From the NCBI GenBank assembly GCA_003971905.1, contig RSEE01000020.1, forward strand, positions 124,001 to 188,000: a DNA stretch of 64,000 bases, read 5' to 3'. Source of the DNA: Moniliella sp. 'wahieum'. Taxonomy: Eukaryota. The notes beneath the pieces are model-generated. The model saw only the letters and a program-made list of their open reading frames with translations. It ran no database searches and was not told the origin of the DNA. Positions 1 to 64,000 of this stretch are shown here, one piece after another. The position numbers were made by a program, and so were the translations under genes. Numbering within the stretch: position 1 is the first letter of the stretch; every line of letters starts with the position of its first letter.

Positions 1-1583
1 GACTCGACGCACACGCCTTGGAGCCCATTGAGGTCCTCCAGCCGAGCCCACACCCCAGCCGAGTCCCCAGCCCTAGCCCCAACGTGACTCTCAACACGTC
101 TGAGCAAGAGCGAAATGAGCGCGTACGCCGTCTTCGGCGCGTGTCCTACGTCCCGGCATTTGTCGACGATCGCCTAGCCGCCGATGATCCGCGTGCCCAA
201 TCTTTTGCCCAGGAACAGGGCATGTGGTACTGGAGCCCCCATCTCACAATTTGACCCGGCGGGACGTGGAGCATTGGCTTGCATGGCGCTATATGGCATG
301 CATCTTGCCGATCTTGAGGCAGAAGCAAGCGACCCGCATTCCCAAGCCCGCAATGCCAACGCATCCCCTGCTCCACCCTCCTGGTCCGAACCCCAAGGCC
401 GTCGGCCGGGGCTGGTGGATGTGATTCCTCGGCGTAAGGATACGCGGGAATGGGAACATGTCGAGACGCGCGCACGACCTGGGGAATGGAACGACCCCGT
501 CCATGGCAACGGCTAGACTTTTTGCGCTATTGCCGTGAACTGATTGAGGCTCGCCAAGGATTTAGCCTTCCTCTCCAAATTGAAGGGAGGGATCCAAAGT
601 GGCTCATGAAGGACCCCACAACGGGGGAAGTGATGCACCGTGTCATGCGTCTCACTATTGATCCCGTCCGTACCACAGCGCGGCCACTTTTATTATACCT
701 CTTAGTCAACTCGTTGAGCTATCTCGAGATCGCCTGGGTGCGCCGTCATGGGTTTCAACAAGAACAAGAGGGACGCTTGCGTTACCTCATTTACCGCCCA
801 TCTGGCTGGACTCCTGAAAAAGCTGCCAAGGACCAAACCTCCTTCACTCGCCCTCTGGTCGTCTTTCACGGGCTTGGTATCGGGCTGGCGCAGTATGACT
901 CGGTGCTCAAGCTCCTAGTCCAAACCCCCGAGTTTAAGGACCGACCCATTCTCGTCCCTCGGCAAGATCAAATCTCCATGTCAATCTTTAGCCGAGACTA
1001 CCTGGATCCGCTGGCGCACCACGAGACCACCCAGTACTTGCATCACATTATGGCCCGCGAGGGCTGGCTTGACCCCAAGGTAGGAATTGAAATCCTGGGG
1101 CACTCGTGGGGTACGATTGTAGCGTCGTGGACGCTCAAGTCGATGAACACGTTGGTCAAGCGATGCTGTCTGGTGGATCCCGTCTGTTTCCAGCTGTGGG
1201 TCCCGCACGTATGCTTTAATTTTGTCTATCGCCGTGCCGACGACGCGATTTCCCTGATGATGCGGTACTTTGTGGCGCGCGAGGTGGGCACGGCCAACGT
1301 GCTGTGTCGCTACTTTGATTGGTCCTCCAACATTCTCTGGCCCGAGGAGATCCCCTGCCTCGACGATCCCAACCGGGTGCTCATCATGCTGGCGACGAAC
1401 GATGCCATTCTAGATTATAAGAGCAACTACGACTACCTGGCTGCTCATGGCATGCGCGACTTTAGCCAAGGCGGTGGACTGTTTGTTGGCCCCGGGCTGG
1501 CCCATGGCGAGCTGCTCCTGCCTCACTGCCAGGGTCTCGAACTCATTCACCAGTTCTTTACCCAGAAGAGAAAGGCAGAGTAG
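1..1583 (+). CDS. Alpha/beta-hydrolase fold protein (5' part frameshifted, may start upstream of the window)
   Basis: ORF 450-1583 has PLVVFHGLGIG, nucleophile elbow GHSWGT, LVDPVCF and a late His (GLAHGE). ORFs 18-254 and 184-516 look like frameshifted upstream parts. Confidence 0.8.
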
Positions 1584-3100
1584 CCCCCATGTATTCCCTC
1601 ATCGATCCTCATCGATCATCTTTCATGCATATGTGTCTTCTCGCTCTTCTCTCGATGTAGCAAATAAAACGGGGCTAGACTCGATCGGTTCGCCTTTTGG
1701 CCAGCCACGGAGAGCGATAATCGATAATCGATAAGGGACGCGAAGAGTGCGTACCCAAATTACTGACACTCCAAGCGCAGCGGGGCAACGGGAGTTCTAC
1801 TATGTTGCTGATAACCCGTCGGTGCATCATTCTCCAATATCTGCCTCCCTCTGCAGTGGAGAGGAAACGAATATATTCTTGACTTGCCTACTTAGCTCAC
1901 ATATGAATAGCAGTGTGCACTCTGCAACACACCATCAACTGCCTGTGCTCTGGTGTTCGACACAATTCTCGTTCCAACAATTAACGTTCAACTTGAACAA
2001 ACCCCCAGTGACTATAGTGACTAGTGAACGTTGAACGTTCAACGTTGAACCACAGAGCATTAGACTGATGCCGGCGAAATGGCGCGTCGTGGATGCATGA
2101 TGCACATCATGATGCACGCAATGCACACTGTACGCGAAAGCGGTAACGAACCCGAGAGAACGCGTACCCCCTATTATAGCGCGGCTTACATCGCTGTAAT
2201 GTCTTATAGCTACTAACTACTAGCTCGGAACGCGTACGCGTAACTGAATAAGCACTAATAGTCGCTACAGACTAGACCCATGTGCATGACACTCTATAAT
2301 TTAACGCGTAAAGCTAAAGCTCCTAAAGGCCAAAGTTGACTTTTGTAGCAGAAGGAGGACTAGTGACCCTGTCGCGTGGCACGATGGGCGCATGGCCCAA
2401 ATAATGCGGCGGAGGTTCTGTCATGTCACATGTCATCAAGCATCAATCATTTGTCCAAATTTCCAACCGAGTATGTGCAGCCTTGGGCGCCTAGCCGCAC
2501 GTCATGTGTGATGTCACGTGGCTGGGTATGTGAGGAAGTGTGTGTGTATTGTGAAGCATGTGACAGAGCATGTCAGCCGCCCGATCTACCCCGAATGAGG
2601 CCAGCTGGCAGCCATTCGGTGCTGGGCCTTATATACCTCGTACGCGTTAGGCGGTTCAATCTTCCCCCGCACTTCTTCAGGCTCTCAGGCTCAGGCTCGG
2701 GCCCTCCCCCAAGCGCCATCGGATACAAAGGGGGCTCTCCTCTGCCCGCACCCGAGCAGGCCAACGCACGGTCCAATCGTACTATTATCGTCCGTGCAAA
2801 AGCAAAAGCTTGTCTTCCTTCGACGCGTGTTGTGGGCACTTGTAGGCAAGCATCCGCAGCGCTGTACTTTGCGGTCCTTGCTTTGCCACATCTGTAGCCT
2901 CTCGGATCGTAGATCCACTAGTTTCTCGTCACTCTTCCAGCTTCAGATCTCCGTAGTGTGTCACATGTGACAGGTGACAGGTGCTGTGGTGGCGTGTCCT
3001 TGTCATATGTCACACTGTATCACTCGCCCGCTCCCCAGGGCAAGTAGGGCTATAGTAGGGGCCAGCCAGCCATTTTCAAGGCGCCGGCCTCCGCCTGTCG

Positions 3101-3155
3101 GGCGGGCGGCGACGATCAGGCCCGGCAGAGGCCGGCGGGCGGCGACGATCAGGCC
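3101..3155. repeat. Short direct repeat, 2 x ~22 bp GGCGGGCGGCGACGATCAGGCC, upstream of the GPI-protein gene
   Basis: Seen directly in sequence. Confidence 0.7.
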
Positions 3156-3422
3156 AGCACAGTTTCATGCCGGCCTCCCAGGTGCGGACGCGCCTTTGCG
3201 GGGACGGCGCCCAGGAGACAACTGGGGCCCTCCGCGGGAGGGTTTGCTTGGTGCCGGTGATTGCGCTTGCTTCTGGCACTTCTCGGATCCCATTGCGCCC
3301 CGTCATGGTTCTTTATAACTGAGGCGACTGCGCCTGTAAAAAGCAGCCTCGACCTCCCTTTCCCCCTCCCCCGCCGTTCTCCTCTTCTCTTTGCTCTCTC
3401 TGCGCCCGCCCGCTCGTTCGCC

Positions 3423-4105
3423 ATGCAGATCTACTCTGTCGTCGCTCTCCTCGGCGCCGCCGTGGTTGTCCTGGCTGCCGGCAAGCCCTCCGTCGTCACC
3501 CCCACCACCACTCTCATTACTGGTGTGCCCATGCAGATCCAATGGACCGACGGCACCGCCCCCTTCACCCTCGTCATTAATACGTTTGCTGTATGTTTTC
3601 CCTTGTTGTTGTTTCCTGTCGGGTACTAACCTTCCAACCTGTGCAGAACGGCGTAGCGACGGGCGTCCTCAAGACGGAGACTGGTGCCAAGTCGCCCGTC
3701 ACCTACACGCCGCCGGCCAGCGCCGCCGGCAAGATGCTCCAGTTCGACGTTACTGACGCCACTGGCGCTCTTGGTCAGTCGGGTGCAACCCAGGCTGTCA
3801 TCGCCGGTCCGGGCGGTTCAGGCTCCAGTCCGGCAAGCAGCAGCGCTTCTTCATCGGTCGCTGCCACCTCTGCGACGAGCTCCGCGGCTGCCGCCTCCAG
3901 CCCGGCGGCATCGTCCGCTGGCAAGCCTTCGTCGGTGGCCAAGTCGTCGGAGGCCAACTCATCTGCCGACGTCAAGTCAGCCGCCTCGTCCTCGGCGGCC
4001 CCCGCGGCTGTGACGTCGTCCAAAAAGTCGCCTGCCTCCAACGTGCGTGTTGCTTCGGTGGCTGTGGCTGGTATGGTGGGCATTGCGGCCGCTGCCCTTC
4101 TCTAA
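3423..4105 (+). CDS. Small secreted Ser/Ala-rich, probably GPI-anchored cell-wall protein; intron 3591-3646
   Basis: Signal peptide MQIYSVVALLGAAVVVLA. The GTATGT..TACTAAC..GTGCAG intron joins the frames exactly (…INTFA|NGVAT…). Ser/Ala stalk and hydrophobic C-terminus VAGMVGIAAAALL. Confidence 0.85.
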
Positions 4106-5087
4106 CGATCCGTATACGTTGTTGAGAGAGACGGTAACGACTTGCTCGGCCGAGTTCTATAGACTGCTTCCCGCTTGGTCGCCACGTTGTAACCTTCCAC
4201 CTCGGACCCTCCGGATATGCTTCTACCTTCTTTCCCCTTCCGGCGCTCATTTCCTGTTTAGATCCTTGTCTGTCTCCAAGTCATCCTCTTATTCACGCTG
4301 TTTGCACCCGTTTCCACCCTCCCCACAGGTGTTACCTTTTAGCTAAAAAGTTCTTAGCTCCTTCGAGGGTCATTATGCTGCATCAGATCGGGGCTGTATC
4401 GCCCCGTTTGATGCCGGCGAGAGAGGGTTCATCATTCGATTCTTCTTCGTGCAAGGCCATGTCTACTGTGGTTAAGTATTGGAGTGCATAGCATTGTTAG
4501 CAACCCATCTTGAAGTCATTCCGCTGTTCAAGGGGATACGAAAAGCAGTCAGTACCTGCAACGCCGAAATGTTGGCTTGAGCTGTCATAGAGGTAGGTAC
4601 ATAGTACAAGAACTATCGTATGGTTGTGGCTTCACTACGAAAGAGGGGAGCTTCATCCATCCGAGAGCAGACAATTCAATTCAATACGAGAACCCCGCGG
4701 TAGGGAAAGGGAGAACAGGAGAACAGAAGGAAAAGGAACCGTCGGTTCGAGAAAACAGAGCATCCGACGGTGTCGGATGCGTCCGGCAGTTGGCCGGAGG
4801 GACCAAATGATTTGATCATTGTATGCTCTCCAACAATGGCGCATGAGTAGGTGGATAAACCCTGAGGCAGGGCCGAGGGAGCGACGTGCTCGACCTCGTT
4901 AAATCTGTCCTTCTCATCGCTCATCAGGAGAGAGTATCCACTCTCCAGTTGGACATCTTCCTTCCGTACATTCAACATACCCTATGTATGCTGGATTTGA
5001 TGGTGGGGCGCTGGGCCGTGGAACAAAAGGGCCAGTGGCGCTAATCCAAAACAAAAGTTCAAGTAAAAGTAAACCGGATGGCGGTTA

Positions 5088-5980
5088 CTACGGCAGGTGA
5101 ATGTTGCATGGGTAGTCCGTGCCGCGTTGGAGGTCAAAAACGCGATGCTTCGAGGCCTTTTCGGCCGAGATGCGCAGGCTGGGTTGGGCTCGAGAAGTTG
5201 ACCGACAAGGTCCCGGAAACAAACGTCGTAGGTCATGTACTTTGCTTCGTTCTGATGATGGTACTGGTACCGAGAAAGTGGGGTCGATGAGATCGGTTTG
5301 GTGGTGCGCACAGTGCCATCGGGGAAGAAGAGCTGCTGACGCTTGTCGGTGGCAAGGTTGGCCAGCAGGCTGTTGGGCATCACACCCAGCGCGCTTTGCA
5401 TCTGCGCCAAGAGCGGGGTGTCGCTGGCCTTCAAGGCGTGCTTCTGTGCTTTGTACTGGTTGTACGCCTCCTGCGTCCGCCAGACACCACACGCATGCGG
5501 TCCAAATGGAAGCTTGCCCGCCATCAGCTCCAGCATCACACCCCAGCTGCCCACATGTCGAGGGGGGCCGACCAGGCGTGGGTGCCAAGGAGCGCTCGGG
5601 GGGAAGATAGGCCTTGGGAAGCGCACTCGGTTTGGTGCTGGGGCGAATGCGGATGTTACCCGCACCAGTCATGGGGACCATTGGCGAGAGAAGAACGGAA
5701 CCACCTCGCCGTTCTTGGAGGGATTGGGGATGGGAACAGCGGTGGTGCTGTCGAACCGAATGTGTTCTGCGGTCAGATTGCCATGGACGAAGCCCTGGTC
5801 GTGGAGGGAGGCCAGAAAGAGGAGGCGTTGCTTCATGATGGCCTGGATGTGCTTAGTGACACATGATGCTGTTCGCCCACCCCAGACATTGTCTCATGCT
5901 TTCAACCTCCATTTGTGGCGGCAGCCTCTCTCTCAAGAGATGAGTGAGTTGTTTTGGGGTGAATTGATACCTATGATCTG
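5088..5980 (-). CDS. CMGC (CLK/LAMMER-like) kinase-fold protein, probable pseudokinase; frameshifted, 5' end undefined
   Basis: Stitched frames read HIQAIMKQRLLFLASLHDQGFVHGNLTAEHIRF…YLPPE…LELMAGKLPF…FRDLVGQLLEPNPSLRISAEKASKHRVF, matching subdomains VIa-XI. Confidence 0.7.
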
Positions 5981-7974
5981 TAGGAAGCACAAAGACTCCT
6001 TCCCCCTCTCTCTTTGTTTACCGACCGTCGCTCCACATCTCTCCGGCACGGTCCTGGAAATGTGGAAAAAGGGACTGGCATACGCGTACCGAATAACATA
6101 TCGGAGAAGCTACCCATTCAAGTTGAGCAAGACTTTCTTGCCAGTCATTGGTCGCGGCCCCGGAAGCAGAAGGGGGGTTCCTGCGCATGAATGAGCTGTG
6201 GACGTTACTGCGTCAGCAGCGGCACCAGTAATGAATCTGCACCTGCGCCTGCGCTTGCACCTGCATCTGCATCTGCACCCACAGCCGTGCCAACAAAAAC
6301 CCAACTCGGGCAGAGGCTGTCGCCAGCCCCGCCTTCATCCGTGGCGCCCGTTCTTGCACGAGATATACCTCCTCTCAATCTCCGAAGAAGGGGCCATTAT
6401 GTGTTCCTTTTCTTCTTTCTGTAGCCATGCAGTCCCTCGTCGATGTGGGTCTAGCTTGGCCTCAACTACTAAATGTTTCCCTAGTGTAAAAGTCTCGTGG
6501 GTTGGCTCGAAGTACCACTACCCCATAAATACCCCACTCTCCTAGTACGATTGCATCGCACGTACTATGCAAAAGAAAGCCATACCATGCAGGGCTTCTC
6601 TAGGATGATGTTTAACCACTGTGGTGTCGGATCCTCTCCTATCCCAGGAAGCGCAATAGGATTGTTTCCTTAGTGCCATGGGCCTCGCCCTCTCATGTGT
6701 ATTAGCAAGTGGGATAGGATTGTTCGACGGGAGTGGGAAATCAAAACGGAGGAACCAGAGATGTCTCTCGTGTGGTGTGTCATGTGAGCAACCTCAGACT
6801 CAACGCCCTCTCTCCATAAGGATGATCATCCTCCATCACGCCCTTCATATCAATTTAGGAGCCGCAACACCACACCTTCCATCCGCTCTGCGACCTGAGC
6901 GCGGGCGCTTTGCTGTTACTAACATCTCAGCTTAGGGGCATTCCCCTTATTGATGAAAATATACTAATAGTGAGCGAGACTTTTTGCCGGCAAACCCTCT
7001 CAGACCCAACGACGATAGTGATGTTTGTGAGAGTGAGGAGACGCAGGAGAGAAATAAATAAACTGATTGTGGGTAACGGGAACCGGTAACCAGCCAATCA
7101 GGGAATGGAGGAGGTGGGGATCCGGACCCTGTTTTGCTTTTATTGGGACTTTTGTTTATGGTCACGGAAACGAGCGTCCTCGCTGCCCCCTTCGTGGTCG
7201 AGAGAGTGCTGCATATTGCACGACAAGGTCGTCAGGGTCACATTACGGAGAATCTTTCAGGGAATTACTATTATCGAAGCCATATGGCAACTTGGCTACC
7301 CCTCTTCCTTCATCTCTCCCTGTCCTGTGCATGGCGTATGTGTAAGAGAGGGCGATATGAGTCATAGTCTGACTGAGTGTGCCCACGGCCGGGGGGACAT
7401 ATATATCCCCGACACTCACGTCCGCAACGAACCTATGGTGGAGGAAGAGGATGGGACGAGGCGCGGACGGGGGGCACAGCCCACCGACTACCGCGTGATG
7501 GGGCTCGGAGCACTCGGAGGATCAGGAATGGAGGTAGACCACACGCTGCGTGACACGGGATCGCAGGAAGCGCAGAGCGCGTACCGGAGGGTGGTGCATG
7601 AGAGCACCGCGATGCCCTTAGAACGCAGGGAGAAGGGCTGATTCGGCTGCTTGAACAAGCAGAATGCGACAAGAACGCCAAGTACCACAGGGACGCACTC
7701 AAGAGCCGTTTTCCCCCCTGGTTTTGACGACGCGAGGATACTACGGCACCAAGACGGCGGGGAAGTTGTTTGCGCATTGGGAGGATTTAGCTACTGAGTC
7801 TCAATGGAAATGGTTCCTCGCTCGGATGTCAACCACGTTCATCCGTGTCCACACGCGCTTCCTAGGGTACGGGACCGGATGACGAGAACCAGAGGGTCCT
7901 GATATCCGGGCGATCCCCTGGTTCCTTGACCTTGATGGCGCGTCCAAGTAACCCCCGCAAGATGAACGGTTCGG

Positions 7975-8027
7975 TTTAGACGTAGCGTTCCCCCTGTCCC
8001 AGCCTTAAGCTCTGTCAATGATATGGA
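7975..8027 (+). repeat. Dispersed ~53-bp repeat, copy 1 (possible transposon terminus)
   Basis: TTTAGACGTAGCGTTCCCCCTGTCCCAGCCTTAAGCTCTGTCAATGATATGGA matches the reverse complement of ~56647-56699 with about 4 mismatches, and partly matches 54753-54780 and 8364-8379. Confidence 0.8.
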
Positions 8028-9201
8028 TTCAAAGAGAGAAGAGAGACGGCGTCGAAAAGGAGAGGTTGAAGTGACGTACGACAAAGAGTACGGTCGCGGG
8101 GGAGGGCGGGCGTTGTTAAGGTGGATCGATCGTCGATATCCGTCAATAACCGCGGCGGGTATTATAACCGTGCCTTCTCGCGCTCTGTCGATGGATATCT
8201 GCGCTTTTTGGAAACGAATATGGTGGGGAGACCAACGGTCTGTGTTGTGGCCTCTGCTGACGGCACTACATGTGACCTGCGGCCCCTACTTGGATCGGCG
8301 CAAAATGCGGCAGCAAACGCCAGATGTGATGGATGAGATCTGAGAGAGCCGGGTAGGCGAAGAAGCGTTTCCCCTGTCCTTGCCCAGTAGGAGATACAAT
8401 ACGTCTGCAACCGAGGATAGGATCGATAGGCACTGTGGGTATGCATGTGACAAGTGTGTTGTGACACATGTCAGTCACACTCGAAGGTTGATGCATGATG
8501 ATGCATGATGATGTGCGGAGATTGGGTGGAGCTTTCGACAGGCACTTGCCCTCGGCCCAACCCAACTCGTCTGGGCCACTGACTCATTAGACGCCACACG
8601 CCACTGCTGCTGAGTACCGAGTACTATAGCTATAGTATACTGAGTACGAGTGTCCCACGTGGATCGTCTAACGTACTCTAACGTACAGGCGCGGCAAATA
8701 CGTCACAAACGTTAAATTAAGGGCCACAGTAGAATGGATCGTCAACATCGTTTCGTCATCAAGAGAATCCATTTGCATTATCGATTGTCCATCGTCGAAG
8801 ACATGTCCATCATCGCGCTGCGTCTCCCTCCTGGCCGAGACCAACACTTGCGGATCTCAGTTGCTGCGCTGCAAGACTCCCTCCGTATGATAGGGACCGC
8901 GGTACCTGTAGGAAGCGCACGGCGCAGTGCCACCCACTTTTTGTATGCGATCGCAAGATGAATGATGGTGAATTCACCATCAAGAGGACCTTTACCGGTT
9001 ACCAGCTTCAAGCTTCACTGGCTTTTCACAACTTCACCGGTCACAGACTTGCGCTGTTTGCACTGTTGTGCGCGCACAAAGCCCACAACCTTTTGCTCCA
9101 GTTGTGCTCCGGGGTGACGTCGAAAGGGCCAGGAAGGAAGCCCACACAGGGCACACCAAAAGAATGGGATTAGATCGATTATAGATCGTTTCGAGGTTGC
9201 C

Positions 9202-9232
9202 TGAAGCTTGAAGCTTGAAGCTTGAAGCTTGA
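9202..9232. repeat. (TGAAGCT)4 tandem heptamer
   Basis: Seen directly; member of the intergenic TGA+palindrome repeat family. Confidence 0.9.
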
Positions 9233-9891
9233 TGCTTTTGCTGGTTGAACGTTGAGAAGATGGAATATGGAAGGAGGGAACCGGGAATGTGGACTGTGGA
9301 ATGTTGCAAGGTGGGTTCGGCCTCTCAGATCTCAGACTGAGCTTCATGGTCCAGTCTACCAAACAGGTGTTGTGGCAGGGTGACGCAGGTGACGCCCGGT
9401 GACTGTGGCCCAAAACACCGTGATCCAGTGTTACATCTTGCCTGTCTTTCTGCCCAGGTTGAACGGTTGAGGTTGAGGTTGAGCGCTGAGCTCCAGCGCT
9501 GATCCTGTGCTAAGCCCCACACTCAACAGAGATCTGTGGGATTTGAGGCGAGTCACTAGTCACATGTCACAGTGACTCGCGAGTCACGCGTGATTAACTC
9601 GATTAACAGGATGAACGTGAACTAGGAGCTGAGCGACAGTAGGTTGCTATGTGAACAACTAACTTTTGCATACATCCCCTCTCTCACCCTGCGTACTACG
9701 TCCACAAACCTCGGTAGAATCGCAACTGCGGGGGAGTGGTGCGTGGCCATATTACAGTCAACGTTCAACCTGACTTATACCCTGCTCGATCTTATCCCTT
9801 CAGACTGAGGCGCTGAGGCGCTGATCGTCCTCCTCCCCGAGGCCTCGTGTTATGCCTCAGGCTGAGGCCTGCCTCAGGTGAGGGATCAGCC

Positions 9892-9923
9892 ACTAGTCAA
9901 CTAGTCAACTAGTCAACTAGTCA
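9892..9923. repeat. (ACTAGTCA)4 tandem octamer
   Basis: Seen directly. Confidence 0.9.
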
Positions 9924-10341
9924 AGTGGCGTCAGTTACTGCTGACTAAGTAGTCACGAGGAAGTGGTAGGCACTAGTCATAGTCATCGATCATCCTCAGC
10001 GCTCAACGTTCTACTGGCAAAGAAGTCCGCCGGTACAATGAATCGCATAAAGGTCCTCTGAGCTTCATCGTTCGGTTCTTTCCAATTCTCGATCTTATCC
10101 AACAAGCATATAACGGCCTGACACACCGCATGGGAGGAGCATGCTGTCGCAGGAATCGTATCGCGATGCTTCTGTAGGTCCACCGAGTAGAACGATTTAT
10201 AGCTGACACTCTCAGCGAGAGTAAACAGCCGGACCCCCTCCACCTTTCCCCCTTCCCCTCTACCGTTCCCTTCTCGACCGTGAATCGTACCCAGGCTGGA
10301 CCTGGCGTGGCTGGACCACTCTCTCATACGGCTGGACCGAC

Positions 10342-11848
10342 ATGTTCTTCTTCCATCTCTTGCTTTCCGTGGCCCTGGTGGCCAATGCTCTCCCTCTTCC
10401 CCCTTTTGCGGCGCCTGGAGCGTCGCGGACCCCACCTCTGCTGAGCAGTCGTCACCACCCCACCACCACCCCAACACCTCTCACTCCAACTCGTCTATTT
10501 CCCACTCGTATGCTTCCCACTCGTCTTCCTCCCATTCCTCTGCCTCCCACCATTCCTCTACCTCCCACACCCATTGGGCACCTTCCCATGCATCCTCGCT
10601 GCCGGATGGTGAAGTGGACGTGGGGTTCAATTTGACATTGGTCACACAGCGTGCGGTGGAGCTTTCGACGCAGAGCTGGGAGTTGGGCAGCACGTCCCAG
10701 TTGTTGCTCGAGATCTATTCTCCCCAGCATTGCATTTATGGCGACAAAGCCCTCAATGGCACCCAGCTGCCGACGATGCGTCCCTCCACCCCCGCCCTGG
10801 CCTACGCCAAGGAAGTCGTACACACCAAAACCTCCACCCTCGCGGATGGAAAAGGATCCTCGGGCGACCCGGCATCGTTGGGCGTTGCAGCCACGCTGCT
10901 GGGCGCAAGCACCCCCGTCTACGCTCACGCAGCTCAGCGTCAACTCGCCACTCTTCTGGAAACGATGACGTACCCCTCGGGTGCACTGAGCTCGCGCACC
11001 AACGAAGTGGCCTACTGGGCCGACTGGGTCGTATGTTCCCTCCCTTCCTTACCTCGACCGTATTACCGACGCACGGAACACTGACCGGATGGATGATGAT
11101 ATTCGGATCGCTTGCAATGCATCCAGTACATGGCGCCGCCCTTTTTAGCGTACCAAGCTGCGATCCAAGCCAATGCCTCCTTGCTTCGTACCACACTCGC
11201 TCAACTCTCCTTCTACAGCCAAGCATTGAGTTTGAACGACTCGAGCGCGCCCGCTGCGGTGCAAGGTCTGTGGAAGCACATCAACGGATCCTCTGCCCAG
11301 TCGGTGGGGTTGTGGACGACGGGTCAGGCGTGGGCGTTGAACGGGATGCTGCGGGTGCTGGCCACGATGCGCCATGTTCCCGCCTTGGCCGACTGGAAGG
11401 AAGCTAGGACGCTCTTGACCCAGATCGACGCCATTCTCCACCCGATTGTGACGTGTGTGGCGAGCGAGAAAGGGTGTGGGTTTGTGCAAGACGGACTGTT
11501 GCGGGGTACTTGCGCGGCGGGCCATCGGGCTGGAACGACACTTCCTCCTCTTGGCCGGGCGAGGTGAGTGGGACGGCAGGTGTGGCCAGTGCCTTGTTCC
11601 GCTATGTGGTGCTGGCGCCGTACTGGGGACAGTCGGTGGGATCGTCGTACTTTGATGTGGCAGACACGCTACGGGCCGCTGTGGCGCAGCACGTCAATGC
11701 CACTGGCTATGCGCAGCCGGCCATGAACCCGTACGACTGGACGGACCCCAGCACGGTGGACGCCAGCCCCGAGGGGCAGGTGTTTGTGGGCTTGATGGGC
11801 GCAGCGTACCGGGACTGTGTGGCAAAGCAGGTGTGTGCTGCGGCGTGA
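10342..11848 (+). CDS. Secreted six-hairpin glycosidase, GH105/GH88-like; intron 11031-11126; frameshifted
   Basis: Signal peptide MFFFHLLLSVALVANA. Motifs SWELG, GSSGDPASLGVA, YWADWV|YMAPPFLAY, GLWKHI, WTTGQAWALNGMLRV, EVSGTA and SPEGQVFV. Confidence 0.75.
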
Positions 11849-12305
11849 TGAGGGCGGCCATGGAGGATACGACGAGAGAAGTGGAGGGGGCATATGCAAT
11901 GGGATGCATGTGGGGAAGGACGAGGTCTGTAGGGGATAAGCGTGTGGGGCTGTGTGAGCAGCACAATGGAGGGCAGAGGCGCTGGTACAAGGCAGCGCCG
12001 GTCATGTGACCCAGTGGGTAGGCCGATGGTGTGCGGTGGCGTGCTGGGGGAGCAGAGCTTTTGAAAGTTGAGGCCCGGCGGAAGCTCCGCCTCAGCTCTG
12101 CGGCTGCGCTGCTGAGCGGCTGAGCGCGCTGAGCTCCACCGCTGGCTGCCAGCGATAGCCTGTGAGTGACATGTGACGGGGGCATGTGCCAGCGCCATCA
12201 CACACCCCGTTGTGCCCCACCTGGCCGACCTGATCTCCTCCTGCGCACATGTCACCGTGACACCCACCACACGCGTCTGCGCTGCCCCCCACCCCCACCC
12301 CGCAC

Positions 12306-13768
12306 ATGAAGCTCGTCGCGCTCCTCGTTGGTGGGCGCGACCACTCCCCCGCCGCTCCCATCGGCGCGGCCGACGCAGAACCCAAGGCACGCCGCCGCAC
12401 CCTCTCCTTCTCGCGCATCCGCCGCAAGCCACGCCCCTCCCCGACCCCAGACGCCCCGCGACCACCGCCAGCACCCCGCCCCCCATCCCCATCCCTCCTC
12501 CACCCAGCATCCCCTCTCGGCCAGCACCTGCTGCGCCCCTCCCGCGCCCTGGGGCTGTGATCCTGCCGCTTTCATCCCCCACGTCAGAGCTTCCCCCCAC
12601 CCTACCGAGCGCCTCCCCGCCAATTCCTTTGCCCCGCCCCGCCCCCTCCAGCCCCCACCACTTACCCATGGTTCCACCCCCGTCTCCGCCGCGCTTGCCG
12701 CGCCCACGCCATCGGTCCTCTGCCCCTCCGATTCCTTCCTCCGTCTTCCCGCAGGCGAGAGAGATTCCTCCAGCCCGCGCCCCGCGTCCTTTTACTCCGC
12801 TGTATCCTTGCCCCTTGCTACCCCGCCCTTACCTGCTGGTCCACCGACACCTACACGAACCCCTACTACTCCTCCCATCTCTCCGCCATCATCCGCGCCC
12901 GCCCCCAAAAACCTCGCCAAGACCCACTTGCTACCCGCCTGATGCACCTAACGCTCGCCTTTGGAGATAACCTGTTGACCGACGAAGAGTACCGCTCGCT
13001 TCGTACCAGTGTCCTGTCTGCCGCCGTCGACGCTGAGACGGGGACAGCCCATCACGACAATCCCGCCACCCACGACCCCACACTCTCTCCCCCCCACGAT
13101 CCGCCCATGAACGGGCGTCTGCAACGCTCTGGTTCCCTTGCCTCTCACAGCTCTCACACCTCGGCCCGCACGGCCCTGTCGCGCCTTACTCCGCCCCGGC
13201 GCACCGTGCAGGCCAAACGTTCCCTCCCGCGTCTCAGTTCGGGCGCCAGCCTCCTTCTGCCTCTACCGCCGGCAGCAGCAGCAGTGCCAAGGCGAAAGAG
13301 GATGTGCGGGACCGGGTGGCGCAGGAGCGCAAGCGCCGAATCTTGCATGGCCTCCCGCCCAGTGGCGATGGGCGCTACCCGCGCTTGGCCCACGACGTCC
13401 CCCCGCGCTCCCAGGCCGAGTTGCGCGCCGAAGTGCAGGTGCTGGAGCGGGAACAGAAGGCCGTGCTGGGCATCATTCTGCAGTTGCGAGGCCAACAGGC
13501 TGTTGTCGCTGGCGCGCCGGTCGACCGAACCGAGCCAGACGAGCACGTCGAGCAAGCCAACGACGCCGACCTGGATCGCGCCCGCCTCACCAGCCTCCCG
13601 CCGCGCCGCAGTTTTCTCAGTCTGCGTCGACCCAGCGTGGCGGTGGAACGGCAGGTGTCGCTGGCTGACCCGTTGGCCGAGGCGGTGGCGGCGCGGTACG
13701 AGGAGCGGGTGGCGGGGCTGCAGAGCGCCCTGAGGAGCGCGCAACTGCGCGAGAAGGCGATGCGCTAG
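12306..13768 (+). CDS. Hypothetical Pro-rich protein with C-terminal coiled coil (frameshifted)
   Basis: Chain of overlapping + strand ORFs (12306, 12328, 12942, 13304) ending in a heptad-like segment YEERVAGLQSALRSAQLREKAMR. Confidence 0.5.
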
Positions 13769-15378
13769 TGCTTCCGTAATGGGGTTGTGGACATGCATAG
13801 CATCTCACAGTGTGGTAGTCATGTTGGCCTATATATGTATGTACTACGACAAGGGGCCATTCAAAAGCAGCTGGCGGGGCCCGAGTTGTTGGAGATCAGG
13901 ACCATCACCTTGCTCGCAGTACTTTGATCGGTACTTGGAGCTCAGTGTGCTCGGTCTGAGAGGCTCAGGGCGCTCAGGACTCTTGTGGACTGTGGACTGG
14001 GAACTGACTGGTGCATGATGAGGACAGTGAGGTCGGGTGAGTCGTCGTGGGGTGGCGCTGTGGTATAGGGCACGGCAAGTGATTATACTAGTGATAGATG
14101 TTTTAGTGGTTAGTGTGATGCAAGTGATTTGTGATTTCACATGTGATTCGCGTCACGTCCTCTATTCAAGAGCGCGGTGCGATGAGGTCGATGAGGTCGA
14201 TGAGAAAGGATGAGCGGCAAGAGGGACGACGGATGGGTTGATGGGGGCCAAAAGAGCAAGCAAAGATCTAAGGCTGCCAAAACGCTATCGTGTGGGCAGG
14301 TTAATTAACAAGTGACGGAGCAGCAGCAGGGAGCACAGCTCGCCGCTATCCCCATAGTATCACGCTTTCAAGCGGGAGAGAGATCTTTGGGGCTCGACGG
14401 AATCCCATTCCCAATCTCAATATCCTGCTCTCTCACCATCAGTGCCTCTCGGTGATGGTCGGGTTCTACTATACACTACTACTAGTCCTCATCGGCGTAA
14501 GTAATAGGCGCGCGATGGGAAATTAGTCGTCCGTCAAAGGGAATACGTGGCTAGTCCAGTTTTGCGACACAGCTTTTGTGCCTTTTGCTCGCCCACCGGC
14601 GTGTCTCCACCTTCGACCCGACGGCCCACGAGGACTACCCCGGCGTCTGGATATCGACACCCAGCACAAAGCCCCCCCTCGCTCAGCATTACGGCGTCCA
14701 TGACCGTACTAAGCCCTATACATATTAGCACCATATTCACATTCACATTCATGGTGATGGAGAAGGTGGGGAAATCCTGGTTTGGGTATACACTTTTTGA
14801 CTCCAGTGGTATATAGGTAAGGCCTATGAAGGGATGAAGTGTGTGCAACGCCACACACAACCTCTGTGTATCGTACAGTCCCCTTTTGGTCTTTTTTTGC
14901 TGGCACGCTTCTCTTTCCGCCTGCAACTGGTCTCACGTAGGCAGGGCTGAACCCGTCATACGCCATACCGCTTGATGCTGCAGCAGAAGCCGGCATTATT
15001 GGCTCTCTCCTTCCAACGTGGCTAAGTAGCGGTCCTACCACTTTTCAACGCAAGGGAGAGGTCGAGTCGCGTGCGAAAAGGCCCTAGTGATTCATGTGTT
15101 TAGTAATTGAGCGAAACACTGAGGCACCGTGCGCTCCGCGATCATCGATGCAACCATATCCAATACTGCCTTCATGTCATACCCTCCGTACTAGCGCCTC
15201 CTATCTGCGTTGGCTTGGTTGCCCGGCCATACGGCCTGCTGCAGGCTTCATTGATCTGGTAAAAAAAATGGCTGGACAAAATATGGTATCGCGGGATCGT
15301 GGGGTAAAAGGGGAGGAAAAGATGACCCTCATCAACCTCATCCCTGAGGGGGGGGAGGCAGGGGTCTCGTCGAAGGGT

Positions 15379-17114
15379 TTATTTACTGAGCCCCACCCTA
15401 AGAAGGCAAATCAAGGCGGACAGGCATTTTGACCAAGAAATTCCATCGGCACGGCTTGTTGGTTGCCCTCGGCGACCCAGGAAGAAACCAGGGTACCAAA
15501 CGTACCTCCGGACGTGGCCGACGAGGGCAGGGGTCCAGGAGGAGCGGGTGGGTGAGCGGCCACAATGTCCGTCTCCCCTTCGAACCGGAGCGAGGTGCAG
15601 GACTTGGAGGGGGCACGCATTGCGTCTTTCTCCTTTTCCTCGCCGGGTAGGCCGAGAGTGGTTGGATGGTCTGGGACGAGGGGGAGGAAGGCACGCGCGG
15701 AGAGAAGGGGAAAAGTGCGAGTCGGGGGAAAAGGGATTGATCTCGAGACGGATCTCGCTTAGATCGGTCCCTTGCTTGGTCCAGCTCTTGTCCCCAGAAG
15801 TAATCGGATCGGCTGGCGCAACCCGAGTGAACGAGTCGGGAGATTCGAGGTCGAGGTCGAGGTCGGGGTGGACGTTGGTGTGAGAGAGACCACGGGGCGT
15901 GCGCGGTTCGTACTTCTCTCCGTGCGTCACCCTCAAGTCGAGCGGGGGCGGGACCTTGGCGTGCAGGAGAAACGGGTTGCGGTGCAGCACCGAGGACGTG
16001 CGGCTGCCCACATCGCTCTTGGTTGGTTCTCGCTGCAGGTCCGCATGCGCCGACCAAGTGAACTCGTCATGGATCCGGACCCGCCTGCGCGACGTGTCGT
16101 CGCGGTACAGCTCGAGGCACATCAGGACCAGCGCGAGATGGAGCGCGAGCGCAGTGTAGTACAATCCAAATCCAGCCCCTACATGAGCTTTCAAGCCGGT
16201 TTCCGATTGCGTCGAGATCATGATGGGCATCGGTAACGCTCCGGCGAGTGTATCCAGCATCACAGTTGATGGCAACCACACTTCCTGATTCGCTTGGTTA
16301 AACCCCCGCACATAGCGTCCAACCTTGATGCGCGTCACCACGGTCAAGGCCAACTCGGCGGCAAGCAGGAGCGGGAGGAGGAGGCAGTGGACTTGCTGGT
16401 ACTTGATCGACACTTTCTCCATCGTGGGATTGGAGCCGGGCGAGAAGCGAGACGTGGGGTGGCGCTGCGCAATGTAAAACAGAGCGAGGGGCATACTTGT
16501 GCCCGCGATCAGGACAACGAGCAAACCAAGACGACCAGCTGCAGCGATGGGATCGCACCCCATCCTGTGGGGAGCGCGGCGGTGTCGAGCGGCGTGGTGA
16601 ACAAGAGGGTAGCCAGCGTCGCGTTTTTCTCTGCCGCCTCCAGTTCGGGAGGAGAGGCGGTGAGATAGGCGGTTGAATTGACCCAGGGGATGCGCTCAAA
16701 GAACTGCGGGGACAGATGCGGGTGGAGCGAGGAACGCTGGCACAGATTGTGGGAGTTGAGGGTGGGCTGGGCGTAGCAGGTGCCCAACAGCCCATAGCTC
16801 AAGCGCAGGGGGCTCTGCCACGACGCTGGGTTGGGTGTAATTTCGCGGACGTAGTCGTAGAAGAGAGTGTCATTGATCGAACCTGAGCGCTTCCTGTTGG
16901 AGCGGCGGCTGATGCGGTCGTTGGAGACGGAGCCCCTGGTGGTGTCAAAGAGCTCTTGCGTTAGCCTCATGAGGTTGGCCGTGTTCTCCTTGCTGTGGCG
17001 TGGGGCAGGGAGGAGGTCGAGCATGGTCGCTGAGCTTTGGGACATGGGGGCCGGGCTGCAGAGCGGGAAGAGGAGGAAGGCGAGGAGGGCGAGGTGGAGC
17101 AGGGCGGCGACCAT
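15379..17114 (-). CDS. SUR7/PalI-like multi-pass membrane protein with disordered tail (3' end approximate)
   Basis: N-terminal TM MVAALLHLALLAFLLFPLCSP, claudin-like motif SYGLLGTC..C in the first loop, three more TM segments ending GAGFGLYYTALALHLALVL. Confidence 0.6.
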
Positions 17115-17918
17115 CGCTTGGCCTCGTCGTGTGTAGTGTGGTCGCGCATGGGGCGCAGATGGGAGGGGTGGAGGTGGTTGAGGGAGGGGGGCGAGATGGC
17201 CGGCTGCCATGCGATGGGGCGCAGCCTCTGCTGCGCGGCCACAGCTGACAGGCAAGCCCAGGGCGGTGGGGCGCATAACGGAACGCGTCGGGCAAATGAC
17301 ACAAAAGAATGGCCGCCCGCGTGCCTGATAAGATCTACGAGCACAGAGGACACAAAAGGAAGGCGTGTGGGTGTGCAGGCGGAATGGCGGAATGGGGCTG
17401 CACATGCCTCTGGGGGCGCAGATGCGGCAGGCGGGAAAGATGGCTCTCTGGCATGCCATTTCAAATTTCACCGCTCGCCCTGGCCTGTCTGGAGCCTTGA
17501 AGCTTGAGGCGCGGACCTGGAAAGAACCATTGATATTGATATCGATGTCTCCCAGTGGAGCACGCATCATGCATCAGATCTCAGAGATGCCAGGCGCAGG
17601 CCCCAGCCCCCACAGTTTTTTTTGCCCACAGACATCCAGCCAGGCACAGGCACAGGCGTGACGCGTGACATGTGACATGTGACGGGGCACGTGACGTGGC
17701 CTGATTAACTGATTTGGGGTTGGGGCGGTGAGTGACGTGTGACGCGTGACGAGCGGCGGGCATAGCCACTGCCGGCCACGCTCGGCGTTCAGGCAAGTTC
17801 AGCATTCAGCTGAACGTCGCCCACCCCTCCCGCCGCACCTCCCCCCGCTGCCTCCAGCCTGCCCAGGCCCAGGCCCACCCCCGCCCATCCGATCGCACGC
17901 TGGACGCGCAGGGAGGCC

Positions 17919-20808
17919 ATGGCGAGGGCGCTTGCACCGCGCATCCAGGCGCGTCTGCCCGCCACCATCCTCCTCCTCCTCCTCCCTTTTCTCTTCCTCG
18001 TCTCCGCCACCGACGACCTCCCCCGGCCCCCTCCCCCGCCTGCTACGTCCCCCTCCCGAGCTTCTCCATCTTCTCCGACGCCTCCAGCCCAGCCGATGTT
18101 GCCCTCGTGTCTGCCTTGCCCTCCACCTTTTCGGATCGATGCGAAGTACACGTAACTCTCGCCCCCGTGTATCTTGTTCTCAACATCACCGAGTCGGTCT
18201 GCCCCACCGCCTCCGCCCCATCGAGCACTGCCGATCGCGGTACGCGGCCCTACCCTACCCCCAGCAGCCTCTCCTCTCCATCTTCCGAGCCTCCCTCCCC
18301 CGATGCCGCCGCTACGGACCGCACCCATCCTGACGATGGCTTCTGGCGCCAATGGACGGGAAACAGGTGTGGATCCCGACGCTTCCCTTGGCCGGGACCT
18401 CTGGCGAAGTACCGAGCAGGAAGCAGCCAAGGAGTATGGCGAATGGATGGCTTCGATCGGGGGCGAGTCTGCTCCGGCATTTCTCTCCTTTTCCGATTGG
18501 AAAGAGCGCCACCTTGCTGAAAAGCAGAGGGAAGAGCAGGAGCGGAGAGAGCGCCGCAGGAAGGAAATGAAGGAAAAGAAGGAAAAGAAAAGTGGGACCA
18601 TGCGCATGTGGAGCCAACTAACGCTACTGCCGTTCCCACTTCCCCTCCTTCCCCTCCCCTTGATACACCTCGCAGCTCGGCGGCGGCTGCGTCGAATAAG
18701 GCACCCATCACCAGGCATACCGGCCCTGAACCTCCTCCCTCTCCCCACCTTGGTAAACAGCACGAGCGAGCCGACGCCAGCACCCCCATCTCAGTCGGAT
18801 GAGGTGGGAAACACCACATCCTCTTCCTCTGGCGAGGACCAACGCCCTTCCCCCTCTTCCCCCGCGAGGAGAATGCTGATCCCCGCTCAATCCGACCCGG
18901 GAAAAGAATTAGCGACGCTGCGCCACCGCCGCAACTTTGCCTCGGCAGATTGTGCAGCACAAGTCCAGCGTGCCAGCGGATCGGTCAAATTTGCCTCGGC
19001 GATTTGAATGAAAAGAAAGACCGATACCTGCTTGCGCCTTGCCCCGAGGAGACGATCATGAGATGTTTGTCACGATTGAACTGTGCGCGAAATCAAGGTG
19101 GATACGTTGGTGTTGGCCAACTACGAGTTCTTCTCCCGAGTCTTTAAGCGCGTCCGGTTCCGTGGGAGCAAGTCGCTTACCACCCCGTTGGAGGACTGGT
19201 CTGATTTGGGAACGTATCTCGCTCGCAACATGCGTGGACCGCAGGTATTTGGCGTTCCCTCGCATTTGCAACAATACCTCAAGTACATTCGCATTGATTT
19301 ACTGGATTATTATGGCACAGAGGCGTATTGCCCCCTGACTCTACTTCGGGTTATGGCCTGTCCCACTTTGACGGATGGGAGCTGGAAGACTTTGAGGACA
19401 AGCGCAAAGAGCAAGAGTTGGAAGAGGAAGAGTTGCGGATTGAGGAGGAAGAAGCACAAATTGACGTTGAAGCCCAGCCCACGCCACCTACTCCTCCTTC
19501 TCCAATGCGGCAGCCAGTACGGCAGTCCTGGAACCGACCACACTCATGTCTGAAGCGTTGCGAGAGATGATGATTCGATCCTTGCGTGGCCTCAATGCCT
19601 CATCCAACGAGGAGCCTTACTCTCCCGAAGACGATCATGAATTCTCCCGCTGGTCCGATGCACCTGTTGCATGGAACGACTCGCTGCCTTTCCTTCTCAA
19701 TGCTACGGAGAGCAATGCGACCAAGTCACGGCGTCCCCAGCGGCTGACGCCCACGGGGGCCGGAGGGGAATCGATCTACCGCTCCATCACTCGGCGGCTC
19801 AGTGCGCTCGAAGCGAACGCCAGTCTGTCCCTGCAGTATATGGAGCAAAGTGGGCAGATGCTCTTGGACGCTCTGAAGAGGATGGACCGGACGCGCGATG
19901 CACAGTTGACCCTCCTCAATCTCAGCAACACCAACGAGGTCCAAACCCTGCGCCGGCGACACCACATTGACCTACAGAGGATGATGTTTGAGTCGGATGT
20001 GCAACGTCTTGCCTGGGCTCAAGACAAAGCCGAATTGGTACAACGCATGCATCTCCTCAGTTCCGAGTTGCACTTTGAACGGCGCATGGATGCTGTGCAA
20101 CTAACCTTGCTCTGTGTGTTGTTTGGCCTGATTCTGCTCACGCGTGGAACCCATACCTCGGCCCTCGATCGTGTTCTGCACCGCTCTTACGGCCAGCACC
20201 ACCCCTCGTCCCCGTGCCTTGCTTCGCCTGCCCCCCTTGCCCCGCGAAAAATTCCCGCTCAAATCCACTTGCGGCGGCGGAGAAGGCCGCGCCGGGTACG
20301 GGGAGTTTGGGCGCCCTTCTTGTTCCTCGCCAGAAGGCACAGATCATTGAGGTGCGCTCACGCTCGGGCTCGGAGGGCGACATCACCCTCTCCGCCCCTC
20401 CCAAAGAGGCGAGGATGGCTACATCACCTCCCACACCTCGGAGTGGAGTGAAAGAGAAGACGTTCCAGTGGAGGATGTGCCTTCGCCTCCACGGTCTCCA
20501 CGAAGAATAGGAGTGCCGCTGGAACGTGTGCCTACCGATCGTACCCACACGAGCGACTGGTGCGCTTAAGCACCCCTCGCCCATTGTTTACCAAGCGTTC
20601 CAGCGGATCCGAGGGGGACGAGTCGGACGATGCGGCGCCGGTCCCGTTCCCGCTCTCTGACGAACCGGGCCCGCGTTTGGTCAGCCTCAAACGGTTCCTC
20701 CGCACCCGCTCTCATAGCGGCAACAAATCTCTCCACTCCCTCCCCTCTCCCAGAGCAGGCAGCTCCTCGCCTTCACTTGCCCCTGCTACGTCTAAACTCC
20801 GTCCCTGA
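17919..20808 (+). CDS. SLP1: Mid-SUN domain ER membrane protein (Slp1/SUCO family); frameshifted
   Basis: RRNFASADCAA, NEKKDRYLLAPC, IKVDTLVLANYEFFS, YYGTEAYCPLTLLRV, GGESIYRSITRRLSALEANASLSLQYMEQ, then coiled coil and TM. Confidence 0.85.
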
Positions 20809-20912
20809 GTTGGAGGGTCTGCCGCCCCATCACCTGCTTGTCCTCTGGGGGCCTGGGATCCCCTCCACCCAAACCGTACAAACTGGATTGGGGAACATGC
20901 ATGTTATATTTT

Positions 20913-22031
20913 TTATTCACCTGGTAGTTTATTCGGACTTAAAGAAGCGCTGGATCCCGCGGGTACGCTTGCTTTGGACAGGGGAACTGGGCGAATGGGA
21001 GCGTTTCCGTCCTCGGGCTGGACGAAGGTGCGTGGGTCGTAGGTTTTTTCTTGGCTCCGATGCGGGGACACCCCGTCGCGCCTGGGCTTTTCTGGACTCG
21101 TTTGTTTTGATCTCTTTTTTGGCCTTGGCTCGCGGGGGGCTTTCCTTGGCTCGCGGGGAGGGGCTTTCCTTGGCTCGCGGGAGGGGTTTTCCTTGGCTCG
21201 CGGGGGGGTTTCCTTCGCTCGCGGGGTTTTTTCCTTCGCTCGCGGGTTTTTTTCCTTGGCCCCGGCCCCATCCCCAGCACTCTTTGCCTTACCAAACAAG
21301 TTCTCGAGCCCACCCTTGTGTTCCTTCAAGGGCTGGACAAACGAAGGATCCTCGTTCCGCACATTGCTCACCTGGGTGGGACAAGGTAATGTTCCAAGGG
21401 AGCTTGCCATGGCACCAAACATGATTTCCACGCGTCCTTTCCCGATTTTGCTGCGGACGCGGAGGCGCTCGAGGATGGGCTGGATTGTGCACTGGCTCCT
21501 GCTGTGTCGGAGCCGTGTTCGGTCCCGAGCCCCAACCAAGCCGGAAAGTCCTTTTTGTCCAACACCAGCGGTTGACGGCCATGGATCGGTGCATCCACTC
21601 GGACGCAGGGACAGTGACGATGACAAACCCCGCAGGACCATAGACGACACCGAGTGCAAGGTAGCCGCCGTCGTGAGGGCGGAAGTAGTAGGGGGCACGG
21701 GTGCGTTCCGACCATTCATAAAAGCCTTGAACAAACAAGATCCCGCGTCCGCCCTCCTTGAGCAGGTTGCCCCACACGCCGCGCAGCACCGTTCGGCACG
21801 CGCATTGATGTACATCCGCTTCGAGGGGCGCACCCCCCAGTGCATCGGCTTCACCGTCACCTTGCCCTCCTCAACCTCCACGATGGGCTGGGGCGTGCCC
21901 GGAACCGACATTGTACCGCGCCCTGTACTCCGTCGGGGCTTCGGGGTCGACGTGGAGGGGGTCCGGCAACTGGGGGGCTACGTTCTCCACGTACTCGTCC
22001 CACGCGGCAGCATGGCAAAGCGGCCACACAT
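20913..22031 (-). CDS. SRAP-domain abasic-site processing protein (HMCES/YedK family) with repetitive basic tail; frameshifted
   Basis: Starts MCGRFA (catalytic Cys2); RARYNV, MHWG, YINARAE, QGFYEW, EWMHR, VSNVRNEDPSFVQP. Confidence 0.88.
21123..21260 (-). repeat. ~21-bp coding minisatellite, ~6 copies, encoding PRAKE(K/N/T)x
   Basis: Repeated TTCCTT(G/C)GCTCGCGGG core on the + strand. Confidence 0.85.
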
Positions 22032-22068
22032 GGTGTGCAGACGTTGGAAGGCGAGCGGCAGGACGCGC

Positions 22069-22145
22069 TGGGGCTGGGGCTGGTGCAGGTGCTGGTGCTG
22101 GTGCTGGCTGGTGCTGGGCTGGGGCTGGTGCTGGGGCTGGGGGGC
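22069..22145. repeat. (GCTGGK)n hexamer repeat just upstream of the SRAP start codon
   Basis: Seen directly. Confidence 0.75.
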
Positions 22146-22498
22146 AGCAGACTCGAACCGAGAGACCTAGTATCCCACTCGTATCCCTCGCCACTGCTGC
22201 CGACCCCGTGCGGGCAGTATCGGTACAAACGGGGTATGGCCTGGTCCTTCGCACAGGCCAGGTTGGCTGGGAGATAAAAGGTCGGTTTAATTTAGTATCG
22301 CTAGCTTTTTGATTGCATTGCCCCAGCTGGAGATGATGACGTCGCTGTGACGTTGATGGCCAGACTTCAAGCTTCTATGGCGTGCCACACTTGGCCGGCC
22401 CCATATGCCGCTATCCATATCATTAACCGTTGACCATCATGATGCTCAGACGAGAGGCATTCTTCATCCATTCCCCCACGCCCACCCCGCCCCCTGGG

Positions 22499-23724
22499 CT
22501 ACGCCGTCCAGACAAACAGCGCGATGCGTCCCACGAGCCCGACAGCGCGTGTCCGTCCCGCTGACAGCCAGGCTGGATACCCTGCTCTGGTGGCCCACCA
22601 GGGTCGCGGTTCGTTCAGCCGCAATGGTCCCACAACAGGATCTCGGGCCCATCGTAGCCCACGGCCAACAGCCGTCCGGAGCGAGCAAAGCTAGGTCGTC
22701 ACGGGCTGCGTCAGCATCGAGTTGCTGTACGCTGCCAGGCCGGTCGGCGCGCAGGTCAAACAACTTGCACGTCGCGTCTTCCGAGCCGGTGGCCAACGCA
22801 TTCCCGTCGGGAAACATGCTGATCGCATTGATGTCCGAGTCGTGGGCATGGAAGCTCTGGACGGACCCTTGGTGGGCACACGCATGTCCCATACCTTGGC
22901 ACCCCGTCGCACGCACCCGATACAAATAAGCTGGATGCACCGGACTCAGGTCCAAGGCCATCACCTCGGCCGAGTGCTCAAAGTACTCGGCTTTAGTTTG
23001 GCCGGTGGCCAGGTCCCACAGCCGGCAGCTGTGGTCGCCGGACGACGTTACCATCTCTGCCTCGGAAAGAAAGCGGCAGTGGGAGACAAATGCATCGTGG
23101 CCCACCAGCTGTTGCACGGGTTGCGACGCGTACGCCATGGTCATCGCGATCTCTTCGGGCGTGGCGTGCGCATCCATGGCAGGCAAGCGGAACAGATGAC
23201 ACGCATTCTCCAACCCGCACGTGGCCACCATCTGACCCGAGGGCGCGTAGGCACAGTCCATCACCCACTTGAACGGGAGCGGCAAGGCATGACCTTGTTG
23301 TTGGTGTAGGCGTCCCAAATGATCATCTTGCCATCTTGGCTCACCGATACGAGATGGCGCGAATCGGAGGCCCAGTTGACAGCATAAATCTTGGACAAGT
23401 GGCCATTCAGTGTTCGACGCACGCGCAGCTGCGGCCTCGCGCCAAGGGCGGCACTCCCTCCACCCCCACGCTCGCAACGTGGTATCGCCAAGGCTTCCTT
23501 TTGGGCGGCCACCCGCGCCTTGAGCCCTTCGGCTGCGCTGCGGGCGGAAAGAATGCGCTGACGGAGCGCCTCGGCCTGTTGCTGCTGCAGTGGACCGAGG
23601 GAAGCAGGGGCAATCTGCGACACACTTCCGGCGCTTCGACCTTGGGGCGCCGCCACGTGGGCCGAGTGGGGAGAAGAGGAGTGAGGGGTTGGCAGGCTGA
23701 CGGAGGGGTGTCATGGGTAGCCAT
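22499..23724 (-). CDS. Heterotrimeric G-protein beta subunit (WD40), divergent; frameshifted
   Basis: N-terminal helix [11 protein letters not shown], then [99 protein letters not shown]. Confidence 0.9.
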
Positions 23725-24658
23725 CTTGCAGATCTCTAGATGGATGCCCAGTGGTGGTCGTGGCCAATGTTCCGGTACGTGGGAATGGCGAGTGGATATA
23801 TCATACAGGGTAGAACGAACGACGCGCATCTACCACGATCTGCCAGCCCATGTTGTGGTGCAGTATGGAAACGAGGCACTGGCCCCGTCCCACCGTCCTC
23901 CCCCACGAAAGGACACAAACGGCCAGGGTCTTGGTGCCCAGCCCGCGCCGCACGGGGGGAGCCAGTGGAGCATTGCCCGTCAGCCATTGCTCAGCTTTCG
24001 CGTCAGATCTGAGTCATTGTCACCGGTAGTCACGTGGCTGGGTTAGGAGCGATGCATGATGAGTACTGAGTACTGAGTTCTTGCCTGCGTCCAAGCTTGA
24101 CTGGCATCAAACTCAGCTGGGCGACCAAAGCCATAACAACTCGCAGTGCCTGTTATGTGCCCGCGCCTTTTTGCCGCTGGCCGAGGTGTTTCTATTGTTG
24201 GTGAGGTACAAAGAGAACTGTGCTCGGGAAGTATGCAGTGCCACGATCCTATCCCCAAGGGGATCCTGTTCTTGCCCTGGTCGGTCCCTATGCAGAACCG
24301 AACCAAGTCGGTGCGGGGTGTGTACGTGAATTTGCACAGTGGCGTCGCCCGCTCAGAGGCGGGAACCCAGTCTAGTAGTAGAGAGTGAGGAGTACGGAGA
24401 TGATTGAAGGCGTCGCCAACTGCGACCAAGAAGGGGGTAGGATGTTACGCCATGGATCCCCTCGGTCGGGTACTCGAGCGGATTCACGGGCGGTGGGGGG
24501 CATGCCGCAGGCTGGCAAGACTCATGCCGATAGTTTTGATAGCACCAAGGGTGCAAAGGCAGAAGGGTAAAGGCATGCTCTGATGCGAACGCCACGCGGA
24601 GGAGGCGGGCACGCCAAAGCCGAGCTGTGCTAGTCTAGTGTAGGGTGTCATGGCCCCA

Positions 24659-24944
24659 TTACGCCGCCGGACTTGGCTTGGCCGGAGTTGACTCGACCGG
24701 CGGCCAGCCCAGTTTCCTGCCGATGAACTCGCGCCAGAATTTCGGAGGGTCATTGGCGTCAAAGGCGGCTTGGCGAGCAGCCTCGTTGATTTCTTCGTTG
24801 CGAGCCGCGTCGTCGGCGGTGATGCCGCGGCGGGCTGCTCCTTCTCCAACGTGTCCTGGTACGCCAAGACGGGGGGATGGCGATGAAGGAGGAGAAAAGG
24901 GTGAAGCCGAGAACGACGGAGATGGGCGTGGTCCAGCGGGCCAT
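24659..24944 (-). CDS. Small hypothetical single-TM protein (frameshifted)
   Basis: MARWTTPISVVLGFTLFSSFIAIPP followed, after frame changes, by AARNEEINEAARQAAFDANDPPKFWREFIGRKLGW. Confidence 0.45.
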
Positions 24945-25634
24945 CGTGCTGGACGGGACAAGGCGCGGGTGTGGCAGACGGCTGGCAAGACTGTGCAGTT
25001 CCTGCTGTTGCCGCTCCCCTTCCGCCTAGCCCTGGCCAGAAGGCAGAACAGAACACCGGGCGCGGGCGGAGCGGAACGGTGCTGCAGCGGAATGCATTCT
25101 CCGTTGCACCGGCTGTCGTTCGAGCCAGGTGTCGATCCAGGGCTGGCGGGTGAGTTAATGGTGATGCAGCTGTGGCAAACGGCGGGTGGTGTGACAGTGA
25201 CACGTCAGTGCCAGTGACATGTGACATTGGGCGTGGGATACCTGACCGTCACGCGTCGGACGAGGAGCGCACTGCCAGCGTCGGCCAGCACGTCCCCACT
25301 GGGCAACGGGGGTGCTGTGGGGTGCTGCGTGGTGCTGAGGGCGTGGAAGGCGCGCCTGCTGCAAGGGACACGCCTGGCCGCTGCATGTGTGCTGGCCTCC
25401 CCGTCACCGGCCTGCACACTGCGCCTGTGCCCGCCGGGCGCGTCGTGGCTTTCGACGGCATTCCTCAGGCGAGCGCAGGACCGGTGAGCGTCACCCGGGC
25501 GCACCAGCCTGACCCAATTGTGCCTGCAGCGAGAGCGCCAGAGCGGTGCATGGCAGCTTCCAGCGGGGGGCAAGCCAGCGCACCGCAGCCCACGCAGCGC
25601 GCCCGACGGCGTTGGCGGCCAGCGACATCTTGGC

Positions 25635-25644
25635 TTTATTAAAA
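25635..25644 (+). promoter_or_regulatory. TATA-like element upstream of galE
   Basis: TTTATTAAAA island in GC-rich DNA about 60 nt before the ATG at 25700. Confidence 0.4.
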
Positions 25645-25699
25645 CGCGCTCCTCCCCGCCCGCGCCTTCTGGCCCGCTCCCACCACCATCCCCCACGCC

Positions 25700-26695
25700 A
25701 TGACTGTTATTGTTTGCGGAGGCGCCGGCTACATTGGCTCCCACGCCGTCGACCAGCTCATCTCGGCTGGCTACGACGTGGCCGTGGTCGACAACCTCGT
25801 CACTGGCCATCGCGCCGCGGTGCACCCCAAGGCCCGCTTTTACGAGGGCGACCTGCGCGACCGCGCGTTTTTGGACAAGGTGTTTGCCCAGGAGAAGGAC
25901 ACGCAGGGCGTGATGCACTTTGCTGCGTTTAGCGTGGTCCCTCAGAGCATGAAGGACCCTCTTCTCTACTTTAACAACAACACTGCGGCATGGTGACGCT
26001 GCTGGAGGCCATGAACGCGGCCAATGTCAAGTTCATTGTCTTTAGCTCCACCGCCGCCACCTACGGCGAGCCGAAGAGCATCCCCATCCTTGAAACCGAC
26101 CCTCAGATCCCTACCAACCCCTACGGCGAGTCGAAGCTGCAAATGGAAAAGACGATGCGGTGGTGCGACGAGGCATACGGAACCAAGTTTGTGTCGTTGC
26201 GCTACTTTAATGTGGCGGGTGCCAAGAAGATGGATCGATTGGCGAGGACCACAACCCAGAGACGCACTTGATTCCCATTGTGCTCCAAGTCGCTTCGGCG
26301 AGCGGGAGCGGATGCAGGTGTTTGGCGACGACTACCCTACCCGCGATGGCACCAACATTCGTGATTACATCCACGTTGTCGACCTTGTTGATGCTCACAT
26401 TCTTGCCCTCCAGTACCTCATCAAGGGGGGCCAGTCGGAGGCGTTCAACTTGGGCTCGGCCACTGGGTTCTCCAACTACGAAATGTTGGCTGCTGCGGGA
26501 GGTCACTGGCCACCCATCCCCGCCACTGTCGGTCCCCGCCGGCCAGGCGACCCGTCGACGTTGATTGCTTCGTCGGACAAGGCTAAGAAGATTCTGGGAT
26601 GGAAGCCCAAGTACGATGATGTCAAGGCCATCATCAAGACGGCCTGGACCTGGGAACAGACCCATCCCAAAGGCTACGATGACAAGAAGAACTGA
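25700..26695 (+). CDS. galE: UDP-glucose 4-epimerase, bacterial (Firmicutes/Lactobacillales-like) type; intronless; several 1-nt frameshifts
   Basis: [64 protein letters not shown] (YxxxK), [41 protein letters not shown]. Confidence 0.95.
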
Positions 26696-27454
26696 ACCCC
26701 CGGCCTCGCTGGGCCTTATATCTAGGACCCCCCAAAATGGCCGGCGTTGGAAGTCTTCTTTTACCTTTTCTACTATTTGAATTCATGTGCGAAAGCGTTT
26801 CGATCCGATTGCTCTTATGTCGAAGTGAACGATAATGGACATTCGTGCCACTCCCCTACTAATCGTCGAAGTGGTGAATGTAGAAACTCGGAAGAGAACG
26901 AGTGAGATCAATTGCCGAGCGACTGCGTCCTGGTGCATTTCTAGCGGCTTGTCTCTTGAAGCATTCGCGAGTTGGTTGAACGCTGTCAATCTGTCACATG
27001 GCATGTCACATGTCAACAGGCATCCTGCCCCTGGCCACTGCCCGTTTTTACAGCAACCATACGGTGGTGTCTGATGGTGGCTTGGGTTCAGTGGCATCCA
27101 GCACAACTCAATGATCTCGTTGCCATCGTAAAAGGAAACCGTTTTCCTCGTTACTTCTGTCCCCCCCTACCTTTTCCTCCCACAACAGGCACAGGTAATG
27201 CGTAATGTGCGATGAATGGATTTGGAGTAAGGTTTTGGCCATTGTCAATTGGATGCTGTGAGGCCTGAGGCCTGAGGTAGCCCACATCAAAAAAGCTTGT
27301 CGTAGTTGTAAGAATAGGAAGACCACATATCATACTAGTACTTAGGGGTAGCCATCCGAGTCAAACGTATAGACTCGCACGGAGCTGGGAGACGCTCGAT
27401 ATACGCAGCAGTCAGGAATCCTGAATCCGATGGGTGAAGACGTGGACAAGGAAG

Positions 27455-28633
27455 TTACGCCTTGTAGAAGCTCTCACTAACGTGGGGAATTAGTATCTGT
27501 TCACCAAAAAAGCAAGGGAGGGATGGGGGAACGGCACGTACAGTTCTTCCACGTCCTCCTTGGATCCGAGGAAAATACCGGTGCGGGAGTGAATGCCATC
27601 TGGCTGGATGTCCAGTACCCTCATTGTACCCGTCGTGGCCTTGCCACCCGCCTGAAACCAACCAAGTCAGTGACAATCCCCATGATGCAAAAAAACAAAA
27701 ACAAAGACACAGAGCGCAGAGGGGCACGACGTACCTGCTCGACCAAAAGCGACATGGGGAAGGCTTCATAGAGAATCCGCAGCTTGCCCGTCTTGCTCTT
27801 GCTATCGGCGGGGTATCCGAAAATGCCGCCATAGAGCAAGGTACGGTGCACGTCGGCAACCATGGAGCCAATGTAGCGTGCCGAGTAAGGCTTGCGGCCA
27901 TCCTTGGGGTACTTGACGTGCTCCAGGTACTTGAGCGTGGGCTGGTCATAGTAGGCAGAGTTTCCCTCGTTGATAGAGTAAATCTTGCCCCGCGAAGGGA
28001 TTTGAATGTTGGGGTGGGTGAGGATGAACTCGCCCAAGGCATTGTCCAACGTGAATCCATTGACACCCTTGCCTGTTGTCAGCACCAAATTGGCCGAGGA
28101 GCCGTACATGCAGTAGCCTGCAGCGACCATCTCGTTGCCGGGCGCAGGACATCGGAGAGGGAGCCCTCGCTGTTGGGCTTGACCGCATAGATGCCAAAGA
28201 TGGTGCCAATGTTGACACCAGCGTCAATGTTGGAACTGCCGTCAAGGGGGTCGAACACGACACAGTACCGCCCCACCGTGGCCTTGGGTGAGTCTTTGAC
28301 AAAGATGGCCTGCTCCAGCTCTTCCGACACGAGCACCGCAGTCTTGCCACTGGCACGGAGTGCGTTGATCATAATCTCGTTGCTGAGCACGTCCAATTTC
28401 TTCTGGTCCTCCCCCTGCACATTCTCAGCGCCGGCAAGACCAACCAGGTTGATCAAGCTGGCCTTGCGCACATTGGACTCGATAAACTTGCACGTGGTTT
28501 GGAGCGCGGTGAGGAGGATGGTCAGATCGCCCGATACATCCTCGTTGGTCATCCGCGCCTCAATTTCCGACTGGAGCACCCAGCGTGTGAGGGTGATGAG
28601 GTCGGTCTCGGGGGGGAAGTAGTCGGCGGTCAT
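27455..28633 (-). CDS. FBP1: Fructose-1,6-bisphosphatase class I; introns 27652-27734 and 27477-27541
   Basis: [63 protein letters not shown]; splicing yields the C-terminus ELESFYKA*. Confidence 0.96.
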
Positions 28634-30537
28634 GACAGGCAGGCAGAAGAAGGCAAGCAGAGGGGGAAGAGGGGAGGATGGGGAGAGAGGAAGAAGGGGA
28701 AAGACGGACCAAGCGACCCGGAAGCGTCGGCTCTTTTAAAGCACCGCCGCTGCCCACCTGCCACCATACCGGCAACTCAAGCCATTCACGCCCAGGCCAC
28801 CGCGGGAGTGTGTCGCCACCAGCCGCCTTGTTTGTGGCCCGCTCAGCGCTCAACGCGGCTTGCAGCTTGAAGCATGACTCGCTGGCCGCAGAAGCGGGGA
28901 AACGCGGGGTGTGGGGAAGGCACAGCGCCAGTATCAGCCTCTCGGCTCCATGCGGTCCGATCGGGGGGGGACAGTGGCGCCGGGCGGGCACCCGAGGTGC
29001 TTGCGGCAGTGGTGAGGAGCGCTGAGCCGACGCGGTGCCCGAGCGGGGGTCACACTGGCCCCCTGCCTGCGGCCCTGGCGACGCAGGGTGCTGTCCAAGG
29101 CGCGGCGCGTGCATGCGGAGCTGGATCCTGGGGAGCAGCCGGGGGGCAGCACTGGGGCAGCCCGAAGGGACGCCCCCCCTGCAGCTGGCAGGCCCCCAGC
29201 CTCCCCTGCATGGCCTGCGTGGCCACGGCATGGCCACTGCCTGGCCACTGCATACCCCGGCACCAGGCGCGTGCCTGGTGCATCCGGGACGCTCCGGGCG
29301 CCGCACCCGCGTACCGCCCTCCCGCCCTCCCGCCCCATCGCACTGGCCGTGCACATCCAATGTCCACGCTCCAAGCTTCAAGCTAGCTTCAAGCACCCGC
29401 CGCCCGCCACCCGCCGCCCGCCACCCGCCGCCCGCCACCCGCCGCCCGAGACACATACCGCCGCAGGAAGCACAGCGCGGCATGCTGCGGAACCTGCTTG
29501 ATTCATGATTAATCATCAAAATCATCCGCCAGCATCTCCTGCCCTGGGCAATGTGCTTTTGGCGCCGCACCCAGACCTCCAGCTGCTGAGCCTCTGCAGC
29601 TTACATGGCACATATCCGGATGGGCAAACATCGACAAGGATCTGTTCGGCAGCAGGCCGATGCGCAAGCCACTCTTGACCCTGCCTCGTCGCGCACCTGC
29701 GTCCATATCGCGAAAGCGGGAAAGCTTATTCGAGCGAGACGAAGAGCCAAAGTTAGTTGTCAGGACGACTGCAATCCACAACGGGTTTTGTTTGGGAGGC
29801 AAAAAATAATAGGGGAAGAAAAGGTGTGCTCGCGTACTTAGGGATAGAGACAGCCATTGGTTCCGAGGATATTGTGTTGCATCCACGTTTCCCTCGTTCT
29901 TGTCCATGAATCAGTTGCCGAGATGAGGTTTGCCGTGTGCGAGATGGGGAAGGTGGGGAGAGACGGATGGGCCATCAGAAGCAATCGCGTTCGCTTGAGT
30001 GCGGGTACACCAACCTATCATTAGTCGGCAAAAGGGGCCCGCTTCACTTTTTTGAGTGCAAGGGACTCAAGTCGTGGCATAGTCTAGTGATGCTACTAAC
30101 TCGAGGAATTCGAGCAAATACCGATACATAATGTCCACCACATGGACTATACCTCTCGGTTCCGATGCAAACTATCATTAATTAAGGAATGACTCATTTG
30201 GATGTTCCAGAACAAGGCAAAACGCCCCCCCACCCCGCCTCTTACCGACAGGCCTTGTATTGCCACTGCCTCATCCCGGGGTATCGAGCATGGCATATGG
30301 CATCGAAGGGTGGGATGCAATGGCAGTTGAGTTTGCGTGATGCGTAGATGATTGGATAACAGGGAGGGACAAGCACAGGGAAGAATGCGGGGGGAGAGGG
30401 GTGGGGGGTGAAGGTTGAACTGTGGGCACTGTTTAAAGCAAGAAGTGCAATGGGCAATGCAGTGTGGGACAGCCACCCGCGAGCTGCGGTCCAACATCGT
30501 GAACGATAAGAAGGAGAGGGACAAACGAGGGAACACA

Positions 30538-31166
30538 TTATAGTTGCAGCAGCGGCATGTCCCCACGTGCTGCACCACATCCTTCCACATTTTCCATTTT
30601 GCCTGTTCTTCCGAAGAGAATTGCTGCCACTTGGCGAGCCAGCTGGTGATGCGGGTTCGGTATTGCTCGACATCCTGCGCACGTACCTGTCGTACCGCCA
30701 CCTTGGCTTCCGCCGGATGAGGCGAACGGTCGAGTAACAACAGTCCCGCCAACGCCAGCACATACAACCCGCAATCCGATTCGTTTTCCTGCGGCTCCAA
30801 CTCGTCCGCCTCTTCCAACGGAGACAGCCCGTGCTTCGCAGTGGGGCAAAAGCACGTGCACCACCGCTCCCACACGCGCCAGGCACTCTCCCGGTTGGTG
30901 GGAACCATGGAATCGTAGTGCCGTGCCTTAGCCTTCTTGCCCTTATCCGCGCCCGTGATGACAATCAGCGACCAGTGCGAGCCGCCCTCGGCCTCGGGTG
31001 CCGGCAGGGACTCTGACGAGTAGCCATCGTTGACAGGAAGCATGACAATTGGCTTGGTGGGGTGGGAAGAGGGCGCGCGCTTGGTCCGGTGGCGTGCCTG
31101 CAAATCCCAGCAATGGAGAGAGCCACAGAATAAAGAAGGAAGAAGAAGAGAAGAAGAAGAGAAGAA

Positions 31167-31198
<32 letters not shown>

Positions 31199-32622
31199 AG
31201 AATATGTCAGAACGTCAATCTTGTTAGCCAAGTCAAGATCACATACCTCCGGCAACGCCGACATGAGCTCACCACACTGGGAGGCCAGAGAGATGCCGAG
31301 CAGGTACCTGGTCTAGAATTGGGCCTCGACAGCTCAAACCAAAAGGACAGCACATTGTCCGAGAGCCACTCATTGGGACCGAGCGTAAAAAGTCATACTC
31401 TTTCAGACTACCCGAGCGGAAGGTACCACGGCATATTGCCAATGGCTGGCTGGATCAGGCGGCTGCACCGGGGGCTGGTTCCTGGGGTGGGGCGCCAGAT
31501 GGGAGCGTGCGGCATCTTGCTCTTCGGGAAGAGGTGGTTGCTTCAGCTTCCATTTCCGCCGAGGAGGACAGCGGATGGTTCTGGGGATTACTGTTCGCCG
31601 TCTGGACAACCATCTGCCCTGAAGCAGAAGCAGAACGGGTGGCGGTATCATCACTACCAACGGGATTAGCGTGGGTGAGAGAGATGGGGGCAGGACCAGG
31701 AGTCGCGGGCGTAGCTGCTGGTGCTGATTCCGTACGCGACGGTTCCTCTTCCTCGGGCCAAGCGCGAAGGGTAGACTGCCCCCCGTGAGCCGAAGAGGGC
31801 GGAGGCAGCGCATGAGACGTATCGGTACTACCGCTGGTACCATCGGGCATGGCAGATGCGGCGGACTCGGGGCTGTCCCTTGAGCCGGCATGGGCGTCTT
31901 CGAGCTCCATGCGTCCCGGAGGACGAAGGGCGGGCGGCAGAGGAGGTGGGTAGAGCCTTAGCATGAGACCGCGGGATGATACCGGCCCAGCTGGGGCGGT
32001 GTGGGTCGCAAACGTCCCAGCCGCTTGCGCCCTGCCTCCTTGGGACTGTCACTGCCACCACTGCCAAACGTCCGGGATAGATGGCCGCCCACATGACCAA
32101 CAAGCGCGGACAAAGACACGTCCCGCCGTGAATCGGGAGAAGGGGTGCGTCGGAGAGAGCCAAACGAACCACTGCGCCCGCCCGATTTTTTGGAGCCCAT
32201 GGCCTCGGACGGTGAAAGGCGGGACGCACTGGGGCTGGTACTTGCACGGGCGAGGGAGGGAGGGTGGGCGTGAGAGTTGGGTTTGGTGGAAGGCATGGGT
32301 GGGTGCATGGCCATTAATAGGAGTGACTGCATCGGTACCAGAACTGAGGCTTGCAGTGCCCACAGAAGCTGTGGTGGGGGCAGGCGGCGCTGAAGCAAGC
32401 GCAGGAGCCCGGGCTGAAACAGGGGCATGGGCAGAGGCCGTGTGAGGGGACGGAACAGAGGCAGGTTCCGGGGGGAGGTAGGCAAGGCGGATTTAGGAGC
32501 AGGAGATGGCGATGCGGATGGCGGCGCGGATGGCGGGCTAGAAGGCGATGGCGATGGCGACGGCGATGGCGTGTCCCGGTGTGGGTTGAGCCTGTCGGCC
32601 AGGCCACGAAGGAGGCCGCCAT
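30538..32622 (-). CDS. Ulp1/C48-family cysteine protease, NEDP1/SENP8-like, with long low-complexity N-terminal extension; probable intron 31098-31246
   Basis: WLSDNVLSFWFE, IVMLPVND, GGSHWSLIV, HYDS, QENESDCGLYV (His-Asp-Cys triad). Start position uncertain. Confidence 0.8.
31128..31203. repeat. Purine-rich (GAA)n/(GAAA)n microsatellite inside the protease intron
   Basis: Seen directly. Confidence 0.9.
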
Positions 32623-33830
32623 TTTGGTGGATGCGACGGCAGGGATTTGGCCTGAGGCGGCAACACCTGAGGTTGAAGGGGGAGGCGATGCGTTCCCTGG
32701 GTGAGTTGTGCGCGCTGCCAGCTGCTTGCGGCGGGCTTGGAGAGACGGTGGTAGACCAAAGGAGAAATTGGGCGCATGGTTTGGGTTTGTGCACGATGGC
32801 CCAATTATAGGTGTACCTGTTCGCGTTGCCGACGGAGTGATGGCATCGGTGACGGGGAGAAGTCACATGTCACCTTGTCACCCTGGTGGGACAATAGACT
32901 GCTATGGGCGCAGCGGCTGAGACTCGCATACCAGGGAATACGCTGGCCGCCACGGAGATCCAGAGAGCGGCGGAACGGCCCCGTCCCTGGTCAGCATGTC
33001 AGGTAACCTTGACTCAGGCCCTCAGGCTTCAGGAGCTTCAAGCTTCACGTTCAAGTCGCAAGTTCAGGGCCATGTCATGCGTACCGTGGCGTTTCATTCT
33101 TCGTGTCACCGGTCACCGGTGACCTCACCCCTGTGCTTCCGTTCTCCTGCACCTGCTTCCGCTCCTTCTCCCGCGCCGCCATCCCGTTATGCGCACCGGT
33201 GGCAGCGCCCGCCCAACATGTTGTTCACGCATTGTACCTTTGCGACCCAGACTGCAGCTCAGTACGGATTCCGGACGCTGAATCATTCAGCAACACGCAG
33301 TGTACACTGGCCCCACGTCACCAGTACTCAACTCGGTTCACTAGTTAACTCAGTGGCTCGCGCGCACTCCGCGCCTCAGTTACTCAGATTCCGCTTGGTA
33401 CTTGGCCAGCACACGGCGCTGCTGAGCCTGAGGGCTCGCTCAGCGAGCCACCCTTGGGCCTTCGGGCGATTTCTCCCCCCACTCGCGCAGTGCTGAGGCT
33501 GGCTTCCATTGCCAGAGCCCAGATGCCCCCCTGGCCCATCGGGAGGGGCAGTGCTAGCTCATATGACGTCATCGCACGTGAGTTCAACGTTCAAAATACG
33601 TCACGTGATCTATCGCTTGCCCTCGACCAAGCGGTCGACGACACTTGGCCTACCATCAAGTCCTCCATCCAACCTCTTTTGCCCGGCCGCATCCGCCTCG
33701 GCAGTCGCTGCCCTCTCCTCCACTCTGCCGCACCTTGCCCCGCGCGTATCTGCTTCCCACTCGGCACGCGCCGCCTCGCCGCGCCGGTCTGATTGCTTTG
33801 CCCCGCCGCTGCTTGACCGCGACCCCTGCC

Positions 33831-34997
33831 ATGGCGTCTCCTCGGCCTGCCCCGCCGCCGGGCTTGCCGCCCATGATCGACATTGGCTCCAACTTGCTGG
33901 ACTCTATGTTCCAGGGCGTTTACAACAGCAAGCAGGCTCACGAGCCTGACCTCCTCGATGTGCTCCACCGAGCCCGCAAGGCCGGTGTGGTCCAACAGCT
34001 TGTCACCGCTGGCTCCCTCGACGAGGCCAACCAGGCCCTGACCCTCGTCGCTGCTCATGGTACGTGTGTGGCCTTTGTTCGCTGTGCCCCTGCCCCCCCA
34101 AGATTTCCTCGACGCGGCGTACTGACTCCCCCGTGTTCTTGCAGATGACCTATTCTGTACCCCGGCTGCCATCCGACACGGGCCCGTGAGATGATGCAAT
34201 TCCCCAGGGTGCAGCCGCCTATGTCGGGCAGCTGCGGTCCTTGTTGGACCTCCATTCGTCCCGCGCGTCTAGCACGGGAAAGATTGTGGCGGTAGGGGAA
34301 TGTGGGCTGGACTATGACCGTCTTCACTTTAGTTCGGCCGAGGAGCAGAAGCAGGCATTTGAAGCGCAGTTGATCTTGGCCGAGCAAACCCGTCTTCCTC
34401 TCTTTCTCCATTCCCGCGCCGCCCATACCGACCTGGTCGCGCTTCTGCGCCCACACTTGGAAGCACTTCAGCAAGCCATAGCGGCCCCGTTGGCGTGGTG
34501 CATTCCTTTACGGGTACGGTGGAGGAGATGGAGGAATTGGTCGGACTCGGACTGTACATTGGCTTGAACGGCTGCAGTCTCAAGACGGAAGAAAACCTAA
34601 AGGTGGCACGTGCGGTCCCCCTGGACCGGCTCATGCTCGAAACCGATGCACCATGGTGCGAGCTACGACCTACCCATGCCTCCGCCACAGTGCTGGCTCC
34701 CTTCAAAGCCAAGTTTGCCGCCCCTGCCAAGCCGCAGGGCAAAAAGGGCAAAGCGACTACACCTGCCTCGCTTGCTGCGGACGCGGCGCCAAACGAAGAG
34801 GAAACGGCCATGTACACTGCTTACTTTCCCCGCAGGTCAAGAAAGAAAAGTGGGTGAGCGGGAGCAGTGTGAAGAGCCGGAACGAGCCCTCGGCCATTGG
34901 GCAGGTGGCCCTCGTCGTGGCCGGGCTAAAGGGGGTGCCGGTGGAGGAAGTGGCGCAACAAGCAACCGCAAACACAAGACGTATGTTTGGCCTGTAA
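33831..34997 (+). CDS. TatD-family nuclease (TATDN1-like); intron 34060-34144
   Basis: [80 protein letters not shown]. Confidence 0.93.
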
Positions 34998-35845
34998 TGC
35001 AGAAAAAAGAAACCCAGCGATTGGGGAACGATGTGTCCTTGGCATGAAAGAGATAGGCGTAACCAGTTTTGAGGGGCAGTCCCACCGTTCCTGCGCGCGC
35101 ATCCACCCGCGCTTGTAGGATCTCCCTTCATCTTCCACTATTGGTGTCTTCAGAAGATTGACTCCTAGTGATTTGGATCTGTCGGACACCATCATGCTGT
35201 TGATTGTCCCACGAGTATACGCCGGAGAGAATGGAATGGAAGGAGGAGACATCGATTCCTACTAATAACTTCAGCGTGGCATCGACTCTTTTATGGCCAG
35301 GTCCACTGCTGCGACTACGTACCATCCTTTTCCCGTCAGCATGAGCCAGTGCCAGTAGGCCGCATGTAGTCCTTAGCACCTAGGGTGAATATGTACGCAC
35401 AAGGAGACCACCGGGCCGACGGCCCGGTCAGCTGGGGCTTCGCCCAGCTTGGTGCTTGGTGCTTGGTGCTTGTATGTACGCATTCTGTGCTATGAAGGTC
35501 TGGCGAGTGGGGATCATCGATCACAGCACTAAAAGCGGCAAGGGGAGAGGGGCCGGTTACCATTATTTAGGGCTGAGAAGGCACGCTGATTGCCCCATTT
35601 CCATTCCTTTCGAGGTTCTGACGGAATGGAATCATGGAAATGACGGGGCCCAAACAAAATGACGAGATGCTACAGCCACACTATATGGTTCTGGCATGGC
35701 GAGAACGCATGGATGTGGTCTCCTTGTTGTTGCTCCTGTTCACAGCTTCCTATTCTTGAAGCTTGCAAAGGCGTTGGAATCAGATGCGAGGGGTTCTAGA
35801 GTACAAAAAGCGCGCGAGAGGACAGATGCAGTGATGGTGAGGGTG

Positions 35846-37192
35846 TTACGAGCGCCACTGAAGAAAAAGCAAAACGGTCAGTTGCTCCTGCGGTGGCAAA
35901 TAAGATTGGAACGTACAGAGATGAGTGGGGCATCCGTCCGGAAGCGCTGGGTGGTGGTCGACTTGCTCAGCGGCGTTTCTTGTCCCATCCTGCGAGCCAG
36001 GAGCCCTGCATGCGCAATCATGATCCCATTGTCGATGCAGAACCGCTCATCAGTAGCAAAGACGCTCCCTCCTCGCTCCGCGGCCATAGTGCCCATCATT
36101 TGTTGCAAACGGGCGTTGGAGCCGACCCCCAACGATTAGGACCTCTTTGGAGCCAACATGGGCCATGGCTCGCTCAGTAATCTCAACCAGCATCGCAAAC
36201 ACGGTCTCTTGCAGTGTAAAGCACAAGTCAGCGGGTGTAATCACATCCTCCTCCTTCGATGCAAGGACCGCCTCTTGCGTGGCGGAAGGCAGAGACGATT
36301 GGGCGTGACCGACGTGACGGCCATCTCCACTGACGCCTGTTCCGTTGGCTAGCGACCCCCTTCGCCCGCCGGTACACGGGCTTGGTTGGGTCGAAAGCGG
36401 GCGTCACGCGTGTAACTTTCGACAGCGGCCAGAATTCCGCCAAGGGCCAAGTCCATCCCTTTGGTAGTGTAGGGAAGAGAGAGAAAACGCTTCCCGCTAC
36501 GTGCCTCCAGCTCGATGTTTTGACCCGGACTGGGGTCGTTGGAGAGACCAATGACGCGCGCAAACCGGTCCAGGCAATTGCCCACGGCAATGTCGAGCGT
36601 TTCGCCAAAAATACGATACCGCTGAGCCGAATAGGCAATCACTTGGGTGTTGCCCCCGCTGACGTAGAGCACAACAGGATTGCTGGCGCCGGTGATGGTC
36701 CGTCCCATTTCAATGTGGCCCACACAATGGTTCACCCCAATGAGCGGCTTGTTGTACAGAAGAGAAAGAGTGCGGGCAATAAAGGAGACAGCCTGCAATG
36801 GTGCGCCCATACCAGGACCTGGAGGCACGGCGGAGGAGCCAGTCAGTTGGGCAAGTCGGGCGAAGTGGGAATGGGGAGGGGGACGTACCCTTAGTAAATG
36901 CAATGCACTCCACGCTTTCCAGGCCATCGGGAAGGCCGGACGAGTTGACTGCCTCCTGAACGACCTGTAGGATCCAAGCCTTGTGGTGCTTGGCTGTATC
37001 GCCCGGTTGGAAGCCGGTGCCCGGTGGGGTGACATAGGTGTGGCGCACGTTGGACAGGACGTCGACCGAGCCGTCGGGGTTGTGGCGGACAATACCGGCG
37101 CCCAGCTTGTTGGCCGAACCCTCGAGCCCGAGAGCAATGGGGTGGGACAAGGTAGGGAGCGGGTCGACGGCGGCGGCGGCAGTAGCAGCCAT
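35846..37192 (-). CDS. KAE1: tRNA N6-adenosine threonylcarbamoyltransferase (KEOPS subunit Kae1/OSGEP); introns 36819-36888 and 35858-35916
   Basis: [89 protein letters not shown]. Confidence 0.96.
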
Positions 37193-37535
37193 GGCGCGGC
37201 GAGACGGGGGGGGGGGGGGGTAGATCCTCCCAGCAGATGGATGCAGTGAGGAGGATTGATCAGTGGTCTTTTTTGCTTTTGAATTGGCGGAATGGCGGAG
37301 AAGCGGAATGGCGGCGGGGCGGATCGGGAGTGGCGCACCAGGCAGTCGGTGGCGCTTGCGAGCTAACGCGCTAACGCGAGGCAGGCCAGGGCAGGTTAGG
37401 CCTACCTTAGGCCTTGAGGCAGCCCAGCGACACGCCGCGCGCGGACCACAAAGAGGAGCGTGACGCGTGACGGTCGATGAGCGCGCCCCAGACGGCTTTG
37501 GTGTCCCCGTCCGTATCCCCACCACCACCGTCAAC
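37193..37535. promoter_or_regulatory. Probable bidirectional promoter between head-to-head KAE1 and CCT7
   Basis: Divergent start codons about 340 nt apart. Confidence 0.5.
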
Positions 37536-39209
37536 ATGGCCGGCCGCTTGGGTATGATGCAACCCCCTGTCTTTGTCCTCCGGGAGGGCACCGATACGTC
37601 CCAAGGAACAGGCCAGCTGCTGAGCAACATTGGTGCGTGCCAACCGTTGTTGATTGCGTCGCCTCAACCCTTGGCCCCCGCGGGATGGACAAGCTTATCA
37701 TTGACAGCCGGGGCAAAAGCACCATCTCCAACGACGGCGCGACGATTCTCAAGCTGCTCGAGATTGTTCATCCTGCTGCGCGTACCCTGGTTGATATTGC
37801 CCGGGCTCAAGATGCCGAGGTCGGAGACGGGACGACGTCTGTTGTGCTCCTGGCCGGTGAGATGCTCAAGGAAGCCCGCCCCTTTGTTGAGGATGGCGTT
37901 TCGCCCCACATCATTATCCGTGCCTTCCGCACTGCGGCTCAACTGGCTGTCGAGCGCGTCAAGCAACTGTCCGTCGCTATTGACCGCAACGATCCCGAAG
38001 GCTTCCGCGCCTGCTGATGAAATGCGCCGGTACGGCCATGAGCTCCAAGTTGATTGTCTCACAGCGCGCTTTCTTTAGCAACATGGTTGTCGACGCCGTT
38101 CAGGCACTGGACCAGGATGATCTAGACGAGAACCTGATTGGAGTCAAAAAGGTGCCCGGCGGTGGGATGCAAGATTCCGTTTTGGTCAAGGGCGTAGCGT
38201 TTAAGAAGACGTTTGCCTATGCTGGCTTTGAGCAACAGCCAAACGGTTCGCCAACCCCAATTCTCAATCTCAATGTGGAGCTTGAGTTGAAGGCAGAGAA
38301 GGACAATGCTGAGGTTCGAATCAATGAGGTGAGCGAGTACCAAGCTATCGTCGATGCCGAGTGGAACATTATCTATGCCAAACTCGAAGCGATCGTCAAA
38401 TCGGGGGCACAGGTGGTCTTGTCCAAGTTGCCCATTGGCGATCTGGCTACACAGTACTTTGCCGACCGCAACATCTTTTGTGCGGGCCGTGTCGCAGCCG
38501 ATGACATGCAACGCGTGATTCAAGCTGTCGGGGGTTCGGTGCAGTCACCGTATCTGACCTACGCCCGGAGCACCTCGGTACTTGCGAGCTCTTCGAGGAG
38601 CGCCAGATCGGCTCGGAGCGATTCAATCTTTTCGAAGGCTGTCATTCTGCCAAAACCTGCACCTTATCCTCCGTGGCGGGGCTGAGCATTCATTGCTGAG
38701 GTGGCGCTCCCTCCACGATGCCATCATGATCGTCAAGCGTGCGATCAAGAATGGTTTCGATCGTTGCCGGCGGCGGCGCTGTGGAGATGGAACTGTCCAA
38801 GTATCTGCGTGATTACGCACGGACCATCCAGGGGAAGCAGCAGCTAATCATTGGTGCCTTTGCCAAGGCGCTCGAAGTGATTCCGCGGCAAATTGCGGAC
38901 AATGCCGGGCTGGATGCTACGGATTTTTGAATCAGCTGAGGATGCGGCATGCTCAAGGCCATGCTTGGGATGGGATTGATATGGATACCGACGGGGTGGC
39001 TACAACTTGGAAAAGTTTGTCTGGGAACCATCGCTGGTCAAGATCAACGCAATTCTTCAGCTGCAGAAGCTGCCACTCTCATCCTTTCCGTCGATGAGAC
39101 GATCAAGAACCAGCAATCCGAGCGACCCAACCCAGGACCCCCAGCGCCGCCTGGAACTGCGCAGCGCGCGTTGCGCGGGGCCGGTCGCCGAACCGGTGGG
39201 CGACGGTAA
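37536..39209 (+). CDS. CCT7: T-complex protein 1 subunit eta (chaperonin CCT); frameshifted
   Basis: [90 protein letters not shown]. Confidence 0.96.
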
Positions 39210-39299
39210 GTGGCTGCCTATGCCACCAGGGCTGGTCTTTTCTTCTCGTGTCTCCCTACCTTGTACTTTTTCCCGCACCAAATGAGCCCCGTGTTCCTC

Positions 39300-40530
39300 G
39301 TTGATGCTTTCCTGCTTGGCAGCCATATAGGCCAAGCCAGGCCAGCTGCCGGCCACGTGTGAGTCGCCCTCTCTATAGAAGCTGTCCAGGGAGAAAATTT
39401 GTCAGTTTAAAAGTTGGGTCGGGGCGTGCGACCAGTTTCGTCGCCTTCCAACAGAGTGAACACGTCCACCTCCCAACCGAGCAAGAGCGGGCCGCGGTAC
39501 TCGCGGGGCGCATGTCCAAAACCACTTCTTCCACGCGGTGGCCCGCGGCCAAGTCGGTGCAGGTAGCGCGGAGATGGTCTTGGATCAGGGCCAGGCCCTC
39601 GCTGGCCCGCACCCGTTCGCGCGCCATGCATAATCAGCAAATCCTCCAGCCGTTCGGGCGAAAAGGCATGCGCCTGGTCCACGCCGGCGGGAAGCGGTCG
39701 GTGCACCAGGGGGACGGATGAGGCACCATCCGCGCCGGGTTGCGGCCCGTTGGTTCCAGCCCAGCGACAATTTGCGGCAACAACACCTCGGGCGCATAGG
39801 GATCCGTATCCAACATCGATGCTCGTCCCGCCGCCGGCAGGGAGCCCACCCGGAGCGACATCGATGGTTCTCCTTCCTGCTGATTGTTGGGGTCGCTCCG
39901 CTCTCCGCGCGCGAGAGGACAGATGAGTTCGTGGACGCATAGCAGTCCGGCCGTGTACAGTGCATGCCGTCCCCACCAAATCCTCCGCCCCCACTCGAGC
40001 CGAAGGAGACGCGGGATGAGGCGGAAGGCGCGACCCAGGGCCCAGGCCCGGTCCTGGGCTACCCCACTCGCGGTATAGGGCGTGTAGAGCGCGGTCAACA
40101 TTAGGCTCAGCAAGCGCGTTTGCAAAGCACATGGTCGCGGCCCAGTTGGTCCAGAAGGGTTTGCATCGCATGATCCATCTCTTGGATCTGCACAATGCCC
40201 CGCACTTGGTCCCTACTGCTCCTCGAAGGAGCATGGTACAACGATGCCCACCACCTTGCGCGACCATTCTGCTACACCCATGGCAACGACCAGTCCGACC
40301 ATGCCGACACCGGGGTGGAAGTAATGGAAGCCCATCCCACCAAGGGGGTGCATACCATCCAATCGGCTACCAGGAGGCCCTGCCACAACTCAGCATCTCC
40401 CTGGGCCGTCGAGAGGGGCAATCCCAGTTCTTGCGCGGTAGTAAGGCAGGTTTTCAGCAGCTCAGCCCGCCCGAGGGGGCTACTTCTAGAAGCTCCGGCA
40501 GTCGTAGCTCTTAGACTTCTCTCTTCCACT
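39300..40530 (-). CDS. Hypothetical protein (fragmented; limits approximate)
   Basis: Chain of overlapping - strand ORFs with protein-like composition (RAELLKTCLTTAQELG…, ERLEDLLIMHG…, LALIQDHLRAT…); no family recognised. Confidence 0.35.
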
Positions 40531-43309
40531 CCCTCCTCCTCCTCCCTCTCCGCTACTCTCTACTATCGCTCACCAGCAATCAATCCCTATCATCTATTGA
40601 CCCCAGTTCTTGATTGCTGTCTCGCTTGGCATCGGGATCCGGTCACATCAATTCACCAATCAGTTCTACGTCCAATTGCACGTCCAACGTCCAAGCCAGC
40701 GTGCACAAGCACTGCCGCATGTCACCATGTCACCTGCGTTGCGGACCATATATCATATCTCACCTTCTCGGCCGCTAGCCAAGACCAAGACGCGTGGCGC
40801 TCCGCGCTCAGACCATCGATTGATCTATCGATTGAGAACAATCGACCGCCATTACTCATCCGTCGCGCAGCACCCCGAGGGACAAGTAGGGACCGGGCGG
40901 CACACTGGTTGCGCCCAGGTGGTGAAGATGGCGTGGATGGGATGCGGGGCTGGTCCTGCTCAGGCTCACGCAGACGTGGGGACCGGCGCTCGAGTGGTCT
41001 AGGGATCTACCCGAGCTAGCATCAGCCGGTGGGGTGGGGCAGTCGGGGGGCGGGTGCTCGGCGAAGCACGCTGATCGGATCGGAGATCGGAGATCGTACC
41101 AGTGATCGAGTCACTAGTCAAGCTAGTCATCGATAGTCACTAACACTAATCGATCATCGATCACTTTTATCAGGCATCGATGCGTGTGATGTGTTGAAAC
41201 GCATGACATGTGACATGTGACATGGAGGCCCATCGCTCTCGCCCCGCAGCCGTGCGTCTTGTCCAGCACCGTCCCATCTCGTGCGCCTACCTCCTCTCTC
41301 CCCTCGCCCTCCCAATGCAGGCAGCAACCCATCGAAACCGCCATAGCCGCGCCCCGTCCCTAGCGCTGCGTCCAGCCTACCTGCGCGCCGGACCAATGGC
41401 GTGAGTTGCCATCCAACGCATGCGCCGACGGCGAGAACGGGTGGTGAGGCCAGAGCGTACCACGTACCGCCTCCCGCCAGACCGGGCGATCGACCCGGCC
41501 CCAGCACCGGCACTGTGCCAGCCCGCGCTCTGCCACCAGCGCCGACGTGCCGGGCTCAGCACTGGCTCCTCCTCGGCTGGCGCCCGCGCTCCACTCCCCC
41601 AGTGGAGGCTCCCCCACCGCGCACCGAGGCACGTTCGCCGATTCGCGTCACAGGCAGCGGCGACGGCAGCATAATGCGCGCCCCATGGTAGCTCCCCGGC
41701 CTGGCGCGCAGCTGCGGCGAGGCCGGGTCGCCAAGCCGCTGATATTAACTATCTACCACCACCGAAAACTCGCTGGTCCGAGGCGGAGAGAGCGAACGAG
41801 GTCGGCTTGGCGATGGCAACAGTAACGGTAACGGTACCGTACCGGTGGGGATGATGTACAAGCTTCGCCGCTCTGGCGGGAGGAAGGGGGAGGTGGACAG
41901 AGGACCCGGGGCAGGGGGAGGACACTCGGGTGCCGCGTGTCCGCCAACGACGCGGGAACAAGGGACGGAGGAGGCATGTCTGGGTGGGCCAAGACGGGTG
42001 ACATGGTTGTCATGCTGCCGCCCAAAGGCGACAGGGCAGGTACAGGAGGCGCTACAGTAGGAATCCCATGCGCGTAGGATGCGGTCTCGGCAGCGTAGTT
42101 GCGTCCCGACGTTTGGAAACGCTTTGGAGGCGGTAGGGAGAGGTGGGCGACGGATGCGTGGAGACGTGGAGGGGGTGCAGGAGGTGGCTCAGGGACTGGA
42201 GGGGAACAAGGGGTTGTGTTGGTACGTGGAACGGCATATTACATTCGGAGCGAGTTGAGGACTGAGTTTGGGACCGGGACCGAGGTTGAGAGTGTAACGC
42301 AAAGGGGGGAGCCGGCTACTAAGTTCGCACTGGGGGGCTGAGAGACGTGCCTTGTGGCCATGGAGAGGGCGATTGACGCTTCTGTTGCCAGCGTGGGCGC
42401 GGGTGTCGAGGGTGGCACAAAAGGAGCGATAAACTTCTCGCCCGTGACAAACGAATGAAGACGAGCTTGATGGGGAGTCCACCGTTCAAGGGGTCCATCT
42501 CGCGCAAGCCCTGCAGAAAGTCAATGAAGCAAAAAGTACGCTGAGTTTGTTCTCGACTGTCGTTGTAGCTCTCCTCCGCTCAGGAAGGGCGAGAACTGTG
42601 TCGTGAACGGGCGCTGGGGTAGGTGCGGATAATGTCAGCGCTGTCAGCGAGGGTGCTTGCGGCAAAAAACTTTTTCGTTGGTGGCTCGTTGGGCTTGCCG
42701 GGTGCTCGTGCGTTAATGCCGTTGGTCAGGTTAATGATACTACGCTGTCAAGTCGGGATAGGAGCTGCTGCGTGGCCCCCAGTCTCGTACATTTTTCTCA
42801 ACCCATCAGGAAATCTTCATCTGACCGCCCGAAAGAATGTATAACTTCTGTCCCGCTGCACAACCAATCTGAAGAGTGCCTGGCAGATTCGGCAAACGAA
42901 CATGCCGGTCAGTCGAGCCGGACTAGATGTTGGCTCAAAAAATCAGTGAAGCGCGCACACCACTGGACCCATGACGCTGAGGCAGCTAAAATTTGCATCC
43001 TGAGGCAGATATCCTTGTGAGGCTCCAGCGAGCCTGTCCCCACAGGCCGCATTAGCTGTGCCTGGCCTGAGGAGACCAAATCGATTCGTACAGAAGAGGC
43101 GGCGCGGGGGCGGAGCAGGGCGGAGAAGGGGTGAGCAACCCTACCGAGAAACGCGAAATGCTGCGGGTGCGTTCGCACTGCCCCCCTGCCTGGTTTTGTC
43201 CAACCCTACTGCGGGGCGCGGAGGTGGGCACGGCTGCGAGCGCTGCGCTTGCCCATGGCCGCCGTCGCTGGGTCTGGTGGCACTGAGACGAGCCACCAAC
43301 CCAACTGCC

Positions 43310-43821
43310 ATGCCCACCCGTCTGCACAACACGCGCAAGCACCGTGGCCACGTGTCCTCTGGCCACGGCCGTATTGGGTGCGTACTCTCCCCCGTCTGTT
43401 GCTTGTTCTCCGTTGGGCGCAGTTGGCGCTGACGCTCTGGCCTCAGCAAGCACCGCAAGCACCCGGGTGGTCGCGGTCTCGCGGGTGGTCAGCACCACCA
43501 CCGCACCAACTTTGACAAGTACCACCCTGGGTACTTTGGTAAGGGGGTATGCGCCACTTCCACCAGCTTGACAACCACTACTGGCGCCCGGTGATCAACC
43601 TGGACAAGCTCTGGACCTTGGTCCCGGCCTCGGCGCGGGAGGGTCTGACGGCAAGCTCGACCGAGGTGCCGGTGATTGACACGCTGGCCGCCGGCTACGG
43701 CAAGGTGCTCGCCAAGGGCAACCTTCCCAAGCTCCCCTTCATTGTCAAGGCGCGCTTTGTCTCGGCCGCTGCCGAGTACAAGATCAAGGAGGCTGGCGGT
43801 GTGATCCAACTGGTGGCGTAA
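43310..43821 (+). CDS. RPL28: 60S ribosomal protein uL15 (yeast L28 / mammalian L27a); intron 43378-43446
   Basis: [78 protein letters not shown]. Confidence 0.97.
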
Positions 43822-43985
43822 GCGTACCCCCCTATCAGGTCTTTCCTGTTCGACTGGATTCATTCGCACTCTTTGGTTTTCGCTGATTACATCCAACGGG
43901 CATAGATTCACACTCTCCTCACATAGCAACCTACCCCCTGTTTGCCTTGGTCGGTACCGGTCGTGCCGGGCGGCCGCGTGCCATG

Positions 43986-46209
43986 CTACGCTACTGGCGG
44001 GAGTGGCGGGCTCCGGGGCATATGACTGGGGCGAGGGCTGTTGTACGGAGAAGAGTCGACGGAAGAGCGGGGACTAGCGGTACGTAAGACGGGAGGTACG
44101 CCCAACCGTGGCTCGGGCGGCGCCCGAGGGCTGGCAGACGGGTGGCCCGCACGGTGAGGGGGCCCAGGAGGATAGTGAGACTGGTGGCTGGCACTTGTTG
44201 GTGGTAGTGGCCCAAGCCGGCGACGAGGCTCGGCTCGCAGGCGACCTAGCACCACTCCCTGTTCGGTATATACGTCGAGCCACTGCGCCGCCGCCGCCCA
44301 ACTGCTCCTCCACCGTGTTGGTTGGGATGGAAAGGGGCATGCGCAGCAGCTGCGCGGCCAGCTGGTCAGTGGCACAGGTGGGGCTGTCCGAGCCTGCGTA
44401 CGACTGAAGGATGGAGTGCAGGAGGAGGAGAGGATCGCGGCCGGCACTCTCCTCGTCGGGGTGGGCGGGAGATGAGGACGTCCATCATCGGCACTGGCGT
44501 GAAGAAAAAGAGGTCGGACCAGACTTTGGCGACGGATGACGACGCCTTGGGTCCGGGGAAGCGAAGGGGCAGGAGGGTGCATGGACCACCAGTTGGACAA
44601 CAGTGCGTCGGGACCGCCCGGCCCCGATTCCGACCCCGTTCTCTCGTCCTGCATCGCACCCCCTGCATCAGGCATACCCGAGAACGGAGGCTGGTCAGGA
44701 AGTTGTCCGTACTGGGACACTGGATCCGGGGAGGGTGGCGATCCTCCAAAATCCCCGTTTGTTCCCGATGGGAGCGGCGATTGGTATGCGGCAGTGAGCC
44801 CGACAGTGTATGTTCCACTGGGGCCCGTACTGCTGAGCCCGACTTGGGCCTGCGCGCCCCATTGAATTCCGAATGGGCCCTGGGGTTGGGAAGGAACGGT
44901 GCTGGGAGGGGGGACTGGTAGGTACACTTACTTGATAGGGGGTAGGGGCAAATAAACCCCGGCAGAGCTGGGTGTGACAGGAGCCGGGGCCCAACCCCAA
45001 AGTGGCTCGGCTGAAACAGCAGAACCTAGAGAGACTTCATGGGTTGCATGCATAACACCGTCTTTGGGCGGAAGGGGCGGCGGCGAGTCAGGGTCGTCGT
45101 GCTGCTGTCCACGTGGATGGAGGTAGGTGGGCTTGCGCAAGGGCCGAGGCGGTTTGCTAGGTGCAGGTGATGCAGCTGCAGGTTGTTGAGGCGGTGAGCG
45201 GGGGACAGCAAAGTTGGAAGGATGCCTATGTACAGATCCGGGAGGGCGAGCGGGGCCCTGCTTGGCATTTGCAGTGGCGGTGCCCCACTGCCCCAGAAGC
45301 CTGTGTTGACCAGAGTGGCAATGTAACAGGTCATCTCAAAGGCACGCTCTGCCTTGTGATGAACACTAAAGGCCCAATCGGAGGTGCGTTCAACAGTGGT
45401 GATAAAGAAGAAGACGTCTCCCTCGCGCAAATCATAAGAGGGCGCATAGGTTTGCATGATCCAGCCCATATGCTGGAGAGGTAATTGCGGACAACACTTG
45501 TGCCAGACTCAGCTCGCGTTCCACCGGGTTGCGCAAAACCATGATCGCGCCATCGTCGCGGCCAACGGTAAAGCCCCGCGTGCCGCCGACGGGGACGCCG
45601 TGCACGGGGAAACCTCCTCCAGGAGCAGCCTTGACCAGCTGACGTCACGCGAAAAGCGCGGTGCATAGGAAATCTGGTGCCGTTGCAGGTTCAACGCAGC
45701 CGGGTCAAGAGGCGGAGGGGGCGGGCCGACGGGATAGCGGTGGGAAGGCAAGCGCAGCATATCTCTCAGCGAGGAATGCCGCCGCAGCTGGCTGGAGGGC
45801 GAAGACGTGGAGAAGGGCGGGGGGTGCAGGTGGATGGAGAGGCCGGGCTGGAGGAGGTGGATGGAAACTGCGGGACACCGTCGTAGCGGGGGGGACTAGA
45901 GGAGGAGAAGAGGCGGGTGGAGCGAGTGCGGCTGCGGCTGCGACTGGAGCTGCGGCTGGGGGGGGCTGCAGGCAGGGCTGATGCTGATGCTGCGGGGGAG
46001 CGGGCGAGGCTGCGGCTGCGGCTGGGCATGCTCAGCAGCGGCAGGAGGGGGGGCGGGGGGGCCGTCGAGGGCGTTGAAGAGGACCTGGACATGGCCGTCG
46101 CGCTCGAACGCCACGTCGCCGACGCGGGCTGAGTAGGGATACACAGCGCATTGCCCTCGCAGACGGTGTAGAGGGAGCTCTGGAAGACGTGGTGCAGCGC
46201 GGCGACCAT
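43986..46209 (-). CDS. Hypothetical protein; N-terminal domain possibly gasdermin-like, long Pro/Ser-rich tail; frameshifted
   Basis: Stitched frames: EGNALCIPTQP..VGDVAFERDGHVQVLFNAL…GFTVGRDDGAIMVLRNPVER…VRNYL…WIMQTYAPSYDLREGDVFFFITTVERTSDWAFSV. Confidence 0.6.
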
Positions 46210-46656
46210 GCGTGCGGAGAGGAGGGGGGGGGGCGGTGGGGAGCACCGCACGAGGCGCGGGCAGCCGCGTGCTTGTGGGGATGTGGCGGGGACGCGGTGG
46301 CGGGCGCCGGTGCCCCGTAGCGCACGTGACCAGTGTGACGCGGATGGCAGCGCCATTAGTAAGGCATTCCACGTGGCAGGGACAGGGGTGGGGTGACGTC
46401 ATTTGCCGTCATCAGTGCGTTATCGTGGGAGCAGGCGGCAGTGCGAGCAGGTGTGTGTGCTGCAGTGCCAGCGGGTGCGCAGCCGCAGCGTCGCTGGCTG
46501 CGCGGGTGGGTGATGCATGATGCATGATGGCCTGCTCACCAAGCGCATCCAGCACGCAGCTGCGCACCCGACACGGACCGCCACGCCGCCAGCGCCAGCA
46601 GCCGCCGCCCCCCGCCTCCGCCCGCCCCCCCCCCTGTTCCCCGCTGCCTCGCCACG

Positions 46657-49600
46657 ATGCCCGCTGCGCATGTCGCGCTGTCGCCCAGCGAGGCGCCGGC
46701 CTTCGCCCATCTCTGGCGCCTCGCCGACCCCGCCAACACCGGCCGCGTCACCGGCCCCGACGCGGTCCGCTTCTTTGCCTCGGCCGGCCTGCCCGCCGCG
46801 ACGCTCAGCGACATCTGGAGCCTGGCCGACCACGACCAGAACGGCTTCCTGACCCCGCCCGCCTTCAATGTCGCCCTCCGCCTCGTCGCCCACGCCCAGC
46901 GCGGCCAGCCCATCACCCCCGCCCTCATCGACCAGCCCGGCCCGCCGCCCCGCTTGGCCGGCCTTCCCCCACCCCCTCCCCCCGCCCCCTCGTCGGCCCT
47001 CCCGCCCCTTACTGCCGACGACCGTGCCCGCTTCAGCCGCATCTTTGCGTCCGCTTCCCCCCTCGGTGGCCTGCTCGACGGCGACAAGGCCCGCGACATC
47101 TTTCTCAGGTCCAACCTGCCCTGGGACAAGCTCGGTGCCATTTGGTCTCTCGCCGACACGCGTGAGCGTGGGCGCTGGACGTGACTGACTTTACGGGGCA
47201 TGTACTTTATCCAGCACACCATGGACGGCGATCCCCTCCCTGCCTGCATCCCTGCCGCTGGCCTCTATGAGCAGGCCGCCGCCGGCGCCCCTGCTCCCGG
47301 CCCTGTTGCCGCCCCTCCTTCTGTCCTGGGCGGCATCTTTGGAAACGACCGGTCCTCGTCCCCGCTCCCGCTCACAGCGCAGCACACAGGTGCGTCAGCT
47401 GGCTTTGCCAGTGCGCCTTCGGCGGTGCGCGGCAGATGACGGGCGGCGTGTCGGCGCAACACACTGGCATTGCGTCTCAATACACGGGGTTGCGGCCTCA
47501 ACCGACGGGGTGAGTGCCCAGCATACGGGCCAAGCTTCCTTCCGCTCGGCTTCTGTTGCTCCTCCTGCACCGATGGGGACAGCATGGGATGTGAACCCCA
47601 GCGAGAAGGCCAACTTTGATCGTTACTTTGATGGGCTAGACACGGCCAGACGGGTGCGGTGGACGGCGCGGCGGTTGTCCCGTTCCTGATGCAGTCCAAG
47701 TTGGACGAGGCAACGCTGGCTCATGTATGGTAAGTATTATTTTCTTCCCCCTTGTGGTATCTGCTCTTTTCTCTCGACCAACCCCTGCGGAGAGCTAACC
47801 TTCATGTGCCTCTGTAGGGATTTGGCCGACATTACCCAGACCGGATCCCTTTCCCGGGACGAGTTTGCAGTGGCCATGCACCTCATCAATCGCAAATTGA
47901 GAGGGCAGGATGTTCCGGCTACCCTACCTTCGACGCTCATCCCGCCTTCGCTACGTCACATCTCTGTCCCTGCTCCCGAGCCCCAGAATGAGACGCAGCG
48001 CGACCTCTCTTTTCATTAATGGACGATGATGCACCGCTACCCCAGGTGCCGATTCGGGCCGACTCGGCGTTCAGACCGCCCAGCTTGGCGGGAAGCAATA
48101 CGCCCAACAAGGCCATCGCTCTCCTGGTATTGCCTCTCCCTCTTTCGGTGCCAATCGAAATCCTCCAACGGCGACCAATGGGTTTGAGAACAGTTTCAGC
48201 CCCCGTGTGGCTTCTCCTGTCGCATCGGCTGGTCCATCGAGTGCAGTTGCTCCTCCCGTTGCTACTACGGCTACCGGGTGGTTCTGCAGCTGTGGAAGAG
48301 AAAGTGAGAACATTTTTGATGCTGCCGCTTCTGCGACTGGTCCCGGACGGTATGGAGAGGTTCAAAGCGAGTTAGAGAAGGAGCGGAAGGCATGCGGGAG
48401 CTGGAGCGCAAGAACAAGGCGAAAATGGGCGAAGTCGAAACGGTACGCGCTGACTTGATCCACGAGGAAAGCACACTGAGTGCCCTTCAGGCGAACAAAG
48501 ACGAATTGGAACAAGCCCTGTTGAAGGATCGGGAGGAAACGCGGGTTCTGCGCACTCGCGTGGGGGAATTGGAGGCCCAGACCAAGACGTTGGAAGAGGA
48601 AATGGAGAAGTTGCGTAAGATGCTCGTCACCAAAGGGGGCTCCATGCCATTGCCCAAAAGCAACTTGCCTCTGCCGAAAGCGAGTGCGAGCGCTTAACCA
48701 AGGAGCTGGAAGAGCTCAAGAACCCTGCTTCAAAGCCTGCCACGCCAGCTGAGGCGGCCCCGGCACCCCACCGGAAGGATAGCGACGCAACGGCCAAAGT
48801 TAAAATCCCTCACGGTGTTGCTACTGTTCCTGCTGCTCCTGCACGGGACCTGAGTAGTAGCCAGCGCAGCGCCAATCCCTTTGGCATTTCCGATGCAGCC
48901 CTTACTTCGGCACCGCCGCCGCCCAAGACCGGTACCAAAGGGTTTGATGATGCATTTGGTGCGTTTGATGTGCCAACCAGCTGCACCTGCCCCCGCGGCT
49001 CCGGGGCCCGTACCGGGCGGCTTCAAGGATGGGTTTGATGATGCTTTCTCCGACTTGGCTCCGCCGCCTCAGGCAACCGCAACTCCAGCTCACGCTCCTG
49101 CTTTGGCCCCAGCCGCTGCGGACGAGGATGACGATTCGTCCGAGGACGATGAAGGTCCCGAAGACCTGGATCGCCCCCGTACTGTACCCCGATGGGACGC
49201 CGCCAGCTCTCGTCGTGTGCCGCCCGCTGTGCCTGGGCGTACGCCCGCGGCGCCAGCGGCCGCACCGCCAACCTCGTCCCTGAACGACTTTGACTCGGCC
49301 TTTGCCGGCTTTGGCCCACCTGCCCCGGCACCCCCGCCGACAGGGGCGGCTAAGGCGGCCGCCTCGGCCGATCCGTTTGAACCAGACTTTAGCTTTGCCC
49401 CCAGTTTTGCTCCCGTCACTAGCACGGCGGCGAGCGCGTCCAAGCCGACCCCCTCTGCCCCCAGCTCTAAAGCGCCTGACTTTTTCCCCGGGTTTGACAA
49501 TTCGTTTGGCTCGGCCGCGCCTGCCCCCACTCGGGCACCAGCGCCCCCCCCTCGTACAGTAACAGCGCATTTGACGATGCTTTTGGTGTCTCCTCTGCAC

Positions 49601-49825
49601 CCGCTGCACCCCCCGCTGCGCCGCCATCCTTTGCCCCGGCACCTGCAGCTGCACCTGCGCCCGCACCCGCACCCGCATCTGCGGCAGAACCCCCAGCCGG
49701 ACGACGCGCGTCCAGTGAAGCAGTTGACTGCAATGGGCTTCCCACGGACCAAGGTACTGGCTGCGCTGGAGGCAAGCAACTACCGTGTGGACCGCGCACT
49801 GGAACGTTTGTTGGCCAACGCTTAA
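46657..49825 (+). CDS. EDE1: EH-domain endocytic scaffold (Ede1/Eps15-like): 3 EH domains, coiled coil, NPF/DPF motifs, C-terminal UBA; intron 47730-47817
   Basis: [86 protein letters not shown]. Confidence 0.92.
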
Positions 49826-50333
49826 GGACCCACCAAACGCTGCATGTGACCGTTTTACGATCGTCCTTCTTCCCCTGTACCGTCCTGCTTGTCTGCTTGT
49901 CTTCCTTTTCCTTTCCTGGCTGTGTCTCTGGATCTTTTTTTCTTGCTTGGGGGACACGAATGCACCTTTTCTTTTGGTCTGGATGCGTACTGGTAACGAG
50001 GCTGATCCCAAGCGCAGCTGGCCGGAGTAAAAGGCAGTCTGGCGCGCAGATTGGCGTGCGCCGGCCAAGCGCCTGTCCTACACAATTGCTAGTACCGCGC
50101 TGGTGCCACCGCGCGGCAGAATCATGGAATGATCACGGGTTTTCCATTCAACTATCACGAGGAACTTTTAACTCTGAGCCGGTGAACGAACAGACAAGCG
50201 TCTGTGTCGCTGGCGAAATTCATAGGGAAAATTGACATTGAAGGAAGTTTTGGTTGTGCCGTTCGTCATGGCCCGAAGGGCAAGGAGAGAACGAAGGAGG
50301 GGCCAGAGGGGAGGGGAGGAAAATCGGCGCTGT

Positions 50334-53300
50334 TCAAGCCCACGTGAGCGAGACGGTCTGATTGGCCGGGAAAGTGTAGTGCACGTTGGTCACGTTGAGC
50401 AGACGACGCTGCGAGTCAAACGAGAAGGTCGCGTTGTGCTGGGCAAACGAGACCGTCTTGGGTGCGTGGGCCAGGTTGAGCAAGACAATGTTGGTAAGTG
50501 CCTGCGCGGGCTGGAACTGGGAGCCCGGAGCGAGGCTCAAGTCGATCTGGTGCTTGTTGTTCTGGTTGTTGGACTGGACCAGGAGCGTCGAGTTGGTCGA
50601 GTAGGGCGCAGGTGTCGTTCCATCGTCCAGGTAGAACGAGGACGAGACGGAACTGTGCTGGTCGAGGTTGACGATCAGGCCGTAGGGTTGCTGAGCGGTG
50701 GCGTTGGTGGTGTGTACTGGGGGTGTTGGTGCGTGAGTAGCGCACGGGCCGGACGGAGGTGAACATTGATGTCGTTCAGTGCAGCCGGGACGGGAACCAG
50801 CTTGTTGGACTGGACCGACAGAGGCTGGTAGGTAAAGATGTTGTACCACGTGCCCTGGGCATCCGGGAAGACGCCCTTGGCTTGGGTTGCGTTCGGCTCA
50901 AACACCGGCGTAACAAGCAACGTGTCGCCCCAAAGGAATTGGCGCGCATCCGACGTGTCGCGCGCAACGTCAAACACGTGCGGGAAGTCGTACCACAAAG
51001 CGCGCAAAGCGGGGGTTCCCTCACGACGCCATCGCCATTAGCGAGTAGAGCGTGGGAAGCAGCTCGTACCGCTTTGCAAACATCTTCCTAGCGGTCGCGG
51101 CCGACTCATCCCAGCGGTAGGGCTCTTGCGAGATAGCCCCCTCCGTGTTGTGCACCCGGAAGAAGGGAGAGAAAGCGCCAACTTGCAGCCAGCGCGTCAA
51201 AATCTCCGCGTCCGTGTTGCGGTTGAAACCACCGACATCCGCGCCCACATGGCTAAACCCAAACATCGAGAAGGAAAGCATGCCTGGAACAATGGAAATG
51301 AGGAGGGTCAGTACCAACAGAAAAGAGAGGAAAGGGAGTGGGTAGAACGGCCAACAGGGTCGCCAAAGAAGAAGAAAAAGCCACGTACCATCAATTGACT
51401 CGGCCAAGCCAGCACCAGCAGTGTAGGTCTCGTTTCCTGACAGGATCCTCCAAATCGAAAAGTTGTCACCCAACCAGTGGCCAGTGTACTTGTTTGCGCC
51501 AGGATAGGTCGAACGGGAAATGAGGAACGGACGCTTGTCGGGCCGCAACTTGGCCACGGCATTGTGAACGTGCATTTCCATCATCGATCCGTCAAGGTTG
51601 TGCACGTCGTACATGACACGAGTGCCGTCTACCCCGGTAGTTTTCATTGCCACCGTCTTCTTGTCGAGATTCAGCTGCAGTGGGCTCTCCATGTAATGAA
51701 GACCGTTGTGAATCGCGTAGGGTGGGTTGCTGAGGTACCGGGTCGTGGCATTCTCATACTCAAAGTCGGGCTCGTCAGGGCCAAACGCCGGATTGAACAG
51801 TTGGTCGGCCGTGTCGAGACCAGGGGGTCCATACGCATTGTTCTGCACCGGTCCAGGGGCATAGGTGCTGGTGCCATTGATGGTGAGGTTGCCCGAGGAA
51901 CCCCAGGTAAGGTTGTTGTACCCTTGCGGCCAGCCTGCAACACTGGTCGAGGGGATGTGGTTGGGCGTGTCGGAGAGGTTAGTCTTGGCGTCGGCAGCAT
52001 TGCCAGGAATAAAGGAGCTCTGCTCGTTCATATCCAACCACAGCCCCGAGAAGGGTACCAAACTAGAAAAGTTGGCAATCACCTCGTCCCACCATTGCGT
52101 TGCATTGGGTGCTTGGTGGTCCACGAAGAGCGCGTAGCCAGGCCACACCTCACCACGTACAACGTGTCGTTGTCTGGATTCTTGAGGAAGACATTGAGCT
52201 CACGACCGCGCGTGGCGGGCCAGTATTCGTCCGTGTCATTCGTTGGCGCATCCGGAATAGCTGCGTCGAGAATAGGAATGTAGTGTTGGCCCTGGGCGTT
52301 GAGCTCGCGCACAAAGTCACCCAGGTCTGCAAAACTGGGGCTGACGGTAAAGTCGCGGAAGGAATGCATGTAGTCAATGTCGTTCCACATGGTCTCGAGC
52401 GGGATTCCAGCCTGTTTCATCGCCGTGACCACCTCCCGGGTGTCATTTACCGAGTGGTAGCCCCAACGACACATATGGAAACCCAAACTCCACAGGGGTG
52501 GCAGCAACGGTGTTCCGATGAAGTTGATGTACTGCTGAATGGCCGTTGTAGCACTGTTGTTCGAATCGTTGTTCTTGTTGTTCCTGTTGTGCTTGGGCGC
52601 CTCAACACTCTCAGCGTCACCAGAGAAGAAACGGAAGTCCAGCGTTCCTCCAATGGCACGGTACTGAATCACGCCGCACGCAGAAGTACATCGAGACCAG
52701 CCGTACTCTGAAGGTACACACCGTGGGTGCGCAAGCGACCATCGTTGCCCTTGCGTGCCTCGATGTAGACGGATGGTATCCGTACATGTTGCTGTTCACG
52801 GGCGTTCCGGCATCGTGGGAAAAACGTCTGCAGCGTGTTGTTCGGGTCGCGCCGCAAGGAGCCAGTCACGTATTCGCCCAGTCCATACAGAGAAGCGTCT
52901 TTGGGTAGCGCCGAAGAAAGCTGAAGATATTGGTTCTCAAACCATTGGGTGGGCTGGCATGGCCGTCGAGTTGCGCTTGCCGTTCACGCTGGTATCGTTC
53001 ATCGGTTCCGTATAAGTGGGCAAGTTGGCATGACGCGTATCAAAGATCACTTCGCCAGTGGACGCTCGCTCAATCCACCATTCCCACGGGGTTGTGTTGG
53101 AGCTGTATTGGAAACGAAGATCATTTTGTGCCAGCGGATAGCCGTGGTCAATCGAGTCGTCCGGGCGATCGAAAAGCAGACCATTGGGGAGCTGGTACTG
53201 CTTCTTGTCCGTGTCGTAGATGTGCACGTGCAGTTGGTGCTTCTTTTCACTGACCACCGCGACAGTGAGGTTTTCAATGTCAAACCCGAAAGCGTGGCAT

Positions 53301-53533
53301 GCCTCTCCGGCCAACTGAAGCTGGGCTTCCAAGCCGTACTGGGTCGTACGCGGCGTCCCGACCAGCTTGTATCCTGGGCAGGAGGTCACGTCGAACGAGG
53401 GTTTGACGCTTGAGGCATTGGTGTCGCGACGCAACTGTTCCTCAAACAGATCTGTCGCGGAGCCCATAGGAAAGGCACGGACCACGCCCGCAGCCAAGGC
53501 GGACGCGGCGAGCGCCGAAACAGAGAGCTTCAT
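50334..53533 (-). CDS. Secreted GH31 alpha-glucosidase; intron 51284-51388; frameshifted
   Basis: Signal peptide MKLSVSALAASALAAG, SCPGYKL, YRAIGGTLDF, WSLGFHMCRWGY, WNDIDYM, GLWLDMNE (nucleophile), HWLGDN (acid/base), GADVGGF, FSPFFRVHN. Confidence 0.95.
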
Positions 53534-54752
53534 GAGTGAAGAAGGAAACTGTGCGAAGGAGGGGGTCAGATCCACGCCATTCAACATTCGGAGGCTGGGG
53601 TGGGTGGGCCGGTGCGCACGTACAAGCTCCTTTCTGGTGCTTGCGGATAAAAAGGTGGCCAAAAAGTCGAGGCGTAAAGGGGAGGACGAGATGGAGGGCC
53701 AAAGAGCGCTCAGCCCGACCGGCTGATGTATATACCTGTGGGGTATTGTCCGACCGGAGCTTGCCGGCAGTCGTCGGGGGGCGCGTGCACTATCCTGGAA
53801 GGCCCGTGCACGGGGGGGACGTGTTGGGCAGGCACAGCGGCTGGGGGCATGGCGGCTGTCGGGGTCGATCGGATGATTTTGTGGGGCTGCTATGCAGCGG
53901 TGGGGGCGGCAGAAACACACCAGGCAGGAGGCAGCACTGCAGGCCCACCTGCATATGTATCTGCGCTTGGTGTCGCAGCAGCAGCGCCCAGCAGGAGCCC
54001 GCTGTCCCTCCCTCCAGAGACGCTGGCAGGAACGAGTTATCCGGTTATGCCGGTTATGACCGACCCAGATCGATGATCACGCTGCTGGCTGGGAACCAGC
54101 AGCTCTCTTTCTGTCTGTTTGTGGTGGGCTCGCGGGGATTTCGGCAGCCCCTCTCAACGGCTCAACGCCCAACGTTCAACCGCATTTGTTAGCAGACAGG
54201 GGGCACTCTGGGATGTGCAGCGGCGGGCCAGGCGGGGCATGGAAGGCCATGGAATATGGATGGCCAGATGACCACTAGTGCACTAGTGGTGCATGATGGG
54301 TGACTGAGTGACTGGTACTGAGTACTGAGGCCTGTTTGAACTTTGACGCGTGACGCTCGGCAAAACGTCGGCGGAACTACCCCACACCCTCCGCACGAGC
54401 CCCATGTCTGAGTTCCACCGCTGGGACTCTCGCGCCGCACAGCGTCAGTATTCCGGGACTTGGCGTTAGCCTGAGCCGAGAAGCTCGCACTAGCCCACTC
54501 ATACAGTGGGTGCAGCTGGTGCGCCGATGCGCCGATGCGCCGATGGGTCGATTGGCCGATGCCGTAAGGGATTGTCGTATGTATTACTCCACATTCTCCC
54601 TCTCGTCTTTGTCTAACTCCGTACGTAGCCGTGCTCGTGCGCGTGAACCTTCTCCGGTACCTCATCGATCCCTCATCCTTCTCGCGCCCCTACCCGTCGC
54701 GCACATCATCATTGATTACCTTCATAACATAATGCTTCGTAATATATGATAC

Positions 54753-54780
54753 GCCTTAAGCTCTGTCAATGAAATGGACG
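54753..54780 (+). repeat. 28-bp partial copy of the dispersed repeat, flanked by TGATAC direct repeats
   Basis: GCCTTAAGCTCTGTCAATGAAATGGACG; TGATAC at 54747-54752 and 54781-54786. Confidence 0.75.
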
Positions 54781-56644
54781 TGATACCCGGGACAGGCCGT
54801 GTTTTCTCTCCTTCAAGCTTCACTAGTCACTCCACACCTCGTCACACCCGGGGAGCTCTATCGAGCAATACAACAGTTATGCAATAAACTCATCTACAGA
54901 AGAGGGTGTAGTACGCTGAGCGCTGAGCCTCAGCGCTGATGGCACAGTAGTATAGAGAGACTTCATTTGGATTTTGTGTATCGAGTGCGATGCATGATGC
55001 GCCATTTTCACGTGTGTTCTCCAAAGCTGTCGCCGCTGGGGATGGCAAGCTAAACATCTGTGACGCTCTGAAGAACAGGAGACATAGTAATTAGTAACTT
55101 TTGTAACATAAGCCCCATTTCAGGAGGGACGCTAATAGAACATTGACTAAGTGCCAGTGATTTCCCCCTGGTTCCCCGCTGGCCGCGGAAGACGCAAAAA
55201 CTCAAAAGAGATGTTTTTTGCCGCCGTTGTTTTGCTCATCTCACTTTCAGGTAGATCTACCACTACACTCCTCAGATGCCATTGAATGATACAGCAGCTC
55301 TCAGATCTCACGCCTCTCCTAAAAAACCTCTGTTACTCTATATGCGAAGAGGTCTGGCTTCACAAAGACTAGAGACGTTTAGATCATTTCACAAGGAAAC
55401 ATCCTTCTCTACCCCCTCCTGCCTTTGCTCCCCCCCTCCTAAGCACACAGAGTCTATATAAATCTTGGAACTGAGCGTTTCACCGAGCGCACAAGTCAGC
55501 CCTTGAATGCGAGATGATCGATGAGGTCGTGGCTTCACCTGAGGGCCTGAGGTCTGTGCCTCAGATCTCAGACCGGGGGGACCGCCTCCTGAGACACGAT
55601 TGTATGATTTTTCTCTGTTCTTCAAGCTTCATTAACGTTTAACGTTTAACCATTGTCAATAAGGCCATTCACGCGGAGCACTCTGTGCGCTGATGCGCTG
55701 GTGCCTGAGGCCTGAGGCCTGATGAATCAATGAGGCCATGATGTATGAGCATGAGGCCAGTCAGTCTCTATAATCACACGTGTATAATAGTTGGTCTCTG
55801 ACATTTCGTGCGTCTGCATCTCGTGGTTATAGTTATGCTGTTTTCGCACAAACTGTATCAGATCTCAGATATAAGATCTTATTAGATCGAGGGCATAAGC
55901 GCCACTGAGCCAAAATTCCTATTTAGGTAGACCCGCGTGGTTGTTCTCTGTTGCCATCGTGGCATAAAAATGACCGCGAGATGTGACATGATATGGGGCA
56001 TGTGGGGGATGTGGTATGTGGCATGAGATGGACCCGCGATACAACTAGGATGATATAGCTATAGCCAATCCACTCGCACGCATTTCCTTTTTGTCTCCCG
56101 CATGTCCTCTCCCTTCTCAACACCACACCACTTCCTTCCTCTGCTCTCTCTCGCTCGATTTGATACTTGAAGCAATATCCCGCGCGGGTTGAGTTGTGCC
56201 TCCTGGAGATTAATCGGCGCGGTTCAAGCACCAGGATCGTATCCTTTTCTCCGTCTCTCTACAAAAAACGCCCACACGCGGGTGGTTTTCACCAGATGTC
56301 GAACGAGAGCCGAACGAGCGGGAGGGAGGGCTTCGTCGTCCGGCCGCACCAACTTCCAACAATATGCAACAGCTACGTCCAAAACAAAGTAGACTCACAA
56401 CATAATATGTCAGGATGCATCTCAATCATTTCAAGCTTCAAGCTGGTCATACATCGACCACATACAGTAGATATAAACCTACACGAGCTGTAACATGCGA
56501 ATACAGTTCTGATGGTCCACGGCTTCTTCAATTGTGCTCGCGAATGAAGCTGCATGATGGTAGTTGACATGCGACAGAAATACACCCTTCTCCCTATGGT
56601 TGTTGGCTTGGAATAATGAAAATGCCTGGTGATATACTACGTTG

Positions 56645-56699
56645 CGTCCATTCCATTGACAGGGCTTAAGGCTGGGACAGGGGAAACGCTACGTCTAAA
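56645..56699 (-). repeat. Dispersed ~53-bp repeat, inverted copy
   Basis: Reverse complement TTTAGACGTAGCGTTTCCCCTGTCCCAGCCTTAAGCCCTGTCAATGGAATGGACG. Confidence 0.8.
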
Positions 56700-56788
56700 A
56701 TACTACTGTAAAATGATATGCAGCTGCCATCAAACAGTCATATACGGAAAAACGTGTTCATAGTATGATGGCTAGAACAAAAGATTCA

Positions 56789-59104
56789 TCACATACGCAA
56801 CCTATATATACATTCTTCGTTTGATCCACTGGACTCGAGCGCCATACTTCCTCTCTTTTTAAAGGGGGACAGCAAGAAGAGTGGTGCCGTCGAGCTGTTC
56901 TCAATCCCAGTCGGCGATGCGCTTGCCGAGGAATCGGGAGTCATGCCGCTTTTTGACGCACCCACTTTTGGCGACGGGGTGGGAGAAGCCAACACGACTT
57001 TCGACGAGACAGACGCATCCGCCGACGATGAAGCGCCGGACGACGGGGAGAGGAGCGCCAGGGAGGAGCTCGCTGCATCAGCCGTTGGGGAACGGTAGGG
57101 GTAGGCACCACTGTCGATGAAGGCTGGAGCTGCGAGGACGAAGCAGGCAAGGACTCCGACGACGAAGGGCTGACGCTAGAGCTGGACTTGGCCGGCTTCA
57201 CATAGGAAGAAGTTGGAGTGGCAGAAGCTTGGTCTGATACCGACGAAGGCACAGAAGTCCCCTTATCTGCCTTGCTCTCCGACCACGACTTACTCGCATG
57301 GCCTGCCCAATCCGATCCCGCCGACGACGAGGCGACCGAAGAGGAGACAGGCATCCAAGACGAGGCCGATTCCCACCCCGTAGGTGAGGAAGATGGCGAC
57401 CCAAGAAGACGAGCTGTGCGCATTTGGTACTACGCTAGACGAGGGGTAGTCGGAAGCTTGAACCGAGGACGAGCTAGCAGAGGCGTGGGCGTGTTGCGCC
57501 TCTGACGGCAAAGCCGAAGCGGTGGGAAGACTGCTGCTCGCGTCGGGAAGGCTCTGACTCACACTGGACGCAACCGGCGTCGAAGCGTTCACGCTAGGGT
57601 ACACCTGGACGGTAGAGCCGTTGGTCACCGTCACCGTCACGGTAGGACTCGGAGCAGAGTAATGACTGTGCCGGGTTGGCGTGAGCGTAGCAAGGGAAGA
57701 TGAAGCGACGCTAGACGAGTCGGTGAGCGAGTTCCACTTGTAACTTGTCGACGAGATTGGGGTAGCCGAGTTGGAGGCCGGGGCGGGTTCCCCACTCGGG
57801 CTGGCAGAAGGCGAGGAGACCGACTGATGGGTCGCCACAGATGCGGACGGTGTGCCCGTCTGGCCTGATGAAGACCCGTTTGAACAGTGAGGAATCCGAA
57901 GAGGCGGCTCTGCCGCGGCGGGACAAAGGTCAAGTCGAGGAATTTGGTTTTCGACACGGAAAAGCTCTGTGCCTCATGGTTGGTCACCAACGCCTCAATA
58001 CTGGTAGAGTTGGGGAGGTTCGAAGCCTGGGAACCAAGCAGTTGGTTCTGCTGCCGAGCTCCATCGGTAGCGTTCTTGGCAGGCTTGCCCCAGCTGCCTG
58101 TAGTACCGAACCGGCGTGCTCCTGGACGAAGAGAGGCAGCACTGGCCGGAAAGAGGAGAATACTGGAACCGCTGGCTTGACGGTTCTCCCACATAGCCGG
58201 GAGAGTAAGTGCAGGGCTCGAGGTGCAGCGGTGCAGGCGGCATCGTGGCGAAAGTGGCACACCAGTTCTGGGCTGTCGCCGTCGCATTCAGCAAGGGCAC
58301 AACAACATTGACCGTGATCGTGTCGAGTGCTGTATCCGTCACAGCCGAGCTCGCTCCGCTTGCCGATGACGGAGAATCATCTCACCCAGCAATTGCTGCT
58401 CGGTTGCATCAGTAGGGACCAAATACAGGAGCGTGCGTTCGAACTTGCTGGCTTGGAGCGTATAGTTGGTCACAGTGGCATCCAAGAGAGCGAGATCATG
58501 CGCATCCTTGGTCGTAATGTTCTGACTCGCCAGGGTAGCATTGGACTGAGCAAGGCTGGTATTGTAGACCGTGTGCAAGACAATGTTTCCGATAATTTGG
58601 TCCTTACTGGGAGTTCCAGCAGGCTGACCACGGGAGGGAGCATCATTGTACGTGTCGTGCGCAACAGTGACATACCGGGAATTGAGCTTGGACCAGCCAA
58701 AGAGCCATCCCGCTTGCAGTTAGAAGTCTGTAGAGGATAGGGGGAAATGGATCAGTATATGTCACGACCGGTAGGAGGTAGGCTGGGGGGGACCGAGTGC
58801 TGGAGTGAAGACATACCATGTTCACTTTCGACCTCTTCTGTTGGCGGGAAGAGTTGGGACGATGGGGCTTGCGGGCAGAGAAGCGCTGCTCACCGGGGCC
58901 ACTAGGGCCTTGGGCGCGAGCCCAACCGGGTTGAGCCGCCTTGAAAGGGTGAGCAGGGGCTGCACCGCGGGGTTGAGAGTACTTTCGCTGTTGCAGGTCG
59001 CGGCCGGGGTTGGAGTTGACAGGATAAGCCTGAACGACGGGGCTGCTGCCAACCAGGGCGAGCAGTCCCGTCATGGCTGCAAAGGCGGGCGAAAGGACGA
59101 CCAT
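56789..59104 (-). CDS. Secreted protein with a small Cys-containing globular domain and a long Ser/Thr-rich region; intron 58728-58816; 3' end approximate
   Basis: Signal peptide MVVLSPAFAAMTGLLALVGSSPVVQAYP, NWCATFATMPPAPLHLEPC..SQRFQYSP, multiple NxT/S sequons, Ser-rich stalk. Confidence 0.7.
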
Positions 59105-60707
59105 TCTGGGTTAAGGTTGCAAAAGCGACAATAAGAGGGGTGGGGGAGGAAGGGTAGAGGTATGCACGGGGGTCACCAGGACTCGAGGCAGACGATGAGA
59201 GGATGGGGAGCACAGCCAGCTGTGAGGGGAAAGAAGAGAGCACCAGGCTCAGGGCAAGGGGGTGGCAGTGAGTTGGTTTGCAAAGCACAGATGGAGGTGG
59301 GGGAAAGAGAAGGGGACACACCTGCCCAACCGCTCTACGTTGTTATATACTGTCCGTGCGGATGGGAGCAGGGCAGGGGCCAGTGCGACCGGATCCGCTC
59401 CATCTACCAACACCAACAGCCGCGCTGAGCTGCCTGCTGAGGCAACGCGGCCCCGACGCATAGAGTCTACGCGAGCATGTCGGGGATTGGAGAGATTATG
59501 GTTGATCGATTACCGCGGCCAATTGCCCTGGGCGGTCTGATCGATCTGCTCGATGGCCGTTGTTCTGTGTTTCCTCAGAGAGCGCCTACTCAGTAACTCA
59601 GTACTGAGTGTATAGTGCAGTCATAGTCAGTAGTACTCAATACTCAGTTGATGCAGGCGATGCAGATCATTGATCATCTAACAGAAACCATCAACACCAT
59701 CGACACCATCAAAACCACGGCTAATAAACTAGGCTTGCCATTTTGGACCGGGGGCGGGTGGCCGTATAGTTGTTACCAGGCACTAGGTAGGTACAACTAG
59801 TTCCTAGCTTCGGTCAAATTCAAATGTAGACGCTAACCTTCCTCTGACGCGTCTGACGCCCGCGCATACGCACGACACTGGCGCAGTGGCCCTGTCTCCC
59901 GGCAACCCGGCGCCATGGGGTTGCAAATTGCACGGCCAAGCCAGGGCGTTGTCTGCGGTGCCGGCTTGGCTCTGTGCCAGAAACGGAAGGTCTTTCTCGG
60001 CGAAGGCCATACATTCCACCTTCAGCGTTGCTACTCCGCATGTCAGTCAGTACTGAACTCTACTTTGTACTCAACTCAGTCTGAGTACTCATACTCAGTA
60101 CTCAGTCTGAGATCGGAGCTGAGGCGCTGAGGGTGCTGAGCCGCTGAGGCCTGAGGAGTCGCCAACTGACAGCGACAGAGAATCCTGGGAGGGTGGCATG
60201 CGCGGGCGTCACACGCCACACGTCAACAGGGACGCGGCAGGGGGGGCACTACAATGTCTACCTTCCTCTTGCGGCAATGCGCACTTTCTTTGCCAAGCAC
60301 CCAGTCCAGCTGCCTGCTCTGCGGTGGCACCAGTCACACTCACGACGAGTCACTACGAGTAGTCAGCAGGCTACCCGCCATCGCAAGGTGACATTCCCAT
60401 CTACGCACCCCACCTTCTCTCTCTGCCACCCTCCCCCACAAGTCCTATGCCAGCAGACATCAGCAGCAACTCGGCACTACTAGGCCATACTCGCGCATCC
60501 CAGCTTGCAGTATCATGCACACCACCAACATATCACATTGCAGGTCGGCGCCCACAGGCGCCCACCAGACGGACCATCGCTTCATACTCAGATTTCAGAT
60601 CTTGAGATCTCATCGTCATCCCAAACACACCTCACGCCCCGCGTTCGGCTCGGCGCTCACACGCTCACCCCACAGTGGCCACCCGGACCGACGGAAGGCC
60701 GAAGGCT

Positions 60708-60757
60708 TGAAGCTTCCTTGAAGCTTGAAGCTTGAAGCTTGACATGTGACATGTGAC
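60708..60757. repeat. Compound heptamer array (TGAAGCT)n followed by (TGACATG)n
   Basis: Seen directly. Confidence 0.85.
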
Positions 60758-60793
60758 AGCGCTCATGCGCGCATAGGGGTGTGGTCGACCAGC

Positions 60794-63700
60794 CTAATCC
60801 GATCTTGAGCGAAGCTGGGATCTCGTCTTGCCTGTGCACCTTCCCACGCAGCGCCATGAGCTGCGCCACCTCTGCGTCCGAATAGGCAATGTCCGATGGG
60901 CGCTCCTGCAAACCTCCCCTTTCAAACAAGTCACTTTGGCCGTTTTTGAGTGCCTTCTCCAGCTCCTCCACCGGGAACGCATCCAGCCTCCGTACCATAC
61001 CAGGCTTGGCAAGCTCCGTCTGCACCCATGAGTGCAAATGCGACTCGGCACTCTCGTTCGTCACAAGGTTGAGGACCAGCAGCGACTATCATACCAAAAC
61101 GTGTGAGAGAATAATTCAGAGCACGATCACTCCCAAGCAGAAGAGGACGTACCTTTTGTTGCCCAAAGCGCCAAACGTAGCCAAGGTTGAACCAATTGGT
61201 CATGGGCACCAAGTCTTGTCCGAAAAACTGAAGGCCGCAACAGGTAAGCGACGCGCCTAAGGGCACCACAAAGGGGGATGGAAAGACTAAGACGTACGAT
61301 CACTGTGTCAGCAGCAAGCAAGTTCAAGCTCGCCGATCCTACCCGTGAGTGAAGGAGAAGCACTGATTGCTGCCCTCTCCTGGTTCCAAGTTTGTTGGGC
61401 AAGTTCAATGTCCTCCTTGCTCGACTGACGGTCGATACGAAGGTAGTTGTAATGCATCACGAGCAAGAGCTCTTCAATGACATCCAGGTCCATCGCTAGT
61501 GACGGGACAATCACGCACCGGTGTCCCGTCGCGGCTAGTTCGCTCAGAAGCTGAGTCAGGAGCGTCAACTTGGCACTGCCTTGCAGCAATTGGGAAATGG
61601 AGGGGTTGAGGTCGTGGTTCCTGTTCAAGTACTTGTCTCCGCACAGGAACGTGTTTTGGCACACCCTCAACAGCTCCAAGAGAATGGACAGCATGCCCTC
61701 TCTGGCGAGTCTGGGCTTAGCCCGCGCTGCCGGCGCACATAGGGCCTCGATATTACTCAAATTCCGACACAGAATGTTATGGTATAAGACCTTCTGGGGT
61801 GCTGCCAGCGCCGTCGATACCACCAGCTCCGTCACTCGCAATCCTTCTTCTGCCAACAGTTCGGTTCGGCCCCGAAAGCCAGTAAGGCTGAAGTTCTTGT
61901 TCCATCTCCATCCGCCCAGGTACGTCCTCAAGTGCGGCAGACCGACCTGGTGTATCGGTGGTATGAATCGTGTTGAATACGTTGGCCAAGAGAGATGGGG
62001 ATAAGGCAGTGTCAGAGAAGAAGATTCCTCTCGAGGAGAGGATCTGTTCCATGTGCTGCGCTCGAGATCAGTACAGGCGGAAGCGTGGAAAACGGTCAGT
62101 TCCCAATGTTGGACCCGTTGGTTCAACATCTTCAGCAACGCATGATCGCTTGCATCTGCCACCACCACCTCCGCTTTGAGGTCAGTCAGGCCAGGTACGG
62201 AGGCAATTGTCGATGCGGATGGGTGGAAAAGCTCATAGGCCTCTAGAACATTGTGGTCCCCTTCAATGCCGACAGTGTTGGCAGAAGGAAGCCACATACG
62301 AAATGCGCGAACCCAATGTGCGATGGTGTGCCTTGGAACAAGGAGGAGGAACGGAGAAGCTTCGCGGACGCTGAAGAGCCAAGAGATGAACTGAACAATC
62401 TCAGCTGTCTTTCCCATCCCCGAATCGTCCGTAAGGATCACAGGGCGCATTTGGGCCCAAAGGTTCATCATTTCGCGAACCGTATCTTGTTGATATGGTG
62501 CCAGAACGCCCTCAGCATCGCAGCTTGCAAACCCTTCAGACTCAGTAATGGCTCTGCTTTGTCCTGACCGGGGCTTCGAACGAGAACGTCACGAGCGTTG
62601 AGGTGGCCGTAGTAGGCATCCACGAAGCTAGCGCGGTATGCTTCATCTTCCAGACTTGCTTGAGTCACTTCGACCCACGATGCATCTCCATAGTCTAGTC
62701 CAACCCATTTGACAAGCGCCCACGCCACGTGCGTTATCGTCTTGCTCGCCTCGGACGGATTTAGTATTTGGGTGCCATCCAGCTGAGCAATGTGAATCAA
62801 GCCACGGATCGAGCGGGGGGGGATGCCTGCCGGACATTCACGTAGCACATTCAGCGACTTCTCCGTCATACGCACCCCAATCTCTGCCAACTCGTTCGAA
62901 GGGAGGATAGAGGCCGATAGTAAATATCGAGGATGCGCTCAGGGACCATCCAGCTGGCTGGAATGCGTTCCGCTGCAGACGGATCCGGTCCTGGCCGTTT
63001 CTTGCCCACCTGGCTTGAAATCAGGTTGATCGGGTGGAACGGGAAAACGGGGAGAATGGTAATGCACCCACGGCTCATTTGGGTTGTGTTCGAGTTGCTC
63101 CCACTTGTCGGCATCCGCAATCGCTGTATACTGAGCGCGAGTCCAGTGACGGATGTTGGGAATAGCCCGGGGCTGACTTGGGGAAAATGGCTGGCTCTTG
63201 GTGCTAAACGATTTGAGCAAGGTGGGAAAGACCCGCTCCAGCCATATGCGCGGCACCCAAGCCGTCGAACGCCACGACTCATTGGTGAACTTGACGAGGT
63301 ACTCATGCGTAGTAACTCGAGTTTCCCGTGCTCAACGCCATGGTTCATGGCGCGAACCTTTTCTGCATTTTGAGGGCTGGCTGGGCGCCATGCCAAGATC
63401 TTCTCCACCTGAGGCCACTGGAAACAGTCAGGGCAGTTCCAATGCTCCAAGATCTGGACGCGGAACGAAGCGGCATATTCAGTTCCAGGGGCGTTGTGGT
63501 AAGCGGTAACGAGACACTCATAGTGCGCAAATCGCCTGCACCTGATACAGCGGAACACAGGCCGAGCATAGTCTCCTAGCTCTGACACATCATCATCGCT
63601 CTCCTGGCCCCACTTTTCATCGGCCTCTTGGAGAGAACGCCAACGGGGTCCAAACCACAGATGTAACACAGCGCCGGCTCTTCGTAGCATGTCATGCAGG

Positions 63701-64000
63701 GAATGTCCTCGCGGACCATGCTAGCAGGAAGTCGGTTAAAACGGGCGGTCTACGACCCTTGGGAGCCATTCTGCATTCTCCTCATTGATATCACTCAGAA
63801 TGCTGGCCTGGCGGTCCTTGGAGAGGCACTTGAAATGGAGGGCGGCGGTGCACTCGGTACAGCGCAGCCAGGCCCCCAAAGAGGCAATGGAGAACTGGCT
63901 GGCGGCGGTGGCGGAGGAAGGCATAGTGAATGATTGGTTGACACCATTGCTGAGCATTTGGTATTGCGAGGCAGGCGCGGGGGGCAGCTTGCACACCTGA
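60794..64000 (-). CDS. CHD/Mi-2/Mit1-like chromatin remodeler: PHD-type fingers, chromodomain-like segments, SNF2-like helicase lobes; 5' end outside the window; frameshifted
   Basis: WLRCTECTAALHFKCL, FRCIRCRRFAHYECL, WNCPDC..VEKILAWRP, ALVKWVGLDYGDASW, ILTDDSGMGKT, SAKLTLLTQLL, LDVIEELL..YLRID, LNLLAADTVI, RFGQQK. Confidence 0.85.

Follow-up and report, generated by a model that had tools for sequence, protein, structure and literature searches.

The window, by which we mean the whole stretch of 64,000 nucleotides analysed here, carries a UDP-glucose 4-epimerase gene (galE) that appears to have come from the Lactobacillaceae lineage, or from a close stem of it, into an ancestor of a Ustilaginomycotina-like fungus, and that would since have been ameliorated and kept under purifying selection, the breaks in its reading frame being errors of the assembly. 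We put the probability of this overall reading at about 0.85. It supports, from sequence comparison, the proposal of an earlier note on this DNA, which had seen in the gene an old and ameliorated transfer of a lactic-acid-bacterium-type galE into a fungal chromosome. The gene and its surroundings are as follows.

22467 to 23735, reverse strand: G-protein-beta-like WD40 gene (PF25391), the divergent upstream neighbour of galE
23736 to 25699, no strand: spacer of ~2 kb between the G-beta-like gene and galE, searched for coding signal and with Pfam and tblastx
25637 to 25644, forward strand: candidate core promoter element, an AT-rich TATA-like stretch TATTAAAA lying 56-63 nt before the start codon
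25700 to 26695, forward strand: galE coding region (UDP-glucose 4-epimerase), from TIGR01179 matches, identities and trees
27455 to 28633, reverse strand: FBP1 (fructose-1,6-bisphosphatase), running towards galE, its coding sequence containing two introns and a single frame break, from tblastn with three homologues and Pfam FBPase

Read from the sequence, galE starts with an ATG at 25700 and stops with a TGA at 26693-26695. The region consists of four pieces rather than one open frame (P0001-P0004, at 25700-25987, 25990-26232, 26232-26297 and 26297-26695, respectively), and when it was read through its five breaks by a script that placed an X at each of them, it rendered a collinear product of 333 residues. 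A profile search placed the four pieces in order on positions 2-98, 102-181, 183-203 and 205-331 of TIGR01179 (the NCBIfam equivalog for GalE; curated cut-off 262.3 bits), with E-values of 4.8e-28, 4.2e-24, 0.008 and 2.4e-44 and scores of 97.9, 85.0, 15.0 and 151.5 bits (a rough sum of ~349); an intact relative, P0005, scored 413.7 bits, above the cut-off. Judged by these scores, the match of galE to TIGR01179 is far above chance level. Since the pieces are collinear and contiguous on the profile, there is no space for an intron, and the intronless epimerase of ~330 aa that had been described is indeed a TIGR01179-type GalE of 333 residues at 25700-26695. The GxxGxxG motif, which serves NAD binding in SDR enzymes, is present as GGAGYIGSH (residues 7-15), and the Ser...YxxxK motif is intact, with SSTAATYG from residue 116 and YGESK from residue 142; we take this Ser/Thr and the YxxxK to be the catalytic residues. 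Enzymes of the GalE family interconvert UDP-glucose and UDP-galactose in an NAD-dependent reaction via a 4-keto intermediate. All GalE motifs quoted in the earlier note were found in the translations of the pieces.

Identities of the 333-residue read-through, computed over 318-328 aligned columns, were highest with P0005 (92.7%), an intact protein of 334 residues known only from assembled public reads. The GalE proteins of Lentilactobacillus parafarraginis (76.1%) and Lactiplantibacillus herbarum (75.4%) followed, together with 12 entries from Secundilactobacillus, Agrilactobacillus and Lacticaseibacillus among the best 25 rows (72.5-74.3%), Lactobacillaceae GalE thus being the nearest named relatives (72-76%). 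Lower values were obtained for the N-terminal domain of Z. rouxii Gal10 (45.5%), for domains from a plant (Macadamia; 44.9%) and from a member of the Mucorales (Apophysomyces; 43.3%), and for an E. coli-type enzyme from a Bacillus (40.6%). When the C-terminal piece was searched against the database, 44 of the best 120 matches were named to species, 43 of them Lactobacillaceae and the remaining one a partial Enterococcus faecium entry; the others had no name or just the label 'UDP-glucose 4-epimerase' (one of the unnamed being P0005, with 87% identity to this piece), and no named fungal or other named eukaryote protein was found among the best 120 matches to the C-terminal piece. The best prokaryote loci, with one genome per prokaryote species, were likewise from Lactobacillaceae (67-74%), and a metagenome scan with P0005, of which 80 loci were kept, gave a best identity of 71% and neither a closer relative nor a fungal context.

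Comparison with structures and with a subfamily profile gave a similar grouping. P0005 scored 406.6 bits against PDB 2c20, compared to 237.7 for 4lis, 237.2 for 1z45 (GAL10) and 235.1 for 1ek5, of which 4lis presumably represents the native fungal type of UDP-glucose 4-epimerase. The NF007956 profile (cut-off 394 bits), which describes the E. coli/eukaryote-type GalE subfamily and holds native fungal Gal10, was passed by Z. rouxii Gal10 (P0354; 408.1 bits) and failed by P0005 (274.8 bits), and the window galE pieces also stayed under its cut-off (74.4 + 51.6 + 96.1 = 222 bits). Native fungal Gal10/Uge enzymes (NF007956; PDB 1z45, 4lis) thus belong to the same family as the window galE, as both pass TIGR01179, and presumably catalyse the same reaction, but the window protein is only 43-46% identical to them, lies below the NF007956 cut-off and is without a mutarotase domain. 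It is of the same length as the GalE of Lentilactobacillus, Levilactobacillus, Lactiplantibacillus and Secundilactobacillus, is 72-76% identical to them over 324-328 columns and has the NAD-binding and Ser...YxxxK motifs in common with them, but differs from these Lactobacillaceae genes in standing alone in a eukaryotic chromosome outside a gal operon, in its GC3 (0.77, compared to 0.41-0.62), in its long stem branch and in one otherwise invariant Glu that is Gln in both the window galE and P0005. The earlier label of a Lactobacillus/Streptococcus-type GalE is supported in the form of a Gram-positive, Lactobacillaceae type, by the best named matches (72-76%), the clade described below (100/97) and the failure at NF007956.

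Several of the bacterial loci deserve mention in their own right. One locus from a bin labelled Bacteroidaceae (L071) and one from a Lachnospiraceae bin (L068) have almost identical GalE, suggesting mis-binning or recent transfer, and Agrilactobacillus genomes have two galE copies each (L012/L015 and L014/L059). Four loci from alphaproteobacterial MAGs (L036, L038, L040 and L045) carry a Gram-positive-type GalE (47-52% identity) on very long branches, with deviant composition in three.

Phylogenetic analysis was carried out twice. The first tree, made by a quick method, had 112 rows (the read-through, P0005, 80 prokaryote loci, 26 named matches from the 120 of the C-terminal search, three eukaryote domains from the 120 matches of another search, and one E. 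coli-type GalE); it paired the window protein with P0005 at a support of 100 and this pair with Lactobacillaceae GalE at 97, apart from Bacillaceae, Enterococcaceae, Carnobacteriaceae and Clostridia, and separated the E. coli/eukaryote type at 100. The second tree, by a careful maximum-likelihood method, had 54 rows hand-picked to represent each clade, with bacterial rows picked by likeness to P0005 and two native fungal enzymes, neither from Basidiomycota. In this tree, which answers the earlier proposal of an ML tree with bacterial and fungal GalE, the window protein and P0005 group at 100/100, the pair clusters with Lactobacillaceae at 100/97 inside Bacillota and not with the two native fungal enzymes, and the Gram-positive and E. 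coli/eukaryote GalE types split at 100/100. An AU test that placed the pair with all four E. coli/eukaryote-type rows gave a delta lnL of 13.9 (p 0.012), a weak constraint under which the pair simply takes a basal position in the Gram-positive type; a stricter fungal-only constraint was then applied, and a grouping in which the pair joins the two native fungal enzymes was rejected (delta lnL 168.1, p-AU 2.4e-5).

The bacterial clade without the fungal pair receives 65/87 in the 54-row tree, and the pair, on a long stem of 0.38 changes per site, is nested within or sister to Lactobacillaceae. We infer the donor at the level of the family: it may have been the Lactobacillaceae lineage or a close stem of it, and may be an unsampled relative. 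That stem, on which the fungal pair does not fall clearly among the sampled bacteria but beside them, could also be read as a second-hand gain from another eukaryote that had taken galE from Lactobacillaceae, or as an ancient eukaryotic paralogue lost almost everywhere, and the supplement of a survey (PMC11708051) does list Lactobacillaceae-like GalE genes in Moniliella wahieum. However, other named eukaryote proteins are absent among the best 120 matches, and an ancient paralogue would not give a 100/97 clade with Lactobacillaceae nested inside Bacillota; we consider both routes very improbable, and prefer a direct origin in the Lactobacillaceae or in a close stem of that lineage.

The neighbourhood of galE agrees with what had been described for it. 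FBP1 contains two introns (27655-27734 and 27477-27541) and ends on the minus strand with a stop at around 27455, some 760 nt away from that of galE, as was expected of the intron-bearing gene noticed ~760 nt downstream, and the best named relatives of its N-terminal part are from Ustilaginomycotina (Tilletiopsis, Tilletiaria, Kalmanozyma, Sporisorium and Tilletia; 70-76%). Elsewhere in the window there are eukaryotic housekeeping genes (Sad1/UNC, SRAP, Ulp1-type protease, TatD, TsaD/Kae1, CCT, EH-domain, UBA, GH31 and SNF2/chromo). Pfam revealed no GAL1, GAL7 or mutarotase domain among 363 ORFs across the window (138 + 79 + 146), in keeping with the description of galE as a stand-alone gene with no GAL1/GAL7 nearby and no mutarotase fusion. 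The spacer at 23736-25699 has no Pfam match and shows no codon periodicity (GC differs between phases by at most 0.23, against about 0.37 in galE), and a tblastx comparison of 23700-27500 with 80 bacterial loci for remnants of bacterial flanks gave only matches of 23-30 bits outside galE. As for traces of mobile elements, only short repeats at chance level lie around galE, and no tRNA was found in the window. In the first part of the window (1-16800), none of 79 ORFs of at least 95 residues matches Pfam at E 1e-5, and GC is 0.65-0.68 in places; genes that are lineage-specific or of low complexity could account for this, as could coding sequence broken into pieces too small for a Pfam score.

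Base composition and divergence both suggest that galE has long been resident in its host. Its GC3 (0.774) is close to that of FBP1 (0.771), which confirms the GC-rich codons like those of its neighbours, whereas eight bacterial homologues have a GC3 of 0.31-0.62. DNA identity to the nearest bacterial genes, those of Secundilactobacillus, is 67-70% and is confined to 25700-26683. Since GC3 is host-like, bacterial DNA identity is low and bacterial flanks are lacking, the sequence points to a long residence and against fresh bacterial contamination. The earlier view that the transfer is old and ameliorated agrees with this host-like GC3 and DNA identity, with homology that stops at the borders of the ORF and with the existence of a 93%-identical relative.

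A bacterial gene mis-assembled into a fungal contig has to be weighed nonetheless. The linkage of galE to its flanks, from the G-beta-like gene through to FBP1, is that of this one error-prone assembly, and the independent contigs compared (X1 and X2, from two other public sequencing runs of one study, their kind not being on record) do not bridge the junctions. Such a chimera is nevertheless exceedingly unlikely, as the GC3 of galE equals that of its fungal neighbour and lies outside the range of the eight bacterial homologues, the nearest bacteria reach only the above DNA identity with no bacterial flank, nothing closer than 74% (prokaryote genomes) or 71% (metagenome contigs) was found, and the same GC-rich version occurs in the two other runs, with P0005 93% identical. 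We therefore keep to a resident gene of Lactobacillaceae-lineage origin.

As it stands in this assembly, galE is interrupted at five sites, all of them missing bases in short G/C runs or a GC repeat:

25985 to 25989, forward strand: frame break 1, a short G/C run lacking one base; frame change between P0001 and P0002, extra C behind 25985 in an X1 contig
26229 to 26232, forward strand: frame break 2, one base missing at ~26230; frame change between P0002 and P0003, P0005 uninterrupted, outside X1/X2 coverage
26295 to 26299, forward strand: frame break 3, a G run lacking one base at ~26297; frame change between P0003 and P0004, P0005 uninterrupted, outside X1/X2 coverage
26494 to 26513, forward strand: compensated pair of breaks, two bases missing at 26494 and one at 26512, from the X1/X2 contigs

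At the compensated pair the window reads six wrong residues and loses one in comparison with the intact P0005; both X1 and X2 have GC inserted behind 26494 and a further C behind 26512, and with these bases the reading is in frame again and agrees with P0005. The X1/X2 contigs cover only parts of the region (26124-26422 and everything upstream of 25694 lie outside), and within these parts they are about 98% alike to the window, with no more than seven other differing letters in any listed piece. Three of the five breaks are absent from them, and X2 contigs also contain extra bases at three intergenic positions (26976, 27109 and 27150). Breakage of this kind is common to other genes: six more genes of the window have Pfam matches divided between overlapping ORFs that lie in different frames, the profile positions abutting one another:

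22467 to 23735, reverse strand: G-beta-like WD40 gene, PF25391 positions 8-98 and 89-322
27624 to 28735, reverse strand: FBP1, Pfam FBPase positions 2-150 and 148-191
34190 to 34994: TatD, Pfam positions 81-143, 147-213 and 215-253
35881 to 37362: TsaD/Kae1, Pfam positions 56-190, 190-226 and 226-263
37481 to 38682: CCT chaperonin subunit, Pfam positions 3-113 and 121-298
50678 to 52795: GH31 hydrolase, Pfam matches on overlapping ORFs

The FBP1 break lies at 28136-28142, where the tblastn protein alignment is gapless. Because the neighbouring genes are broken in the same manner and other runs restore three of the sites, the five galE breaks are most likely deletion errors of the assembly and not gene decay. 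The assembly of the window as a whole looks rich in single-base deletions, and gene calls on it will be fragmented.

If the breaks were real, galE would be bacterial in origin but a decaying pseudogene in this strain, and the density of breaks (five sites in 1 kb of galE, one in the 1-kb FBP1 coding sequence) as well as the position of those at 26230 and 26297 outside X1/X2 coverage would fit such decay. We judge this improbable, since three of the five breaks are absent from contigs of two other runs that are otherwise about 98% alike, X2 adds bases at intergenic sites too, the six other genes are split likewise, no in-frame stops occur beyond those produced by the shifts, and the repaired protein retains both its invariant residues and a largely synonymous pattern of differences, as described next. 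An assembly artefact in a functional gene is thus the reading that we retain.

The window GalE keeps 60 of the 61 columns that are invariant across 106 bacterial sequences, and 118 of the 121 columns that are at least 95% conserved, two others falling on an X. The sole change at an invariant column, Glu to Gln, is common to the window and P0005 (residue about 82, in VVPQSM; window about 25940-25950). In the repaired frames, the 14 substitution sites between galE and the X1/X2 contigs comprise 12 synonymous third positions, one Ile to Val and one site at a break. The retained invariant residues together with the mostly synonymous differences point to purifying selection on galE as a working gene. 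The shared Gln, at a position that is Glu in 106 of 106 bacterial GalE sequences, fits a single transfer.

Upstream of the ATG, the AT-rich stretch at 25637-25644 is the only AT-rich element in the spacer shared with the G-beta-like gene, and the TATA-like box that had been noticed there is, by its sequence, a candidate. A contig of run X1, a run that also covers galE, skips exactly the 65-nt FBP1 intron at 27477-27541 (GT..AG, minus strand), so that X1 may be RNA-derived, or may come from a relative without this intron.

Our data suggest the following history. A galE gene that arose in the Lactobacillaceae lineage or a close stem would have entered an ancestor of a Ustilaginomycotina-like fungus, and the open reading frame alone would be the bacterial sequence surviving today, now probably solitary between the divergent G-beta-like gene and the convergent FBP1. 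The gene would have taken on the GC-rich codon usage of its host and been retained by purifying selection, with transcription presumably from a host promoter in the spacer that it shares with the G-beta-like gene. The predicted product is an NAD-dependent epimerase of the short-chain dehydrogenase type that would interconvert UDP-glucose and UDP-galactose. Its role may be in the last step of the Leloir pathway and/or in the supply of UDP-galactose for glycoconjugates (wall or secreted glycans), and epimerisation of N-acetylhexosamines is a possible further role. It may replace or supplement a native GAL10, as the earlier note proposed.

Transfer of metabolic genes from bacteria to fungi is a well-known type of event. 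Several reports bear on the present case. A survey of 829 fungal genomes (PMC11708051; mBio 2024) counts 20,093 genes of prokaryotic origin, Firmicutes being the source of 7%, and its supplement lists 158 transfers for Moniliella wahieum, a Ustilaginomycotina yeast. Among these, 'Event1556' comprises two Moniliella wahieum GalE-like genes whose best matches are Lactobacillaceae GalE (59.9% and 61.9%), and the available main text makes no mention of them. These genes are catalogued there as prokaryote-derived and, like the window galE, are of Lactobacillaceae type, but at a lower identity than the 76% of the window protein; the window may represent the same event. Anaerobic gut fungi (10.1101/487215) and floral Wickerhamiella/Starmerella yeasts, in which bacterial genes have been described (PMC5897096), offer parallels in that bacteria-to-fungus transfer there also concerns central sugar metabolism, as far as the available parts of these reports go; in the gut fungi, however, the transferred Leloir genes listed are mutarotase, galactokinase and uridylyltransferase, GalE not being among them, whereas the gene in the window is galE. 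Our literature search yielded no published description of a fungal galE of the Lactobacillus type, and the terms 'epimerase', 'galE' and 'Lactobacillus' were not found in a preprint on HGT in Malassezia.

Because the supplement of PMC11708051 already lists Lactobacillaceae-like GalE genes in Moniliella wahieum, the novelty of our finding is modest; we regard the window galE as a clear yet fairly ordinary bacteria-to-fungus transfer, possibly one already catalogued there. A practical caution follows for annotation, as in so indel-rich an assembly galE would be mistaken for a pseudogene or cut up by spurious introns. A broader reading is that the bacterial GalE took the place of the native Leloir epimerase in a lineage of Ustilaginomycotina yeasts that is little sampled and rich in HGT, possibly in the same event as that behind the Moniliella GalE genes. 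We consider this rather doubtful; if true, it would be a sign of sustained gene flow from plant- or sugar-associated lactic acid bacteria to these yeasts, and a basidiomycete parallel to the Wickerhamiella/Starmerella case. The interest of galE would grow if the native epimerase proved to be lost or the lineage to be a hotspot of lactic-acid-bacterial gene flow, and xenologous replacement in the Leloir pathway could be examined on this gene in a simple way. The gene could also point to a habitat held in common and to a yeast lineage prone to HGT, and appears to be a clean and well-supported example of a central sugar-nucleotide enzyme that passed from lactic acid bacteria to a basidiomycete and stayed functional, with the donor family still identifiable and amelioration complete.
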